Origin: Methylophaga sp.
GTDB lineage: Bacteria > Pseudomonadota > Gammaproteobacteria > Nitrosococcales > Methylophagaceae
DNA length: 64,000 nucleotides
Reading direction: 5' to 3'
Assembly: GCA_026988435.1 (NCBI GenBank)
Contig: JALSLH010000005.1
Location: 22,831 to 86,830, forward strand
Both the position numbers and the translations under genes were made by a program. The first letter of the stretch is position 1. The number at the start of each line of letters is the position of its first letter. Positions 1-64,000 of the stretch are shown piece by piece. A model generated the notes under the pieces. That model ran no database searches. It saw only the letters and a list, made by a program, of their open reading frames with translations, and was not told where the DNA came from.

Positions 1-863
1 CTTAATGCCGGTACCATCTTGCGTAACACCTTCATTCGTAACCGCTGAATCGGATTGCGTGCACCCAACCAACGATAATGATTTTTATAATGGCGGGCAT
101 AGGGATCAAATTGTTGAAAATGTGGAATAGCTTTAACCGGACGACGCTTCAACACCCAATTAATAACCTCTGTCGCCACCATGCCTGCTCCAATATTACA
201 AGCCATACCCACTGAAGGCGCGCCGCCTGTTGTTGGGTCTATTTTTGTGACATCCATATATTTCAAATGTGGCCCTACTCCGCCAATACCCGCCAAAAAA
301 TGCAATACCAGTTCATTATTTGACATACCATCATTAAAACCAAAAAAAGTATCGCAATCCATTCCATCAGGTGCAAAGAAAAAGGCGGCTGCACTAAACC
401 CTATTGGCGCAGTGAATAAAACGGGGATACCCAGCTCTTTTGCGCGACGATATATTAACCTACGCGCATCCATTGCAAACACATCTAAGGCATCAATCAC
501 CATATCAACATCAGCTAAAAATTCATCCACATTTTCTGCACCAATCGCCACATCAAATACGCGAACATCCGCACCGGGATTAATGTCTTTAACTTTCTCA
601 GCCATTACTGAAGCTTTTAACTTGCCAACTGTGCTTGCCATTGCTCCAAATTGGCGATTGATATTGTGCACATCAAACTCATCAAAGTCTGCCACGGTAA
701 ATTTGCCAATTCCCGTTCTAGCCAATGTAGCAGCATGCGTTCCACCCATGCCGCCCATACCCGGAATAGCCACTCGTGTGTGTTTGAGCTTTTGTTGCTC
801 TTCTTCGCTTATTAAGCCACGGTTGCGGCTAAATGCACGATTATAAAATTCATCTAAATCCAT
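1..863 (-). CDS. ThiF/HesA/MoeB-family E1-like adenylyltransferase (3' end runs off the window)
   Basis: Absent from the ORF track because it is open at the window edge. My minus-strand translation from the ATG at 863-861 reads MDLDEFYNRAFSRNRGLISEEEQQKLKHTRVAIPGMGGMGGTHAATLARTGIGKFTVADFDEFDVHNINRQ... The glycine-rich loop GMGGMGG followed by DFD..NxNRQ is the ThiF/MoeB nucleotide-binding signature. The + strand ORF 181..846 is its antisense shadow. Confidence 0.8.
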   Translation of the reverse strand, partial: MDLDEFYNRAFSRNRGLISEEEQQKLKHTRVAIPGMGGMGGTHAATLARTGIGKFTVADFDEFDVHNINRQFGAMASTVGKLKASVMAEKVKDINPGADVRVFDVAIGAENVDEFLADVDMVIDALDVFAMDARRLIYRRAKELGIPVLFTAPIGFSAAAFFFAPDGMDCDTFFGFNDGMSNNELVLHFLAGIGGVGPHLKYMDVTKIDPTTGGAPSVGMACNIGAGMVATEVINWVLKRRPVKAIPHFQQFDPYARHYKNHYRWLGARNPIQRLRMKVLRKMVPAL

Positions 864-913
864 AATGTTCTCTTTGTTAATTTATCCATCCATGGTGAAT
901 GACAATCTTGCTT

Positions 914-1086
914 TCCGTTCGTGGTGAGCCAGTCGAACCATCCCTCATCCTTCGACAAGCTCAGGACGAACGGAGCTAAGCTCTATCTAGTCATTTACCC
1001 TTCGGTTACTTCATTTCGGTGGCTTTTAAGCCGGAATCCACATTGAAAACGAACTAGCTCCCCGATAAAAGATCTCGAGGATGACG
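914..1086. repeat. Cluster of short palindromic (REP/MITE-like) modules
   Basis: 914-973 is a long hairpin, ccgttcgtggtgagccagtcgaacc...ttcgacaagctcaggacgaacgg. 1021-1039 is a half copy of the ccggaat module. 1060-1086, ccccgataaaagatctcgaggatgacg, is the reverse complement of the module also seen at 25672, 37221 and 43347. Confidence 0.75.
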
Positions 1087-1200
1087 TGTTTACCTTAAAT
1101 TTGGAATCTTCCATTTAACACCCCGCTTGTTCCAACATGCTTTTTAGCCGAAACCTTCCTTTTTAGTCATCTTTGCTTTAAGACCAAAAAATATTCAAAG

Positions 1201-1598
1201 CTCATGCCGTCAGCCGAAAAAATCATAAAAACTATTATCAGTGTTGCTCATACAGGGCGGGATCATGGTCGTTTAACACAACGCCATTATAGCCTATTGC
1301 CTATTACAGAATGGTTAATGGACTGATAGTCATGCTGTTATCGAAGTCACACGTTGTCGTGAAACAAAAGGAAAAACAGCACAAGAAACAGCCTATTTAT
1401 ATGGCCTCTTCAACGGATGACATCACGAGATTGGCAGAAGTGATCCGCAATCACTGGTCAATAGAGAACAGTCAACACTGGATCTTAGACATGGCATTTA
1501 GAGAAGATGGCACCAACAACATGGCTCTATTTAGACGCGCTTTACTTAATTTAGTTAAGCAACATGGGTATAAAAGCAAAGCCATTTACACAGAATAG
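1201..1598 (+). pseudogene. ISAs1-family (H-repeat-associated) transposase, C-terminal remnant, frameshifted
   Basis: ORF 1311..1598 contains IRNHWSIENSQHWILDMAFREDGTNNMALFRRALLNLVKQ, the conserved ISAs1 C-terminus. Another frame upstream (1201-1326) reads HTGRDHGRLTQRHYSLLPITEW, matching the GHGRIExRxY block. There is no N-terminal half, no DDE core and no IS ends. Confidence 0.7.
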
Positions 1599-1633
1599 TG
1601 TAAATGGCTTCGTTTTAAAATTTACAGTGTTAA

Positions 1634-3883
1634 TTAAAACTTAACGCTAGCTGTTATCCCATATGTGCGCTCTATTGGTGCTTGAATTAAACCCTGAAAA
1701 CCCACTGCAGGGTTGGCAGGGTTAGGTACAGGAACACCACCAATGCTTTCATCATTATCAAATAAATTGTTTACCCAGAAAGTGACTTTATAGGTGTCAC
1801 TCTCCAAGCCTGAACGTAAATTTACAATTGTTCTATCGGGTAAAACACCTATTTTATCAACAGCATGAACTGCCTGTTCCGATTGATACATTATGTCTAA
1901 TCGTGTTTTCCAATCAAAATTATCAAGCACTGAAGGTTGCACATATTGAGTAGAAGCATTTGCTGTCCATTTGGAAACAAACTGCATATCATTACCATCT
2001 AATTTTGGATTTAAACCAAACAAGGCCAATGCAGGAAAGGTATATTTATCATAGCGTGCATCGGTATACGCCAGCCCCGCTGATAGATCCCAGTTTTTGG
2101 CCGGTTTAGCTGCAACTTCAAACTCAAAGCCTCGTGATGACGATTCACCTGCATTTTGATTAAGTATTGCCCTGCCTGTAGCCCCGCCCAAGGCACGAAC
2201 AATTTGATCTTTCCACTTGATATAAAAAACAGCCAGATTGGTAGTAACCCGATTATCCAGCCAAGCACTTTTTACACCGATTTCATAATTCATGCTTCTT
2301 TCTTCGTCATAAGCTCGCTCGCTCGGTTTCGGCGCTTCTGTACCCGCTGCGGAGATAGGCGTATTAAACCCGCCAGCTTTAACTGCTTTCGCCACGCTAG
2401 CATAAACCATAGCATCATCACTGATTTGATAATCTAGAGCAATTTTAGGGGTGAAATTATTAAACGAACGACTTTCATTAAAACTGTTTGCACCTGCAAT
2501 CACTTTGGCCTGTTTACGCTCATAGGAGTAACGACCTGACAAGGTCAGTGCCAATTGATCCGTTAAATCAAAGCCAAGCGAACCAAAGCCTGCCCAGTTA
2601 CGTGTATTTTCATCAGAAATGGAACTGCTGCTTAAGGCTGGAAAAGGAAAGCCTCCTAGCGCAATTGTAGCAAAAGGTTCTGGCAAGGTGCCACCAATAT
2701 GATTGATTTTCTGTTTTTTATCCATATCATAAAAATACAGTCCCGCCATCCAGCGAATGGGTTGATCGATTGAGGTTAAGCGAAACTCCTGACTAAACTC
2801 ATCCTGATCGGTTTTTGTGGTGCTGTATTGCACATCAGCAGCACTATAATCGGTATCTCTAGCCTCATCCAGCTTCAAATTGTTGTAACCAGTAATAGAA
2901 GTAAGCGTCACCGTATCAAGATCCCAATCCAGTCTAAATGAGGAATTAACATTATCGCGCTCAGTATGACCAGATGTTACAGCAAAATCATTAATCAACG
3001 CCGCATCACCAGTAAAAATCTGTTGCTGTAATGGGTGGCCAAGCCCAGCCAGACCTAAAAGCAATGGGTGTGTAATCGGTAAAGGCCCAAATGCATTATT
3101 ATCAAGAAACTGTACCGCATCATCACCATCATTGGTATTTTCAACATTAATCCTGAACGTCATTTCCAAATCATCAGTTGGTATAGCCAGCAAACTCATA
3201 GAATAAATATTGCTTTGCTTGTCGTCCAAATCCCCACCGGTCTTATTATTGGTATAAAAACCATCGAATCCTGAGTGCATGGCTCCCACCCGGTAAAACA
3301 AGGTATCTTCTGTTATTGCACCACTATATGATACGCGGACATCTTTGCGGCCCTTATTGCCCAGTGTCGCCTCCAAGATTCCTTCACCGTCATTACCCGG
3401 TTTTTTAGTGACATAATTAATCGCGCCGGAAAAGGTGTTGCGTCCATACAATGCTGATTGCGGGCCTTTTGCCACCTCAATACGCTCAAGTTCATCACCA
3501 AACATGGCATCCATTGCACCACGTGATTCTTGATAAACGCCATCAATAAAAAAGCCTACATTAGGTTCACCAATTGTGGTGCTCATTCCGCGAATAACAG
3601 GATTACCTACATTGCCAAACAGTTGGGTAAAAGTAAACCCTGGAGTCATCATTGCAATATCTTCAATGCTTTGCAGGTCAGCATCTTCAATAAGCTGTGA
3701 TGAAAAGGCGGTGATTGCAATGGGGACTTCTTGTAATGTTTCTTCGCGCTTACGTGTTGTTACAACCATTTCACCTAAACTTAGTGAGTCGGCTCCTGTG
3801 GTGTCGGAATCTTCAGCAAAAACAATTGCTGGCGCTGAAAGTATCTGACAACAAGCCAGACTAATAATGGTGCGTTTAAACAT
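1634..3883 (-). CDS. TonB-dependent outer-membrane receptor
   Basis: Signal peptide MFKRTIISLACCQILSAPAIVFA, plug-domain motifs (EMVVTTRKREETLQEVPIAITAF, IEVAKGPQSALYGRNTFSGAINYV), a long beta-barrel and a C-terminal aromatic residue (ASVKF). I place the start at ATG 3883, which has a GGAGAA RBS, not at the ORF-track start 3985. Confidence 0.9.
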   Translation of the reverse strand: MFKRTIISLACCQILSAPAIVFAEDSDTTGADSLSLGEMVVTTRKREETLQEVPIAITAFSSQLIEDADLQSIEDIAMMTPGFTFTQLFGNVGNPVIRGMSTTIGEPNVGFFIDGVYQESRGAMDAMFGDELERIEVAKGPQSALYGRNTFSGAINYVTKKPGNDGEGILEATLGNKGRKDVRVSYSGAITEDTLFYRVGAMHSGFDGFYTNNKTGGDLDDKQSNIYSMSLLAIPTDDLEMTFRINVENTNDGDDAVQFLDNNAFGPLPITHPLLLGLAGLGHPLQQQIFTGDAALINDFAVTSGHTERDNVNSSFRLDWDLDTVTLTSITGYNNLKLDEARDTDYSAADVQYSTTKTDQDEFSQEFRLTSIDQPIRWMAGLYFYDMDKKQKINHIGGTLPEPFATIALGGFPFPALSSSSISDENTRNWAGFGSLGFDLTDQLALTLSGRYSYERKQAKVIAGANSFNESRSFNNFTPKIALDYQISDDAMVYASVAKAVKAGGFNTPISAAGTEAPKPSERAYDEERSMNYEIGVKSAWLDNRVTTNLAVFYIKWKDQIVRALGGATGRAILNQNAGESSSRGFEFEVAAKPAKNWDLSAGLAYTDARYDKYTFPALALFGLNPKLDGNDMQFVSKWTANASTQYVQPSVLDNFDWKTRLDIMYQSEQAVHAVDKIGVLPDRTIVNLRSGLESDTYKVTFWVNNLFDNDESIGGVPVPNPANPAVGFQGLIQAPIERTYGITASVKF

Positions 3884-4098
3884 GTTGTTATTCTCCATAA
3901 ATATATCGCATGTGTGGTGTAACCACTTACATCTATCGTTGATTAGTGAAAAACTATAGCCGCTAAACTTTTGAAAGGCAAGCATATAACGCCTTGATTT
4001 GAAAGAATGTGTGCTATCTCTTGTTTTTAGATTGTCTATTTACGCTACAATCTGTTTAACTCTTCATCGCTAATAAATAATTATTTAAACCTGAACCA

Positions 4099-5166
4099 GT
4101 GATTACACCTATGAACTATGGAAAATATATAATGACTCAAGGACGATGGTTATTCCTGTTTACAGCTATAGTATTTTTAAATGTTGTTGTTGCAAATGAT
4201 GACGAAACACCAGCTGAGCTGGCTACGCCAGTCTCGAGTACAACATTAGATCAAATTCTGTTTTTCCCTTCCCGTGAAGCACCGGCAACCGTTGTCAGCC
4301 TCAACAACAGTATGATTAGTGCCGAAATCTCAGGTGAAATTCTTGAGCTCTTGGTTCAAACCGGTGACGAAGTAAAAAAAGATGATGTACTTGCTAAAAT
4401 TGATTGCGAAGCGTATGAAATAGCCAAACAACGTGCCAGTTCGGCGCTTAATTCTGGCTATGCACGTAGCAAGTACGCAAAACAACGGCTTAGTGATGCC
4501 GAAAGACTTCGGAACAGCCGAGCAATTTCTTCTGATCAGCTCAATATGCGCAGCTCAGAAGCAGGTGCACTTGCTTCTGAAATTGGTGTGCTTTCAGCAG
4601 ATTTAAAAGAAGCAAAACGTCGCATCACCAAATGCATTGTCACCGCCCCCTTTGATGCCGTTGTGGTCGCTCGCGAAGCGAGTGTCGGCGATTATATCCG
4701 TCCCGGTTCTGTTTTGGTTCGCTTACTAGATCTTAACAACTTAGAAGTGAGCGCTAAAATTCAACAGCAAGACGTAGATAGTCTAAAAATAGCCGGCACC
4801 ATTTCTTTTATTACATCAGGTAAAACCTATTCCGTCACTAACCGCACTGTTGTGCCTTTAGTCGATAGTCGAATTCGTAGTTATGAAGCTCGCCTTAATT
4901 TTAGCAACGATGTCGCAGCTACAGGCTCTGCGGGTCGTTTGAGATGGGAAAGCGATCAGGTTCATATTCCTGCTGATTATTTGGTTGAACGAAATAAACA
5001 GCTAGGCATTTTTATTAATAAAAATGGTTCTGCTTATTTTCATGTGCTCGATACGATGGGCAATGGATTGCCTGCGCCCATTGATTTGCCTGAAAACACT
5101 GAGGTTATAACAACAGGGCGTTATGGCCTTGTTGATGGCCAAGCTATAAAAATAGTTAACCCGTAG
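4099..5166 (+). CDS. Efflux RND periplasmic adaptor (membrane fusion protein, HlyD/AcrA family)
   Basis: N-terminal TM/signal segment, a coiled-coil hairpin region and barrel-sandwich motifs (GDEVKKDDVLAKID, APFDAVVVAREASVGDYI). It sits directly upstream of the RND pump. The start is ambiguous among 4099 GTG, 4111 ATG and 4132 ATG. Confidence 0.8.
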   Translation: MITPMNYGKYIMTQGRWLFLFTAIVFLNVVVANDDETPAELATPVSSTTLDQILFFPSREAPATVVSLNNSMISAEISGEILELLVQTGDEVKKDDVLAKIDCEAYEIAKQRASSALNSGYARSKYAKQRLSDAERLRNSRAISSDQLNMRSSEAGALASEIGVLSADLKEAKRRITKCIVTAPFDAVVVAREASVGDYIRPGSVLVRLLDLNNLEVSAKIQQQDVDSLKIAGTISFITSGKTYSVTNRTVVPLVDSRIRSYEARLNFSNDVAATGSAGRLRWESDQVHIPADYLVERNKQLGIFINKNGSAYFHVLDTMGNGLPAPIDLPENTEVITTGRYGLVDGQAIKIVNP

Positions 5167-5216
5167 GTAGAAGGCCGTGATACATAAAATGACTATTTTC
5201 AGGTTTTCACCCTACC

Positions 5217-5287
5217 GTCACTCCCGTAAATGGTTAGCGGTGGTCTTGCTTGTACCCGGATTCTGGCTTAAAGCCCACCGGAATGAT
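5217..5287. repeat. Composite palindromic module (cgtcactcccg.../...ccggaatgatg) between the MFP and RND genes
   Basis: It has the same architecture as the interiors of the elements at 23128-23200 and 60424-60520: cgtcactcccg..gcgg..cttgcttgtacccggattctggcttaaagcccaccggaatgatg. Confidence 0.7.
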
Positions 5288-5311
5288 GTTGATTTCATTT
5301 GGCTATAAAGT

Positions 5312-8300
5312 ATGTATCGCAAACTTCTCACTAATACGGTTCTAGTTAACCTTACTTTCTTGCTTGTTGTTATCGCAGGCTGGATTAGCTACACCTCGAT
5401 GCCCCGCGAACAAGATCCCGATGTGAATTTTAACTGGGTCGTTATTAGTACTTCTTGGCCGGGTGCAACAGCTGAAGATGTTGAAAATCAAATTACCAAC
5501 CCTATCGAAGATGAGATTGAAAAAATACCTGATGTAAACAGGGTATCAAGTAGTAGCCGTGTTTCATTTTCATTTATTACTGTGCGCTTTGCTGATATGG
5601 AGCCGAGTTTATTTCGTCAGCGTGTCGAAGAAATGCGCCGAGGCATTCAATCTGCCGTTGACAATCTTCCTCCTGATGCAAAACAGCCACTCGTTACTGA
5701 GCTGTCTAGCTCAAACACCTACCCAACCGCCGTTATCACTGTTTCGGGCATCGAAAATGATGAGCTGTTGCGCAAAACATCTCGCAATATTGCAAAAGAT
5801 ATTGCGCGCATAAAAGGTGTTGATCGTGCTGACACGTGGGGTACAGAAGATCCTGAATTACAGGTACATTTCAGTCCCGAAAGTTTAATTGGCTTAGGTG
5901 TATCACCTACTGTTTTGTCTAGCACTGTAAATGCCTACTTTAGAGATCTTACCGCAGGTAGCATTCAACTCGGTGAACAGCAGTGGCGGGTGAGACTCAG
6001 CGGCACAAGCAATGACCCTAGCTATCTTGCTGAACTACCCATTTTAACAGTCGAAGGAGAGCTTCCTCTTCGAAGTGTTGCAACCATTATTCGCGGCCAA
6101 GAAAAGCCCGAACAGCTAGTTTCGTATGACGGGCGCCCAGCCTCGATGATCTCTGTATTTAAGCGAGGCAATGCCAACAGTCTTGCGTTGCTGGAAAACC
6201 TGCAAGCCTATGTCTATGAACGTAATTACACTTTAAATGGTCAAGGGATCCAGCTTGATATTGTTGACGATCAAACAGTAGCAACACGTACCGCTATCGG
6301 CATGATGGAAACAAATGCCGTCATTGGGCTTCTTCTGGTTATGCTGGTAACAGGGTTGTTTTTGGGTTGGAAAATTGCTCTCTTTACAGGTATGGGACTG
6401 ATCTTTTCACTGATGGGATCATTTTGGATTTTATCTGCCATGGGCGAGACTTTAAACATTATGGTCTTGCTGGGTGTCGTCATTGTTTTAGGAATGTTGG
6501 TTGATGATGCTGTGGTGGTGGTTGAGTCTATGTACGTCAATCTCAGAAAAGGCATGTCGAGCACAGAAGCCGCAATGAGCACCGTCAATGAAATGTGGGT
6601 TCCGGTTATGGTGTCATCGCTTACTACCATTGCCGCATTTTTACCGCTTATTCTATTGCCCGGTATTTTGGGACAATTTATGCGAGTAGTGCCCATTGTC
6701 GTTTCTGTTGCCCTAGTGGTAAGCTTGATTGAGGCCTTTTGGTTGCTTCCTTCACATATTATTTTCTCAAATACGGATCCTGCAAAAATCACCTTTATAC
6801 AACGCATGCGTAACCGTGTAACAAACTGGATTCGTCACCGCTATGTAAATGTACTCGTTCCTGTGATGCGATTTCCTAAAACAAGTATCTCTATTGGGGG
6901 CTTATTAAGCTTATTAGCCGTGTTTGCCGTAACAACTAATGTGGTTCGAGTTGACTTTTTTGCTAACGATCCTATTCGCTTGTTTTACCTTAATGTCTAT
7001 ATGCCCGCCGGTAGCTCCCTGAGTAGTACTGATGAAACACTGAAAAATCTTGACCTGAAGATTCGTCATTCAGTTGATGCCAAAGAGCTTCGCTCTATCA
7101 CAACAACGGCAGGAGTCTTGCTCACCGAAACGGAACCTCTATTCGGCGATAGCATGGGACAAATCATGTTTAGCCTACCTGCTAGAACCGCAGGTTTAAT
7201 GTCTGTTGATGAATTAATTGAACAGGTTCGACTTGCCATTCAAGATGTGCCCGGACCAACAGATCTATCCTTCTTGCGTCGCAACACTGGGCCGCCAAGT
7301 GAGAGCCCCATCAGTGTCAAAGTGCGCGGTGATAAAATAGACCAATTACGCCTTGCTACGGCGGCATTAGAAGATATCATGGCAACAATTCCCGGCATCC
7401 AAGATGTTCACAGCGATGATGCCAGCTCAGGTGCACAGCTCACGCTTAAGCTCGATCCTGATGCCATTACTCGGGCTCAACTTAACCCTGCTGATATTGC
7501 AGAAATTTTACGCCTTTATGTTGATGGCTCCATTGTTGCCAATATGCGGTTTGAAGGTGAAAAATGGAACGTCCGCGTGCGGGCAGAACCTCATCCGTTA
7601 CAAGATATAAAATCATTTTTAAGTCACCCTGTAGGCCTAGCGGACGGTAGCGAAATTGCTTTAGAGCAGCTCGTCACTTATTCGTCAGCCTATGCAGAAG
7701 GCACCATACATCATAGAAACTTTAGACGCACCATCACACTAGAAGCCAATCTTGATTCTGAACTTAATAACAGTATTTCTGCAAACGACCAAATTGCCGA
7801 TAAATGGCAAGAAATTGCTGATAAATATCCTGATGTCACATTAGATTTTTCAGGTGAAATGGATGATATAAAGGAAAGCCTAAATGGCATGGCCGTACTG
7901 TTTTTGTTCGGTATAGGTTTAATTTATATGATCCTTGGCACACAATTCAAGAGTTATACCCAGCCTTTACTTATCCTTGCAACCGTTCCTATGGCCTTTA
8001 CTGGCGTTATTATCGGTCTAATTGTAAGCAATAATCCTCTAAGCTTATATACACTATATGGGGTAATTGCACTTGCCGGAATTGTCGCTAATGATGCAAT
8101 TGTTTTGGTCTCTACGGCCAACCGAAACCTTGCCAAAGGCATGTCGCTGGCTCACGCCATTGTCAAGGCATCACAACGCCGTGTAATGCCAATTTTAATC
8201 ACTACCGTCACCACGATGGCCGGCCTATTTTCTTTAGCTTCGGGCTTGGGTGGAAAATCACTGATGTGGGGGCCGTTAGCCACGGCAATCGTTTGGGGTT

Positions 8301-8833
8301 TAGGTTTTGCCACCATTTTAACCTTGTTAATCGTTCCGCCTTTATACGCATTTATTATGCGTAATAAGACAGGCAAAAAAGCAACGCTAGCATCTCCCCC
8401 TCCGCTACCTGACAGCTCTGGTGGTGTCATAGCTTCACTCAACAATCTATCATCATTCTTTAGCCGAGAGCGTCAAATAGATAAGGCGGGCTTAGATGAA
8501 ATAGCATCGCATCCCTCGCTGAAAGTTATTTATGAAATGGCAACAAAAGCCTTTGAAGAGGGTGAAGCTGAGGTTGCTATTCGTCACTTCCAAGCTTTAG
8601 CGAAACATCTGCCGAAAAATTTCACCATTAACTTAATGGCGGCACAATCGATAATGCTCTTTATGCAAAATATTGGTTGGGATATTGGCTATCTTGATCG
8701 TGCTAAACGTTATTTTGCCAAAGCCAGACAAATGCATCCTGATGATGCGCGCGTTGTTCATTTAGCCTCATTAATCAAAGAGCTTGAACCTGATACAGGT
8801 TCTGATATTGACTGGGGGAAACTAGCAAAGTAA
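5312..8833 (+). CDS. RND efflux transporter (AcrB/AcrD/AcrF family) with a ~150-aa C-terminal TPR-like extension
   Basis: 1173 aa with the 12-TM RND layout and two large periplasmic loops. After the last TM segment (about residue 1020) comes a Pro-rich linker (ASPPPLPDSSGG), then a helical repeat region (AFEEGEAEVAIRHFQALAKHLP..., AKRYFAKARQMHPDDARV). Confidence 0.85.
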   Translation: MYRKLLTNTVLVNLTFLLVVIAGWISYTSMPREQDPDVNFNWVVISTSWPGATAEDVENQITNPIEDEIEKIPDVNRVSSSSRVSFSFITVRFADMEPSLFRQRVEEMRRGIQSAVDNLPPDAKQPLVTELSSSNTYPTAVITVSGIENDELLRKTSRNIAKDIARIKGVDRADTWGTEDPELQVHFSPESLIGLGVSPTVLSSTVNAYFRDLTAGSIQLGEQQWRVRLSGTSNDPSYLAELPILTVEGELPLRSVATIIRGQEKPEQLVSYDGRPASMISVFKRGNANSLALLENLQAYVYERNYTLNGQGIQLDIVDDQTVATRTAIGMMETNAVIGLLLVMLVTGLFLGWKIALFTGMGLIFSLMGSFWILSAMGETLNIMVLLGVVIVLGMLVDDAVVVVESMYVNLRKGMSSTEAAMSTVNEMWVPVMVSSLTTIAAFLPLILLPGILGQFMRVVPIVVSVALVVSLIEAFWLLPSHIIFSNTDPAKITFIQRMRNRVTNWIRHRYVNVLVPVMRFPKTSISIGGLLSLLAVFAVTTNVVRVDFFANDPIRLFYLNVYMPAGSSLSSTDETLKNLDLKIRHSVDAKELRSITTTAGVLLTETEPLFGDSMGQIMFSLPARTAGLMSVDELIEQVRLAIQDVPGPTDLSFLRRNTGPPSESPISVKVRGDKIDQLRLATAALEDIMATIPGIQDVHSDDASSGAQLTLKLDPDAITRAQLNPADIAEILRLYVDGSIVANMRFEGEKWNVRVRAEPHPLQDIKSFLSHPVGLADGSEIALEQLVTYSSAYAEGTIHHRNFRRTITLEANLDSELNNSISANDQIADKWQEIADKYPDVTLDFSGEMDDIKESLNGMAVLFLFGIGLIYMILGTQFKSYTQPLLILATVPMAFTGVIIGLIVSNNPLSLYTLYGVIALAGIVANDAIVLVSTANRNLAKGMSLAHAIVKASQRRVMPILITTVTTMAGLFSLASGLGGKSLMWGPLATAIVWGLGFATILTLLIVPPLYAFIMRNKTGKKATLASPPPLPDSSGGVIASLNNLSSFFSRERQIDKAGLDEIASHPSLKVIYEMATKAFEEGEAEVAIRHFQALAKHLPKNFTINLMAAQSIMLFMQNIGWDIGYLDRAKRYFAKARQMHPDDARVVHLASLIKELEPDTGSDIDWGKLAK

Positions 8834-8846
8834 ATTGAGTTAAAAT

Positions 8847-8923
8847 TGGCGGAGCGGACGGGATTCGAACCCGCGACCTCCGGCGTGACAGGCCAGCATT
8901 CTAACCAGCTGAACTACCGCTCC
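8847..8923 (-). tRNA. tRNA-Asp (anticodon GUC)
   Basis: The reverse complement is GGAGCGGTAGTTCAGCTGGTTAGAATGCTGGCCTGTCACGCCGGAGGTCGCGGGTTCGAATCCCGTCCGCTCCGCCA. It has a cloverleaf, a CTGTCAC anticodon loop, a GGTTCGAATCC T-arm and an encoded CCA. It is near-identical in layout to E. coli tRNA-Asp. Confidence 0.95.
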
Positions 8924-9057
8924 ACACCTCTTTGAGCAAGCTTATTGCTAAACCGGAAACTCAAAGAAGCGGCAAGAATACAGCATATTTTGCAAAGGTG
9001 TTAGCGTTATTTTCATAATAATAATGGATCTTGAAATAACCACACTAAAAGAGCTGA

Positions 9058-10800
9058 TTATTTCCAGTTATTTTGCTTTGCATTTTGTAATTTTTGATAT
9101 CCTTCAAGCAACTTTATGTGTCGCTCAAAACCTTCTAAACCTAATCCCGGGCAATGTAAATCATGAAAAATCTTATCGCCTTCCACAATCGCTAGGCCAT
9201 CGGTGACATTCCGAGCTCCATACAAATATTCTAAACCTTGTTGGTAGTCTTCATATTGCCGTTGCGGATGCCATTTTATTTCTAACAATGCTTTTAAACA
9301 GCGGTAATATCGAACCCTTTCATCAGAACCTTGCTCCAGCGCCAAACACCAATCAAGCCATTCAATCGCTTGCTCATCCTGCAAGGCGAGATACAACATT
9401 GCTTTAATCTCACCTAATCTGACCGTTGACCATAGTGTATTAGGATCAGGGGCCAAACCAATAAAAGCGGCCGCCAAAGCTTGGTCATTATATGCGCCAT
9501 CATCCAGTCGTTCTAAAATAGCTTGCCAACGCTCGTTATCACCTTGTTTTAACGTTAAAAAGTCTTCGCGGAACAAGGCGCCTTCATTATTATTTTCCCA
9601 GACCAGTTCATCCACAGGATAAATATCAGACATGCCCGGCACTAAAATTCGGCAGGCATAGACATCTAAGTGCTCATAATCAGCAATATAAATATCGAAA
9701 CCCATATCATCAATTTTAGCGCTTAAATAATTAAACTCATCTTTGGTTTCTGCATCATGATCCCAGTCATAAAATGCATAATCCGTAGTGCTTCGGAAAA
9801 AATCATTAGAAATAAAGCCACTGGAATCAATAAAGTGCATCTCTAAATTTTGAGGAGAAGCCACTTCATCTTGATCAAATATTGGAGGGTGAAACACATC
9901 TAATTGGTCTAAATTCCGACCCTGAAGCAACTCTGTCACCGTGCGCTCTAATGCCACCTCAAAACTTGGGTGTGCTCCAAAAGATGCAAATACAGAACCG
10001 TCTTTAGGATTAATTAATGTCACGCTCATTACTGGATACTGTCCGCCCAACGAGGCATCAGCAACCTTAAGAATATAACCGTGATCTTCCAACTCTTGGA
10101 TTGACTTTTGAATATCAGGATAACGAGCTAATACGTCTTTTGGCACTTCTGGCAAACATAAGCCTTCGGCTATAATTTTATTTTTAACATAGCGTTCAAA
10201 AATTTCTGAAAGCGATTGAACCCGTGCCTCGTTACGCGTATTACCTGCCGACATTCCATTGCTTACAAAAATATTAGCAATAATATTAATTGGTATATAA
10301 AGTGTTTTTCCATCACGCAGGCGTTGATAGGGTGCAGCACAAATACCTCGTTCACCGATTCCTGAGTTTATATCAAATAATTTATCCGGACTTAACTCCT
10401 TTTCAGGATCAAAGTAGTCCCATAAGGATTGATCCATCAATCCATCTGGCATTGTATCGCCTGAACCATTAAACCAGCGCTCATCTGGATAATGCACAAA
10501 TTCATGTTGACTGTGCTGCTCGCCAAGATAAAAGTCAGCAAAAAAATAATTACAACTCAGCCGCTCAAAATATTCGCCCAAGGCGCTTGCAAGACAAGAC
10601 TTCTCGGTACTGCCTTTGCCGTTTGTAAACATGAGAGGGCAGCTTTTATCGCGGATATGAACAGAATACACATTACTAACAGGGTTCAGCCAAGAAGCCT
10701 GCTCGATATCAAAACCAAATGATTTCAATTTTCCTTCCATCGTTGCAATACTAGTCTCTAGATCACTGTCTTTTCCTTTGATATAGGTTTTTTCTGTCAT
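9058..10800 (-). CDS. ycaO: YcaO-family protein (stand-alone, E. coli YcaO-like)
   Basis: 580 aa. The N-terminus (KGKDSDLETSIATMEGKLKSFGFDIEQASWLNPVSNVYSVHIRDKSCPLMFTNGKGSTEKSCLASALGEYFERLSCNYFFADF) tracks E. coli YcaO almost residue for residue. Confidence 0.9.
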   Translation of the reverse strand: MTEKTYIKGKDSDLETSIATMEGKLKSFGFDIEQASWLNPVSNVYSVHIRDKSCPLMFTNGKGSTEKSCLASALGEYFERLSCNYFFADFYLGEQHSQHEFVHYPDERWFNGSGDTMPDGLMDQSLWDYFDPEKELSPDKLFDINSGIGERGICAAPYQRLRDGKTLYIPINIIANIFVSNGMSAGNTRNEARVQSLSEIFERYVKNKIIAEGLCLPEVPKDVLARYPDIQKSIQELEDHGYILKVADASLGGQYPVMSVTLINPKDGSVFASFGAHPSFEVALERTVTELLQGRNLDQLDVFHPPIFDQDEVASPQNLEMHFIDSSGFISNDFFRSTTDYAFYDWDHDAETKDEFNYLSAKIDDMGFDIYIADYEHLDVYACRILVPGMSDIYPVDELVWENNNEGALFREDFLTLKQGDNERWQAILERLDDGAYNDQALAAAFIGLAPDPNTLWSTVRLGEIKAMLYLALQDEQAIEWLDWCLALEQGSDERVRYYRCLKALLEIKWHPQRQYEDYQQGLEYLYGARNVTDGLAIVEGDKIFHDLHCPGLGLEGFERHIKLLEGYQKLQNAKQNNWK

Positions 10801-10814
10801 TACTCTCTTCTTGA

Positions 10815-10855
10815 ATAAAAAAGGCCTTGCCAGAATTCAATCTCGCAAGGCCTTT
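10815..10855 (-). terminator. Rho-independent terminator after the cytochrome c gene
   Basis: The minus strand reads aaggccttgc-(14-nt loop)-gcaaggcctt followed by TTTTTTATT. Confidence 0.6.
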
Positions 10856-10875
10856 ATCTTTTGTTTCGCTTAAAT

Positions 10876-11526
10876 TTATTTCTGCTTTTTAGGTTTGACG
10901 TTACCAATCTTACCATCAGAACGTGCCATCAAATATGCGTATAGCTGACCGCGACCCGCCATAACTTTAGCATTGCTTTTCCATGCTGGCATACTGCCAA
11001 TCTGGCCTGACTTACCGTTTTCTACCGTGCTGAAAAAGGTGTCTTTATCAATAACTTTTAGACTTTCAATTAAATTGGCACCAATGCCGCCATCATCTTT
11101 TCCTAAACCATATTTGGCATGGCAACGCGAACACCAGTTACGAAACAGCTTGAACCCGGCATAACTGTCAGCATCTAACTTATTACCATCAACAACACTG
11201 TAGAGCGCGCCTTCCTCAGAGCTGCTAGCTGTTGGATCAGAAACTGTAGTAGCTAAAGGCTCTGTTACGGGTTCGATCGCTTCAGGTTTTGATTCAGGCT
11301 CTACTACTTCTGGTGTAGGTGCCGGCTCAGTTTTTGTCACAAGCTCTTCTTTAGGAGCAGGCTCAACAACAGGCTGAATAGCTGGGGCAGAATCCACCTC
11401 AGCAATAACGACACCTTCTGTTTTTGTCATATAACCATCATTACTGCCTTGCAGTGCTGGCCATATCGCCCAAAGGACAAAGATCCCTACAGCGACATGA
11501 GCAAGAGTAAATAGCAAACTTTTCAT
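10876..11526 (-). CDS. Membrane-anchored c-type monohaem cytochrome with a Pro/Glu-rich linker
   Basis: CSRCH haem-binding motif with a distal Met (GSMPAW). There is an N-terminal TM anchor and a PE-rich linker (PAPKEELVTKTEPAPTPEVVEPESKPEAIEPVTEP). I place the start at ATG 11526, which has a GGAGAAC RBS. Confidence 0.8.
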   Translation of the reverse strand: MKSLLFTLAHVAVGIFVLWAIWPALQGSNDGYMTKTEGVVIAEVDSAPAIQPVVEPAPKEELVTKTEPAPTPEVVEPESKPEAIEPVTEPLATTVSDPTASSSEEGALYSVVDGNKLDADSYAGFKLFRNWCSRCHAKYGLGKDDGGIGANLIESLKVIDKDTFFSTVENGKSGQIGSMPAWKSNAKVMAGRGQLYAYLMARSDGKIGNVKPKKQK

Positions 11527-11635
11527 TTTGTTCTCCGATTTCAAAATAACTCCAGTATACCTACTTAATTTGTTCAATAATATGCTTGTTATGCGATAAT
11601 AATTGACCGGAATCAAACAACAAGGTTTAAAAACT

Positions 11636-12211
11636 ATGAGTCTCGAACAATCACTTCTTCAGCGCAGTAGCTCAGCATGTGAATTATGTGGCTCAAGCTC
11701 CAAGCTATCTGTCTATGAAATCCCGCCTGTTTCAACAGCGACAGAGGATAACAGCGTACTTGTTTGTGATACTTGCCTTGGTCAAATCAATAATCCAGAT
11801 AGCACTGACTCAAATCACTGGCGCTGCTTAAATGATTCTATGTGGACACCGGTGCCTGCTGTGCAGGTCATGGCTTGGCGACAGTTAAAACAATTAGATA
11901 ACGAGTCTTGGGCGCAGGATTTATTAGATATGCTCTATCTCGAACCAGAAGTTCAACAGTGGGCTGAAGCCGGCCAGCCATCCGATAGCGATGAAAATAC
12001 TTCTCAATCTAAAGATAGTAATGGCGCTACACTCAATGCCGGTGATAGCGTTACTCTTATTAAAGATCTTGATGTGAAAGGAGCCAACTTTACTGCCAAA
12101 CGCGGCACAATGGTAAAGAACATTTCTTTAACAGACAATCCGGAGCATATTGAGGGCAAGGTAAATGGTACCCGTATTGTTTTATTGACTAAATTTTTAA
12201 AGAAAGCCTAA
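11636..12211 (+). CDS. phnA: PhnA/YjdM-family zinc-ribbon protein
   Basis: N-terminal CxxC...CxxC zinc ribbon (CELCG...CDTC). The C-terminal domain (DSNGATLNAGDSVTLIKDLDVKGANFTAKRGTMVKNISL...) matches E. coli YjdM/PhnA. Confidence 0.85.
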   Translation: MSLEQSLLQRSSSACELCGSSSKLSVYEIPPVSTATEDNSVLVCDTCLGQINNPDSTDSNHWRCLNDSMWTPVPAVQVMAWRQLKQLDNESWAQDLLDMLYLEPEVQQWAEAGQPSDSDENTSQSKDSNGATLNAGDSVTLIKDLDVKGANFTAKRGTMVKNISLTDNPEHIEGKVNGTRIVLLTKFLKKA

Positions 12212-12240
12212 ATAACCTTGCCCCGTTTCAGCTTAAATAA

Positions 12241-12277
12241 AAAGGCGCTTATCTTTCGGTAAGCGCCTTTCTTTTAT
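12241..12277. terminator. Bidirectional rho-independent terminator between convergent phnA and kbp
   Basis: aaaggcgctta-tctttcgg-taagcgccttt, with T-runs on both strands. Confidence 0.7.
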
Positions 12278-12292
12278 CATTTTCTCAACGAG

Positions 12293-12730
12293 CTACCATG
12301 TTTTAGGTGGCACTCTAATTTTTTGGCCTGGGTAAATCAAATCAGGATCTTTGATCACCTCCTTATTAGCCTCAAATAGCTTGGGGTAATCCATGGCATT
12401 GCCGTAAAAATTCTTAGCAATCTTAGATAAACTATCACCACTGACGATAGTGTAATACTCTACTTCTACAGTTACTTCTGGCGCATCTAAGCCTTCAATT
12501 TTTACTTCAGTTACGCCTTGAACATTACCTGCCATTAAAACTGCTTTTTCCATAGCTTCCGGCGTTGCTGCTTTCCCGCTTAAACTAACAATACCATCAT
12601 CAAAACTCACGGCTAGATCATCAACACCTGGATTTTCTGCGCTAATGCTTTGTTCAATTTTCTCCGCAGCTTCTGCCTCTGAAGAAAACAATTTTTTACC
12701 TAAATCTTTTACAAAATCAAATAAACCCAT
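12293..12730 (-). CDS. kbp: BON + LysM domain protein (Kbp/YgaU-like potassium-binding protein)
   Basis: MGLFDFVKDLGKKLF... through YYTIVSGDSLSKIAKNFYGNAMDYPKLFEANKEVIKDPDLIYPGQKIRVP parallels E. coli YgaU/Kbp throughout. Confidence 0.85.
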   Translation of the reverse strand: MGLFDFVKDLGKKLFSSEAEAAEKIEQSISAENPGVDDLAVSFDDGIVSLSGKAATPEAMEKAVLMAGNVQGVTEVKIEGLDAPEVTVEVEYYTIVSGDSLSKIAKNFYGNAMDYPKLFEANKEVIKDPDLIYPGQKIRVPPKTW

Positions 12731-12742
12731 CTTTCTCTCCTA

Positions 12743-13318
12743 TTATTTTAAAAAGCCTTTTAATAGGCTTCCAACTAAATCTCCGGTATCAGGCTTGCTA
12801 CTGCTTCCTCCCATCAATGAGCCTAGAACAGAACCCAACATGCCGCCTGAACTGCTACCGCCGCCTGAAACGGCACCTGCTAACATATCTAGCATACCAT
12901 TTGATTGTGCACCTTTACTCATAGCGCCCATCAACATTGTCGCCGCCATCGGCAATAATTTTTTAATGATGCTAGAGCCAACACCCGTTGAGCTAGCCAC
13001 TTGTGAAGCCACCTGCCGGCTGGCATCTTTGCTACCTAAAAGATGGCCTAATATTTTATTGCCATCTAATATCGATTCAGGCTCTGCAAGCGTATTTGGA
13101 TCATCAACATATCGCTGATGATTGCCCTTACCTAGTGCACCTAATAATGACTCCAAACCATTGCTTTGCTGTGCGTTACCTTGTAGCTTATTCGCTAACT
13201 CCGGCAATAGTTGTGACAAGACATCACTAGCTTGACTGGTTGAAATATTGTTTTGTTTGGCCAAATTTCCTAAGGCATCGCCCTTGGTTGCAGCCAACAC
13301 CATCTTTAATAAATCCAT
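12743..13318 (-). CDS. DUF937-like protein with Gly/Ser-rich segments
   Basis: 191-aa ORF with a repeated helical LLG/LLP pattern and a GGGSSSGGMLGSVLGSLMGGSSS tract. The family assignment is from memory of DUF937-type proteins only. Confidence 0.55.
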   Translation of the reverse strand: MDLLKMVLAATKGDALGNLAKQNNISTSQASDVLSQLLPELANKLQGNAQQSNGLESLLGALGKGNHQRYVDDPNTLAEPESILDGNKILGHLLGSKDASRQVASQVASSTGVGSSIIKKLLPMAATMLMGAMSKGAQSNGMLDMLAGAVSGGGSSSGGMLGSVLGSLMGGSSSKPDTGDLVGSLLKGFLK

Positions 13319-13333
13319 TACTTTGCTCCGCTT

Positions 13334-13534
13334 TTATTTAAGGACAAAGGTCACTTTCATGGCAACTTTATATCCTACAATTTTATTGTCTTTAATATCT
13401 AGCGTTTGGTCTTGGATCCAAACTGATGTGACATTTTCTAATGTTTGTGTTGCACGCTCTACACCATCTTGAATGGCATCATCAAAGCTTTTTGTTGAAC
13501 GGGCAATCACTTCTGTAACTCTTGCAATAGACAT
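13334..13534 (-). CDS. Dodecin-family (flavin-binding) protein
   Basis: 66 aa. MSIARVTEVIARSTKSFDDAIQDGVERATQTLENVTSVWIQDQ...YKVAMKVTF is the typical bacterial dodecin pattern. Confidence 0.75.
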   Translation of the reverse strand: MSIARVTEVIARSTKSFDDAIQDGVERATQTLENVTSVWIQDQTLDIKDNKIVGYKVAMKVTFVLK

Positions 13535-13615
13535 AATTCTTCCTTTTATCTGTTAATTTAAGAACTATGGACTTTATACGTTATTACATATTAAGACAAG
13601 CCGCTAAGCGTAAAA

Positions 13616-14632
13616 TTAACTTTCCTGTGGAATAAGTGCCCAATCATTGTTTACCGCTTCAAGCAAGCTTGTCAGTGGCTTGCTTTTCTTGCGATAGTTA
13701 TCCACATCCAAATCCCATCTCGCTTTAACAGACACATGCACAGCCCCTGTTATTTCTCGCACCAGCTCTTTACGTGCACGATAAATACCGGTTCGTTCAT
13801 TATGTTGCTTATCTTCTGGATCGGGCTGTAATGTGCTTAAAAAATGTGTTTCGAATTGCAAGCCAAATTTGCTTGCTTCACGACTGATCCATTGGTTTGC
13901 AATATGACTTAAACCGGCTTCTTTATATCCACCACCGATATCTGAATGCGCGCCTGAAAACCAAACTTGTTTAAGATCTGAGCCGGGCTTGTCACTCCAC
14001 ATTGTAGGCTCAAAATCTATACGATTTTCATCTATAGCCATGGCATGGCGAGCATGCTCAATAATTTTGCTTGGCTCAGTGTCATGAAATAAGAACTCAC
14101 GTTCGCCCAATGTTCCCCAAAATGGAACCGGTATACCCAAAGCTCCTACGGTGTCCCATACGCCAATAAATTCAATTGGTGTAATATCTGCTACCGCAAA
14201 ATCTTTTCGAAACTGCTGTGCTAGCATCGCATTAGGCCCTGTGGCTTTTGCTCGCTTTCTATACAGCTTGTAAGCGGCAGGAATTTGACCGGCAAACTGT
14301 CTTTTTAACAAACCACAGTTTCGGATAAAACCCGCTAAAGAGCGAACCGTATAGGCGCCTCGGCTAAAACCAAAAAAGAAAAGTTTGTCACCTCTTTGAT
14401 AGTTATGAACAATAAAACGATAACAATCTAAAATATTCTTATCAATACCCGCGCCCGTTATTCCGCCTGCAATCTTCTTTCTATCAGTGCCGACACCCCA
14501 ATCATAAAAAGCAACTTGCTCAACATCTCCGGCCATTGGTTTAATGCCACGTGCCATCTGCAATACGTTGGTCGCAAGGCCTTTGTTCGGCGAATTCCAT
14601 GTGCCATCAGCAAAAATAACAATTCTTTTCAT
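13616..14632 (-). CDS. DUF2235 alpha/beta-hydrolase (Tle1-like phospholipase fold)
   Basis: MKRIVIFADGTWNSP start, the nucleophile elbow FGFSRGAYTVRSLAGFI, and WFSGAHSDIGGGY. These are DUF2235 hallmarks. Confidence 0.8.
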   Translation of the reverse strand: MKRIVIFADGTWNSPNKGLATNVLQMARGIKPMAGDVEQVAFYDWGVGTDRKKIAGGITGAGIDKNILDCYRFIVHNYQRGDKLFFFGFSRGAYTVRSLAGFIRNCGLLKRQFAGQIPAAYKLYRKRAKATGPNAMLAQQFRKDFAVADITPIEFIGVWDTVGALGIPVPFWGTLGEREFLFHDTEPSKIIEHARHAMAIDENRIDFEPTMWSDKPGSDLKQVWFSGAHSDIGGGYKEAGLSHIANQWISREASKFGLQFETHFLSTLQPDPEDKQHNERTGIYRARKELVREITGAVHVSVKARWDLDVDNYRKKSKPLTSLLEAVNNDWALIPQES

Positions 14633-14713
14633 CTGGCTTCACCTCTTGCTTTTATTGGGCTGTTTTTTTAGATTTAAGCGCTTAGCTAACCCCTCTAAAG
14701 TGCGGTTCTTGCA

Positions 14714-15523
14714 TTAATTTTTAACTAGAATCTCACCCATACCAATGCCGCCTAAATCTCCCGCGTAACGTTGCACGCGTGAAAATAGTTCTAACTTGGC
14801 AAATTTGGTATCTAAATTGTTGAATGAAGCCAACATCAAGGGCAAAAATGCCAAGGTGTGTGTTCCACAATCATTAAAGTTTGCTGGGATCTGAGCTTCT
14901 TTCAATAATAATAAGGTTCCGCGCTTCATTCCATAACCAAGATGAGCGCCAACGCTACCTAACACGGCAATTGTTCCAGATATCATTCTAGAACCACAAT
15001 AATCGCCAGCATTACCCTCGATAAGAATATAGCCACGACGCATATGATCGCCGGTGCGATCACCGGTATTACCGGTCACGATTACCGTTCCGCCTGTCAT
15101 ACCATTTTTCTGGCCTACGCGTGCTCCACCAACAAAATCACCCGCGTTTCCATTAATTTTAATCTGACCGCCTTTCATTTCGCATGCTGTATAAATGCCT
15201 GTGTTTCCTGTCATCAGGATAAAACCATTGGTCATCATGGCACCTAAATAAGCACCGGCATCACCTTTTATTTCAATGGTGCCATGACTCATTTGATTGC
15301 CGATAAAGTCTAATTTATCACTGCTGTTTTCAAATACAATATGTTTGGCATTATCACCTTTAATATCAAATACACTGTCTGCTCGAACAGTGCGATTACC
15401 TGATGGTAGCTCAATCGCAGCTATCTCAGCAGGTGATTTATCTTCTAGATGATCTGGCGTAAGCACTGAACAATCAACGCGTTGTTGCAAAGATTCTTTT
15501 AGTGTCAGGGTTAATGCGCTCAT
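14714..15523 (-). CDS. fhcC: Formyltransferase/hydrolase complex subunit C (FwdC/FmdC-like)
   Basis: Repeated GNxGDxxG beta-helix motifs (GNAGDFVGG, GNTGDRTGD, GNAGDYCGS). It overlaps fhcD by 4 nt. Confidence 0.85.
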   Translation of the reverse strand: MSALTLTLKESLQQRVDCSVLTPDHLEDKSPAEIAAIELPSGNRTVRADSVFDIKGDNAKHIVFENSSDKLDFIGNQMSHGTIEIKGDAGAYLGAMMTNGFILMTGNTGIYTACEMKGGQIKINGNAGDFVGGARVGQKNGMTGGTVIVTGNTGDRTGDHMRRGYILIEGNAGDYCGSRMISGTIAVLGSVGAHLGYGMKRGTLLLLKEAQIPANFNDCGTHTLAFLPLMLASFNNLDTKFAKLELFSRVQRYAGDLGGIGMGEILVKN

Positions 15524-16416
15524 GCCATTATCTCCTGTAAATGAAAGTGGAAGGGACCAAGTTTACCGCCATAGTTCCCAGCACTAATTCGGCGAATACC
15601 ATTCTCTGCGCCTAAATCACACACCGCTTGTATACCTGCTCGCATTGCCACATCAATATCTTCTTTTGTTAATCCATCAATAACGATTTCCATTACTGAT
15701 TCAACTTCGGGCGAAAGATCACTCTTTGTTTGCCCTTTTAAGGTCGGACAAAAGGCATCATTAGTTGAGGCATTTAAGGCTTTAAATTTGGAGCCGACTT
15801 TAGAGCCTGATCTTACAACACCACCCGGGAAGGGCATAATCACATTCGGGCATTTTTTCATTTCAACAATCGCTGCTTCACAAGCAGCCAAGGCTTGTGC
15901 TTGAGCTTCAGCTAGTACTAAAAAGTTACCACCACCAACCGAGGCTTGCACGCCTGTTTTTTCTTGCGTTAAGAACTCGCCATCCATTACAGGAATACGC
16001 CAATAGCGTTTGCCATCAATCATCTTTGAAATTTGAAAACCGTCTCCAAAAAACCGAAGGTTTTGACCTAATGCTATTTCAGTGTCGCTATCCAACCCCG
16101 AAAACAAAGCTGATGTAGGCGAAGTAAGTACACACTGTCCGGCACGAGTTTCAACTTGTTTCGCTAAGCCTTTTCCACCCATCGCAAAGATCAAAATAGA
16201 TACTCCTGGACGACCATCTGGTGTTTCACTAGGTTCTAATTCTCTTTCAATGCCTGCTTCACAACCACAAGCAATGACCGACGTTGCAAAGCCGGTAAAG
16301 GTTTGTGCTGAAATCATTGCCCATTTAGCATTAAGTGCGGTGATGATTAAGCGTGTGCCTTTCATCGGAAAGGCTTCTGCAAAGGTTTCATCAATTGTTA
16401 CGCCATTGATAATCAT
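15520..16416 (-). CDS. fhcD: Formylmethanofuran--tetrahydromethanopterin N-formyltransferase (Ftr; Fhc subunit D)
   Basis: 298 aa. The Ftr-type N-terminus is MIINGVTIDETFAEAFPMKGTRLIITA. It is translationally coupled to fhcA and fhcC. Confidence 0.85.
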   Translation of the reverse strand: MIINGVTIDETFAEAFPMKGTRLIITALNAKWAMISAQTFTGFATSVIACGCEAGIERELEPSETPDGRPGVSILIFAMGGKGLAKQVETRAGQCVLTSPTSALFSGLDSDTEIALGQNLRFFGDGFQISKMIDGKRYWRIPVMDGEFLTQEKTGVQASVGGGNFLVLAEAQAQALAACEAAIVEMKKCPNVIMPFPGGVVRSGSKVGSKFKALNASTNDAFCPTLKGQTKSDLSPEVESVMEIVIDGLTKEDIDVAMRAGIQAVCDLGAENGIRRISAGNYGGKLGPFHFHLQEIMA

Positions 16417-18080
16417 ATTTTGCCTCCTGCATGTAGCGGCTGAATCGTTAAGCTACCACGTCCATCGTCCACAATTTCATCATCGCTGATTTTAAAGTTA
16501 CCCATTTTTTGAGTGTGATATTTATCGAAATACGGTTTCAATGATTTTTCAATGCTGTTGTCATATTCAGGTTTAACCACATGCGTTGTACCCCATGTGA
16601 CTTCGACAATCTCGCCATCTTTCACCACCATGGTGCCGTCTTTAAATACATAATCTGGTTTGCTGAACATTTTTTCACGATCTTCATTGTCTGTGTACAC
16701 AGTAATATCTGCCGCACCACCAACACTTAAATGACCACGATCAGCAAGACCGACTAATTTAGCCGCACCCGCACGGGTCATAATGGCAATTTCATATAAA
16801 GTATATTCACGATCTAGTGATGCCAAATGACTGGCTTTTTGAGCTTCTGGATGTAAGGTCGATAAGATATCGTTACGGAATGTTTTATCCATTAACAATC
16901 GAATCAAATGTGGATAACTAGTAAACGGTGCGCCATTCGGGTGATCCGTTGTTAAGAATACGCGCCAAGGATCATCCACCATCAAGAAGGTTTCTAAACC
17001 AATCATCCACTGCAATGCGTTAACATAGCTTTGATCTTTATATTTGAATGGCAATACACCACAACCGGCATCACACTCAATATCCATACAGACCCATTTA
17101 TTCGGGCTAGCATGTGGATGCGCCGCATGCTGACGCATATTATCGCCCGAAGCGGTCACGGTTTGACCAAATAATATTTGCCCGACATCGGCGGTGATAT
17201 TTTTGTGTTTATTAATGGTTTCAGCAATCTGTGCAGAACCCGATGAGAACTTAAAGTCACCTTCGGTACCATAACTATGGAACTGAATATGGGTCATATG
17301 CATTGGCAAACCGTTGATACCTTCCATCGTATCAATGGTCATTTCTAAGTTTCCAGCCACACCCAAGTTACAACCATGAACATGCAAGGGATGCGGTACG
17401 CCTAACTCTTTAACCGCAGTCGCTAAACGCAATAAAATATCACGCGGTGTCACACCATAATATTGATTTTTTTCATCTAAATCTAATTTACGCTGGTTAA
17501 ATTTAAAGGCGTTAATACCCCCCGGATTCACTACCTTCACACCAATGGCATGACTATGCGTCATTGTCCAAGCTACATAGTTATTAATGGCTTCTTGGTC
17601 ACCATTTGATGCCATCATGCGTAGTAGAAAATCATCACTACCCAACATAACATAACCACCTTTATCAATGATCGGCGTATCACCCATTTCCATATGTGCT
17701 TGGCGAGCATTGATCGGTAATATCGCCGGCTCAAACCCGGCGGTATATCCCATTTCAGCATAACGATAACCCGCTGTCAGAGTGCTAGGTGCAGCATGAC
17801 CACAACCACTTCGCATTAACTCAGTTCGGGCTACCACATCAGCGGCATGATCTTCTGGCAACATGGTGCGAGCAATATTTACCTTACCACCACCAATATG
17901 GGTGTGCATATCAATTGCACCCGCCATCACCACTTTGCCACGGATATCAATCTCTTTATCTATACGATCATTACCGGGCTTGGCAATGATGCGTCCGTCA
18001 CGGATATAAATGTCTTTAACTTCATTATTGATACTATTGGCTGGATCATAAACTCTACCGCCTGTTAGTTTTGTTAACAT
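16413..18080 (-). CDS. fhcA: Formyltransferase/hydrolase complex subunit A (FwdA-like amidohydrolase)
   Basis: 555 aa. Amidohydrolase metal-binding pattern (AIDMHTHIGG...HVHG...) in FwdA/FhcA context. Confidence 0.85.
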   Translation of the reverse strand: MLTKLTGGRVYDPANSINNEVKDIYIRDGRIIAKPGNDRIDKEIDIRGKVVMAGAIDMHTHIGGGKVNIARTMLPEDHAADVVARTELMRSGCGHAAPSTLTAGYRYAEMGYTAGFEPAILPINARQAHMEMGDTPIIDKGGYVMLGSDDFLLRMMASNGDQEAINNYVAWTMTHSHAIGVKVVNPGGINAFKFNQRKLDLDEKNQYYGVTPRDILLRLATAVKELGVPHPLHVHGCNLGVAGNLEMTIDTMEGINGLPMHMTHIQFHSYGTEGDFKFSSGSAQIAETINKHKNITADVGQILFGQTVTASGDNMRQHAAHPHASPNKWVCMDIECDAGCGVLPFKYKDQSYVNALQWMIGLETFLMVDDPWRVFLTTDHPNGAPFTSYPHLIRLLMDKTFRNDILSTLHPEAQKASHLASLDREYTLYEIAIMTRAGAAKLVGLADRGHLSVGGAADITVYTDNEDREKMFSKPDYVFKDGTMVVKDGEIVEVTWGTTHVVKPEYDNSIEKSLKPYFDKYHTQKMGNFKISDDEIVDDGRGSLTIQPLHAGGKI

Positions 18081-18095
18081 TATTTTGGTAGCTCC

Positions 18096-19370
18096 CTACA
18101 GTTCAGCTTCAACAGCGGTAAGTATGTCGAATGTACTCGGCAACCCACTGTCTCGTAATTTTCGCAATGGCACGGAAACCACGCCATCACATCTAAAGGC
18201 TCGACCAGCATGATCAATTCCCGGTGTACCTACAGGAATAAAGACTTCTGGCTCTTGCTCAAAGCTCATACCTGAGCGCCCTAACACAATCGTTGTTGCA
18301 TTTGATTTTGGTGGCGCACGATCAACATCAAAACTTGAAACCCACACCAAAACATCCACTTCGTCATTTTCTAACATGCGATCGCTATCACAAAGATAAG
18401 GGTCATAATCAGGATAAGCTTGATTAAAATTGGTGCGCATTGGAAAACCAGACTGCCATGCTGAAACTTGATTGGCAGTTATGCCACCGTCTTTGCCACC
18501 CAAAGGCAAACCGCTTGAACGAGTATCATCATTCAACTCTTTAATCATTTCACACACTGTTTGCACCGTCGCTTCAGCATGATCAAAATCTAAATCGCCT
18601 GCCGCCCATGTCACCACAGAATATTTAGCCTGTTTTAGCTGTTCGGCCAATATTGCCAAGTCACTTACTGCAATACCGCCCACTTGCTCGGCTTGTATAC
18701 CTTTACCATTAACTAACGCACGTAAAATCGACACCACTTCGGGTAAATCAGCATCATCACAAGCTAAGACTTGGGCTTTTTTACCTTTTGGCGAAGTTGA
18801 AGCATCGCCTGATGGTGCTTTACCTAGATAAACCACTTGCCGTGATTCAATTTCTTGGTCAAACATGCTTTCATCATTCCACACCATTCGTTCAAAAAAG
18901 CGGGGGAATTCAGCTTCAATATCACTGCCGACTACCAGCAATAAATCAACTCGATTTCTAACTTCGGTTAATGTGGTTAACATCCAGCCCGTATCTTGCA
19001 ACACTAAGGTATTTCTAAAATTGGCTACTGAATCCATATTATCAATGGTTGCTCGGCTTTTATCAGCTAAGGCCATCGCACTACGTGCACCATTTAAATC
19101 CGTGGCCATGCCGCCGATAACAGTCTGATTGCTTTGACGTAGCACGTTAGCAATATGCGTTACAGCTTCAGCCAGTGAAACATCTTTACCGTTGACCCTT
19201 GGAGACATTTCAGTAATCGGCGTTTCAAAACCTTTTTTGGTCACAAAGTCACTATTTTCAATCACTGTAACAGTATTTCCATCAACCTTAATACTGAGAT
19301 CGTCAGAGGCAATACCACAAAATGGACTTGGCACTTCTTGCCAAATACCATCTCCGATTTTTTCTGTCAT
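18096..19370 (-). CDS. fhcB: Formyltransferase/hydrolase complex subunit B (FwdB-like, no obvious Mo/W-ligand Cys)
   Basis: 424 aa with a formate-dehydrogenase/FwdB-like fold. It is the first gene of the fhcB-A-D-C string. Confidence 0.75.
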   Translation of the reverse strand: MTEKIGDGIWQEVPSPFCGIASDDLSIKVDGNTVTVIENSDFVTKKGFETPITEMSPRVNGKDVSLAEAVTHIANVLRQSNQTVIGGMATDLNGARSAMALADKSRATIDNMDSVANFRNTLVLQDTGWMLTTLTEVRNRVDLLLVVGSDIEAEFPRFFERMVWNDESMFDQEIESRQVVYLGKAPSGDASTSPKGKKAQVLACDDADLPEVVSILRALVNGKGIQAEQVGGIAVSDLAILAEQLKQAKYSVVTWAAGDLDFDHAEATVQTVCEMIKELNDDTRSSGLPLGGKDGGITANQVSAWQSGFPMRTNFNQAYPDYDPYLCDSDRMLENDEVDVLVWVSSFDVDRAPPKSNATTIVLGRSGMSFEQEPEVFIPVGTPGIDHAGRAFRCDGVVSVPLRKLRDSGLPSTFDILTAVEAEL

Positions 19371-19380
19371 ATTAATATCC

Positions 19381-19764
19381 TTAATCGTACTTCATATATT
19401 TAAATCGTGGATCAGAGGGTGTCCCTTCAAAAGGACTACCTTCTTCTTCGGCGGGCTGCCATTGCACAACCGCTTCTATCTTTTTTGCTAACTCAAAATC
19501 TTTATCAGTAATGCCTTTTGCACTATGTGTAGTTAACTTCACAATCACAAAAGCATAAGAGGCTGAAATATCAGGATGATGCCATGCCGCTTCAGCTAAA
19601 TGGCCAACCGTATTCACCACCATCAACGTGCCTTTCCAGCCGCTGGTTTTATATTTACGGCGGATCCAGCCATTTTCGAAATACCAATGAGGTAGTTCTG
19701 CCGTTAATTTTTCAGCAACTTCTGATTCTGAATACGTTTTTTCTGTAATGCCAGACATAAACAC
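19381..19764 (-). CDS. 4a-hydroxytetrahydrobiopterin (pterin-4a-carbinolamine) dehydratase
   Basis: LPHWYFENGWIRRKYKTSGWKGTLMVVNTVGHLAEAAWHHPDISASYAFVIVKLTTHSAKGITDKDFELAKKIE is the PCD family core (HHPD). Confidence 0.85.
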   Translation of the reverse strand: MFMSGITEKTYSESEVAEKLTAELPHWYFENGWIRRKYKTSGWKGTLMVVNTVGHLAEAAWHHPDISASYAFVIVKLTTHSAKGITDKDFELAKKIEAVVQWQPAEEEGSPFEGTPSDPRFKYMKYD

Positions 19765-19805
19765 TCAACCTTATTATTTGTATAGTTTGAGCATACTCCA
19801 ATCGT

Positions 19806-20123
19806 TATATACCCGTGACCATTCAATCTGTAGATTTCAGAGTTTAGCACAAGCGTCAGAGCAAGGCGCAATGTGAAGGCAATGACTCGTCCTTGTCAAG
19901 CATTGCAACGCGGCACTGGCGTTTGTGCTAATCTCCCACAGGGCAAGAGAAGAAGCCACACTCTTCGTCGTTATAAAGTCTTAAATTATGCCTACACGGT
20001 TGTAGGTAAATAGAGCAATGCAGGAGCAGTTGCCGAGAATGACTAATTCTGCGACTTTATGCCTAGAATAGTATGGCTTCTTCTCTTGCTGAGTTCTACA
20101 GATTGAATGGTCACGGGTATATA
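19806..20123. mobile_element. MITE copy 1 (318 bp, perfect 28-bp terminal inverted repeats, structured 262-bp interior)
   Basis: The left end tatatacccgtgaccattcaatctgtag (19806-19833) is the exact reverse complement of the right end ctacagattgaatggtcacgggtatata (20096-20123). There is no transposase ORF. Related ends occur at 23089-23239, 48296-48341 and 60385-60559. Confidence 0.85.
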
Positions 20124-20669
20124 CTATCCACGCTTAGCACGCATTAATAGCGATTTAATCTCATTTTGTTTTAACTGCACCTGCAATGCATCCGCTTTTT
20201 TTCGGCCATTTATAGGCCCTATTTGAACGCGATGCCATGTGTCTTTATTATCGATCGTTACCTTATAAATTTTAGATTCAATACCTAAAAGTGCTAATTT
20301 TGCTTTAAAACCATCTGCATCTGATGCATTTCTAAAAGATCCCACCTGAATCAAATAACTCACTTTTTCTTCTGGCAATGATTCTGATGCTTTTTTAGGT
20401 GGCGAACTCGTCGTCATCGGTTGTTTAGGTGTGTTCACCACAACTTCCATTTCTGGTAATACCGTATAAAAATCAAACGTGGGCTCAACTTGTTGTTTTA
20501 TCTTTTGCTCTGTTACGACAACTTCTTCTCTAGGCTGCTCTGCTGGCACATTCTCTTTTAAATGAAAAAGAAACATTACAAAAGCACCGACAGCAAAGCT
20601 CAGTAACATCGGCCCCCATGGCAATGATTTTTCTTTTGCATTATTACGTGAATTTTTTCTTGCCGCCAT
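20124..20669 (-). CDS. SPOR-domain cell-division protein (FtsN/DedD-like)
   Basis: N-terminal TM anchor, a Pro/Glu-rich linker, and a C-terminal SPOR domain (YLIQVGSFRNASDADGFKAKLALLGIESKIYKVTIDNKDTWHRVQIGPI). Confidence 0.8.
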   Translation of the reverse strand: MAARKNSRNNAKEKSLPWGPMLLSFAVGAFVMFLFHLKENVPAEQPREEVVVTEQKIKQQVEPTFDFYTVLPEMEVVVNTPKQPMTTSSPPKKASESLPEEKVSYLIQVGSFRNASDADGFKAKLALLGIESKIYKVTIDNKDTWHRVQIGPINGRKKADALQVQLKQNEIKSLLMRAKRG

Positions 20670-22429
20670 TACATACTCTCCGGCGCCGAAACACCCATCA
20701 CCGTTAAACCATTTTCAATGACTTGTTTTATTGCCGTTATCAAGGTTAAACGTGCTTGGCTTAACTCAATATCATCAACAATAAAGTGATGTGCATTATA
20801 ATACGTATGAAAATCGCGGGCTAAGTCCATCAAATAATGCGCCAAAATATGGGGCGTATAATTTAATGCTGCCGTTTCAATAATTTCGGAATAACGTGAC
20901 AAAGCGGTGAATAATGCTAGCTCATGATCTTCTATTAAACGATTTAGGTTTTGCTCCCCCACGGTTTTATCCCAAACCAAACCACGCTCTTCTAACTGCC
21001 TAAATACACTGCAAACACGTGCATGGGCATATTGCACATAATAAACAGGGTTATCATTGCTTTGTGATTTAGCTAACTCAAGATCAAAATCCATATGCTG
21101 ATCGGCGCCGCGCATCACATAAAAGAAACGCGCCGCATCTTTACCAATTTCTTTGCGTAATTCATTTAAGGTGACAAATTGACCACTGCGAGTCGACATG
21201 GCAATTTTTTCATCACCGCGATACAACACAGCAAATTGCACCAGCAATACTTTTAAACGTGCTTCATCTTGCCCCATCGCCGTCAGTGACGCTCTAACAC
21301 GAGGAATATAACCATGGTGATCGCTTCCCCAGACATCAATTACGGTATCAAAGCCGCGATTATATTTATTTAAATGATAGGCAATATCGGATGCAAAATA
21401 GGTTGTTTGGCCGTTATCACGTACCACAACTCGATCTTTCTCATCACCATAATCGGTAGATTTAAACCACCAAGCCCCTTCTTTTTCATAGAGCACATTC
21501 GATGATTTTAACTGCTCAATCGCCTTGTCAACATCGCCAGATTCCATTAATGAACGTTCAGAAAACCACTCATCATAATCGGTACCAAAGTCCGCTAGAT
21601 CAGATTTAATACCGGCAATAATTGAATTTAAACCTAAATCAAATACTTTACGATAGTGTTCATCACCTAATAAAGCCTTGGCATTAACAATTAAACCATC
21701 AATATGCTGTTCTTTATCGCCGCCTTGTGGTTCATCATCAGGCACATCCGCAAATACATCAGCACTAGAACGTGAAAATGCATCACCCACTTCATCTTTC
21801 AATGACGCGGCAATATCTAAAACATAATCGCCTTTGTAAGCATTACTGGGAAAAGTGAATTGTTCACCACATGCTGCCAAATAACGCAGCCACACACTGG
21901 TCGCCAAAATATCCATCTGCCGACCGGCATCATTGACATAATATTCACGGTGAACTTCAAAACCAACTTCATTGAGCAAGCTACTTACTACTGAACCATA
22001 AGCCGCACCTCGACCATGACCTACATGCAATGGCCCTGTTGGGTTAGCAGATACAAATTCAACTTGAGCACGCTTGCCTTCGCCTAATTTACTTTTGCCA
22101 AATGCATCGCCAGCCGCCAATACATCTTTGACAATTTGTTGAGCAGAATCAGCAGAAAGAGTGAAATTAATAAAGCCTGGGCCTGCGATATCAACTTTGG
22201 TAATAAAATCAACATCAGGCAAAGCATCAACTATTGATGTCGCAATTTGGCGAGGATTCATTTTGGCAGAACGCGCCAACATCATCGCAATATTACAAGC
22301 AAAATCACCGTGTGCTTTATCTTTAGTGCGCTCAATTTGGATCTCTGGCACTGTCATTTCAGGAAGCATGCCTTGTGAAATTAAATCAGATAACACCTGA
22401 CTCAGCACATTAATTAGTTTAGCTTTCAA
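20669..22429 (-). CDS. argS: Arginine--tRNA ligase
   Basis: 586 aa. HIGH-type motif [22 protein letters not shown] (the KMSKS equivalent) and a C-terminal DALR anticodon-binding region. Confidence 0.95.
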
Positions 22430-22488
22430 GATTGCAAACCTACGGGAAAAGGGAATTGAACTATTTTAACCGATCTACAATATGACTG

Positions 22489-22800
22489 TTAGCTGTTTTT
22501 TCTTGCATTAAGCAAATATTTTCGCAACATTCTTTCACTGCGCATCACATAGAGAATATAAACGCGATCAGCGTCAATTCTATAAAAAATACGACAGGGC
22601 TTTACGATAATTTCTAAATATCGTGATTCTTTGAACTCTGTTGGCTTACGACCAGACTCGGGGAATTGTTCAAGACGATCTGTGTTAGAAAAAACTTTTT
22701 TAACTAAATTAGCAGCAGCACTGGGTTTATCTAAAGCGATATATTCTGCTATTGCAGTAAGATCTGAAAGTGCTGGCTCAGTCCATATTACTTGAGCCAT
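22489..22800 (-). CDS. Type II toxin, RelE/ParE family
   Basis: 103 aa. It overlaps the upstream antitoxin by 13 nt, and IFYRIDADRVYILYVMRSERM is typical of ParE/RelE. Confidence 0.8.
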   Translation of the reverse strand: MAQVIWTEPALSDLTAIAEYIALDKPSAAANLVKKVFSNTDRLEQFPESGRKPTEFKESRYLEIIVKPCRIFYRIDADRVYILYVMRSERMLRKYLLNARKNS

Positions 22801-23045
22801 TTACTCATTTTTTGTTTTGCTTGTGCTTGTGTATAAAGTCGCTCTTCTAGAATAGCCGCTTCCCCTTTCGCTATTCCATCCAAAATTTCCATACGATTTT
22901 GCATCATTTCATAATCATCAACATCGATCAAATAGGCTGAGGGTTGACCATGTTCAGTAATAAGCACAGGCTCTTTAGAATCGTGTAATTCAGCCAATAT
23001 TTTGGTTGCTTGGCGCTTTAAAGTAGTTACTAATTCAGTTTTCAT
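22788..23045 (-). CDS. Type II antitoxin, Phd/YefM family
   Basis: 85 aa. The N-terminus LKRQATKILAELHDSKEPVLITEHGQPSAYLIDVDDYE is the Phd/YefM fold signature. Confidence 0.8.
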   Translation of the reverse strand: MKTELVTTLKRQATKILAELHDSKEPVLITEHGQPSAYLIDVDDYEMMQNRMEILDGIAKGEAAILEERLYTQAQAKQKMSKWLK

Positions 23046-23048
23046 GAA

Positions 23049-23066
23049 GTGATACTATACTATCAC
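23049..23066. promoter_or_regulatory. Palindromic candidate operator of the Phd/ParE operon
   Basis: GTGATA-ctatac-TATCAC lies 4 nt upstream of the antitoxin ATG. Autoregulation by the TA complex is the norm for this family. Confidence 0.4.
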
Positions 23067-23088
23067 TAATGTCTTTACAATTAGTTTT

Positions 23089-23239
23089 TATACTCCTGAT
23101 CATTCAATGTGTAGATTATCACTCCATCGTCACTCTCGCATGTGGTTAGCGGGAGTCTTGCTTATGTCCAGATTCCGGCTAAAAGACTACCGGAATGACG
23201 CGTTGGAAAAACTGCAACTTGAATGGTCATGGGTATATA
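23089..23239. mobile_element. MITE copy 2 (degenerate TIRs, composite palindromic-module interior)
   Basis: Left end tatactcctgatcattcaatgtgtag and right end ctgcaacttgaatggtcatgggtatata match the copy-1 TIRs. The interior is cgtcactctcgcatgtggttagcgggagtcttgcttatgtccagattccggctaaaagactaccggaatgacg. Confidence 0.75.
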
Positions 23240-23240
23240 C

Positions 23241-25424
23241 TCACATCAAATCAACAGGATCAATATCAATTGACCAACGAACTTTTCTAGCTAATTTTAA
23301 TTTTGAAATAACATCAATCGTGTGATCTAATAATTGATGAATGGGTTTTCGTTTTTCACATGATAATAAAAGTTGTGCTCGATATCGACCTGCCCGCTTT
23401 TCCATTATGGCCGGTACTGGTCCTAAAATCATTACTTGTTGTTGATTGGCTTGGTTTAGCACGTCTAAAACTTCTGTTAAAAACAGCATGGCAAGGGTTT
23501 GTTGTCTATCTTCTGCTCTAATAACACAGAGTGATCCTGCCGGCGGCATCCCCATATCTTTACGTTGTTCTAAGATTTTATGGGCAATATAACTATAATT
23601 TTTCCCTATTAACTCTTTCCAAAATCTATGTTGTGGCTGACTGGTTTGAATAAAGACTTCGCCTGATTTTTCACCACGACCCGCTCGACCTGTTACCTGA
23701 GTAATTAATTGAGCCAAGGTCTCCGTAGCCCTAAAACCAGCACTAAACAAACCTTGATCGGCATCTAATACGCCTACAAGTGTGACATTATGAAAATCAT
23801 GCCCTTTAGCTAACATTTGTGTGCCGACCAAAATCTTAGCCCCACCTTTTTGAATATCCGCCACAATATCAGCAAATGCATTTACCTTTTGAGTAGAGTC
23901 ACGATCAATTCTAATAACAGGTGTTTCAGGAAAATATTGCTGCAAAGTTTGTTCTAATTGCTGTGTACCCACACCATAAGTTTTTAATTCTGTTGTTTTG
24001 CAAGTAGGACAGTGTTGAATTAAACGATGAATTAAACCACAGTGATGACACATTAAAATATTGCGAGATTGATGCACAATCATTTTGGCATCACACGAGG
24101 TACATGTCGCCTGCCAATTACAATCATGACACATTAAAACGGGTGCAAAGCCGCGTCTATTTATAAATAATAAAACCTGATTACCTTCGCCTATTTGCTT
24201 TTTAATCGATTTATATAAAATACTAGAAAGGCCGCTATTAGCTTTAGGTCCTTCGCTATCAATGACTCGTACTTTAGGTAACTGTGCACCGGTCGCTCGC
24301 TCGGTTAATGTGAGTTGTGTATAACGTCCTTGTTCGACGTTATAGAGACTTTCTAATGAAGGGGTCGCACTACCTAAAAGAATAGGTATTTCAGCTCTCT
24401 GAGCTCTTATTAAAGCAACACTTCGGGCATGATAACGTAAGCCGTCTTGTTGCTTGTAAGAACTATCATGTTCTTCATCAATAATAATAAGGCCAATATT
24501 CTTTAGTGGTGTAAAAACAGCTGATCGAGTGCCAATAATTACATCAGTTAAACCATCTCGAGCCAATAGCCATGCTTGTTTTCGATCACTATCTGATATC
24601 GCAGAATTAAGCACCACAATATTTGCCTCTAAATGTTGGCGAAAGCGTTGAACAAACTGGGTCGTTAAACCAATTTCTGGAATTAAAATAATCGTTTGTT
24701 TACCCTTTTCTATAATTTTTTTGGTCAACTGAATATAAACTTCTGTTTTACCACTGCCAGTGATGCCATGTAATAAATAGGGCTTAAACGAATGATGATC
24801 TTTCCAGAGAGTATCAACGATATTTAGCTGTTGTTTAGATAAAAGATGAGATGGTTTTGTATTACAGGCTAAAAGTGTTTGTTTTACTTGTTGATGTTGC
24901 GTTATTACATTTTTATTTTCTAATGAAAGTAATGATGATTTACATGAGCCTAATTCAGCTGTTATTTGTTGTTGTGAAATAGCGCTTGAATAGTTAGTTA
25001 AATAAGACACTATTTGCTGTTGTTTTTCACCTAGTTTTATTTCATCTTGTTTTAACGCTAACTTCCAATATGTTTCAGTTTTTAATACCGCTGGATCTTG
25101 TTGGCGTAATTTCTTTGGTAAGGCTGCCTGAAAACATTCACCTAAAGGATGATGATAATAATCACTCACCCACTGAATTAGATCAAAAGTGTTTTGTGGA
25201 ATTAAGGCTTGATCATCAATAAATTTCTCAATCGTTTTTAATTTAGCATTATTCTTTTCAGTAGTAGATCGTGAAATACCCACTATTATTCCAACCAACT
25301 GACGAGATCTAAAAGAAACTAAAACCCGCATTCCAACTTTAGGAGTGATATTAGAATCTATATTGAGATAATCAAAAATAGTCCGTAAAGGGGTCGGAAT
25401 AGCAATATGAAGAAGTGATGTCAT
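23241..25424 (-). CDS. priA: Primosomal protein N' (replication restart helicase PriA)
   Basis: 727 aa. Walker A GITGSGKT, DEEH box IIIDEEHD and a Cys-rich zinc region (CHDCNWQATCTSCDAKMIVH...CHHCG...CPTCK). Confidence 0.95.
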   Translation of the reverse strand: MTSLLHIAIPTPLRTIFDYLNIDSNITPKVGMRVLVSFRSRQLVGIIVGISRSTTEKNNAKLKTIEKFIDDQALIPQNTFDLIQWVSDYYHHPLGECFQAALPKKLRQQDPAVLKTETYWKLALKQDEIKLGEKQQQIVSYLTNYSSAISQQQITAELGSCKSSLLSLENKNVITQHQQVKQTLLACNTKPSHLLSKQQLNIVDTLWKDHHSFKPYLLHGITGSGKTEVYIQLTKKIIEKGKQTIILIPEIGLTTQFVQRFRQHLEANIVVLNSAISDSDRKQAWLLARDGLTDVIIGTRSAVFTPLKNIGLIIIDEEHDSSYKQQDGLRYHARSVALIRAQRAEIPILLGSATPSLESLYNVEQGRYTQLTLTERATGAQLPKVRVIDSEGPKANSGLSSILYKSIKKQIGEGNQVLLFINRRGFAPVLMCHDCNWQATCTSCDAKMIVHQSRNILMCHHCGLIHRLIQHCPTCKTTELKTYGVGTQQLEQTLQQYFPETPVIRIDRDSTQKVNAFADIVADIQKGGAKILVGTQMLAKGHDFHNVTLVGVLDADQGLFSAGFRATETLAQLITQVTGRAGRGEKSGEVFIQTSQPQHRFWKELIGKNYSYIAHKILEQRKDMGMPPAGSLCVIRAEDRQQTLAMLFLTEVLDVLNQANQQQVMILGPVPAIMEKRAGRYRAQLLLSCEKRKPIHQLLDHTIDVISKLKLARKVRWSIDIDPVDLM

Positions 25425-25577
25425 TGAATAAGTATAAATAATAAATATAGTTTTAAAAGATTATGTTGTTGTTGTTTATTGTCTGTTGATATGTGAGTAA
25501 CTAGTTTTTAAAATTAAAAATCAAAAACTTAAGCTAAAGATCTATGTTGATAAGGTGATTATTTTTTCTCTTTATAC

Positions 25578-25620
25578 TGTGGATAAAGCATTAAGTTATC
25601 CACAGCTAAAGTTATCCACA
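25578..25620. promoter_or_regulatory. Cluster of three perfect DnaA boxes
   Basis: tgtggataa (25578-25586, inverted), ttatccaca (25596-25604) and ttatccaca (25612-25620) each match the TTATCCACA consensus 9/9. The last two lie in a 14-bp direct repeat, aagttatccacagc. A very AT-rich tract lies immediately upstream (25430-25560). Confidence 0.6.
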
Positions 25621-25671
25621 GCTTTTTATTCAATTTATAAAGTTGTTATACAGATGTTATTGTATAAGTAT

Positions 25672-25702
25672 CGTCATCCTCGAGATCTTTTATCGGGGAT
25701 CT
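25672..25702. repeat. Short palindromic module (cgtcatcctcgagatcttttatcggggatct)
   Basis: The same module recurs at 1060-1086 (rc), 37221-37255 (rc) and 43347-43376. Confidence 0.75.
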
Positions 25703-25792
25703 TTATGGTTACTATATAGACTTCTGTTTTAAACGTATGACAATAAAGGATAGGGGAAAAATAGCAACGCCAATGATTTTAAGGGTAAATAA

Positions 25793-26278
25793 ATGAAAAT
25801 AGCGCTTATTGTTGCAACAGATCAGCAAGGTTTAATTGGTAAAGATAATGATCTTCCTTGGCATTTATCTGCCGATCTACAATATTTTAAAAAAGTGACA
25901 ATGGGTAAGCCACTGATTATGGGGAGAAATACCCATGAATCAATAGGTCGAGCATTACCAGGTCGACAAAACATAATAGTTACAAAAAATAGATCTTATA
26001 AAGCCGAGGGGTGTTCGGTTGTACACTCAACAGAAGCAGCATTATCACTGGTAAAAGATGCGCAAGAAGTAATGGTGATGGGTGGCGCATCTTTATATAC
26101 ACAACTATTACCACAAGCAGATAAATTATATCTAACCTTAGTGCATGCAGACTTAGAGGGTGATACATGGTTTCCGCAATGGTATTCAGAGCAATGGCAA
26201 AAAATAAGCTGTGAGGATCATCCGGCGGACGATAAAAACGAATACCCTTACAGTTTTATCGTCTATCAAAAAAAATAA
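25793..26278 (+). CDS. folA: Dihydrofolate reductase
   Basis: 161 aa. MKIALIVATDQQGLIGKDNDLPWHL...MGRNTHESIGRALPGR is the canonical type I DHFR pattern. Confidence 0.95.
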   Translation: MKIALIVATDQQGLIGKDNDLPWHLSADLQYFKKVTMGKPLIMGRNTHESIGRALPGRQNIIVTKNRSYKAEGCSVVHSTEAALSLVKDAQEVMVMGGASLYTQLLPQADKLYLTLVHADLEGDTWFPQWYSEQWQKISCEDHPADDKNEYPYSFIVYQKK

Positions 26279-26280
26279 TA

Positions 26281-26306
26281 GTAGGAGCGGCTTCAGCCAC
26301 GAATAG
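26281..26306. repeat. REP-like unit gtaggagcggcttcagccacgaatag
   Basis: Internal palindrome GCGGCT/AGCC(A)C. Two inverted copies of the same unit lie at 35925-36009. Confidence 0.7.
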
Positions 26307-26308
26307 AC

Positions 26309-26545
26309 TTATTCCGAGCTTAATATTCGCAAAGCAGCCTGCGTATGTTCAGCGGCTTCATGACCCAAATCAGTGAGATAACCACCATCTTCACTATCAA
26401 CCAAACCTTTATTATGTAAGCGTTTAGCTGCCTCAATTAGTTCTTCACGAGCTGTATGATGGACTTTTATCCCTTCTTGAGTTGTATCCAAATTGTAGCG
26501 AAGTAAAACTTCAATTTCATCGACGAGATCTTGTTGTAATGGCAT
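26309..26545 (-). CDS. Small conserved hypothetical protein (78 aa)
   Basis: Clean ORF with an acidic helical N-terminus and the motif KRLHNKGLVDSEDGGYLTDLGHEAAEH. It resembles a small family found in Pseudomonas and Shewanella-type genomes, from memory only. Function is unknown. Confidence 0.5.
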   Translation of the reverse strand: MPLQQDLVDEIEVLLRYNLDTTQEGIKVHHTAREELIEAAKRLHNKGLVDSEDGGYLTDLGHEAAEHTQAALRILSSE

Positions 26546-26747
26546 GGTTTTACCTTGAATTAAATTAAAACTTAATCCTACACGGATTTTAGCTATAAAG
26601 GATCTATTTTAAGATATTTATTAAAAAATAATAGAGAAAGTGTGAGCAGTAACACGGAAATATTATAGATAAGTGATCAATAATGCCTCTATCTACCCTT
26701 TGGTACAGTAGTATCCTTGTTATATTTATGGTATAAAAACAGTTATT

Positions 26748-27257
26748 ATGATAAAAAACAATAAAATACAAGGCTTTACCTTGCTAGAGTTGATGATAAC
26801 CGTTGCAATTGCTGCCATTTTAACAGCGATAGGTATTCCTAGTTTTACGGGTTTAATTAGGGATAGTCGAATGACAACAAGCACTAATGATTTTCTCACA
26901 GCATTAAATTATGCCCGGAGTGAAGCTGCGACAAGAAATGAAGATGTAATAGTTCAAAGTAAGAGTGGAATAAACCTTGATTGGAAGGATGGCTGGGATG
27001 TTTATATTGATGCTAATACTAATAATATAGTTGATCCTGGAGAGTTATTAAAAACTCATGATGCCTTACCAGCGGGCTATACCTTAACTTCCAACAATTT
27101 TAACACTCAAGTTGAATATGATCCTTCAGGGATGATAACAACTAATTTTAACGCAAGTTTTTTTCTCTGTTTAAATTCTGACGCAAGTACGGCTAGAGCT
27201 GTTATTGTTAACCGTTTAGGGCGAGCAAGGGTAGATACGGCGGCAGCATGTTCTTAA
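26748..27257 (+). CDS. fimU: Type IV minor pilin, GspH/FimT/FimU family
   Basis: Prepilin leader and N-methylation site (QGFTLLELMITVAIAAILTAIGIPSF). It is the first gene of the minor-pilin operon. Confidence 0.8.
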   Translation: MIKNNKIQGFTLLELMITVAIAAILTAIGIPSFTGLIRDSRMTTSTNDFLTALNYARSEAATRNEDVIVQSKSGINLDWKDGWDVYIDANTNNIVDPGELLKTHDALPAGYTLTSNNFNTQVEYDPSGMITTNFNASFFLCLNSDASTARAVIVNRLGRARVDTAAACS

Positions 27258-27718
27258 AAAAAATAAAGAATAACGGTTTCACATTAATTGAAGTGTTAAT
27301 TACACTTGTTATTATGGCTATTGGCTTGCTGGGCTTAGCTGGCCTTCAAATAAACTCGCTACGTGATAATTTAAGTGCTGAACACCGCGGCAAGGCGGCA
27401 CAATTAGCCTATGATATGGCTGATCGAATGCGATCAAATATAGATAGAAACAATATGGCGGGATTAAATGACTACACAAACGCAGGGCTTGAGAACACTA
27501 GTTGTATTGCTGTACCAATTGTCGGGTGTACAGCAACAGAACAAGCTGGCCATGATGTGTTTGAATGGGAGAGGGATATTGCCAATTCGCTTCCGCTAGG
27601 TCAAGGAGATGTAAGTGTTGCGGCAGGTGTGTATAGCATTATTGTCGAATGGGATGATGATCGCAGTGGTGTGGTTGACGCGAGTGATGCGGTGTTTACA
27701 ATAAGGTTTGAACCATGA
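27248..27718 (+). CDS. pilV: Type IV minor pilin PilV
   Basis: NGFTLIEVLITLVIMAIGLLGLAGLQ is the characteristic PilV N-terminus. It overlaps fimU and pilW. Confidence 0.8.
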   Translation: MFLKKIKNNGFTLIEVLITLVIMAIGLLGLAGLQINSLRDNLSAEHRGKAAQLAYDMADRMRSNIDRNNMAGLNDYTNAGLENTSCIAVPIVGCTATEQAGHDVFEWERDIANSLPLGQGDVSVAAGVYSIIVEWDDDRSGVVDASDAVFTIRFEP

Positions 27719-28761
27719 GAACACATAATAATTGCAGCGAGAGAGGTTACACTATCATTGAGCTGATGATAGCCCTCACAATAGGCTTGTTTTTAACAGC
27801 AGGTGCAGTGAAAATATTTACAAGCACAAAAAACACGAACCGTACACAAGAAAACCTTTCTAGAATGCAAGAAAACGCCCGTTTTGCTATGTATTTTTTG
27901 ACTGAAGAGTTGCGTGAAGTAGGTTTTGATGGTGGGGTCTGTGGAAACGGAGAAAGACTAGATCAAGCCTATAATAATTTAGATACTTCAAATGCCCAAT
28001 ATCAATTTAAGACTAGAGTATTGGCGGGACAGCCAGCCTTATACGCATCTTTATCGGGTGCTATTGGAGGGGCTGATAATACAGGTATAAATGGTTCCGA
28101 TAGTATTTCATTTAGGGCGCTTGGAGGGATGGGCCGAGGTGTGGCTTTGGTAGCCCCTTACCCTGTTAATAAATCAGATAATTTATCAATCAACCCAGCT
28201 GAGGCAGGTATATTTTCTGAAGGTGATATTGTTTTAGTTACAGACTGTTTAAATAGTGATATTTTTCAGATATCAAATAACCCTGCGGGAGGAACGTTAA
28301 GTCATGCTTCGGGTGGGACGTTGAACCCTAAGAATGGAGATAATAATCTAAGAGCAATTTACGGAGCAGGCGCTAGAATATATCACCTGTCTTCTGCTGC
28401 GGGCTTACTAGCAACAACGTATAGTATTACTAATAGTGTGGGTGTACCGGGCTTAACACTTAGTAGAGGTCTTGCTATAGATCAGTTGGTGCCGGATATT
28501 GAAAATATGCAAATTCTGTATGGGCAGCGTCAAGCTAGTGGAGCTCTATTTTATGTTCCTTCTAATACGGCAGGCTTAGATATGGAGCGAGTGATAAGCA
28601 TTAGAGTGAGTTTGCTAGTAAGAAGTCAGGATGATTTTGTTGCAACCAATCCTCAACCCTATTTTTATAATGGCATTGATGTGTCAGGAGCCGCTATTCC
28701 TGATCGTAGACTAAGAAAAATATATACATCCACCATTGCTGTACGAAACCGGCTTAATTAG
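27715..28761 (+). CDS. pilW: Type IV minor pilin PilW
   Basis: RGYTIIELMIALTIGLFLTAGAVKIF leader. Size (348 aa) and position fit PilW. Confidence 0.75.
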   Translation: MRTHNNCSERGYTIIELMIALTIGLFLTAGAVKIFTSTKNTNRTQENLSRMQENARFAMYFLTEELREVGFDGGVCGNGERLDQAYNNLDTSNAQYQFKTRVLAGQPALYASLSGAIGGADNTGINGSDSISFRALGGMGRGVALVAPYPVNKSDNLSINPAEAGIFSEGDIVLVTDCLNSDIFQISNNPAGGTLSHASGGTLNPKNGDNNLRAIYGAGARIYHLSSAAGLLATTYSITNSVGVPGLTLSRGLAIDQLVPDIENMQILYGQRQASGALFYVPSNTAGLDMERVISIRVSLLVRSQDDFVATNPQPYFYNGIDVSGAAIPDRRLRKIYTSTIAVRNRLN

Positions 28762-28776
28762 GCCAAGGTCATAAAA

Positions 28777-29187
28777 ATGAAGAAAAATAAAGGTTTTACG
28801 CTTATAGAATTAATGATTGTTATTGTAATCATTGGGATTTTAGCCGCCATTGCATACCCTAGCTATCAAGGGGCACTAAGAGATTCACGCCGCGGCGTTG
28901 CCCAAGCAGACTTGGTTGAATTGGCGGGGGCTATGGAGCGCTATTATACGACAAACAATTCATACATCGGAGGAGATGGTTTGGTTACGTCAGGAGACCC
29001 TCTTTTCCTGTTTAATGAATCACCCCAAGAGGGGGCCGCTAAATATTATGATCTAACAGCGGTTGTATCAGCGGCATCCTTTGCAATATCGGCGACGCCC
29101 AAAAATTCACAAGCGACAGATTATTGTGGCACGCTGGGATTAGAGAGCACAGATACAAAAATAGCGGCAGTTGCTGGTTGTTGGTAA
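28777..29187 (+). CDS. pilE: Type IV pilin, PilE-like minor pilin
   Basis: KGFTLIELMIVIVIIGILAAIAYPSYQGALRDSRR leader. A C-terminal disulfide loop runs from C..GTLGL to AGCW. It lies between pilW and pilX, which differs from the Pseudomonas order. Confidence 0.7.
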   Translation: MKKNKGFTLIELMIVIVIIGILAAIAYPSYQGALRDSRRGVAQADLVELAGAMERYYTTNNSYIGGDGLVTSGDPLFLFNESPQEGAAKYYDLTAVVSAASFAISATPKNSQATDYCGTLGLESTDTKIAAVAGCW

Positions 29188-29297
29188 AGAGTGAGATTAA
29201 TCACAGAAAAACAAGGCATCATAATTTAGTATAAAGGTAGAAATATTGAATGGGTGAACGAGTCAGTGTATAACTAACCCTCTGGGGATGAGGAATA

Positions 29298-29849
29298 ATG
29301 GGCAACACAGTGAAAGAGAACGGTTATTTTATTAATTATCGTCATAAGCAACAGGGTGTGGTGCTGGCTGTCGCTTTAATTATGTTGGTTTTAATCACAT
29401 TGTTAGGAATGAGTGCGATGCGCTCAACAATAATGGAAGAACGTATGGCAAGTAATAGTCGCAATGATAATATTGCTTTTCAATTGGCAGAAACAACGTT
29501 GCGCCAAGCAGAAGCCAATCTTTTAGCGGATCCTCAATCTACATCAATATTGTCTGCCTTAAGCCAATCTGTTGGCTTGGGAGCATGTGAAATAGCCTTA
29601 AATTCAGAAGACTTTACAGATCAGGCACGATGGAATGCTCTTGCCTGTAATTATGTCGGCACTGCTGATGCGGGAATAACGCGAGCAGCGCATTATTTTA
29701 TTGAGTTTGTGCGTGCTGAACCACCTGCTGTGCTGGGAACAAGCCCTCCTCGAAATTGCTATTATCGTGTGACTGCCAGAGGTTATGGGCCAGATATAAA
29801 TAGTGCAGTAACATTACAATCAACATATAAATTTAATGCGTGTAGTTAG
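29298..29849 (+). CDS. pilX: PilX-like minor pilin / pilus assembly protein
   Basis: QQGVVLAVALIMLVLITLLGMSAMRSTIMEERMASN is the PilX N-terminal domain pattern. Confidence 0.7.
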   Translation: MGNTVKENGYFINYRHKQQGVVLAVALIMLVLITLLGMSAMRSTIMEERMASNSRNDNIAFQLAETTLRQAEANLLADPQSTSILSALSQSVGLGACEIALNSEDFTDQARWNALACNYVGTADAGITRAAHYFIEFVRAEPPAVLGTSPPRNCYYRVTARGYGPDINSAVTLQSTYKFNACS

Positions 29850-29867
29850 GCGCAAGGTGTAAACATT

Positions 29868-32800
29868 ATGACTAGATTAGTTTTAAAAAATAAATTTTTA
29901 TCGCTAAAACAACAACTTCACCAATTGAAAGCCAGTGTTTTTCTGGTCACGGCAATGGTGTTTTCAAATAGTGTTATTGCTATCGATATAGCCCAAAGCC
30001 CTTTATTTATAGATCATTCAGCCACGCCGAACATTATGTTTATACTAGATGATTCCGGTTCAATGGATTTTGATATTCTCGCCGTGCCGCACTGGCGCGC
30101 GCAAAATTATGACCATGATGTTATGCGCTATTGGGCACAAGGCGGTTGGCTGGGCTGGTCAGACACGCCTACGGGTAAAATTACAGATGCTACATGGCGC
30201 TCTTATACCGGTTATTGTAATGACAGAAATGCAGATGGTATTTGCTATAACGAGCTATATCTGAACAATGATAATGATCGAGATGATAATGAAAAAACAT
30301 TGATTGCACCGGTCGTGGCTAATGATGATTGGGCTTTAGTATTACAACATTGGTATTTTTGGGAGTATCCTAAAGGCTATTGTCAAATGCCAAGTGGCGG
30401 GCCATCGTTGCCAGATGCCGGTGATTGGTTACCCAGTCTAGATAAGGTTTTTACCTTTTTAACAGGTTCAAAGCAAGCTTATGCACATTCGGGTGATTTT
30501 GGCCCGAGTAGCAGTCCTTATCAATGGAAAGCAACAAGCAACAATCCAAACGCACAAAACACAGGTGGTGCAGGCGCATATAGACAAGAAGTATGGCAAG
30601 ATAAAGGCCCGGAGCGCAACACATGGGATGTTGATAATGAATATTACAATAATGCAACACCTAAGACGACATGTGAAGGCAATGGCGGCACCTGGAAAAG
30701 GGATACAAGTTACAATTATAGAGTACTTCATCATGGGAAATATTCATACGGTGGTGTAACTACCCACTCAGATTGGGATGATGATTGGGATAGTCCTGCA
30801 CCGGTAATTAATCCTCTTACGGGCGTAATAACAGCAAATGGCCCACTTAATAGCAACACCGGTGATTACCACTATGAATACAAAGTAAACTATACGACAG
30901 CCACAACAGGTAGAGACCGTTTTGATATTAATGGTGACGGAGTAGGTAACGATATCTATTACCAAGAGAAGGATGTTCAGAGCGATAGGGTTGTTAATTA
31001 TCGTTATATTCAACATTTAACGGATAATACCTATCCTCGTGCGGACTGGCATGCCTGTGGTAATACCAGCAACACCAACTATTGGATGGCAACCAATGCC
31101 TGTGCACCATTAAATAGCACAATGCCGGGCAATTATCCTGTGGCATCGCCTAACAGCCCGATAGATAATCCAAGCAATAAAGTTGCACAAAGTTTTTATA
31201 ATAAAGGTAAGACAGATTTTGTACAGCTAGGTAACCCTGCAATCGTTCCTAGGTATATCCGCTCACTGGATTGGGTGGGGTCACCCCGCACCCCTAATTC
31301 GGATGTGTTGATGCCGCCTTGGGCTGCTAGTACAAAACATGCGATGAGCAAACATGATCCTTTCCCATTAGTCGTTGATTGGCGTGTACGTTCAGCAGAT
31401 TTCAATGTGATGTATTATCGCCCGGATAGTAAATATGAAGTGTGGGCAGATATTACAGAGGTGTTACCATTAGGCTGTCCCAATAAATTTTATTGTGCAC
31501 GTAGTAATCCGCAACCAGGCACGGCAGGCTATACCTTAATGGAAAATCTAGCCCGACCTAGAGTTGAATATGGTGCGGCAGGCGTCGCTCCAGTCAATGT
31601 TCAGGCTGGCTTTGTTTATGAGGTCTGGGTGGATGATGCGGGTCATTTGCCATCACGCACTAGACCAGAATGGATTTTAGGAGATACTAATTGTGGTTCA
31701 ACGGGTGGTTATACCATCACTGCAGCAGATGTTGCTGCCAGTTTTGGCGGCGCAGGCGTGGTGGATCCTGCGACAGGTATAACTTATAGCGCTGGTGAAC
31801 ATATTTGCTTTAGTTATTTAAATAAAGATCCAAGTGGTAATGCCGGTGATGGCGAGGTTGATTTATGGGATTCACACTACCGGGTTGAAGTGCGTGATGC
31901 GGATATTGTTGTACAAAAAGTGCGCCGTACACCACACTTAAAAGGTGAGTCATTATATAGTGCAACAGCCCCAGGCGGTACACCACCTGTTTATACGGTT
32001 GGCTCACACAATTATTGGTCAGGACCTGCTGGTTATGCGGCGATGAGAGTAGCAATGTCAGATACGCGGGTGTTAAGCACAACGACATATACTCCGGCAA
32101 ATTACGCAACGTATTCTTCTAGCGCCTTATGTTTGAAATTATTAGGCGAAGACTCAGCTAACCCGGGTAACTGTCGAACGCTTGCTCAGGTTAAAGAAAA
32201 TGCGGCCAACTGGTATCAATATAGCCGCAAACGTTCATTTGTTGCTAAAGGTGCAATAGGCTTATTGATGGCAGAAATCCCTGATGTAAACTATGGCTTA
32301 ATGGGTACCAAAAAGCATAACAGTGATAATATTTCCTCTTTATTCAGAGATGTATTCGATGGTAATGGGTCTGGTAATGGTGATGCTGATAGAAACACAC
32401 ATAATGATAATATTCGAAGCGCACTATATAGCTATGTTTGGCCTGCTACAGGAACGCCTTTACGTCGTGCATTAGAGCGTGCAGGTGAATACTTTGCTGG
32501 TCGTGGCCCTAATTTGGGCGCAGGTGTAAACAATCACTCTATTAGCCCGATTATTGAAAGTTGTCAGAAAAACTATGCCATTATGTTAACTGACGGTTAT
32601 TGGAATGGAAGCGATCCAATCGGGGTGACGAATGAAGATGGTGATGCCTTTGGCGCGGCTTATAACGGCACCTTAGCCGATGTGGCGAAAAAGTATTATG
32701 ATGAAGATCTTCGCCCTCTTTTACCTAATGAAGTGCCAACAGATGATGCCTTTGATACCAATAACCAGCAACATTTAACAACGATAGGCATTGGCTTTGG

Positions 32801-35225
32801 TGTTTCAGGTTCACTAGTGGATGATCCTGATCCGTCAACGGCCCCGGCTGAAGATGGCTGGCCTGGCAACCCTGATGCATCAGGTGCCTCTGTGTTGACC
32901 GAAACTTCAACATGGGGAGGCGATCCAAAACCCAATTCAAATGCGGCCTTTAAAATCGATGATTTATGGCATGCTGCATATAATAGCCGAGGCAGATATT
33001 ATAAAGCTGATAACCCGGACGAATTAATTTTACAATTAAAAGCGGCCATCCTTACTGCACTAGCAGCATCAGGTTCAGCAAGTGCATTAACAGCGAATGC
33101 GAGCGTGTTAACGGGCACAACGCGGGTGTATCAAACGCTTTTCAAAAGTGATGAGTGGTCAGGCGAGGTTAAGGCTTATAGTTTGACGGCTTCTGGTTTA
33201 ATTAATTCGACGCCAATATGGACAGCTGAAAACCAGATAGCAGCTCCAGGGGCTCGGAAAATCTTTACTTTAGATGCTAGTGGCGCAGGCGCCTCGTTTA
33301 GCTGGGCTGCATTGAGCCCTAGTCAGCAGCTTTTGCTTAGAAAACGCTGGGTACCAAATGTGCTAGAAAATGTAGCCTTTGGTCAAGCTCAGTTAGATTA
33401 TATACGTGGCCAAAGCGATGCTCAGTTTAGAGACCGAGCAGGTAAGAAACTAGGCGATATTGTTCATAGTGAGCCATTATATGTCGCTGAACCTAATCAA
33501 CTCTATCCTGATTCATGGGAAGCGGTTAATTATAGTACCTTCAGATCGGCGAACAGTGGTCGAACACCTATGATATATGTAGGTGCAAACGATGGAATGA
33601 TGCACGCTTTTGATGCCACAACGGGCGCTGAAAAGTATGCTTATATTCCAAGCGTTTTATTGCCAGACTTGAATGCGTTAAGCCATAAACCAAGTCCTGG
33701 CCAAGACTTTGTCCATCGCTATTATGTGGATGATACGCCAGTGAGCGGGGATGTGTTCTTTTCAGGTGCGTGGCATACCGTACTGGTTGGTGGCCTTCGG
33801 GCGGGTGGCAAAGGCATTTATGCTTTAGATATAACAACGGTTCCTGGTGGCGCTTCAGAAACGACAATTGCTGGCAATAAAGCATTATGGGAGTTTACTA
33901 CAGCCAACGATGTTGATATGGGTTACAGTTTTAGTCGCCCTAGTATTGTCAAATTAAATAATGGTGATTGGGGAGCAGTATTTGGTAACGGATATAATAG
34001 TGCTAACCATACTGCTGTGCTTTATATTGTTGATATTGAAGATGGATCCATTATTAAGAAATTTGAAATGGGAATAGGTAATAGTACTAATTCAAATGGG
34101 TTGTCAACGCCAACACTTGCAGACACGAATGGCGATATGATTGCTGATCGGGTATATGCTGGTGATTTATTAGGTAACGTTTGGACGATAGATATCAGCG
34201 ATGCAAATGAAGCGAACTGGAAGTTTAGTTATGACACACTTGCGGTATCGAATACTGCAGCGGCTAAAACACCGTTGTTTACGGCATCAGATGGTTCGGG
34301 TGGAGTACAAGCTATAACGGCTCCAATTGCGCTGAGTCGTCATCCTTATGGGCCGCTTGCAGGTTATCTCTTAAACTTTGGTACAGGTAAGTATGTAGGC
34401 TCGACAGATAACAGTGATACGGGCCAAACAACGCAATCAATGTATGGTATTTGGGATTACGGTGTTGCTGGTGTTACTAGGGGAGATTTACTTGAACAAA
34501 TTATAGAGTCTGATATATCTGCTTCGGGCATAGAAGTACGAGTGACATCTGCAAATGGACCGGTGAATTGGTTAAATGCAGGCCATAATGTGGGTGATGT
34601 TGGCTGGGAAGGTCAGGTTAATCAAAAAGGTTGGAGAATGGATTTAGTTGATACTAGTGCTGCTGGTACACCGCCACCTAATCATGGGGAACGCATTATT
34701 TCGAAAATGGTCATTATTGATGGAGCCATTATTTTCTCCACTCTATTACCGGCATCAGATCCATGTGATGGCGGGGGCAGTGGTTACACGATGGCATTAA
34801 TTGCGGCAACAGGCTCTCGCTTTGCGGCATCGCCGTTTGATATTAATGGTGACGGTTTATTTTCTACGGCTGATTTTGCTGATATTGACAATGATGGGAC
34901 TGCAGATACGGCGATTAGTGGGGTAAAATCGACAGCAGGTATTCCAAGTGTTCCGCTAATATTATATAAACCAGGAGGCGGAATGGTATCTATTTCAGAT
35001 CATAGTTCTGGTGGCCTAGTTATGGCAGGGCCCTCAACGGCAGGGACGGCAACATGTGTCGTTAGCGGAGGAACGGGATCTTGTACGGTTATACCAGGGC
35101 CGCCACCGACATGTACGATGGTGGGGACTGGAACCTGTACTGTAACCGGGACGATACCAGATGGAACAGGTCCCTTAAATGGTCTTTCAAGTAAGGGCCG
35201 TCAAAGCTGGAGGCAGTTGGAGTAA
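29868..35225 (+). CDS. pilY1: PilY1-family tip adhesin, unusually large (1785 aa), with a split vWA domain and C-terminal beta-propeller
   Basis: MIDAS DxSxS (MFILDDSGSMD, residues 57-67). The remaining vWA elements (TGTPLRRALERAGEYF, NYAIMLTDGYWNG) appear only about 800 residues later. The PilY1 C-terminal propeller carries a Ca-binding loop, DTNGDMIADRVYAGD. The terminal motif is RQSWRQLE. Confidence 0.85.
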   Translation: MTRLVLKNKFLSLKQQLHQLKASVFLVTAMVFSNSVIAIDIAQSPLFIDHSATPNIMFILDDSGSMDFDILAVPHWRAQNYDHDVMRYWAQGGWLGWSDTPTGKITDATWRSYTGYCNDRNADGICYNELYLNNDNDRDDNEKTLIAPVVANDDWALVLQHWYFWEYPKGYCQMPSGGPSLPDAGDWLPSLDKVFTFLTGSKQAYAHSGDFGPSSSPYQWKATSNNPNAQNTGGAGAYRQEVWQDKGPERNTWDVDNEYYNNATPKTTCEGNGGTWKRDTSYNYRVLHHGKYSYGGVTTHSDWDDDWDSPAPVINPLTGVITANGPLNSNTGDYHYEYKVNYTTATTGRDRFDINGDGVGNDIYYQEKDVQSDRVVNYRYIQHLTDNTYPRADWHACGNTSNTNYWMATNACAPLNSTMPGNYPVASPNSPIDNPSNKVAQSFYNKGKTDFVQLGNPAIVPRYIRSLDWVGSPRTPNSDVLMPPWAASTKHAMSKHDPFPLVVDWRVRSADFNVMYYRPDSKYEVWADITEVLPLGCPNKFYCARSNPQPGTAGYTLMENLARPRVEYGAAGVAPVNVQAGFVYEVWVDDAGHLPSRTRPEWILGDTNCGSTGGYTITAADVAASFGGAGVVDPATGITYSAGEHICFSYLNKDPSGNAGDGEVDLWDSHYRVEVRDADIVVQKVRRTPHLKGESLYSATAPGGTPPVYTVGSHNYWSGPAGYAAMRVAMSDTRVLSTTTYTPANYATYSSSALCLKLLGEDSANPGNCRTLAQVKENAANWYQYSRKRSFVAKGAIGLLMAEIPDVNYGLMGTKKHNSDNISSLFRDVFDGNGSGNGDADRNTHNDNIRSALYSYVWPATGTPLRRALERAGEYFAGRGPNLGAGVNNHSISPIIESCQKNYAIMLTDGYWNGSDPIGVTNEDGDAFGAAYNGTLADVAKKYYDEDLRPLLPNEVPTDDAFDTNNQQHLTTIGIGFGVSGSLVDDPDPSTAPAEDGWPGNPDASGASVLTETSTWGGDPKPNSNAAFKIDDLWHAAYNSRGRYYKADNPDELILQLKAAILTALAASGSASALTANASVLTGTTRVYQTLFKSDEWSGEVKAYSLTASGLINSTPIWTAENQIAAPGARKIFTLDASGAGASFSWAALSPSQQLLLRKRWVPNVLENVAFGQAQLDYIRGQSDAQFRDRAGKKLGDIVHSEPLYVAEPNQLYPDSWEAVNYSTFRSANSGRTPMIYVGANDGMMHAFDATTGAEKYAYIPSVLLPDLNALSHKPSPGQDFVHRYYVDDTPVSGDVFFSGAWHTVLVGGLRAGGKGIYALDITTVPGGASETTIAGNKALWEFTTANDVDMGYSFSRPSIVKLNNGDWGAVFGNGYNSANHTAVLYIVDIEDGSIIKKFEMGIGNSTNSNGLSTPTLADTNGDMIADRVYAGDLLGNVWTIDISDANEANWKFSYDTLAVSNTAAAKTPLFTASDGSGGVQAITAPIALSRHPYGPLAGYLLNFGTGKYVGSTDNSDTGQTTQSMYGIWDYGVAGVTRGDLLEQIIESDISASGIEVRVTSANGPVNWLNAGHNVGDVGWEGQVNQKGWRMDLVDTSAAGTPPPNHGERIISKMVIIDGAIIFSTLLPASDPCDGGGSGYTMALIAATGSRFAASPFDINGDGLFSTADFADIDNDGTADTAISGVKSTAGIPSVPLILYKPGGGMVSISDHSSGGLVMAGPSTAGTATCVVSGGTGSCTVIPGPPPTCTMVGTGTCTVTGTIPDGTGPLNGLSSKGRQSWRQLE

Positions 35226-35297
35226 AATTAAAAATTAAGCAGTGGGGATATTCTTCTTCACTGCTTGGTTGATTTCATTATTACGAGAAATATCATT

Positions 35298-35543
35298 ATG
35301 GAAATTCCAGGAATTGCACCGTTAAGCGGGCAGCCCACATTGACTAACCCTTTAAGTCGGGAAAGGTTATTGGAAGGGCGGGTTACTATTTCTCAGGGAC
35401 TTGAAACGCATAATACTGAGGTGATGCGTGAGCAACCATCGACAAGCGTAAAGAGTGCTGAAGTTGTTGATCATGTCTCTGATAGCGCATCGACAGCTTT
35501 TGAAGCGAATCATTTTAGTCGCTCAGTCGATATAACTGTTTAA
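35298..35543 (+). CDS. Hypothetical small protein downstream of pilY1
   Basis: ORF track gives 35265..35543; I prefer the ATG at 35298 (MEIPGIAPLSG...). It has no recognisable motif and a Ser/Thr-rich composition. Confidence 0.35.
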   Translation: MEIPGIAPLSGQPTLTNPLSRERLLEGRVTISQGLETHNTEVMREQPSTSVKSAEVVDHVSDSASTAFEANHFSRSVDITV

Positions 35544-35562
35544 CTAAAGGATTGATTGATAC

Positions 35563-35907
35563 ATGACAGCACCGATTATTTCAGATGACCCTCTTTATCG
35601 CTTGTTGCGAGAAGGTAAAATGGATGAGTTTAATCAGCGTATCGCTGCTGGTGAAACGGCTGATTTAACATCCTGTGATTTTCGTCATATTAATTTGCAG
35701 GGTATAAATGCTAAAGGTTTAGACTTTTCTAATAGTTATTTTAGGCAAGCAGACTTGCGCGGCGTTGATTTTACTGTTTGTGCAAATTTCAATGGCACTA
35801 GTATCCATGGCGCCAAAATTTCGGGCACCTATTTCCCCGCTGAACTTCGCGCTGAAGAGCTATTGTTATCATTGAATAATGGTACGCGACTTCGTTACGG
35901 CGCCTAA
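35563..35907 (+). CDS. Pentapeptide-repeat protein
   Basis: Tandem A(D/N)LXX-type pentapeptides: CDFRHINLQGINAKGLDFSNSYFRQADLRGVDFTVCANFNGTSIHGAKISGTYF. Confidence 0.8.
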   Translation: MTAPIISDDPLYRLLREGKMDEFNQRIAAGETADLTSCDFRHINLQGINAKGLDFSNSYFRQADLRGVDFTVCANFNGTSIHGAKISGTYFPAELRAEELLLSLNNGTRLRYGA

Positions 35908-35924
35908 TGAACTAAAAGCTTATT

Positions 35925-36009
35925 GTGTTGGAGCGGCTTCAGCCGCGAACAGCCAAAAACCAACAAAATGGTTTCTTGCATCTTTTCGCGGCTGAAGCCG
36001 CTCCCACAC
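35925..36009. repeat. Inverted pair of REP-like units
   Basis: gtgttggagcggcttcagccgcgaa (35925-35949) is the reverse complement of ttcgcggctgaagccgctcccacac (35985-36009). Confidence 0.8.
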
Positions 36010-36044
36010 CTATTTTTACTACTCAATCTGCTTGAAAATTATTC

Positions 36045-36079
36045 TGTCATTCCGGCTAAAAAAATTACCGGAATGACGA
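36045..36079. repeat. ccggaatgacg hairpin module
   Basis: tgtcattccggctaaaaaaattaccggaatgacg. The same module type occurs at 5263-5287, 23170-23200, 37565-37594, 57501-57530 and 60491-60519. Confidence 0.75.
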
Positions 36080-36108
36080 AGATCTTTTACTACCCGTTTT
36101 CTGCAATA

Positions 36109-36852
36109 TTAATTTACGGAAGCCCTATCAGGCAAAAACCGTGCACTAAATAATCCCAATTCAAATAGCAGCCAAACCGGCAGTGCTAACAACGTTTGTG
36201 AAATGATATCAGGGGGTGTGAGTAACATGCCCAATACAAATGCGCCTACGATGATGTAAGGCCGCTTCTCAGCCAAGCTTTCAACTGTTGATACGCCCGT
36301 CCAGATTAATAAAAGCGTCGCAATGGGCACTTCAAATGCCAAGCCAAAAGCAAAAAATAGCTTTAACACAAAATCTAAATAGCTACTTATATCCGTCATA
36401 ATAGCCACGCCTTCAGGTGCGGCTTGGGTGAAGAAGCCGAACACGAGTGGGAATACCACAAAATAAGCAAAAACAATCCCTAAAAAGAACAATAATGTGC
36501 TGGCAAATAATAGTGGAAAAACTAATTTTCGTTCGTTGTCATACAAACCGGGGGCGATAAAAGCCCAGAGCTGATAAAGCAAAACAGGAATGGCTAATAA
36601 AACGGAGATACTTAGGGTGAGTTTAAAAGGAATTAAAAATGGCGAGGCCACTTCAGTTGCGATCATGGTGCTTGATTCGGGTAAGTGGCGCAAAAGTGGC
36701 TCTGCTAGAAAGTGATATAAGTCATTTGAAAATGGTAGTAAACACGCGGCAATAATAGCGACGGCTAAAAGCCCTCGCAACAGGCGATCACGGAGCTCGA
36801 TCAGGTGTGAAATTAAGGGTTGCTGATTATCGGTCGTCATTGTTCTTTTCAA
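36109..36852 (-). CDS. tatC: Twin-arginine translocase subunit TatC
   Basis: 6-TM protein. The N-terminus [20 protein letters not shown] is the TatC signature. The start is 36852 or 36840. Confidence 0.95.
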
Positions 36853-37156
36853 TGGGGTCAGACTCGACGGGTTTTTTGAGTGTGTCTTCTGTAGAACTTT
36901 CTTTTAATGATGGAGATGCTATCGAATTTTCTCCCGTTGTAAGCCCATCCAAATCAACTGTTTTATTCAAAGCTTGTTTGAGTTCCTCAGCACGCAATTC
37001 TTGAGATATTTCATTTCGAATAGATTGTATCGAAGAATTGGCGCGGCCAATCCACAAGCCGGTTACACGTACTAGTTTAGGCAGGCGTTCGGGCCCGACC
37101 ACAACTAGGGCCACGACGGCAATTAAGAACAGCTCCCAGAAACCGATATCAAACAT
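36827..37156 (-). CDS. tatB: Twin-arginine translocase subunit TatB
   Basis: [30 protein letters not shown] is the canonical TatB N-terminus. The C-terminal residues ESDPIEK are encoded by a half copy of the palindromic element found in hisI. Confidence 0.9.
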
Positions 37157-37220
37157 GGTTTATAGTATTCCCGAATGCCTAAATAATATTTCGTTACTCC
37201 CGTAGCTAGTTAACGAGAGC

Positions 37221-37255
37221 CTAGAGATCCTCGATAAAAGATCTCGAGGATGACG
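37221..37255. repeat. Palindromic module between tatA and tatB
   Basis: ctagagatcctcgataaaagatctcgaggatgacg. It expands the normally short tatA-tatB spacer to 160 nt. Confidence 0.75.
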
Positions 37256-37316
37256 CTGAATTATAAGAGCATGATTAAATAAATTTAAGCTTGTCATATT
37301 TTTCAATGAAAATAGC

Positions 37317-37538
37317 TTAACTTGAATGTTTATCTTTTTCATTTTCTACGCTGCGATTGATGACGTCATCATCGTCAGAGTTGCCATCAATCTCACCCTC
37401 GCGCATAGATTGTTTAAAGTTTTTAATGGCACTGCCAACATCACCGCCTAGTGAGCGTAATTTTTTTGTGCCAAATAATAAAATAATAATGGCTAAGACA
37501 ATTAATAATTGCCAGATGCTTATTCCACCGAATCCCAT
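37317..37538 (-). CDS. tatA: Twin-arginine translocase subunit TatA
   Basis: [45 protein letters not shown]. Confidence 0.95.
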
Positions 37539-37564
37539 AACTTTCTCCTAATAATTCAAAGCTA

Positions 37565-37594
37565 GATTCCGGTTAAAATTGTGCCGGAATGACG
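37565..37594. repeat. ccggaat hairpin module
   Basis: gattccggttaaaattgtgccggaatgacg, between the HIT gene and tatA. Confidence 0.7.
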
Positions 37595-37616
37595 TGCTGG
37601 TATAGCTTCAGGTTTT

Positions 37617-37955
37617 TTAATTAAATCCGGGCAGGCCTTTGCCGCCCAAAATATGTATGTGTAAATGTCCGACTTCTTGGCCACCACCGGGGCCGGTATT
37701 GATAATGGTGCGAAAGCCATCTTCTAAGCCTTGTGAACGCGCTAACTCAGGTAACCTTAACATCATATAGGCAATTAAAGATTGATGTTCTTCATTAAGG
37801 TGGTCGAGACTTTGAATATGAACCTTGGGAATAACTAACAAGTGAACAGCCGCTTTTGGGTTAATATCTTTAAAAACGAAGATTTGCTCGTCTTCATAGA
37901 CTTTCGACGATGGAATGTCACCCGCAATAATTTTACAAAAGAGGCAGTCAGACAT
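37617..37955 (-). CDS. HIT-family (histidine triad) nucleotide hydrolase
   Basis: CLFCKIIAGDIPS plus the histidine triad HLHIHILGG. Confidence 0.9.
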   Translation of the reverse strand: MSDCLFCKIIAGDIPSSKVYEDEQIFVFKDINPKAAVHLLVIPKVHIQSLDHLNEEHQSLIAYMMLRLPELARSQGLEDGFRTIINTGPGGGQEVGHLHIHILGGKGLPGFN

Positions 37956-38272
37956 TATTTGCTCCGGTTTGCTTTTTCTTCTAGCCCAGACAAGCCAAAG
38001 CGACGATCAAGTTCATCAAGGATGATTTGTGGTTCAATATTGTTATGCGCTAGCAAGACTAAACTATGAAACCATAAATCTGCGGTCTCATAAATAATTT
38101 CGTCACGATTGCCACCTTTGCCTGCAATTATTGTTTCGGTTGCTTCTTCGCCTAATTTTTTTAATATTTTATCAGTGCCACCATGATAAAGGCTGGCAAC
38201 ATATGAACTGTCAGGGGAGGCTTGTTTTCGTTCTTCAAGAATTTCTGCAAGTCGGTTCAATACGTCACTCAT
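37955..38272 (-). CDS. hisE: Phosphoribosyl-ATP diphosphatase
   Basis: 105 aa. [28 protein letters not shown]...[13 protein letters not shown] is the HisE/MazG-like pattern. Confidence 0.9.
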
Positions 38273-38739
38273 TTGTATATCTCTTTAGGATCTTTAATTA
38301 TAGCTTCAACAATGCGCCACTTCTTTTCAATGGGGTCAGACTCGATTGATTTATCCTTGCTCGCTTTCCGCAGCGCCGCCGCCGCTTGTAAATCAATCGA
38401 GTCTGACCCCATTGAAAGATCTAGCTGTTGATAAAAACAATGATGCCTTCCAGTATGACAGGCAATGCCACCCTTTTGTTCGACTTCTATCAAAATTGCA
38501 TCACTATCACAGTCTAGACGAATGGATTTTATCAGCTGTTGATTGCCAGATTGCTCACCTTTGTGCCAGATTTTCTGGCGTGAACGCGACCAATAAACAG
38601 CATGTCCGGATTCTACGCTGAGGCGTAAGGCTTCTCTATTCATCCATGCTAAAGTGAGTACTTGCTTCGTTTTAGATTCTTGTGTAATAACAGGCGCAAG
38701 ACCGTTGCCATCCCATTTAACTTGATCTAACCAGTCCAT
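38269..38739 (-). CDS. hisI: Phosphoribosyl-AMP cyclohydrolase carrying an in-frame repeat insertion
   Basis: The HisI core is [37 protein letters not shown]...[12 protein letters not shown]. At 156 aa it is about 25-30 aa longer than monofunctional HisI proteins, because of the element at 38325-38417. Confidence 0.9.
38325..38417. repeat. 93-bp palindromic element inserted in frame within hisI
   Basis: The perfect 28-bp arm tttcaatggggtcagactcgattgattt (38325-38352) is the reverse complement of aaatcaatcgagtctgaccccattgaaa (38390-38417). 93 bp equals 31 codons. In HisI it encodes [31 protein letters not shown]. It also reads open on the opposite strand (ORF 38222..38431). Confidence 0.9.
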
Positions 38740-39512
38740 TATAAGCGAACCTCAATGCCTTGGCTTGCCATTTGTTGTTTGGCTTCTTCAACGGTGTGTT
38801 CACCAAAATGGAAAATGCTGGCAGCTAAGACCGCATCTGCACGCCCTATTTTTACGCCATCAGTTAAGTCTTGTAATTTACCCACACCGCCCGACGCGAT
38901 TACTGGCACGGCAACGGCATCACTTACCGCGCGCGTGAGTTCTAGATCAAAGCCGGACTTGGTGCCGTCTTTATCCATGCTGGTCAGTAATAATTCACCT
39001 GCACCAAAATCAACCATTTTTTTCGCCCATTCCACAGCATCAAGCCCGGTAGGTTTGCGACCACCGTGGGTGAAGATCTCCCAACGAGAAGGCTCGCCTT
39101 CTTCAGAAACACGTTTAGCATCTATCGCTACTACAATACACTGTGATCCAAACTTTTCAGTAGCCTCGCGAACAAATTCAGGGTTGCTGACAGCGGCTGA
39201 GTTGATGCCCACCTTATCAGCACCTGCATTTAGCATGCGGCGCACATCTTCAACAGTGCGGATGCCACCACCGACGGTGAGCGGGATAAAAACCTGACTG
39301 GCGACAGCCTCAACAACATGCTCCATGGTGTCGCGGTTGTCATGTGTTGCCCGAATATCTAAAAAGGTAATTTCATCTGCGCCTTGTTCGTTATAGCGTT
39401 TAGCGACTTCAACGGGATCGCCTGCATCACGAATATCAACGAACTGTACGCCTTTGACAACGCGACCATTATCAACATCGAGACAAGGAATAATACGTTT
39501 GGCTAAACCCAT
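38739..39512 (-). CDS. hisF: Imidazole glycerol phosphate synthase, cyclase subunit
   Basis: [24 protein letters not shown]...ASGGVG is the canonical HisF pattern. Confidence 0.95.
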
Positions 39513-40265
39513 TTAGCTATAATCCTGTGGCGGATTAAGACGATCAGCAAGCGCTTGCCCTTCAGCCAAATCAATTGTGCCTTCATAAATTGCACGGCCA
39601 ACAATGGCACCCATCACACCCTCGCTTTCATAATGGCATAGGGCCTTAATATCATTGTTATCGGTGACGCCGCCAGAGGCGATAACCGGAATATTAATAG
39701 CCCGCGCTAGATCGCGTGTTGATTCTAAGTTAACACCTTGCATCATACCGTCACGGCTGATGTCAGTATAAATAATTGCTTCTACACCATCTTGTTCAAA
39801 GTGTTTGGCGATATCCGTTACATCGTGGTGTGATAATTTTGACCAGCCATCAATGGCGACTTTGCCATCTTTGGCATCTAAACCAACAATGATGTGACCG
39901 GGGAATTCGGCACAGACATCACCAACAAAATGTGGGGCATTAACCGCTTTTGTACCAATGATAACGTAGCGTACACCCGCATCTAAATAGGTTTGAATGG
40001 TGTCTTCATCACGAATACCGCCGCCGATTTGTACGTCAAGATCAGGGAATTCTTTGCAAATATTATGAATAATGCCGGCATTAACCGGTTTACCAGCAAA
40101 TGCGCCATCAAGATCAACCATATGCAGACGTTTTGCACCGGCTTCAACCCATTTTCGGGCTACAGCAAGCGGATCTTCTGAAAAAACGGTGTTGTCATCC
40201 ATGCGCCCCTGACGCAAACGGACACAATGACCTTCTTTTAGATCAATGGCAGGGATCAACAACAT
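39513..40265 (-). CDS. hisA: ProFAR isomerase
   Basis: [20 protein letters not shown]...QIGGGIR...ASGGV. Confidence 0.95.
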
Positions 40266-40296
40266 AATAGCGCTCCATTATTAAGGTATTTATATT

Positions 40297-40929
40297 TCAT
40301 AGTTGGCCATTCCAGTTCACAAAGTTTTTTAATAATTGTAGGCCGGCATGGTGGCTTTTTTCTGGATGAAATTGCACTGCAAAAATATTGTCTCTATAAA
40401 GTGCAGAGGTAAATTCATTTGGATATTCGGTCGTAGCCGCAATCACTTTTTTATTATCAGGATCAACATAATAACTGTGCACAAAATAAAAGCGACTACT
40501 TGGTTCAATGTTTTTCCATAATGGATGTGAAATTGTTTGATGAACTTGGTTCCAACCCATGTGAGGTACTTTTAAATGCGGCGCTGCATCCACATCAAAA
40601 TGATGTACATTACCCTGAAAGAGGTTTAAGCCGTCTACTCCGCCATTTTCATCACTGTGTGTCATTAATAACTGCATGCCGATACAAATACCTAAAAAAG
40701 GTTTTTCAGCCGCAACTTGGTGGATTACTTCTGTTAAACCAAGGCGCTGAACTTCGGCAAGACAAGCGCGGATCGCACCTTGACCAGGGAAAACAACGTG
40801 ACTGGCGCTTAAAATACGTTCAGGATCGGCGGTTACTTCAACAGCAATACCCTTTGAAACGGTTTCTAGTGCTTTTGAGACAGAGCGCAAATTGCCCATG
40901 CCATAATCAATGACTGCTATATGTTGCAT
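40297..40929 (-). CDS. hisH: Imidazole glycerol phosphate synthase, glutaminase subunit
   Basis: IAVIDYGMGNLRSVSKALE, the catalytic Cys in LGICIGMQLL, and FHPEKS. Confidence 0.95.
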   Translation of the reverse strand: MQHIAVIDYGMGNLRSVSKALETVSKGIAVEVTADPERILSASHVVFPGQGAIRACLAEVQRLGLTEVIHQVAAEKPFLGICIGMQLLMTHSDENGGVDGLNLFQGNVHHFDVDAAPHLKVPHMGWNQVHQTISHPLWKNIEPSSRFYFVHSYYVDPDNKKVIAATTEYPNEFTSALYRDNIFAVQFHPEKSHHAGLQLLKNFVNWNGQL

Positions 40930-40945
40930 AGTTTAAGCTTATTAT

Positions 40946-41539
40946 TTAAAGCGAACCTTTAGTTGAGGGTAATTGTTCTAATGCGCGAGGGTCAAGCGTT
41001 ACTGCCATGCGCAATGCGCGACCAAAGGCTTTAAAAATTGTTTCCGCAATATGATGTGCATTGCGGCCCTTTATAGAATCAATATGCAAGGTCATTCCGG
41101 CGTGATTAACAAGACCCTGAAAAAATTCATAAAACAAATCAACATCAAATTCACCAATTTTATCGCGCGTGAAACTGACATCAAATTCGATTCCAGGGCG
41201 ACCAGATAAATCTAACACAACGCGGGATAAAGCCTCATCTAGCGGAATATATGCATGACCATAGCGGATGATACCTTTTTTATCGCCCAGTGCTTTTTTA
41301 AGCGCCTGCCCAATAGTGATACCAGTATCTTCAACCGTGTGATGTGCATCTATATGTAAATCGCCTTTGGCTTTAATATCAAGATCAAACAAGCCATGAC
41401 GGGCAATTTGTTCCATCATATGGTCGAGAAAAGGCACGCCTGTTTCTGCTTTAAATTGGCCGCTGCCATCTAGATTTAGCGTTACCTCAATTTGAGTTTC
41501 AAGGGTGTTGCGTGCGACCGTAGCTGTACGAGAAGTCAT
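40946..41539 (-). CDS. hisB: Imidazoleglycerol-phosphate dehydratase
   Basis: [18 protein letters not shown]...HHTVEDTGI...DAHHIAE. I place the start at ATG 41539 (MTSRTA), not the ORF-track 41572. Confidence 0.9.
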
Positions 41540-41616
41540 GACGTTTCCAAAAATGCCAGAATAAAACAGCATAATAACTGTTTCAGAGTCAGGTTTGAAG
41601 GGGTATGATGTAGATT

Positions 41617-42366
41617 ATGACACAAGCAACCAATATAACCCCTTTATTTAACAACCTTGCCAAGATTGAGCGCGATCGTAATGTTGCTTGTCATGCATGC
41701 TCTCTCTATAGTTTGTGCTTACCTTTAGGCTTGAATAATAACGATCTCGTAAGATTAGATAATATTATTGAGCGTAGCCAGAATCATAAACGAGGACATA
41801 CCTTATTTACATCTGATCAGCCCTTTAGGTCCTTATTTGTAGTGCGTTCGGGCTCATTTAAAACCACTATTTCTGCCAAAGATGGGCGGGATCAGGTTAC
41901 CGGATTTTATTTTCCAGGCGAGTTTATTGCGCTTGATGCTATTCACCAGCAAAACTATCAATCAAATGCAAAAGCATTAGAAAGTAGTAGTGTCTGCGAG
42001 CTGCCCTTTAATAATTTAGAAGAAATCGGCAAAGAAATGCCGCAGCTACAAATACAAATGCTAACGCGGCTAAGTAAAGAGCTAGCGGGTGATAAAAACT
42101 TAATGTTGTTATTAGGTAAAAAAACAGCAGATGAAAAGCTAGCGACATTTTTATTGTCATTATCTAAACGTTTTCAGGAGCGTGGGTTTTCAGCCACGGA
42201 CTTTCAACTTAGTATGTCGCGTGGCGATATTGCCAATCATCTTGGGTTGGCAGTGGAAACAGTTAGTCGGCTTTTTTCGCGATTCCAAGAAGAAGGCTTG
42301 ATTTTAATCGCAGGTAAAGCGCTTTCTATAAAAGATATTGAAAAACTCAGACTAATGTGTGGTTAA
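41617..42366 (+). CDS. fnr: FNR/ANR oxygen-sensing transcription factor (Crp/Fnr family)
   Basis: The Fe-S ligand pattern C-x2-C-x5-C (ACHACSLYSLC) plus the central Cys (SSVCELPF) align with E. coli FNR C20/C23/C29/C122. The DNA-recognition helix is VETVSRLFSRF. Confidence 0.9.
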   Translation: MTQATNITPLFNNLAKIERDRNVACHACSLYSLCLPLGLNNNDLVRLDNIIERSQNHKRGHTLFTSDQPFRSLFVVRSGSFKTTISAKDGRDQVTGFYFPGEFIALDAIHQQNYQSNAKALESSSVCELPFNNLEEIGKEMPQLQIQMLTRLSKELAGDKNLMLLLGKKTADEKLATFLLSLSKRFQERGFSATDFQLSMSRGDIANHLGLAVETVSRLFSRFQEEGLILIAGKALSIKDIEKLRLMCG

Positions 42367-42462
42367 AATGCGACAAAAGTGACTGTTTAGGGCTAAAAAA
42401 CGACTAATGCCCCTATTATTATTGCGGAAACAATCCAATAAAGGTGATAATTACCACACAAC

Positions 42463-42476
42463 TTGATGTGGATCAT
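42463..42476. promoter_or_regulatory. FNR box upstream of ompW
   Basis: TTGAT-gtgg-ATCAT matches the TTGAT-N4-ATCAA consensus at 9/10 positions. It lies 73 nt upstream of the ompW ATG. Confidence 0.55.
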
Positions 42477-42548
42477 GGAAATGCTTAGATAATTCCGTAT
42501 GATTGCCAGCATTTAAGATTATTATTTAGATTTATTCAGGAGAATAAA

Positions 42549-43241
42549 ATGAAAGCAACAAAATTGGCTATTGCACTTTTAGCAGCAACAGGAATATCAG
42601 CTATTGCTACACCAGTAATGGCCTATGAAGCGGGTGACTGGTTAGTTCGTGGTCGCGTTATTAATGTTAACCCTAACGATCATAGTGGTGATTTATTCGT
42701 AACAGCGGCAAAGTCAAGCGTTGGCAAAGGCGTAACAGTTGATGATGATACTGTTCCAGAGCTAGACATTACTTATATGCTTTCACCGAACTGGGGCGTT
42801 GAATTAATTCTTGGCTATTCTGAGCATGATGTTGATACGGTAAACCCTGCTAGAACAGCGGCTGGTGTTGATTTAGGTCAAGTTATTGAAGCTAAGGCAC
42901 TACCACCAACATTAACATTGCAGTATCACTTTATGCCTAATTCAAATATTCGCCCTTATGTTGGTGCGGGTGTGAACTATACATATTTCTTTGACGAAAA
43001 AGTAAAAGGGCCTTTAGATATTCCTGGTTCAAAAGTTAAAATGGATGATTCTTGGGGGTTAGCCGTTCAAGCAGGTGTTGATATTGCGCTTAATAATGAT
43101 TGGTTTGTAAACTTAGATGTTAAATATATTGAAATGGATACAACTGCTAAGTTTTCAGGTGTTGCTTTAGTTGATAAGGCAGAAATTGATGTGGATGTTA
43201 ACCCTGTTGTTTGGGGTATTGGTATCGGTCGTCGTTTCTAA
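42549..43241 (+). CDS. ompW: Outer-membrane protein OmpW
   Basis: Signal peptide, the YEAGDWLVRGRVINVNP start of the mature protein, an 8-strand barrel size (230 aa) and a C-terminal GIGRRF. Confidence 0.9.
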   Translation: MKATKLAIALLAATGISAIATPVMAYEAGDWLVRGRVINVNPNDHSGDLFVTAAKSSVGKGVTVDDDTVPELDITYMLSPNWGVELILGYSEHDVDTVNPARTAAGVDLGQVIEAKALPPTLTLQYHFMPNSNIRPYVGAGVNYTYFFDEKVKGPLDIPGSKVKMDDSWGLAVQAGVDIALNNDWFVNLDVKYIEMDTTAKFSGVALVDKAEIDVDVNPVVWGIGIGRRF

Positions 43242-43269
43242 GTTAAACTTAGCAAACACACAAATATCA

Positions 43270-43298
43270 AAAGGCCCTCTTAATGAGGGTCTTTTTTT
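43270..43298 (+). terminator. Rho-independent terminator of ompW
   Basis: aggccctc-ttaat-gagggtct followed by TTTTTT. Confidence 0.75.
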
Positions 43299-43336
43299 GC
43301 CTTTAATTCAGCTACCACTCAAGTTGTATAATTTAT

Positions 43337-43450
43337 GCGTCATCCCGTCATCCCCGAGATCTTTTATCGGGGATCTACAGTTAAAATACTAGACTCCCGC
43401 TTAAAGCACGCGGGAGTGACGAGTAGCGCAAGACTGCCAGAATGGCGATC
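43337..43450. repeat. Cluster of palindromic modules
   Basis: gcgtcatcccgtcatccccgagatcttttatcggggatct, then actcccgcttaaagcacgcgggagtgacg, then gcaagactgccagaatggcg. These are the same module families as at 5217, 23128 and 60424. Confidence 0.75.
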
Positions 43451-43455
43451 CTGAT

Positions 43456-44997
43456 TTATGAATTTGATATTTTTAATAAGCTTTTAACTTTAATACCAAC
43501 AAGTGAAAGCAATATAAAATAAGTCGCCATTGCCACGGAAATTAATCCAAATAGCATCATAAATCGTTGCCATACTCCGGAATTAACCCATTCAATTGTT
43601 TCAGGTGTAAACCAAAATAACAGCGCTATTAAGGCGATATTTGGAATAATCAATTGAACTATAAACCTTCTCCAGCCTGCTCTTGGTAGATAGACGCCTA
43701 GTTTTCTTAGCCCAATATATAACAATAGGGCATTCAACATTGCTGATAATGAGGTGGCTAAGGCGAGGCCAACATGGGCGAATTGCAACATTAAGATGAT
43801 ATTGAGCACCATATTTACCACCATGGCAATAATACCTATTTTCACCGGTGTTTTGGTATCTTGGCGGGCATAATAACCTGGCGCTAATACTTTAATAAAG
43901 ATAAAAGGCAGCAAACCTAAGCCGTAAGCCATTAGGCTGAGAGAGGCTTTGTGTGCATCTGGAGCGCTAAACTCGCCATATTGGAACAATGATAGCAATA
44001 AGGGTTCGGCAAGCCAGATAAGCCCTATTGCGGCAGGCGTACCGATAATAAATACCCAACGTAATGCCCAGTCAATTGTGTGTGAGAATTCATCCTTTGA
44101 TTTTGAAGCATGCTTTTTTGAAAGGCTTGGTAAAATTACAGTTGCTAAAGCAATGCCGAATATACCAAGGGGAAACTCTACTAATCGATCAGAATAATAT
44201 AACCAAGAAATGCTGCCGGTGACTAAAAATGAGGCTAACAAGGTATCAAGTAATAAATTTATTTGTGCTACCGACACACCAAACATGGCTGGCAACATTA
44301 GTTTTATTATTTGTTGCACTCCACTATCCTGCCATCCCCATCTAGGCTTGGGGAGCTGCCCAATTCGCATTAAAAATGGAATTTGAAATAACAGCTGTAT
44401 TAAACCACCAATAAATACTCCCCATGCTAGCGCAGTAACTGGCTCTGCTAAGTTAGGAGATAACCATATCGCACAGGAAATTAGCGATATGTTTAGAAAA
44501 ACAGGTGTAAAAGCAGGCACAGCAAACTTACCAAAACTATTGAGAATTGCGCCAGCTAATGCCGTCAATGAGATAAAAAAGAGATAAGGAAAAGTGATTT
44601 TTAACAAATTACCGGCGAGATTAATTTTATAGTCATCACCAATAAACCCAGGGGCAAAAATCATAATTAAAACAGGTGCCGCAATGACTCCAATAGCTGT
44701 GATAATAAACAGAAAGGTGGCAAGGGTACCGCTAGTGCTGGCAATTAGATCTTTGAGATCTTTGTCTCCTCTATCTCGGTATTCTGCTAATACTGGGATA
44801 AATGCTTGCGAAAAGGCGCCTTCTGCAAATAGTCGGCGCAAAAAGTTAGGAATTTTAAAAGCTACAAAAAAAACGTCGGCTCCTAAGCCGGCGCCGAACA
44901 GACGAGCAATGACTATGTCGCGAATAAAACCAAGGATCCGCGAGATAAACGTCATCATGCTCACTATAGCGGTCGATTTAAATAGCTTTTCACTCAT
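43456..44997 (-). CDS. murJ: Lipid II flippase MurJ (MviN)
   Basis: 513 aa with about 14 TM segments. The N-terminus LFKSTAIVSMMTFISRILGFIRDIVIARLFGAG is diagnostic. Confidence 0.95.
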   Translation of the reverse strand: MSEKLFKSTAIVSMMTFISRILGFIRDIVIARLFGAGLGADVFFVAFKIPNFLRRLFAEGAFSQAFIPVLAEYRDRGDKDLKDLIASTSGTLATFLFIITAIGVIAAPVLIMIFAPGFIGDDYKINLAGNLLKITFPYLFFISLTALAGAILNSFGKFAVPAFTPVFLNISLISCAIWLSPNLAEPVTALAWGVFIGGLIQLLFQIPFLMRIGQLPKPRWGWQDSGVQQIIKLMLPAMFGVSVAQINLLLDTLLASFLVTGSISWLYYSDRLVEFPLGIFGIALATVILPSLSKKHASKSKDEFSHTIDWALRWVFIIGTPAAIGLIWLAEPLLLSLFQYGEFSAPDAHKASLSLMAYGLGLLPFIFIKVLAPGYYARQDTKTPVKIGIIAMVVNMVLNIILMLQFAHVGLALATSLSAMLNALLLYIGLRKLGVYLPRAGWRRFIVQLIIPNIALIALLFWFTPETIEWVNSGVWQRFMMLFGLISVAMATYFILLSLVGIKVKSLLKISNS

Positions 44998-45042
44998 TGA
45001 TAGGCTCGTTTAGTGTTAGGATTTATCTTTTAATATAAAAGT

Positions 45043-45696
45043 GTGATGTTGATGGCAACACGATGTAAAGGGTTTAATTCTAAGTGTTTTTTGCTTACAT
45101 ATCTCATTATAGTGGGTTTGATTATAGTTTTGTGGATGAACCGTCAACCATTTATGGGTAAAGATAGCAGAGTGATACCCAAAGCTATGCAGCCGTATTT
45201 AGAATCGCCACCTAGAAAGCTCGACTCTTTCACTTTAAAAACGAAAGAGAAGCTAGCGCTTACTAACGATTGGTTTGAGAAAAAATGGACTTTTGTCTAT
45301 TTTACTCATAGCGCTTGTTTGCCCGCTTGCCGTTTCGGTTTAGATAGTATGAAGGAATTAAAAACAGCTTTTGCTACTTCTGATCTTCAGTTTTTAACCA
45401 TCGGGATTGATGCTCAGCACGAAAATGCGGATGATTTGTACCAGTTTTTAGTGTCACAAGGCTATGACTTTACCGTTGCAACAGGTTCAGAAAAAGAGCT
45501 TGAAAAAGTAGCAACAAGCTTTATTGCCTTATTTCTACAAACAAATTTTACTGATGGTAGCTATCAAATTGAGCAAGAGCATCATCTTTTTATTATAGAT
45601 CCTAAAGGTCGAATTTATGCTACTTTTCGCCCCCCATATAAAAATGTTCGATCACATTTTCTGGCTCTTCGTGCTTTCTATGCTAAAACAGAATAA
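45043..45696 (+). CDS. SCO1/SenC-like thioredoxin-fold protein with a variant CxxxC (CLPAC)
   Basis: TM anchor, WTFVYFTHSACLPAC where SCO proteins have FGYTxCPDVC, and a conserved distal His (QEHHLFIIDPKG). The start codon is uncertain because there are several in-frame Met codons. Confidence 0.6.
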   Translation: MMLMATRCKGFNSKCFLLTYLIIVGLIIVLWMNRQPFMGKDSRVIPKAMQPYLESPPRKLDSFTLKTKEKLALTNDWFEKKWTFVYFTHSACLPACRFGLDSMKELKTAFATSDLQFLTIGIDAQHENADDLYQFLVSQGYDFTVATGSEKELEKVATSFIALFLQTNFTDGSYQIEQEHHLFIIDPKGRIYATFRPPYKNVRSHFLALRAFYAKTE

Positions 45697-45717
45697 GACT
45701 GATAATCACTTTTCAAA

Positions 45718-46620
45718 TCAATTCAATGCACTAGCAAATGCTTCTGACAATAATTCCAATGTTTGGGTGCGTTGATAGCTTGGGCGCCAGACAAGCCCTA
45801 GCTCTCGCATAGGTTTATTGTTTTGCGCAACTAACGGACGAATGCTAATATCAGCTTGGCTTACTATGTCAGAATTGATTGCCATTTCAGGTATTAATGT
45901 GATTCCTAAGCCGCCAGCTACCATCTCTATGAGCGTATATAAACTAGTACCTTGGACACTTGTTCGCTGTGCAGTTGTTGGTAACTGGCATGCACTGAGG
46001 GCGTGTTCGCGTAAACAGTGCCCTTCTGATAATAACAACAAATCATCAATGGGTAGTTGATCAGCAATAATTTTTTTCTGTGAGGCTAATGGGTGGTTTT
46101 TGGGTAGCGCGACCCAAAAAGATTCTTGTCCGAAAATATGCTGATGCAGCTCTTTAATATCAAACGGAAAAGCTAATACGGCAACATCAATTTGACCACT
46201 ACGTAGCTTGGTCACGAGCGGTTCAGATTGATCTTCAATTAGAATCAGTTCTAGTTGTGGTAATTGTTGGCGAATGGTTGTCAGTGATTTAGGTAATAAA
46301 AATGGGCAAATGCTAGGAATAACCCCAATTCGAACCCTACCTGTAGATGGATTTTGCTCTGAATGCGCTACATCAACCAAATCTGAAGATAGCGATAGAA
46401 TATGCTGTGCTCGCTGAGCTATCTCGAAACCAAGAGCTGTAGGTAAAACTTTTCGGTTGGTGCGCTCTATCAATTTTGCATCCAAAAGGCTTTCAAGATC
46501 TTGTATGCCGGCACTGAGTGTAGACTGGGTGACGAAACATTGCTCTGCCGCATGACCGAAATGTTTTAGATCAACAACAGATACCAAATATTGTAGCTGG
46601 CGAAGCGTAGGTAAACTCAT
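45718..46620 (-). CDS. oxyR: LysR-family peroxide sensor OxyR
   Basis: The HTH is LRQLQYLVSVVDLKHFGHAAEQCFVTQSTLSAGIQDLE. The redox Cys pair has OxyR spacing (GHCLREHALSAC, equivalent to C199/C208). I place the start at ATG 46620. Confidence 0.85.
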   Translation of the reverse strand: MSLPTLRQLQYLVSVVDLKHFGHAAEQCFVTQSTLSAGIQDLESLLDAKLIERTNRKVLPTALGFEIAQRAQHILSLSSDLVDVAHSEQNPSTGRVRIGVIPSICPFLLPKSLTTIRQQLPQLELILIEDQSEPLVTKLRSGQIDVAVLAFPFDIKELHQHIFGQESFWVALPKNHPLASQKKIIADQLPIDDLLLLSEGHCLREHALSACQLPTTAQRTSVQGTSLYTLIEMVAGGLGITLIPEMAINSDIVSQADISIRPLVAQNNKPMRELGLVWRPSYQRTQTLELLSEAFASALN

Positions 46621-46922
46621 AATCGGAAATCCCACTTAATAGTATAGAAACAATTCGTTAGATCTAAATTAACACAAAACATAAACTTACTTCCAGTTGG
46701 ATAATTGCAAGAAGAGGTGCACCCTCTTAGGGAACGAAATGTATCAGCTGTTGCCGTAATGGATGAACAAACTGAGGAGTCTCTGGAACATGTTAAAATA
46801 TTACAGATGACAGGAAAGCATTTTGTAGTATTAATTAAAGTTGAAAAGTGGCATGCCCAACACTATATCGAGGCATTAGATTCAAAAAAATAATTTTTAT
46901 TAAAAATGGGAGAAAGTAAAAA

Positions 46923-47087
46923 ATGAGACAGTGGCAATGTGTAGTATGTGGTTTTATTTATGACGAAGCGAAGGGGCTGCCTGAAGAAGGTATTGAACCA
47001 GGAACAAGTTGGGATGATATTCCTGATGATTGGGAGTGTCCTGAATGTGGTGTGGGTAAAGATGATTTCGAAATGGTTGAAATCTAA
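46923..47087 (+). CDS. Rubredoxin
   Basis: Below the ORF-track size cut-off. My translation is [54 protein letters not shown], with two CxxC pairs (CVVCG, CPECG) and an RBS GGGAGAAAG upstream. Confidence 0.9.
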
Positions 47088-47147
47088 TATTGAAAAAGCA
47101 AAAAGGAGGCGAGACATTTTCTGGTCTCCTTTTTAATTGAGACTAAA

Positions 47148-48326
47148 ATGGAACCTATAATTATAATTGGTACGGGAATGGCGGGATATTCTCTGGCTAG
47201 GGAATTTCGTAAGTTAGATCAAGCCACCCCACTGACAATGATCAGCTCAGATGATGGCCGCAGTTATCCAAAACCAATGTTGTCGAATGCCTTAGCCAAA
47301 AGAAAAACAGCTGAGCAAATTGCCATGTTTGATGCACAGGCCATGGCAAAAACACTAAAGGCAGAGATTCTAACGCATCGAACTGTGATCAAAATTGAGC
47401 CTACAACAAACGCATTAGAATTGGATGATTGCTCACAACAAAAATACAGCAAGTTGATTTTAGCTTTGGGTGCTAGCCCGATTGTAATACCCATTGATGG
47501 TGATGCGGCAGAAGAAATTTTATCAATTAATGATTTGATCGATTACACGGTTTTTCGTGAACGCTTACTTGATGCTAAGCATGTGGCAATAATTGGTCCG
47601 GGCTTAATTGCTTGTGAATTTGCTAATGATTTAATTGCCTCAAGTGATGTTCGTGTTTCTATAATTGGCCCAAATGGCTTGCCGATGGATACGGTATTAC
47701 CCGAGCCTGTAGCAAAAGAATTACATCAGCAACTATCAGATGCTGGAGTCGAGTGGTACTTGAATACAACAACAAAATCGATCAATCACAACGGTAAGGT
47801 CTATGATCTGGCGCTAAGTAATGGCACGGTGATTGATCCTGATCTTGTTGTGTCAGCCGTTGGTTTGCGCGCTAACATCGCGCTAGCATCAGATGCTGGC
47901 TTGAGTGTTCATCGCGGTATTTTGACCGACACGTTTTTAAAAACAAGCCATAATGATATTTATGCTTTGGGTGATTGTGCCGAAGTGGCGGGACATAATC
48001 TATTATTTGTAGCACCCCTTATTGCTGGGGCTAAGGCATTAGCAAAAACACTTGCTGGAGATGCTACCGAAGTTCACTACCCGGCTATGCCGGTTGCTGT
48101 TAAAACACCACTTTACCCTTTAGTCATCACTCCACCGGCAACAGATGCAGTAGGCGAATGGGTTTTTGAACAAGCGCAATCAGGCTTCGGTATAAAAGGA
48201 CTCTTCTATGGCGAAGATAAATCTTTATTAGGCTTTGTTATAAGTGGTGACTTTGTGAAAGAGAAGCAGTTATTAGCAAAACAGTTGCCCGATCTTATAC
48301 CCGTGACCATTCAAATTGCAGAATGA
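47148..48326 (+). CDS. Rubredoxin--NAD(+) reductase (FAD-dependent pyridine nucleotide-disulfide oxidoreductase)
   Basis: IIIGTGMAGYSLA (FAD) and VAIIGPGLIACEFA (NAD) dinucleotide folds, plus ALGDCAEV. It lies next to the rubredoxin gene. The last 10 codons and the stop lie inside a MITE end. Confidence 0.85.
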   Translation: MEPIIIIGTGMAGYSLAREFRKLDQATPLTMISSDDGRSYPKPMLSNALAKRKTAEQIAMFDAQAMAKTLKAEILTHRTVIKIEPTTNALELDDCSQQKYSKLILALGASPIVIPIDGDAAEEILSINDLIDYTVFRERLLDAKHVAIIGPGLIACEFANDLIASSDVRVSIIGPNGLPMDTVLPEPVAKELHQQLSDAGVEWYLNTTTKSINHNGKVYDLALSNGTVIDPDLVVSAVGLRANIALASDAGLSVHRGILTDTFLKTSHNDIYALGDCAEVAGHNLLFVAPLIAGAKALAKTLAGDATEVHYPAMPVAVKTPLYPLVITPPATDAVGEWVFEQAQSGFGIKGLFYGEDKSLLGFVISGDFVKEKQLLAKQLPDLIPVTIQIAE

Positions 48327-48341
48327 ATGGTCACGGGTATA
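48296..48341. mobile_element. MITE copy 3: two abutting TIRs with no interior, plus an extra end fragment at 48371-48384
   Basis: tatacccgtgaccattcaaattgcag|aatgaatggtcacgggtata. A further ggtcatgggtata fragment follows about 30 nt downstream. Confidence 0.75.
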
Positions 48342-48417
48342 GTAGCCCCGAGCTGATCAGAGCCTTTATAAGGTCATGGGTATACAGTAAAATGGCCTCA
48401 CCCCTTTTTAATCGGAA

Positions 48418-49482
48418 TTGCTGTTGCTAACCCAACTTACCGTATCCAACTTACGCAATATCACCAAGCTTTCTTTACAGCCTATATCGGGTATAAATCT
48501 GATTTTAGGTGAAAATGGATCGGGCAAAACCAGTGTGCTTGAAGCTATTCATTTATTAGCTATGGGACGATCGTTTCGAACAAGATCATTAAAAAATGCT
48601 ATACAATTTGATCAACAACAGCTTCAGATTATTGCTAATACCAGCAGTGAAACGCCTGTTGGATTACAGTATGATAAAAATAACGGATTAAAGATTCGAC
48701 TAAATAGAGCCCCATTAAAACGGCTTTCAGAGTTAGCGATGCAATTGCCGCTACAGTTTGTTCCGGCGAACTGCCATCAGTTTTTTGAACAAGGCCCTCG
48801 TTATCGACGTCAGCTTTTAGATTGGGGTTTGTTTCACGTGGAACCAAGCTTTAATTCTCATTGGCAATCGTATAAAAAGATTTTGCAACAGCGTAATTCT
48901 GCGCTTAGGCAGCACAAGCCTGCCAGCGAAATACAGTTATGGGATGCACATTTGGCTGCTCATGGAGAAGCGATCACTACCTTACGAAAGCAACAATTAG
49001 AAAGAGTGCTAGAACAGTTTTCAGTTTTATTTGCCCGCTTATGCCCAGTATATGAGAGCGCAAAGTTCACGTTGAAATATAGAAATGGCTGGGTCAAGGG
49101 GGCAACATTAGAGCAAGCGCTTAGCGGATCGCTCGTTCGTGATCAGCAATTGGGATATACCCGTTCAGGCAGTCATGCCGCAGACTGGTCGTTCAAAATA
49201 AATGATGCCGATCCTATAGAAATGTTTTCACGTGGGCAACAAAAACTATTTTTCCTCGCCTTGTGCATGGTACAAGCGCGGATGGCAGAACATAGTAACC
49301 GAGATAGAAGCATACTTTTGTTAGACGATATTAGCTCAGAATTAGATGTAAAACATCAACAAAATGTGATGGATGAACTTGCTCGGCTGCCAGTGCAAAC
49401 ATTTGTAACGGCAACACATTTTGAGGTGAAGAGTAGCGGCATAATTAAGATGTTCCACGTGGAACGTGGAGAACTACGATAA
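48418..49482 (+). CDS. recF: DNA replication and repair protein RecF
   Basis: LTVSNLRNI...ILGENGSGKTSVLEAIHLLAMGRSFR (Walker A) and the signature region LLLDDISSELD. It has a TTG start. Confidence 0.9.
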   Translation: MLLLTQLTVSNLRNITKLSLQPISGINLILGENGSGKTSVLEAIHLLAMGRSFRTRSLKNAIQFDQQQLQIIANTSSETPVGLQYDKNNGLKIRLNRAPLKRLSELAMQLPLQFVPANCHQFFEQGPRYRRQLLDWGLFHVEPSFNSHWQSYKKILQQRNSALRQHKPASEIQLWDAHLAAHGEAITTLRKQQLERVLEQFSVLFARLCPVYESAKFTLKYRNGWVKGATLEQALSGSLVRDQQLGYTRSGSHAADWSFKINDADPIEMFSRGQQKLFFLALCMVQARMAEHSNRDRSILLLDDISSELDVKHQQNVMDELARLPVQTFVTATHFEVKSSGIIKMFHVERGELR

Positions 49483-49510
49483 GGACTATACCCTGCTCTT
49501 GATGTGGTAA

Positions 49511-51997
<2,487 letters not shown>

Positions 51998-52107
51998 CAT
52001 TCAGCTTTATCCTTAATTAAACTAGGAATTATTCCTATTAACGAAGGTCATAATATTGCTTATTATGACCTTCTTGCTTGTAAGCCCCAAATTATCTGGA
52101 GAAAAAG

Positions 52108-52662
52108 ATGGAAAACAGTTCGAACCGCTATGATCGTGTGCAAATCATTTTGCACTGGTTAATAGCTTTAGTTCTTTTCTTTATGATTGGGCTCGGTTTG
52201 TATATGGTGGAGCTCCCAAAGCAGTCAGAATTACCACCCGGAGAAGAAAGTGTGCGTGCATTTTATTTTTTAATGCATAAATCAATGGGCTTGACGGTCG
52301 CAATGCTGATTCTTTTACGTGTGGTCTGGCGTTTAACGCATAAAGCACCTCCATTGCCAGATACGATATCAAAATGGCAACAGCGAGCAGCTGGGGCGGT
52401 TCACGGTGCAATTTATGTGCTGATGATTGCTATGCCGTTGTCCGGCTATTTGCAATCAATGTTTAGTAAATATGACACTAAGTTTTGGGGAATAGTATTG
52501 CCTCGCATGGCTGAGGCAGATAAAGCGGCGCGAGAGCAGTTTACCGAGGTTCACGAGATCTTGGCCTTTCTATTAATTGGGCTTATCGTGATACACATTG
52601 CTGCAGCGATCAAACATCGCTTAGCAGGATCGGGTGTTTCGGAGCGGATGTCGCTAAAGTAA
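52108..52662 (+). CDS. cybB: Cytochrome b561 family protein (CybB-like)
   Basis: 4-TM protein. RYDRVQIILHWLIALVLFFMIGLG and conserved His residues (HKSMG, HGAIY, HIAAAIKH). Confidence 0.85.
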   Translation: MENSSNRYDRVQIILHWLIALVLFFMIGLGLYMVELPKQSELPPGEESVRAFYFLMHKSMGLTVAMLILLRVVWRLTHKAPPLPDTISKWQQRAAGAVHGAIYVLMIAMPLSGYLQSMFSKYDTKFWGIVLPRMAEADKAAREQFTEVHEILAFLLIGLIVIHIAAAIKHRLAGSGVSERMSLK

Positions 52663-52730
52663 AATAACCTAATGGAATGGTCAGCCCCACCCCTTTAAAC
52701 GGCATCAATGTGCCAGATTGGTATTGATCT

Positions 52731-52755
52731 AAAAAGGCCCGGAAGGGCCTTTTTA
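52731..52755. terminator. Bidirectional terminator between convergent cybB and ndh
   Basis: aaaaaggccc-ggaa-gggccttttt. Confidence 0.75.
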
Positions 52756-52783
52756 TTGTCTGAAATAGTAAGAGAGCTATGGG

Positions 52784-54100
52784 TTAATGAAGCTTTATTT
52801 TAGGATGTACACTTCGGCGGAATAGGTTTGCAATGGTGAGCATACCGACTCGGAAAAAACCGAACAGAGCGATTTGATGCATCTTATGTAAAGATAGGTA
52901 CATCATCCGCGCCATAAAGCCTTCAATCATCAAGCTACCTTTACTTAGGTTGCCCATCATGTTGCCTACTGTACTATAGCGCCCTAACGAAACAAGAGAG
53001 CCATAATCATGGTAGCTATATTCAGGCAGTGCTTTGCCAGCCATTTGATTGCGAATGGATTTATAGGCCAAAGAAGCCATTTGATGTGCCGCTTGCGCAC
53101 GCGGTGGCACATTGGTATCAAAGCCAACCCATTTGCATGCACAGCAATCACCGATGGCATAGACTTTATCATCGAGTGTCGTTTGCAGTGTTTGCTTCAC
53201 TACAAGCTGATTAATCCAGTTAGTTTCGAGCCCTGCAAAGTCTTTAAGAAATTCAGGCGCCTTGATGCCTGCCGCCCAAACTTTAATAGAGGCGGGAATA
53301 ACTTTTCCGCTTTCTGTTTTAATATTTTTCGGTGTAACTTGTGTTACACGTTCATTAGTCAGCAAAGTCACACCAAGCTTTTCTAGTTCTTTTTGAGTTG
53401 CCGCAGATAAGTTTTCAGGTAAGCCAGGCAGCACGCGGTTGGCGGCTTCAATAATGGTAATATTTACATCGGCAGGCTTCACTTCATCAAGCCCATAGGC
53501 AGTTAATAAATGTGACACCTCATGAAGCTGGGCACTTAATTCCACACCCGTTGCGCCCGCACCAACAATGGCTATATCAAGCTGGCCTTCATCAAGCGGC
53601 TTTTCTTGTGTATGAGCGCGAAAATAGGCTTCAAGTAATTTTGCCTGAAAGTCTTCAGCTTGTGCCGTGTTATCAAGAAAACAACAGTTTTTCTCTACGC
53701 CTTGAATACCAAAGTCGTTGCTGACACTGCCAACGGCAATTACTAAATAATCATAGTCAAAGGTTCGACGCGGTATAATTTCAACACCCTTGGCATTGCA
53801 TGTCGGGGCGACACTTATTTGTTTATTATCTCGGTCTAGCTGATCCATTTTGCCAAGACGAAAGTGGAATCCACTGCACATTGCTTGAGCAAGATATTCA
53901 ATTTCATCTTCATGAGAATCAATTGTTCCTGCGGCTACTTCATGTAAAAGCGGTTTCCAGATGTGCGTGTGCGTACTATCAACCAAGGTGACCTCGGCTT
54001 TGCCCTTTTTACCCAGTTTTCTGCCAAGCTTAGTAACGAGCTCAAGCCCACCTGCCCCGCCACCGACGACTACAATTTTAGGAATAGAATTTGTTGTCAT
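52784..54100 (-). CDS. ndh: Type II NADH dehydrogenase (NDH-2)
   Basis: KIVVVGGGAGGLE and IAIVGAGATGVELSA dinucleotide folds, AIGDCCAC, and a C-terminal membrane-anchoring helix. Confidence 0.9.
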   Translation of the reverse strand: MTTNSIPKIVVVGGGAGGLELVTKLGRKLGKKGKAEVTLVDSTHTHIWKPLLHEVAAGTIDSHEDEIEYLAQAMCSGFHFRLGKMDQLDRDNKQISVAPTCNAKGVEIIPRRTFDYDYLVIAVGSVSNDFGIQGVEKNCCFLDNTAQAEDFQAKLLEAYFRAHTQEKPLDEGQLDIAIVGAGATGVELSAQLHEVSHLLTAYGLDEVKPADVNITIIEAANRVLPGLPENLSAATQKELEKLGVTLLTNERVTQVTPKNIKTESGKVIPASIKVWAAGIKAPEFLKDFAGLETNWINQLVVKQTLQTTLDDKVYAIGDCCACKWVGFDTNVPPRAQAAHQMASLAYKSIRNQMAGKALPEYSYHDYGSLVSLGRYSTVGNMMGNLSKGSLMIEGFMARMMYLSLHKMHQIALFGFFRVGMLTIANLFRRSVHPKIKLH

Positions 54101-54234
54101 TATTTTCAGCCCAAAGTATTAATTTATCCCATAATTCTAACGTATAAAGTAGGTGTAAAACCATCTTATTTTTTACTATAGTTCAATACTCTGTCAAAAT
54201 TGACTTATTAAGACATTAATAGAGGTTTACAGAG

Positions 54235-54783
54235 ATGCAACCACCACCAGAAAAACCACGCCTTGCGTGGGCTGTGACAGGTTCAGGGCATTATCTTGAA
54301 GAATGCCTAGAGATTATTCGTGACCTAGATGATGTCGACTTATTCTATAGCCGAGCAGGCGAAGAAGTGATTCGTATGTACGGTCACGATCCCAAGTCTG
54401 TTAATGGCGATGGTCGCACCTATCACGATCGTGCGGCAAGCTCTCCCCCCGTCGGCTTATTTTACCGTGGTGATTATCACACCTTAGTTGTTGCACCAGC
54501 TACATCAAACACCGTCGCTAAAATGGTGTTGGGTTTGTCAGATTCTTTGGTAACAAATGTCTATGCACAAGCAGGAAAATGTCGCATTCCTAGCATTATC
54601 CTAGCGTGTGATACCGAGCCTGAAATGGATACACCCGCACCTGATCGCATCGTTAAAGTCTGGCCTCGCGAAGTCGATTTGGCGCATACGCATAAACTGC
54701 GATCATTTGAAGCGACAACAGTAGTTGAAACGCCAGATAAACTGCTCGCCGCGCTCAATGTCCGATTAAGCGAACTCACATAA
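54235..54783 (+). CDS. Flavoprotein of the AfpA/DmrB type (candidate dihydromethanopterin reductase)
   Basis: Flavoprotein (PF02441-like) pattern RLAWAVTGSGHYLEE...VVAPATSNTVAKMVLGLSDSLV. It is the first gene of an H4MPT/methanofuran cofactor cluster. Confidence 0.65.
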   Translation: MQPPPEKPRLAWAVTGSGHYLEECLEIIRDLDDVDLFYSRAGEEVIRMYGHDPKSVNGDGRTYHDRAASSPPVGLFYRGDYHTLVVAPATSNTVAKMVLGLSDSLVTNVYAQAGKCRIPSIILACDTEPEMDTPAPDRIVKVWPREVDLAHTHKLRSFEATTVVETPDKLLAALNVRLSELT

Positions 54784-54787
54784 ACGG

Positions 54788-56197
54788 ATGGCTGAAAAAA
54801 TACTTTTTCTTACGGGCAAGCTTGCCGAGGCAAGTGTGCACCGAGTTTTGGCGGATATGGCTCCCCTGCCATTTGAACACCGCGTTCACCAACTCGGGGT
54901 TTCAGTTGCCGCCTTGATCACCGATAAAATGATAGCGCGTCGCCTTAAGCCTGAAGATGTAGCTGATTGTGATCGCATTATCGTGCCGGGGCGAGTGCGA
55001 GGTGATTTAGCCAATTTAAGCCAACAATTAGGCCGACCCGTAGAAAGAGGGCCCGAAGAAATAAAAGACTTACCGCTTTATTTTGGTCGTGCCCGCAAAC
55101 AGCCCGATCTCAGCCGCTATGATGTGAATATCTTCGCTGAAATAGTCGATGCGCCTGAACGTACAATCGAAAGCATCGTCGAACGCGCACAGTATTATGC
55201 AGATAATGGTGCTAACGTCATCGATATTGGTTGTTTGCCAGAAGAGAAGTTTCCACATCTTGAAGAGGCGATCATTGCTTTACATGAAGCGGGGCATAAG
55301 GTCAGTGTTGATTCTTTAGAGTTAGATGATCTGCGGCGGGCGGGTAAAGCAGGGGCTGACTATTTGTTGAGCTTAACGGAAAAGACCTATCACCTAGCCG
55401 AAGAAACAGACGCCGTGCCTATATTGGTGCCAGCAGTAATGGGTTCGCTCGACTCATTAGAGCGTGCGATGGAGTTGATGGATAAAGTCAACCGCCCGTG
55501 GATTGCCGATCCTATCCTTGATCCTATTCACTATGGTCTAACAAATTCAATTGTGCGTTACCATGAATTGCGCCGAAAATATCCCGATGCACCGATGATG
55601 ATGGGGGTCGGCAATTTAACCGAATTAACCGATGCAGACACCAGCGGAATAAATGCACTGTTATTTGGAATCATATCTGAACTTAAAGTAACAAACGTGC
55701 TTGCAACAGAAGTGAGTCCTCACGCACGAAGAGCAATTAAAGAGGCGGATGTGGCAAGAAGAATGATGTTTGCCGCCCGCGATGACAGTAGTTTACCACG
55801 TGATTTCACAGGTGATTTGATGGTGGCACATGAGCGTCGTCCCTTCCCTGATGACATCCAAGACATTACAGAATTAGCCAACAATATTAAAGATCCAAAC
55901 TATCGAATTAAAGTGGCCGAAGAAGGCATTTTTATGTTTAATCGAGATGGCTTGATGATCAATGACGATCCCTTTGCATTTTATCCGCAACTCGATCTTA
56001 AAGACGACACGGGTCATGCCTTTTATTTAGGTGCAGAGCTAGCTAAAGCACAAATTGCATGGCAACTAGGCAAGCGTTATACCCAAGATGAAGAGCTTGA
56101 TTGGGCCTGCGCAGTCGACAAACAAGACATCGATTTAAACGAGCAAAAAGCCGTAGGCACGACAATGAAAAAAGGAAAAAAATGTGGCACAGCCTAA
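54788..56197 (+). CDS. Dihydropteroate synthase-like protein of H4MPT biosynthesis (orf19-type)
   Basis: 469 aa with a central pterin-binding TIM-barrel pattern (ANVIDIGCLP...VSVDS...MMMGVGNLTELTDADT). This is the gene context typical of methylotroph H4MPT clusters. Confidence 0.7.
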   Translation: MAEKILFLTGKLAEASVHRVLADMAPLPFEHRVHQLGVSVAALITDKMIARRLKPEDVADCDRIIVPGRVRGDLANLSQQLGRPVERGPEEIKDLPLYFGRARKQPDLSRYDVNIFAEIVDAPERTIESIVERAQYYADNGANVIDIGCLPEEKFPHLEEAIIALHEAGHKVSVDSLELDDLRRAGKAGADYLLSLTEKTYHLAEETDAVPILVPAVMGSLDSLERAMELMDKVNRPWIADPILDPIHYGLTNSIVRYHELRRKYPDAPMMMGVGNLTELTDADTSGINALLFGIISELKVTNVLATEVSPHARRAIKEADVARRMMFAARDDSSLPRDFTGDLMVAHERRPFPDDIQDITELANNIKDPNYRIKVAEEGIFMFNRDGLMINDDPFAFYPQLDLKDDTGHAFYLGAELAKAQIAWQLGKRYTQDEELDWACAVDKQDIDLNEQKAVGTTMKKGKKCGTA

Positions 56198-56780
56198 GGA
56201 AATACTAACTAGTAAAATCCACGAAGTTATTGTTACGACAATAAATGAAGACGGCCAACCCCATTCTGCACCAATGGGAATAAGCGAAGTGAATGGTCAC
56301 ATTCTTATTAAGCCTTTTAAGCCATCAGCTACCTACGATAACTTAAAACAACACCGCCAATGCACGATTAATTATACTGACGATGTACGCGTATTTGCAG
56401 GCTCATTAACAGGGCGGCGAAATTGGGATATGCTACCCTGTCAGCAAATTGAAGGTTTTTATTTAAGTCAGGCTTTAGCGCATACCGAATTAGAAATTGT
56501 TGCATTTGACGATGATGATCCAAGAGCCTTGTTCAAAGGCGCGATCGTCTGCGATGTGAGTCACGCCATGTTTAGAGGTTTTAACCGTGCCCAAAGCGCT
56601 GTGATTGATGCGGCGGTGTTAGTGAGCCGCATAAAAATGTTGCCTGAAGACAAGATAAGACAAGAAATTGCCTATTTATCAATCGCCATAGAAAAAACAG
56701 CAGGCGCCAGAGAGTTAGAAGCATGGGGCTGGTTAATGGCAAAAATTAAAGACAGTGGAATAGAGTTAAAAAATGAGTAA
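56184..56780 (+). CDS. DUF447-family protein (orf20-type, H4MPT-linked)
   Basis: 198 aa. It overlaps both neighbours. An FMN-binding split-barrel-like N-terminus (EVIVTTINEDGQPHSAPMG) fits DUF447. Confidence 0.6.
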   Translation: MAQPKEILTSKIHEVIVTTINEDGQPHSAPMGISEVNGHILIKPFKPSATYDNLKQHRQCTINYTDDVRVFAGSLTGRRNWDMLPCQQIEGFYLSQALAHTELEIVAFDDDDPRALFKGAIVCDVSHAMFRGFNRAQSAVIDAAVLVSRIKMLPEDKIRQEIAYLSIAIEKTAGARELEAWGWLMAKIKDSGIELKNE

Positions 56781-57480
56781 ATGGTTAGCCAGTGTTCAAT
56801 CATTAGAAGAGGCGCAACAATTATTGCCCGTTCTGCCAGATATTCTGGATATGAAAGATCCCTCGAAAGGTGCTTTAGGTGCGCTAGATGTTGAAACCGT
56901 TAGTCAGATCGTTGATTTAATCGCCGGCCGTTGCCAAACCAGTGCCACCATTGGTGATTTGCCAATGAATGCCGAGCTTATCAGCCAAGCAATGATCACT
57001 ATGGCAACATCAGGCGTTGATTACGTGAAGGTGGGTTTATTTTCTGCAACTAATTTAAGGCAATGCATTGCAAAGCTGGAACCCACAATTAAAGCCTTAT
57101 CCACACCCGTTATCGCCGTATTATTTGTAGATAAAGAAGCCGACATCGCATTGTTACCCTTATTAAAAGCGAGTGGTTTTCACGGTGTGATGATAGATAC
57201 GGCAATCAAAAAAGGTCAACATCTGCGCGCGCACTGGAGCGCTTTAAAGTTAAATACATTTGTGCAACAAGCTCAGCAACAAGGCTTGTTATGTGGCTTG
57301 GCAGGTGCATTGCGCTGCAAAGATATCCCCTCTCTTTCACAACATGGCGCAGATTATTTAGGCTTTAGAAGTGCGCTATGCCAGCAACAAAACCGAACAA
57401 GTGAGATTGATCTTAAATTAGCAAAAGAAGTACAAAGGGCAATAAAAATAACGGAGATCGAGCAACAGATTGCGAGCTAA
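56773..57480 (+). CDS. mfnB: (5-formylfuran-3-yl)methyl phosphate synthase-like protein (MfnB/DUF556, orf21-type)
   Basis: WLASVQSLEEAQQLLPVLPDILDMKDPSKGALGALD... parallels the archaeal MfnB N-terminus (VSxxxxEEA...ADIIDxKNPxxGSLGA). Predicted TIM barrel of 235 aa. Confidence 0.7.
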   Translation: MSKWLASVQSLEEAQQLLPVLPDILDMKDPSKGALGALDVETVSQIVDLIAGRCQTSATIGDLPMNAELISQAMITMATSGVDYVKVGLFSATNLRQCIAKLEPTIKALSTPVIAVLFVDKEADIALLPLLKASGFHGVMIDTAIKKGQHLRAHWSALKLNTFVQQAQQQGLLCGLAGALRCKDIPSLSQHGADYLGFRSALCQQQNRTSEIDLKLAKEVQRAIKITEIEQQIAS

Positions 57481-57604
57481 GCTGAACTTCGGGTATAGAT
57501 CGTCATTCCGGTATGCTTTTAGCCGGAATCTGTGTAATAACTACTAGATTTTCACTAAAAATAGGCAAGAATGCCTACATTTTTAAAATTACCCGAAGTT
57601 CAGC
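57481..57604. mobile_element. 124-bp MITE of a second type (15-bp TIRs) carrying a ccggaat module and a terminator-like hairpin
   Basis: gctgaacttcgggta (57481-57495) is the reverse complement of tacccgaagttcagc (57590-57604). The interior holds cgtcattccggtatgcttttagccggaatc and aaaaataggca-aga-tgcctacattttt. It begins at the nucleotide after the mfnB stop codon. Confidence 0.75.
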
Positions 57605-57631
57605 AAATAATTGGACTTGATCAGAGACTCC

Positions 57632-58105
57632 TTAAGCAAGCCGTAACTCCTTTAAAGATGCAAATGCATTTCTGTCACCTATGTCGGGATTAATACTCAA
57701 CTCAAGAATAGTTACTGCCGGAAGTTCCACCTGATAATCTTCAACTTCACTGCTTGCACCTTCAGGGCTGAAGTTCCATTGCTGTCTTACAATTTCTTGG
57801 TACGATTGACCACCGTCAGCAGACCACCGCAAAACATATTCTTGCGTACGCTCAAGCACTAACTCCTCGAAGCTTAACCTGATCCATTGGAGTTTCTGGG
57901 GGGTATCGAAGACAAGCCTAATGATCTGCTCGCCCGGGCCTGAAGCACGCCATTGTGATACTTTACCCGGCAATAGTGCAGACTCGATTGGAAATTCATC
58001 TGCCTCTGAGGTGACTTCAACCACCACAATCATCTCGATATCCAACCATTGATGATCAGGGTTTACATTTTTTTGCGGGACTGGATTAATAATTCTCTTA
58101 CGCAT
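57632..58105 (-). CDS. Cassette ORF D: hypothetical protein, possibly a galactose-binding-domain-like (discoidin-like) fold
   Basis: 157 aa, predicted all-beta. The pattern IIRLVFDTPQKLQWIRLSF...YVLRWSADGGQSYQEIV is reminiscent of small proteins annotated as carbohydrate-binding. Assignment is from memory only. Confidence 0.6.
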   Translation of the reverse strand: MRKRIINPVPQKNVNPDHQWLDIEMIVVVEVTSEADEFPIESALLPGKVSQWRASGPGEQIIRLVFDTPQKLQWIRLSFEELVLERTQEYVLRWSADGGQSYQEIVRQQWNFSPEGASSEVEDYQVELPAVTILELSINPDIGDRNAFASLKELRLA

Positions 58106-58142
58106 CAGGATGCCTTTTAAATTTAAATAAGTTCGAAAATAG

Positions 58143-58235
58143 TGCTAACGCCTCACACCTCCGGCAGCAAAAAGTATAGCGACGAGGAACGAGGAGCGGC
58201 GCTTTTTGCTGTCCGAGTGCATGTGTTTATTAGAG
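58143..58235 (-). repeat. attC-like recombination site 1 (93 nt)
   Basis: Minus strand: CTCTAAT-AAACA-CATGCACTCGGACAGCAAAAAG-(27-nt loop)-CTTTTTGCTGCCGGAGGTGTG-AGGC-GTTAGCA. It has an inverse-core/core pair and a long imperfect stem with bulged bases. The methyltransferase stop codon lies inside the inverse core. Confidence 0.65.
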
Positions 58236-58937
58236 CTTTTTGCATATAAACACACAATACCTTGGATTTTCCCAAATTTCGCCATACATTTTCTGAACTA
58301 CATAAGAAGGCCATGTTTCTTCGAACCCATCGATTGCGAACCCCGCACTAACTAGTGAGCTGATATAGCTTGTCAGTGGCCTATGATGATAAGGCACTCC
58401 GGAAATTACGTTATTCGGATCTTTGGTAATGGTGAAAGATATTTCTTTCTGTGCTGATTCCATGTAGCAGTAATGATCGCCAAAGATTTTCTTATATCCA
58501 TTAAAAAAACAAGGGTGAGGGATAGAGAAAACAAAGTGCCCACCCACCTCTAGATGATTGGCGATAGAGTTGAAAAACCTGGTAGAATCATTAACAACGT
58601 GAGCTACCAAATGTGAAATTGCGACTTCGTATTTTATGTGTTCTGGCAAATCATCCACAAGGCAATTAATTAGCTCTACACCAGAACCATCTAGAACTTC
58701 TTTAGCTACTTTAAACATCCCTGTGGAAGGTTCAACGGCTGTAATACGTAAGCCATTAGCCGCTAATTCCTTTGACAGGTGACCAGTACCCGCCCCGACT
58801 TCAAGAATGGGTTCCCTATTTAGGCCTAACACTTTTTCAATAAAAATGGGCTTAAATACTTTGTTAAAGGTTAAGTCGGTGCCAGACTCAATTTGTTTAC
58901 GCCGTAATTCTGCGGAATCGCACCATCTATGTGGCAT
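58230..58937 (-). CDS. Cassette ORF C: class I SAM-dependent methyltransferase
   Basis: Motif I ILEVGAGTGHLSKELAANGLRITAVEPS, plus post-I and motif II elements (VAISHLVAHVV, HLEVGGHFVFSIP). Confidence 0.8.
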   Translation of the reverse strand: MPHRWCDSAELRRKQIESGTDLTFNKVFKPIFIEKVLGLNREPILEVGAGTGHLSKELAANGLRITAVEPSTGMFKVAKEVLDGSGVELINCLVDDLPEHIKYEVAISHLVAHVVNDSTRFFNSIANHLEVGGHFVFSIPHPCFFNGYKKIFGDHYCYMESAQKEISFTITKDPNNVISGVPYHHRPLTSYISSLVSAGFAIDGFEETWPSYVVQKMYGEIWENPRYCVFICKKL

Positions 58938-59565
58938 TAGACAAAGCTTTTGATTTTCTAATTATGTCCTTTGCCATGGCTATTATTTGAGGACCAGAAT
59001 TATTATCGAATATTGTTATCTCATGATCAGGATGAACGCCCCTTGCAATAGCTAGTTTTTCAGCACCACCACGTTCTCCATTAACGAGAGTAAAGCGGGC
59101 TTCAGGAGGACTATCTTCATCTGTAACAATAAAAGATGCACCTTGAAGGTTAGACTTTACCCCATCAGGAACCTCTTTCGGAGTGATAATTTCGATTCTT
59201 GTTCCTGATTCTATCTTTGATTTAAGGGTAGAAATTAGATTTTCATCACTAGTTAGCCAAGACACGCGATTACTAACGACGGTAGCGCTAGTTCCAGTAG
59301 ATATAAACTTTTCCATGAATTTCAGCGTGTCTTTTGGTTCCTTATCAGTTTGGGTGTCTGGTAGATATTTCATGCCCTTCTTGGCTAGCATTAGAACCAC
59401 AGCAGCCATTTCAGCAATAACAGCTGTAATTATCCAACCAAGGTGCGGCAACTCAGTTTTTTCTGAAAAGAACCAGACGTATGCAAGACCAAAGATTGCA
59501 AGAAATGCTGTAGTACCGGTAAGCCATAAAAAAAGATATAACGTGTGCTTTACTAATTTTTGCAT
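58927..59565 (-). CDS. Cassette ORF B: membrane protein (2 TM) with an uncharacterised ~130-aa cytoplasmic domain
   Basis: TM1 is TLYLFLWLTGTTAFLAIFGLAYVWFF and TM2 is LGWIITAVIAEMAAVVLMLA. The C-terminal domain has no motif I recognise. It overlaps ORF C by 11 nt. Confidence 0.6.
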   Translation of the reverse strand: MQKLVKHTLYLFLWLTGTTAFLAIFGLAYVWFFSEKTELPHLGWIITAVIAEMAAVVLMLAKKGMKYLPDTQTDKEPKDTLKFMEKFISTGTSATVVSNRVSWLTSDENLISTLKSKIESGTRIEIITPKEVPDGVKSNLQGASFIVTDEDSPPEARFTLVNGERGGAEKLAIARGVHPDHEITIFDNNSGPQIIAMAKDIIRKSKALSNAT

Positions 59566-59581
59566 AGATTATTTCTTATAG

Positions 59582-59662
59582 CTCTAACGGTTTAGGTAAG
59601 GGGCTGGAGCGTAGCGGAAGACCCAGCGACTAGAGGGAGCGCACTTGACCTGTTTGTTAGGC
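59582..59662 (-). repeat. attC-like recombination site 2 (81 nt)
   Basis: Minus strand: GCCTAAC-AAAC-AGGTCAAGTGCGCTCCC...GCTCCAGCCCCTTACCT-AAACC-GTTAGAG. The inverse core fits RYYYAAC exactly and contains the stop codon of ORF A. The core fits GTTRRR. Confidence 0.7.
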
Positions 59663-60067
59663 AATTTTATGTGCATATTTAAGTAGTGTTTTAAGAAAAA
59701 CATTACGATTAAGCCAAATAATTTCAACAACAAAAACGGGGGAGCTTAATATAATGCCTGCTAAAATGCTCTCGTTAAACACCATTGATAGAGGAGTTAC
59801 AACAAGAAGGATTAAATAGAATAAACACAGTAGAGTAAAAACTAAAAAATAACTTCGTTCACTAGCTATTTGATAGTGAATTTCCCAAGTATTTCTCCGA
59901 ATATTTTTAATCTTCTTCAGCTCTTTTGCTCGGCTCTTCCGGCTCCATGACTTTAACCATAGAGGGAGTTTTTTTACTAACCAAGATATAATTAATGCTG
60001 TGGCGATAAAGAAAATCCCAGTAAACCACCAAGATGGGTCTTTAAGATTTTCTAGAATTTCATCCAT
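59657..60067 (-). CDS. Cassette ORF A: small membrane protein (3 predicted TM)
   Basis: 136 aa with hydrophobic segments WWFTGIFFIATALIISWLV, YFLVFTLLCLFYLILLVVTPL and LAGIILSSPVFVVEIIWL. It has no recognisable family. Confidence 0.55.
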   Translation of the reverse strand: MDEILENLKDPSWWFTGIFFIATALIISWLVKKLPLWLKSWSRKSRAKELKKIKNIRRNTWEIHYQIASERSYFLVFTLLCLFYLILLVVTPLSMVFNESILAGIILSSPVFVVEIIWLNRNVFLKTLLKYAHKIA

Positions 60068-60078
60068 AATTCAATTAT

Positions 60079-60085
60079 GCCTAAC
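60079..60085 (-). other. Integron-type core site GTTAGGC at the 5' boundary of cassette A
   Basis: The minus strand reads GTTAGGC, 11 nt upstream of the ORF A ATG. It is the exact complement of the inverse core GCCTAAC at the 3' end of the same cassette (59656-59662). Confidence 0.6.
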
Positions 60086-60255
60086 TTGTTATTAAAGGGA
60101 AAGGATTTTCCCTTGTAATTCTTATACATATACGGATAAATTTTCCTAGTAATTAGATAATCAAGACCAAACAAGGCAAGTTGTCAGAATATAGTTCTTA
60201 GATGAAGTATGCCACAAATTTAAGATTTTAGAAGTAGATTTAAATTCATCAGTTT

Positions 60256-60384
60256 TTATTTCTCAATAACCTTTAATTTACGCGCAGGAATGCCGCCCCA
60301 GATTTCATTATCAGCAATAACCGTATTCATGGTGACAAGCGACATGGCGTTGACCATGGCGCCCTTGCCTATTTTTACGCCGGG
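60256..60384 (-). pseudogene. Hexapeptide-repeat (LbH) acetyltransferase, C-terminal 42-codon remnant
   Basis: My minus-strand translation is PGVKIGKGAMVNAMSLVTMNTVIADNEIWGGIPARKLKVIEK*. This is the typical end of xenobiotic or sugar O-acetyltransferases. The reading frame is cut at 60385 by the MITE end. Confidence 0.65.
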
Positions 60385-60559
60385 TATATTCCTCTGACCA
60401 TTGGATCTGCAGATTTTATTCACCCGTCACTCCCGCATGTTTACCCAGTCAAGCTGAGTACAAGCTTAGCGGGAGTCTTGCTTATGTCCAGATTCCGGCT
60501 AAAAGCTACCGGAATGACGAAGAAGTAAAAGCTACAGATTGATTTCACTTAGGTATATA
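60385..60559. mobile_element. MITE copy 4 (degenerate TIRs, composite palindromic-module interior)
   Basis: Left end tatattcctctgaccattggatctgcag and right end ctacagattgatttcacttaggtatata. The interior, cgtcactcccgc...gcgggagtcttgcttatgtccagattccggctaaaagctaccggaatgacg, is nearly identical to that of copy 2. Confidence 0.7.
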
Positions 60560-60588
60560 TTCCAGCCAAAACATTCCAGCGGGTATAA

Positions 60589-60618
60589 CTGCATCTGGAC
60601 GATTTTGCCCAGATGCAG
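60589..60618 (-). terminator. Hairpin downstream of metE (weak terminator candidate)
   Basis: ctgcatctgg-(10 nt)-ccagatgcag, a 10-bp perfect stem. Only a poor T-run follows on the minus strand. Confidence 0.4.
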
Positions 60619-60628
60619 CTTAGATTCA

Positions 60629-62908
60629 TTATTCTGGCAGGCTATTTCGCAAAATACGGCTGGCAGTGACCATGGCGGTTAATGCGGGTTTAACTTCTTG
60701 CCAGCCCCGTGTTTTCAAGCCGCAATCAGGGTTGACCCATAATCGTTCAGCGGGAATGCGTTGCGATGCTTTTTTCATTAGCAATACAATTTGTTCTACC
60801 GTGGGAATATTCGGTGAGTGAATATCATATACGCCCGGTCCAATTTCATTAGGATAGTCGAACTCTTTAAACACATCTAATAACTCCATATCTGAGCGTG
60901 AGGTTTCAATGGTGATCACGTCTGCATCCATGTTGGCAATGGCTTTTATAATGTCATTGAATTCGGAATAGCACATATGAGTGTGGATCTGCGTTTGATC
61001 ACTGACACCATTCGCACTGATTTTATAGCTAGTGACAGCCCAGTCTAAATAGCCTTGCCATTGTGATTTTCGTAACGGTAAACCTTCGCGTAAGGCGGCT
61101 TCATCAATTTGAATAATGTTGATACCGGCTCGTTCTAAGTCTTGTACTTCATCTCGTATCGCCAAGGCAATTTGCTGACAGGTTTGTGAACGTGGCTGAT
61201 CATCACGCACAAACGACCAGTTTAGAATGGTGACGGGGCCGGTGAGCATGCCTTTTACCGGTTTATCACTTAATGATTGTGCATAAGTTGCCCACTCTAC
61301 GGTCATCGGTTTAGGGCGTGAAATATCACCATAAATAATCGGCGGTTTAACACAGCGTGAACCATATGATTGTACCCAGCCAAACTGGCTAAAGGCGTAA
61401 CCATCAAGTTGTTGGCCAAAATATTCGACCATGTCATTTCGCTCGGCTTCACCATGCACTAATACATCTAAGCCGATAGCGTGTTGCTGTTCGATGGTGA
61501 ACTTGATTTCATCTTTAAGAAATTGTTGGTAGTCTTTTTCTGCAAGCTTGCCTAAACGATAGCGCTTTCGGGCTTGGCGTATGTCTGTTGTTTGGGGAAA
61601 CGATCCTATTGTGGTGGTGGGAAATAACGGTAAATTAAAGTGCTGTTGTTGTATTTTGGCTCTTTGCTGATAACTGCTTTGTCGATTAGCTAGTGCTGGT
61701 TCAATGGCTTTGACGCGTGCTTTTACTTTTGAGTTATGTACTCGGGACGAGTTTTGACGTGATTGAACTGCAAAGGCGTTTAATACACGCTCTTCGGCCA
61801 CCGTTTCACGGCCTTCATTGAGGGCAGTGGCTATTATCGAAAGCTCATCCAATTTTTGTACTGCAAATGCGAGCCATGATTGGACTTCGTCATCAAGGTC
61901 GTTTTCACTATCAAGATCGACTGGCACATGAAGTAATGAGCATGATGGCGCAATCCACAAGCGATCTTTTAATCGAGCATAAATAGGCTCTAGCCAATCT
62001 AAAGTAGCATTAAGATCGGTTTTCCAGATATTACGGCCATTAATAATGCCTAAAGAAAGTATCTTGTGAGGTGCTAACCAATCAATAACACTCGTAATTT
62101 CTGCAAAGGCATTGATTGCGTCGAGGTGTAGGCCTGCTACGGGTAACTCACAAGCAAGATGGAGGTTTTCTTTTAACTCGCCAAAGTAGCTGGTTAATAA
62201 TAATTTAACGGGGGCTTTATTGAGTGAAAAATAGGCTTGTTTGAGTGCATGTTGCCATTTTTGATCAAGCTCAGTCACCAAAATTGGCTCATCTATTTGC
62301 ACCCATTCGATGCCTTCTTTATCTAATGCGAGCAATAGTTGTTCGTAACTTGCGACCAAATCATCAAGCAAGTCGAGCTTATTACTGTCGTCTTTCGATT
62401 TTCCTAACCATAAATAGCTAACAGGCCCTAAGATAACGGGTTTAACAGTAATGCCTTGTTGCTTGGCTTCGCTAATATGTGACAGCAAGCGTGAGGCATG
62501 CAGTGAAAATGTGGTATCAGCATCAAATTCAGGCACAATATAGTGATAGTTAGTATCAAACCATTTGGTCATTTCACCTGCTGAAATCTGTTGGCAGGCG
62601 CTTGCAGATTGAGATTGACCGCGCGCCACTTGAAAGTATTTGTCCAAATCATTGGCGTGTTCGTCGACGCGAGACGGTAAATTACCAAATAAAACAGATG
62701 TATCTAAGACATGGTCATAAAAAGAGAAGTCGCCTACAGGTAATAAATCTAATTTGTTTTGTGCTTGCCAGTGCGTTTGACGTAAAGCTTGCCCCACTTG
62801 CTGTAATTGCTGTTGAGATGATTGACCGCGCCAAAAAGATTCTAGTGCAAATTTCAGTTCACGGTTTTTACCTATCCGAGGGAAGCCGAGGTTATGAGTC
62901 GTTACCAT
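60629..62908 (-). CDS. metE: Cobalamin-independent methionine synthase
   Basis: 759 aa. The N-terminus is [22 protein letters not shown]. The C-terminal Zn site is [10 protein letters not shown]...DCGLKTR. Confidence 0.97.
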
Positions 62909-63005
62909 GATGATGCCTTTTGTAATTTTGTAAAAAGCGGCTATTGTAAAGAAGCTTAATCATGAGGGATAATGATGATTTTTATCTAATCTATAAGATA
63001 TCCTC

Positions 63006-63881
63006 ATGATTGATCGAGCCCATTTAACTATTATTCGAGCGCTTGCCGATAATGGCACGCTGACAGCGGCAGCCAATGCCTTGTTCTTAACGCAACCAGC
63101 GCTGTCGCACCAAATGCGTTATTTAGAGAAAAAGCTAGAGGTGTCATTATGGCAACGTGAAGGCAGACAATTACGCCTTACTCCGGCGGGCGAGGTTTTA
63201 TTGCGAACGGCAAGACAAGTGCTGCCCGTGTTGGAGCAAACAGAAAAAACCTTGCAAGCCTACGGTGAAGGCAAGCAAGGTGTTTTGCGAATTGGAGTTG
63301 AGTGTCACCCTTGTTATGAATGGCTGAAAGGTATCTTGGCCGATTTTTTGATTGCCTTGCCCGATATGGATGTCGATATTGTGAATAAGTTTCAATTTTC
63401 AGGCTTGGAGGGTTTATTAAATCACCATGTTGATTTGCTGGTTACGCCGGATGTGGTGAAAAAGAAAGGTGTGGACTATCAATCACTATTTGATTATGAA
63501 CTTGTACTGCTAGTTGAAAAGTCACATCCATTAACGGCAAAAGCCTTTATTACGGCTGAGGCCTTGTTAAATGAAACGATACTCACTTTTCCCGTTGCCC
63601 ATGATCGGCTTGATATATTCACTCAGTTTTTATTACCAGCAGGCATTAACCCTAAAGCAAAGGCCATTGCATCATTGGATATTATGGTGCAAATGGTTAG
63701 CTTGGGACGTGGAGTAACGGTATTACCTGATTGGTTAGCAAAGGGATATTGTCAGCAATTATCAGTAGAGGCCGTGAAGTTAGGCCGTAATGGTATTGCA
63801 AAAACACTGTATGCAGCGATGCGCACGGATGATGCAGAAATAAATTATATGCAACTATTTGTTGATTTAGGGCGAAAGTGA
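63006..63881 (+). CDS. metR: LysR-family activator MetR
   Basis: It is divergent from metE. The HTH LTIIRALADNGTLTAAANALFLTQPALSHQMRYLEKKL resembles E. coli MetR. Confidence 0.8.
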   Translation: MIDRAHLTIIRALADNGTLTAAANALFLTQPALSHQMRYLEKKLEVSLWQREGRQLRLTPAGEVLLRTARQVLPVLEQTEKTLQAYGEGKQGVLRIGVECHPCYEWLKGILADFLIALPDMDVDIVNKFQFSGLEGLLNHHVDLLVTPDVVKKKGVDYQSLFDYELVLLVEKSHPLTAKAFITAEALLNETILTFPVAHDRLDIFTQFLLPAGINPKAKAIASLDIMVQMVSLGRGVTVLPDWLAKGYCQQLSVEAVKLGRNGIAKTLYAAMRTDDAEINYMQLFVDLGRK

Positions 63882-63885
63882 GTAT

Positions 63886-64000
63886 TTACTCATGATCGTC
63901 TAGTACACGGTAAAGGATCTCACGGATAGACTGTGGTTCAAATGGTTTGTCTACAATAGCTGATACCCCTGCTTGTTGTACATTGCCCAAGCGTGCTTCA
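63886..64000 (-). CDS. Response-regulator receiver domain protein (C-terminal end only; 5' part outside the window)
   Basis: My minus-strand translation is ...EARLGNVQQAGVSAIVDKPFEPQSIREILYRVLDDHE*. The (D/K)KPF...L motif marks the end of a CheY-like receiver domain. Confidence 0.5.
   Translation of the reverse strand, partial: EARLGNVQQAGVSAIVDKPFEPQSIREILYRVLDDHE

Follow-up and report, generated by a model that had tools for sequence, protein, structure and literature searches.

A head-to-head REP doublet in frame within hisI of a Methylophaga sp. and the constancy of its arms

The 93-bp palindrome located in the gene hisI of a Methylophaga sp. is a head-to-head doublet of a REP with a unit length of 25 nt. 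Its anatomy, its membership of a repeat family, the association of this family with a transposase gene, the insertion polymorphism of the site, the retention of the reading frame and the conservation of the arms were observed directly. Most probably, the element is a REPIN-like, non-autonomous doublet of a RAYT or "TIRYT" system which landed in hisI. An in-frame REP in a gene is a known kind of event; what stands out at this locus are arms which are frozen amid diverged DNA. The window, i.e., the whole stretch of 64,000 nucleotides (64 kb) that was analyzed, contains two intact REP units, which form the hisI doublet, and one relic doublet in tatB (Table 1).

Table 1. Positions of the REP-derived features and of the host gene hisI in the window.
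Feature	Position	Strand	Basis and remarks
Relic REP in the C-terminal tail of tatB, by the tatC start; encodes ...PVESDPIEK	36848..36872	+	21/25 matches; identity over 22 nt at positions 36846-36867
Decayed partner arm of the tatB doublet; encodes TTGENSIA (SMGSDSID in L127)	36915..36939	-	Alignment with tatB of L127 and L125
hisI (phosphoribosyl-AMP cyclohydrolase), host gene, 156 aa	38269..38739	-	ORF list; Pfam PRA-CH at residues 30-103, E = 2e-33
Head-to-head REP doublet (REPIN-like), 93 bp = 31 codons, HisI residues 108-138	38325..38417	.	Repeat search, shuffles, folding
25-nt REP unit TTCAATGGGGTCAGACTCGATTGAT, within arm 38325-38353	38326..38350	+	Consensus of 206 copies from at least 120 loci
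Second 25-nt REP unit, inverted, within arm 38389-38417	38392..38416	-	Repeat search, shuffles, copy alignment
35-nt spacer (GC-rich centre), encodes 12 residues	38354..38388	.	Equal length in 4 alleles; 27/35 sites vary

The inverted-repeat search revealed two arms (38325-38353 and 38389-38417), which are 29 nt long each, 100% complementary and 35 nt apart. Between 38325 and 38417 the + strand consists of TTTCAATGGGGTCAGACTCGATTGATTTA and TAAATCAATCGAGTCTGACCCCATTGAAA, separated by 35 nt. An earlier note on this DNA had described a 93-bp element with perfect 28-bp arms; the palindrome, its total length and the perfection of the arms were verified, and the arm length had to be corrected to 29 nt. 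The 29-mer arm had no match in 100 dinucleotide-preserving shuffles of the window. Folding energies of the element amounted to -37.7 kcal/mol as single-stranded DNA (z = -10.2) and -64.8 kcal/mol as RNA (z = -12.4), both compared with shuffled controls. No target-site duplication was detected at the element, the flanks CTTCT and AGATC not being direct repeats. In an Rfam scan of the whole window at the gathering threshold the hairpin matched no RNA family; the sole match in the window was a tRNA at 8850-8923. The terminator and promoter scan around the element yielded no terminator-like tail 3' of the hairpin, and promoter-like matches occurred at chance level.

The host gene belongs to the row hisH-hisA-hisF-hisI-hisE-HIT-tatA-tatB-tatC. 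Its start abuts hisF and its stop codon overlaps the start of hisE (ATGA), an overlap which is intact despite the insert. The core of the deduced protein is 48% identical to PDB 1zps. The translation of ORF 38269-38739 matches the peptide given in the earlier note exactly, and the element adds 31 codons in frame, as had been stated there. The opposite strand is open as well (ORF 38222-38431) and encodes a near-identical peptide which contains KSIESDPIE; the ORF list thereby bears out the claim that similar peptides are encoded on both strands. Each orientation of the REP has two open frames (SMGSDSID and QWGQTRLI; SIESDPI and QSSLTPL) and a third one that contains TGA. Read-through of an insert with a length that is a multiple of three is therefore not improbable.

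Within each arm lies an imperfect palindrome of 25 nt, (A/T)TCAATGGGGTCAGACTCGATTGAT. For the identification of further family members the 18-mer core CAATGGGGTCAGACTCGA was searched by exact match in one genome per species. At least 120 loci in about 98 assemblies were found, at a chance expectation of about 17 matches, from which it follows that the copies are real. The consensus of 206 aligned copies from these loci is aATCAATGGGGTCAGACTCGATTGATtt. Conservation covers 25 nt and the flanking sequence is random; the 3' TTGAT, which lay outside the search query, is 85-95% conserved among the 206 copies. All copies share the core GGGGTCAG, which fits GGGGWSAS, and the consensus aATCAATGGGGTCAGACTCGATTGATtt does not contain the GTAG/GTGG head of classical REPs. 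A literature search for the exact repeat string returned only unrelated eukaryotic papers, and neither Nunvar 2010 (PMC2817692) nor Di Nocera 2013 (PMC3733652) contains the string in its main text. The listed loci include Gammaproteobacteria, Betaproteobacteria (Nitrosospira, Nitrosomonas, Methylophilaceae, Gallionellaceae, and Sulfuricella), Zetaproteobacteria (Mariprofundaceae) and one alphaproteobacterial MAG, as well as a few bins of Bacteroidota, Gemmatimonadaceae, Binatia, and Entotheonella. For some of these odd host taxa binning contamination may be responsible. The repeat is not private to this lineage: about 98 genomes, which belong to several classes and phyla, share an identical 18-mer core.

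The 25-nt unit occurs singly, in tandem arrays, in head-to-head doublets and as an inverted pair around a transposase gene, and several MAGs carry two or three separate loci. Within the at least 120 loci, 35 head-to-head (+/-) doublets with less than 160 nt between the copies were counted, and no tail-to-tail (-/+) pair was present at such spacing. The family thus combines a short imperfect palindrome in many copies with doublets in which two inverted REPs and a short spacer form one long hairpin. Across genomes the spacers of the doublets are unrelated in sequence and range from 3 to 143 nt, so that the moving unit could be the doublet or the single REP. The 93-bp element described in the earlier note is not the unit of the family: this is the 25-nt REP, which is also found alone, in arrays and flanking a Y1 transposase gene. 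When a 52-aa composite of REP-encoded peptides was compared with a set of 5.8 billion proteins, five candidates and one match were obtained.

According to published descriptions, REPs and REPINs lie almost exclusively outside genes, and both their long-term persistence and their relation to the single-copy RAYT are debated. To assess the location of the copies, a copy was regarded as genic if an ORF extended at least 40 codons on both sides of it. In the listed loci 30 of 208 REP copies (14%) lie inside long ORFs, compared with 381 of 580 random positions (66%). The family is therefore mainly extragenic and the copy in hisI represents an exception; the earlier statement that the element colonizes coding sequences was overstated. 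Further in-frame cases were nevertheless found: in Dxr of a Rudaea MAG (L002) a doublet within the DXP_redisom_C domain, one in a UvrA-like protein of 1,905 aa (L107), one that separates both ABC domains of an ATPase from a Gemmatimonadaceae MAG (L110) and two in a LapA-like adhesin (L041). For genome annotation this means that REP-encoded peptides such as QSSLTPL, which appear in proteins and small "hypothetical" ORFs of many Proteobacteria, represent the repeat and not a protein motif.

In 12 of the at least 120 loci a + and a - copy are 775-832 bp apart, and the interval holds a gene encoding a protein of about 235 aa. By tblastn the gene was found in 26 of 120 listed loci. The deduced protein matches Pfam Y1_Tnp ("Transposase IS200 like"); the match to NCBIfam REP_Tyr_transpos is marginal, with 81.1 bits for one copy and 71.2 bits for another at a cutoff of 80. 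A phmmer search of the PDB with a single transposase gave no match. With a profile of 28 transposases, the best solved relative was the E. coli TnpA-REP (4ER8, E = 0.0033), in a full-length alignment which includes the HUH motif and the tyrosine region Y-x-x-x-NP, and the next structure was the TnpA of ISDra2. The 5' REP is located about 50-60 nt before the ATG of the transposase gene, and the stop codon (...KINRV-TGA) lies inside the 3' REP. With E < 1e-30 as the threshold, the family numbers 7,995 proteins or more. One of them, P0188 from a Methylophaga MAG, has an identical REP 56 nt upstream and no 3' REP. Within the window tblastn revealed no transposase gene. Carriage on plasmids as a route to the wide distribution was considered and rejected, as matches to the transposase occurred in only 20 of 72,556 plasmid records, all with less than 60% identity.

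The arrangements of the REP, together with a Y1/HUH gene that is flanked by inverted REPs at 12 loci elsewhere, constitute the anatomy of a REP/REPIN-RAYT system. By analogy to IS200/IS605 and to TnpA-REP of E. coli, the transposase would act in trans on the single-stranded REP hairpin, and cutting and rejoining without target duplication would disperse REPs and REP doublets.

For the comparison of occupied and empty alleles the 120 best homologs of HisI were used. Most of them consist of 126-129 aa and carry no insert, among them several named Methylophaga or Methylophagaceae, which is in line with the expectation that the segment is absent from most orthologs. The close orthologs have 126 aa and their empty site reads CFYQQL-VDGQ-WQ; a net insertion of 30 aa in HisI can thus be deduced. 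At the identical site the doublet is present in four other alleles, P0001 (97% identical), P0002 (82%), P0003 (77%), and P0004 (72%), and a single REP (SIESDPIE) is present in two alleles, P0005 and P0019. The contigs that carry the hisI doublet are L001, which is 100% identical over 4386 nt, L122, L123, and L124. All occupied alleles exhibit identical junctions, replacement of the VDGQ codons, a net gain of 90 nt and a 35-nt spacer. Blocks of similarity are kept among the spacers, e.g., CAAGnGGCGGnGG and CAAAAGAA. In the nucleotide alignment the single-REP form corresponds to the doublet minus 66 nt, which lie between two direct TCAAT pentamers. L124 and L126 have short duplications of CCCCATTGAAAA and ACCATTGAA, and a CAATGG similar to the beginning of the REP is present at the empty site.

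The consequences for the protein were deduced from an AlphaFold2 model of the 156-aa HisI (121 sequences, mean pLDDT 79), which among solved structures is matched best by 7bgn and 1zps, both of HisI. In the model the insert (pLDDT 74-85) occupies the turn of the C-terminal beta hairpin, where the last two beta strands meet, and appears as a lengthened hairpin capped by a short helix from the spacer. This position renders the earlier proposal of a surface loop after the Cys/His cluster reasonable. According to this scenario, the doublet would have landed in the codons for the hairpin turn (empty site L-VDGQ-W), and the roughly 30 extra residues are predicted to lengthen the hairpin. A length that is a multiple of three, two open frames out of three in the REP and a solvent-exposed turn would leave the gene intact. 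Frame and spacer length are kept across the alleles, at a flank identity of only 70-83%. Judging from the sequences, the insert is probably tolerated and translated as about 30 additional HisI residues beginning with SMGSDSIDL, and the maintenance of frame, spacer length and ATGA overlap indirectly suggests that HisI is still functional.

The conservation of the element was determined by a site-by-site comparison of four doublet alleles (window, L122, L123, and L124). In the REP arms only two of 58 sites are variable. In the spacer 27 of 35 sites vary (77%), and outside the element hisI varies at 85 of 126 third codon positions (67%) and at 56 of 252 first and second codon positions. The arms include 20 third codon positions and none of them has changed, for which P is ~2e-10 given the rate elsewhere in hisI. 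The constraint hence acts on the DNA sequence and not on the peptide. The spacers are only 37-63% identical while the arms are identical.

The relic in tatB allowed a comparison with a second intragenic doublet, which is decaying in all three lineages compared. In the window one arm retains 21/25 matches and its partner is barely recognizable; in L127 the arms retain 22/25 and 19/25 matches, and in L125 one arm retains 14/25 and the partner is gone. Protection of the arms is thus not automatic for an intragenic copy.

Our best guess is that the constancy of the hisI arms results from a continuing interaction or homogenization with the other REPs of the genome or from use by the transposase. 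It is conceivable, and we propose it only tentatively, that the arms are actively maintained, be it by transposase-dependent or conversion-based homogenization or by selection on a function of the hairpin, whereas the spacer drifts neutrally and the allele moves by recombination among Methylophaga-like lineages. If true, a "live" REPIN would be a long-term resident of a biosynthetic gene, with the same 25-nt repeat conserved across phyla.

The history of the site can be traced in the flanking genes. Between L122, which carries the doublet, and L127, which has an empty site, hisF and hisE are 90% identical each and the HIT gene 92%. Within hisI the 5' part is 82% and the tail 75% identical. As this drop in identity is confined to hisI, either L122 or L127 probably carries the gene as a recombinant patch. 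Occupied and empty alleles are intermixed in the tree of the HisI core, where the occupied ones are not monophyletic, in conflict with a single origin. Simple vertical inheritance of one ancient insertion was rejected on account of these non-monophyletic occupied alleles and the mosaic identity profile. Most likely the occupied allele arose once. A single origin is favored by the shared junctions, the replacement of VDGQ, the net gain of 90 nt, the 35-nt spacer and the residual similarity of the spacers. Homologous recombination would then have carried the allele between related Methylophaga-like lineages, and in some lineages a 66-nt deletion between the direct TCAAT repeats would have left a single REP. 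Such an exchange of alleles is a plausible explanation for the patchy distribution.

Independent, recent insertions of lineage-specific REPIN variants at one hot spot in hisI would explain perfect arms, dissimilar spacers and the patchy distribution without any mechanism of conservation. The interleaving of occupied and empty alleles in the HisI core tree and spacers that have only 37-63% identity next to identical arms are compatible with this, and the decay of the REP arms in tatB, which demonstrates that intragenic arms are not protected as such, points in the same direction. Y1 transposases of the IS200/IS605 type choose short specific targets, and CAATGG in the empty site resembles the start of the REP. 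However, repeated insertion is difficult to reconcile with junctions and a VDGQ codon replacement that are common to all occupied alleles, with a common net gain of 90 nt and a spacer of 35 nt where spacers elsewhere range from 3 to 143 nt, or with the similarity blocks CAAGnGGCGGnGG and CAAAAGAA. In addition, the limitation of the identity drop between L122 and L127 to hisI points to allele exchange. We therefore regard a hot spot as unlikely.

An exapted element, in which the hairpin or the extra peptide has a function for the host and selection holds the arms constant, was weighed as well. Candidate functions are an mRNA structure that sets the expression of hisI and hisE, an RNase III site, a gyrase or IHF site on the DNA, such as has been reported for REPs of E. 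coli, and a surface extension of HisI. The arms are far more conserved than the synonymous sites of hisI, and the constraint is on nucleotides and not on amino acids, with no synonymous change at the 20 third positions of the arms. At the RNA level a perfect stem of about 30 bp (-64.8 kcal/mol) would be situated about 50 nt upstream of the hisE start, and the insert is modeled with fair confidence as an ordered extension of the hairpin. Against a host function stand the absence of the insert from most close relatives and the loss of one half in two alleles. Furthermore, selection on structure only would permit compensatory changes, none of which were found in the arms, and the stem has no terminator-like tail. 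The REP is invariant across phyla wherever it is located, which is more simply tied to the transposase. In sum we consider exaptation quite unlikely.

The hisI locus is a natural experiment, in which doublet, single REP and empty site occur at one position in related lineages. The synonymous sites of the coding flanks serve as a neutral clock and the tatB relic as a decaying control. Models of REPIN maintenance must explain arms which remain unchanged amid near-saturated DNA, whether by conversion, by transposase activity or by a host function.

Owing to its behavior the element had also been likened to the Rickettsia palindromic elements (RPEs). The likeness holds insofar as it is in frame, open on both strands and found in genes that stay open (hisI, Dxr, the UvrA-like gene, the ABC ATPase, the adhesin and the TatB tail), and a palindrome of about 100 bp with these properties would also suit a classical MITE with its origin in a DDE insertion sequence. 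Both assignments are nevertheless highly improbable. No target-site duplication is present at the terminal inverted repeats, the arms themselves are autonomous 25-nt repeats that occur singly and in arrays, the associated gene is of the Y1/HUH and not of the DDE type, and instead of Rickettsia the hosts comprise free-living Proteobacteria together with other groups. The relationship to RPEs was judged by the CGTC tag, a mark of the rickettsial repeats according to Di Nocera 2013 (PMC3733652), and the unit has no such tag. As to an assembly or chimera artefact, fold-back chimeras can yield perfect long palindromes, but the identical doublet at the same hisI site in L001, L122, L123, and L124 from other samples and assemblers, the latter three with diverged flanks and spacers, leaves this explanation with a negligible probability.

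As a comparison with RPEs the earlier reading was correct in essence, though imprecise. RPEs are not known to be linked to a transposase, and a transposase gene is linked to the repeat described here; repeat family and hosts likewise differ from those of the RPEs (Ogata et al.). The in-frame bacterial MITEs Correia/NEMIS and ERIC are, like the hisI doublet, small and non-autonomous, and their read-through adds a peptide. They have terminal inverted repeats and target duplications and originate from DDE insertion sequences; unlike them, the element in hisI has neither a target duplication nor a DDE origin.

REPs of different species usually differ in sequence, whereas the REP described here is identical across classes and phyla and its spacers are not conserved between genomes. 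Like the REP/REPIN-RAYT systems of E. coli (4ER8) and the REPINs described by Bertels & Rainey for Pseudomonas fluorescens, it is a multi-copy, short imperfect palindrome, forms head-to-head hairpin doublets and clusters, flanks a Y1/HUH gene with inverted copies, lacks target duplications and is mostly extragenic. It differs from classical REPs by the missing GTAG/GTGG head, and its transposase of about 235 aa, with a conserved C-terminal extension (...KINRV) that ends inside the 3' REP, is longer than the 165-aa chain of TnpA-REP in 4ER8. Good descriptions of REPs, REPINs and RAYTs are available (Nunvar 2010, PMC2817692; Bertels & Rainey 2011, PMC3116915; Bertels 2017, PMC5581495).

In the text of Di Nocera 2013 (PMC3733652) available for this comparison, "TIRYT" transposases are distinguished from RAYTs by their length and by signatures among their amino acids, and their genes are flanked by inverted repeats sharing GGGGWSAS ("TIRtrons"). 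These repeats are partly self-complementary and are found as single copies, dimers and clusters, with moderate copy numbers in few genomes. By this quoted motif and description the repeat in hisI resembles the TIRtrons, since GGGGTCAG in the flanking inverted repeats fits GGGGWSAS and single, dimeric and clustered forms occur; unlike the TIRtrons as reported there, it is very widely distributed. The same text mentions REPs which lie entirely inside ORFs, mostly of known proteins and including many DNA-repair genes such as uvrA, and compares them with RPEs (PMC3733652). The in-frame behavior, for which the earlier note had no precedent in this lineage, is thus on record for intragenic REPs; hisI is not mentioned as a target in that portion of the source. 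The intragenic REPs of Di Nocera 2013, as far as they are described there, resemble the element presented here in being in-frame palindromes and in their target uvrA, which has its counterpart in the UvrA-like gene of L107.

Comparison of the doublet-bearing hisI locus L122 with L127, in which hisI is empty, revealed a mosaic identity profile: hisF, hisE and the HIT gene are approximately 90–92% identical and hisI is 75–82% identical. The mosaic profile points to homologous recombination, in which a hisI-sized patch has probably been swapped between related Methylophaga-like lineages. Both a doublet hisI (locus L123, protein P0003) and a single-REP hisI (L126, P0019) derive from the same metagenome, ERZ23498676, and the two host genes share 92% identity in the protein core. 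The doublet and single-REP states thus coexist in one community.

A further doublet of the hisI-type REP lies in the C-terminal tail of TatB (see table), so that part of this tail is repeat-derived in this lineage. This doublet is old and in decay. In the window it translates as TTGENSIA...PVESDPIEK, in L127 the peptide ISMGSDSID...SIKPDPIEK is still legible with a period of 69 nt, and in the locus L125 SMGDNTIA alone was retained.

In three loci the stop codon of the RAYT gene is located inside its own 3' REP (...KINRV-TGA), so that the repeat supplies the codons for the last RAYT residues. Presumably, RAYT acts on the very REP that encodes these residues. Genes adjoining RAYT, e.g., ftsY in L023, carry spurious N-terminal extensions with a 10-residue peptide.

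In several doublets the palindrome runs 4–8 nt past the conserved REP into sequence varying by locus, as in TGCTTTTTCAAT...ATTGAAAAAGCA, and one doublet within one MAG is also present with its spacer inverted. Extended palindromes and inverted spacer hint at either an insertion into pre-existing hairpins or an origin by inverted duplication.

Coordinates of repeat-associated features and of the long ORF
Feature	Locus and position	Strand	Remark
RAYT, stop within 3' REP	L023 1796-2590
RAYT, stop within 3' REP	L038 3690-4482
RAYT, stop within 3' REP	L069 1601-2403
Decaying hisI-type doublet, TatB tail	window 36846-36939		tatB 36827-37156, minus strand; tatC start 36852
Extended-palindrome doublets	L012 100-156; L092 3812-3868 (one Salibacteraceae MAG); also L002, L062, L117
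GTGG-headed REP, head-to-head doublet	window 35925-36009		convergent intergenic gap downstream of tatC
GTGG-headed REP, one further copy	window 26284-26303
GTGG-headed REP doublet	L127 5475-5606		directly downstream of tatC
ORF, 1,785 aa	window 29868-35225	+	upstream of tat cluster

The counterpart in L127 of the very long ORF matches the Pfam family PilY1 (T4P_PilY1). A second REP family was also observed, GTGTGGGAGCGGCTTCAGCCGCGAA, which is of the classical GTGG-headed type and unrelated to the hisI REP.

Follow-up and report, generated by a model that had tools for sequence, protein, structure and literature searches.

Clusters of attC sites that lack an integron integrase, and single attC sites of this kind, are reportedly designated CALIN and SALIN (Cury et al. 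2016; IntegronFinder 2). To qualify formally as a CALIN in IntegronFinder, a locus needs at least two attC sites that are detected by the model and spaced by less than 4 kb, and it must have no integron integrase in its vicinity. CALINs are common, and their origin, either as relics of integrons or as fresh insertions in trans, is debated. In sedentary chromosomal integrons, such as the Vibrio superintegron and the Xanthomonas integron, the latter of which adjoins ilvD, a fixed site beside a housekeeping gene holds variable cassettes across species, and intI, sometimes as a pseudogene, lies directly beside attI. IntI also inserts cassettes at GWT sites in the genome, these genome-inserted cassettes are expressed near a resident promoter and may be re-excised, and most CALINs are small and not located beside intI pseudogenes (Loot et al., bioRxiv 10.1101/2022.09.11.507474).

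In the present study, a 64-kb window (the whole stretch of DNA that was analysed) from a marine Methylophaga sp. was investigated, and its region at 57.6-60.3 kb very probably represents a minus-strand integron-type gene-cassette array with three cassettes and four genes, located between the housekeeping genes metE and mfnB without a nearby integron integrase. The underlying sequences are metagenome assemblies, and the gene order was confirmed by an independent Logan assembly (L042). The locus is clearly an example of an already known kind of element, CALIN/SALIN, with which it shares attC-bounded cassettes in one orientation, the small size of the array, the lack of a nearby intI, and cargo mostly of unassigned function, together with toxin-antitoxin pairs in relatives. 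On the other hand, only one attC site passes the model threshold here, and a conserved attI-like platform common to several species heads the array, a feature outside the CALIN definition. With our surrogate models, which gave one significant and one sub-threshold attC site, the formal CALIN rule might class the locus as a single attC (SALIN), and the array would probably escape a standard search that requires two attC sites.

The locus also resembles sedentary chromosomal integrons in its fixed site beside a housekeeping gene across species, variable cassettes, lineage-typical attC sites (those of the related loci L008, L013, and L003 share ...TAGCTCCAGCGGACA), and toxin-antitoxin cassettes; however, the neighbour of the platform is metE or an acyltransferase gene instead of intI, and no intI remnant was detected. 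As in attG insertion, the cassettes lie at G/TT (the slash marks the crossover) in a locus that is not a classical integron, would be located downstream of a resident promoter, and would be excisable, whereas attG sites are diverse and opportunistic (bioRxiv 10.1101/2022.09.11.507474) and a single bond is reused here with different cassettes across species.

No intI was found within the window or 3.5 kb beyond it, and a tblastn search of the window and L001 with IntI1, a query verified as 100% identical to plasmid intI1, revealed no intI-like ORF (best E=3.2). The related loci, in stretches of up to 10 kb on either side of mfnB, contained no IntI homologue. The arrangement of a complete integron, with intI beside attI and the array, was not observed: the platform is adjoined by metE in L007 and L013 and by the acyltransferase gene in the window, L009, and L034, and there is no tyrosine recombinase. 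The initial annotation had proposed an array without an integrase inside conserved housekeeping synteny, a core claim that survived every refutation test that was run, and all of the sequence features that it listed were recovered at the same positions. Its statement that the window lacks both intI and attI agrees with our searches for the former and is doubtful for the latter because the platform appears to behave in an attI-like manner.

attC sites and cassette boundaries

The features of the region are as follows, with positions in the window.

57481-57606, plus strand: MITE-like element of 126 bp with 15-bp perfect terminal inverted repeats and a fold z-score of -9.2
57607-58148, minus strand: cassette D, with orf157 and no recognisable attC after orf157
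57632-58105, minus strand: orf157, of a "carbohydrate-binding" family with 6125 homologous clusters
58143-58235, minus strand: site 2, putative degenerate attC of cassette B/C (R'' CTCTAAT, L'' CA[TG]CAC, L' GTGTG, 4-nt spacer, R' GTTAGCA)
58149-59587, minus strand: cassette B/C, 1439 bp, with two genes, orf212 and a SAM-dependent methyltransferase gene
58230-58937, minus strand: SAM-dependent methyltransferase, with Pfam methyltransferase matches
58927-59565, minus strand: orf212, first gene of cassette B/C
59582-59662, minus strand: attC site 1 (R'' GCCTAAC, spacer AAACA, L'' GGT[C]AAG, L' CTTACC, spacer TAAACC, R' GTTAGAG)
59588-60084, minus strand: cassette A, 497 bp, starting with TTAGGC and ending with GCCTAAC, with orf136 and its attC
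59657-60067, minus strand: orf136, predicted membrane protein with no family match
60079-60085, minus strand: R' core GTTAGGC at the platform/cassette A junction, with the crossover between G (60085) and TT (60084-60083)
60086-60255, minus strand: conserved attI-like platform of approximately 170 bp heading the array, with promoter-like hexamers and a hairpin, ending in ...TTTAATAACAA right before the crossover G
60256-60423, minus strand: hexapeptide-repeat acyltransferase remnant outside the array, of which the C-terminal part alone survives
60489-60520, no strand assigned: REP-like hairpin of 33 nt (CAGATTCCGGCTAAAAGCTACCGGAATGACGA), common to the interior of the left MITE-like element

A covariance model, R1, which was trained solely on 14 class-1 integron attC sites from plasmids, recovered the held-out attC sites of dfrA12 (43.2 bits) and orfF (38.8 bits). 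Site 1 was its sole match in the whole window, was matched over its full length at exactly the coordinates given in the initial annotation, and scored 23.6 bits, with E-values, which are rough for this home-made model, of 0.0013 (128 kb searched) and 1.9e-4 (filters off, over 9 kb). The R/L-box geometry is canonical, with a 7-nt R'', a 5-nt spacer, an L'' with one extrahelical base, L', a 6-nt spacer, and R', and it fits the consensus R'' (RYYYAAC), 5 nt, L'' with an extrahelical base, and, after the central part, L', 5 or 6 nt, and R' (GTTRRRY). Site 1 is an attC site. Thermodynamic folding did not discriminate attC from shuffled sequence at site 1, the bottom (+) strand of which gave a dG of -8.8 kcal/mol and a z-score of +0.2, no better than shuffles, with a weak central stem. 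The motif CTAAYAAACA occurs twice in the 64 kb, in sites 1 and 2 and on the same strand, against an expectation of 0.51, and at least two occurrences were present in 6 of 100 shuffles. In relatives, R1 matched arrays located at this locus or close to it, in L003 18330-18416 (44.9 bits), L034 4415-4505 (24.2 bits), and two sites in L008 (37.9 and 31.7 bits). A search with Rfam over 57.3-60.8 kb at the gathering and E<=10 thresholds yielded nothing relevant and no attC family match.

The initial annotation had assigned attC architecture to both palindromes, which was borne out by the model for site 1 but not for site 2. The latter reads, from 58235 to 58143, CTCTAAT-AAACA-CATGCAC...CAGCAAAAAG...CTTTTTGCTG...GTGTG-AGGC-GTTAGCA, and its fit to the attC consensus is approximate, since R'' ends in T, two bases are bulged, and the spacer is 4 nt. 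It failed R1 as well as R2, in which the R1 training set was supplemented with five Methylophagaceae attC sites (5.6-5.8 bits, E 3.7-8.6); R2 likewise did not rescue the degenerate sites of L013 and L007, which scored 12-13 bits (E about 1). The fold z-score of site 2 was between -1.3 and -1.9 (bottom (+) strand dG -16.7, z=-1.9). Compared with CTCTAAC, the homologous element in Vibrio and Kangiella cassettes, its R'' carries a C-to-T change, and its 3' end coincides exactly with the junction to /GTTAGCAC of L009 and L003. These junctions and homologous cassettes suggest that site 2 may be a genuine though decayed attC.

The circular-permutation logic of the initial annotation, in which the start of each cassette complements its own inverse core, was reproduced for cassettes A (TTAGGC/GCCTAA) and B/C (TTAGAG/CTCTAA) and was imperfect for cassette D (TTAGCA/TGCTTAAG). 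When the window, L034, L013, and L007 were considered together, start and end were complementary at six of six bases in six of the nine cassettes. The start codons lie 11, 16, and 37 nt downstream of GTTAGGC, GTTAGAG, and GTTAGCA, respectively, and the TAA codons of orf136 (59657-59659) and the methyltransferase gene (58230-58232) are inside inverse cores, both as previously noted.

Cassette cargo

All three units are cassettes, and orf136, orf212 with the methyltransferase gene, and orf157 each have homologues that are associated with attC elsewhere. Cassette A has a GC content of 0.33 vs 0.42 for the window, and the orf136 homologues P0004 and P0005 adjoin attC matches in L044/L045 (31.5 bits) and L043. 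Regarding cassette B/C, a module of 212-aa and 235-aa proteins is located between R1 attC matches in V. parahaemolyticus (L035-L038). In this superintegron cassette, the two genes are counterparts of those in the window (75-80% amino acid identity) and likewise overlap by 11 nt, and the boundaries (G/TTAGAGCT...AAGCTCTAAC) are identical to those in the window, with the inverse core at the stop being CTCTAAC in Vibrio. In contrast, the V. parahaemolyticus copy carries a 128-nt Vibrio-type attC and a 43-nt leader, whereas the window copy has an unrelated degenerate 93-nt palindrome and a leader of 16 nt.

With respect to cassette D, an attC overlaps the stop of the orf157 homologue in L049 (20.1 bits), and orf157 is preceded by G/TTAGCAC in L003, L009, and the window, in which it is joined to three different upstream sequences. 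An exact look-up of orf157 returned no record. Searches against PADLOC, NCBIfam, and Pfam left orf136, orf157, and orf212 without a functional assignment, and the methyltransferase showed a domain-level match only (PADLOC mad2 at 1e-15). Two very widespread and highly conserved gene sets of unassigned function, the 157-aa "carbohydrate-binding" protein and the 212-aa protein with the methyltransferase, are thereby placed among mobile integron cargo.

The platform and its insertion point

In distant relatives, mfnB directly adjoins metE, with an empty interval in L006, L010, L011, and L015 and 183 bp in L012, whereas closer relatives have different minus-strand arrays, and the interval is occupied by different arrays in L007, L013, L009, L003, and L034. 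In L007 and L013, mfnB and metE are separated by 2-4 kb of unrelated minus-strand ORFs, among them toxin-antitoxin pairs, and the flanks of L034 are 96-97% identical to those of the window with zero cassettes in common. The ORFs and palindromes are not conserved between mfnB and metE in relatives, in line with the initial annotation, and cassettes have turned over among close relatives. Sites that are degenerate or shortened also occur in relatives, such as left-half sites in L013 and a 32-nt mini-site in L003.

The platform is 95% identical in L034 and approximately 79% identical in L009 and L013, is split by an insertion of approximately 280 bp in L013, is partial in L007, and is absent where the mfnB-metE interval is empty; a metagenome scan for its motif returned a single locus, L034. 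Its hairpin (60095-60114) shows compensatory changes between species, and its promoter-like hexamers were obtained from a promoter/terminator scan.

Empty and filled alleles meet at a single bond. In L009, the empty site reads ...TAATAACAA/GTTAGCAC-orf157, and the filled site in the window reads ...TAATAACAA/GTTAGGC(1.94 kb)GGC/GTTAGCAC-orf157, which means that two cassettes are inserted exactly at the G/TT of L009. A third sequence is joined at the same bond before GTTAGCAC in L003, and the alleles thus differ by whole cassettes cut exactly at G/TT. Other cassettes are joined to the platform in L034 and L013 at the same bond as in the window. Five different first cassettes follow the platform end ...TAATAACAAG/TTA, four of them (in the window, L034, L009, and L013) at precisely this bond and the fifth on the truncated form in L007. 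This constant left partner with varying first cassettes at G/TT is the pattern of an attI, and the platform end, CCC(T or G)TTAATAACAAG/TTA, resembles the attI1 simple site CCCTAAAACAAAG/TTA (platform version, CCCTTTAATAACAAG/TTA). The platform appears to behave as an attI would. Closely related marine methylotrophs accordingly provide a natural series at one bond, comprising empty, one-, two-, and three-cassette alleles together with an integrase-less platform, and this series bears on the debated origin of CALINs.

In the most likely mechanism, each cassette would formerly have been circular and have carried an attC hairpin, and a tyrosine recombinase of the IntI type, the gene for which either lies in another part of the genome or has since disappeared, would have cut the folded attC and its target between G and TT, thereby joining the cassette to the fixed attI-like platform. 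The integrase would have acted in trans. Under such joining at the platform, the newest cassettes would lie beside it (orf136 first), with older ones displaced towards mfnB (orf157 last). The leaders are short (11-37 nt), and transcription presumably starts from the promoter-like sequences of the platform, which may be a functional attI with a promoter. We tentatively consider it possible that the platform beside metE represents an orphan attI equipped with a promoter of its own, which several Methylophaga species have kept without an integrase next to it and which continues to be used, based on the five first cassettes and the absence of a common cassette between strains with 96% identical flanks. 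If so, this would be a chromosomal integron with its recombinase purely in trans, supplied by another locus or a visiting mobile integron, and its split architecture would have persisted stably through speciation instead of being a product of decay.

Alternative origins and flanking elements

The cassettes may instead have entered at a fortuitous GTT ("attG") downstream of a resident promoter, in which case the platform would not be an attI and the locus would be a SALIN/CALIN by the genome-insertion route, neither a descendant nor a functional equivalent of an integron platform. This is conceivable, but doubtful. Genome insertion by IntI, with promoter-dependent expression and excision, has been documented (bioRxiv 10.1101/2022.09.11.507474), and neither intI nor a remnant of it adjoins the platform, which has metE or the acyltransferase gene as its neighbour; however, one phosphodiester bond carries four different first cassettes, with another on the truncated L007 copy, the platform accompanies the array and is missing from empty genomes, and its end is similar to the attI1 simple site. 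Since one bond is reused across species, a dedicated site is likelier than a chance GTT. An inert relic, in which a complete integron lost intI and the genomes differ only by differential deletion of a large ancestral array, is unlikely. The many degenerate or truncated sites (site 2, the L013 and L003 examples, and last cassettes without attC) and the lack of an integrase within reach are consistent with decay, but no cassette is common to the strains whose flanks are 96% identical, each of which has an intact attC, allele differences of whole cassettes cut exactly at G/TT need a recombinase rather than random deletion, and differential loss alone would demand a very large ancestral array.

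It is very improbable that the region consists of ordinary lineage-specific genes with hairpin terminators, or that it is an islet moved by flanking MITEs or another transposon. The palindromes follow stop codons, a perfect stem of 10 bp is present in site 2, and MITE-like sequence occurs on either side; nevertheless, no T-run follows the hairpins, the terminator scan was negative at sites 1 and 2, relatives have either an empty interval or different contents in it, and site 1 matches a model trained on unrelated attC sites, and terminators between core genes were thus rejected. MITE mobilisation was also rejected because the insert has no terminal inverted repeats and the left MITE-like element is absent at the corresponding position in L034. 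The initial annotation had described the array as bracketed by MITEs, a description that was not upheld: the right element shares with the left only the dispersed 33-nt hairpin, copies of which lie at 5253, 23169, 36049, 57500, and 60489 in the window, and both elements are incidental to the array.

The integron-type cassette array begins at the platform, and the acyltransferase remnant, which had been taken to continue the array, is upstream of it and has no attC, and was therefore rejected as a cassette. A full-length acyltransferase of 228 aa is encoded in L034 (5056-5742), relative to which the remnant arose by a 629-bp deletion (the window lacks L034 5189-5817).

The array and its surroundings

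Between mfnB and metE lies an integron cassette array that has no integrase in its vicinity, carried on a 90-kb metagenome contig (ENA ERZ27262649 k141_114509) that its closest relatives place in Methylophaga sp., with mfnB being 88% identical to that of Methylophaga sp. NORP33. Among known elements the locus is a CALIN (a cluster of attC sites without an integron integrase), though SALIN (a single such site) may be the formal term because just one attC passes a model.

Features of the mfnB-metE interval (window positions)
56773-57480, plus strand: mfnB, flank of the interval
57481-57606: left "MITE", 126 bp, 15-bp perfect TIRs, fold z=-9.2, embedding a 33-nt hairpin
57632-58105, minus strand: orf157 (cassette D), in the flagged interval
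58230-58937, minus strand: MT235, SAM-dependent methyltransferase (Pfam Methyltransf_11/25/12/23)
58927-59565, minus strand: orf212, overlapping MT235 by 11 nt (together cassette B/C)
59657-60067, minus strand: orf136 (cassette A), in the flagged interval
60256-60423, minus strand: hexapeptide acyltransferase, C-terminal remnant, in the flagged interval
60629-62908, minus strand: metE, flank of the interval
5253-5286, 23169-23242, 36049-36082, 57500-57532 and 60489-60520: dispersed window copies of the 33-nt REP-like hairpin TCGTCATTCCGGTA(N)CTTTTAGCCGGAAT

The initial annotation placed the array inside conserved housekeeping synteny. When the window proteins were compared by tblastn with 16 related loci (L-numbers below), the interval was found to be empty or differently filled, and is therefore a variable hotspot rather than core synteny.

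The mfnB-metE interval in related loci
L006, L010, L011, L015: mfnB and metE ~100 bp apart
L012: mfnB and metE 183 bp apart
L007: small ORFs on the minus strand (2 kb), with no relation to those of the window, Phd/ParE-type pairs among them
L013: small ORFs on the minus strand (4 kb), with no relation to those of the window, PIN-type pairs among them

The first cassette of L007 (11665-12402) encodes a 245-aa protein, the C-terminus of which matches the PADLOC TIR effector model (E=9e-7), and which may be defence cargo. In L003 (Methylophaga sp. NORP33), ~6 kb between mfnB and orf157 (10709-16847) carry plus-strand ORFs of 363, 568, 273 and 389 aa as well as short overlapping minus-strand ORFs; this is a second, non-integron insertion type within the same hotspot.

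Two side proposals were not upheld. The acetyltransferase remnant, which had been counted as part of the array, lies outside it with no attC following; the gene is complete, with 228 aa, in L034, a contig from a near-identical strain, and 629 bp are missing from the window copy. Regarding the bracketing by MITEs, the left element is missing in L034 and the right one has just the dispersed 33-nt hairpin in common with it. This hairpin is also present in L003, L004 and L013, and in a weaker form in L008, a more distant Methylophagaceae MAG.

Palindromes and the attC model

The reading of the palindromes themselves proved to be correct: both are present with the core and inverse-core heptamers as described, the TAA stops fall within the inverse cores GCCTAAC and CTCTAAT, leaders of 11, 16 and 37 nt separate the core sites from the start codons, and the first six bases of each unit complement its own inverse core, imperfectly so in cassette D. 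The motif CTAAYAAACA occurs twice in 64 kb (0.51 expected), only at site 1 (59582-59662, minus strand, after orf136) and site 2 (58143-58235, minus strand, after MT235). Folding by itself was unimpressive for both sites, with z-scores of -1.3 to -1.9 for site 2 and of +0.2 for site 1 because of its poor central stem, and an Rfam search returned no match for either palindrome.

As a surrogate for the IntegronFinder attC model, 15 class-1 integron regions were collected, their cassette attC sites were extracted, and a covariance model, R1, was built on an alignment of 14 of these (A2) with the canonical structure of a 7-bp R box, a 3+6-bp L box and one extrahelical base. R1 recovered the held-out attC sites of dfrA12 (43.2 bits) and orfF (38.8 bits). 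Its sole match in the window (both strands, E <=10) was site 1, at full length (59582-59662, minus strand, 23.6 bits, E=0.0013), which is the first of the two proposed attC sites. The geometry of site 1 in the alignment is canonical (GCCTAAC-AAACA-GGT[C]AAG...CTTACC-TAAACC-GTTAGAG), and its centre carries CCGCTACGCTCC, which resembles the CGCTTCGCT core of the loop consensus in the class-1 model. Site 2 was non-significant taken alone, with 5.6 bits by R1 and 5.8 bits by a second model that adds Methylophagaceae sites. Among the related loci, R1 detected attC sites in L003 (18330-18416, 44.9 bits) and L008 (37.9 and 31.7 bits), and a weak match in L013 (12.6 bits).

Junctions and the same units elsewhere

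On the minus strand, with slashes marking the junctions, L009, a relative with an empty site, reads ...CGTTAATAACAA/GTTAGCACTATTTTCGAAC...orf157, and the window reads ...CTTTAATAACAA/GTTAGGC(orf136)GCCTAAC..CC/GTTAGAG(orf212-MT235)CTCTAAT..GGC/GTTAGCACTATTTTCGAAC...orf157, while in L003 a third, different sequence is joined to the same /GTTAGCAC. Window positions 58149-60084 (1.94 kb, two units) thus represent a precise insertion at a G/TT that is empty in L009. Such an insertion is what integron recombination would predict, and we regard these junctions, on sequence comparison, as decisive.

A metagenome scan with the conserved spacer motif located L034, whose identity to the window is 96-97% across 3.5 kb on the mfnB side and across metE, and which carries two cassettes (115 aa and 152 aa) that are both different from those of the window. 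Between these two lies an attC (4415-4505, 24.2 bits, E=1e-4) reading TGCTAAC...GC/GTTAGAC, and the start of the first cassette, G/TTAGCA, complements its own TGCTAAC. Start and inverse core matched perfectly (6/6) in six of the nine cassettes read from the window, L034, L013 and L007. The order orf136-orf212-MT235 was reproduced by an independent Logan assembly (L042).

The orf212 protein has more than 400 homologues, including those of Vibrio, Shewanella, Kangiella, Pectobacterium and Aeromonas (56-80% identity among the 120 listed), and a 235-aa methyltransferase follows it with the 11-nt overlap in each of the six contexts inspected, which come from Vibrio, Shewanella, a TARA contig and Kangiella. 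The pair forms a fixed module of two genes in many gammaproteobacteria. In V. parahaemolyticus (L035-L038), this module lies inside a dense series of R1 attC sites, one match ending just upstream of it and another beginning on the methyltransferase stop codon. The module starts with G/TTAGAGCTC and ends with AAGCTCTAAC in Vibrio and Kangiella, and the same boundaries are found in the window (G/TTAGAGCTA and AAGCTCTAAT); site 2 is therefore probably the degenerate attC of a genuine cassette, with a C->T change in R'', one base lost from L' and a 4-nt spacer. Source names for the module also include Phaeobacter, Ruminiclostridium and a Methanosarcinales MAG. Its methyltransferase has a PADLOC mad2 match at 1e-15, at the domain level only, and a role for the module in defence or modification is possible.

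Homologues of orf136 immediately follow an attC (31.5 bits) in L044/L045 and occur within an array in L043. Directly upstream of the latter array, which also has a 32.9-bit attC, L043 encodes on the same strand a 300-aa tyrosine recombinase (2381-3283; Phage_int_SAM_4, Phage_int_SAM_1 and Phage_integrase domains), and may be an integron with an integrase in the same orientation. The very large orf157 family comprises 6125 clusters, all of ~157 aa; the best 120 listed (P0128-P0247) are 73-83% identical and extend to other bacterial classes, with Methylophaga, Nitrotoga, Desulfobacterales and Psychromonas represented. An attC of 20.1 bits covers the stop of the homologue in L049, and attC sites lie nearby in L046 and L048. 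The orf157 gene is unusually conserved and appears to be mobile. Some sources label it a carbohydrate-binding protein, and the family is often on short contigs or adjoining attC sites.

The platform at the head of the array

Upstream of the first cassette lies an AT-rich platform of ~170 bp (60086-60255) with the motif TTAAATTTGTGGCATACTTC...TAATAACAAGTTA. Its identity is 95% in L034 and ~79% in L009 and L013; part of it is present in L007, and the genomes with an empty interval lack it. Its neighbour is metE in L007 and L013 and the acyltransferase gene in the window, L009 and L034. In four genomes the platform ends with CCC(T or G)TTAATAACAAG/TTA, each time followed by a different first cassette. 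This terminus is similar to the simple site of attI1, CCCTAAAACAAAG/TTA, as read from L028 and L020. Promoter-like hexamers are also present (TTGATA-17-TATAGT in L007). A tblastn search with IntI1, the query being 100% identical to plasmid intI1, revealed no integrase within the window, in the 3.5 kb past it (L001) or in the related-locus stretches, which reach up to 10 kb to either side of mfnB (best E=2.6). Judged from these sequences, the platform behaves like an attI with a promoter, though without an integrase-like neighbour.

Integrase-less attC clusters have been described as relics of integrons or as the result of insertions in trans at genome sites termed attG (bioRxiv 10.1101/2022.09.11.507474). 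The present data fit recombinase-mediated gain and loss of cassettes at one fixed bond, which speaks for a platform that is attI-like and served in trans. The intI search covered the window and the related loci; on that scope, cassette exchange may be ongoing or the array may be a relic. If confirmed, an orphan platform would be of modest novelty, the array itself being of a known kind (CALIN/SALIN).

Just upstream of the crossover, a hairpin (60095-60114) is shared by the platforms of the window, L034, L009 and L013, its pairing being kept between species by two compensatory changes (GGGAAA with TTTCCC in the window, GAGAAT with ATTCTC in L009). Possible roles for this hairpin, which has a terminator-like score on the plus strand, are an accessory structure of the attI, attenuation or insulation. 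In L013, the platform is split by a ~280-bp insertion (14256-14530) containing GCTAAC and CCGCTTCGCTC motifs. The attC-bearing array of L008 (17596-20675), which includes an overlapping pair of small ORFs (126 and 68 aa), begins ~7 kb from mfnB, beyond housekeeping genes. The left halves of its attC sites (TAACAAATAGCTCCAGCGGACA) reappear in truncated form in L013 and L003, which suggests a lineage-typical attC family.
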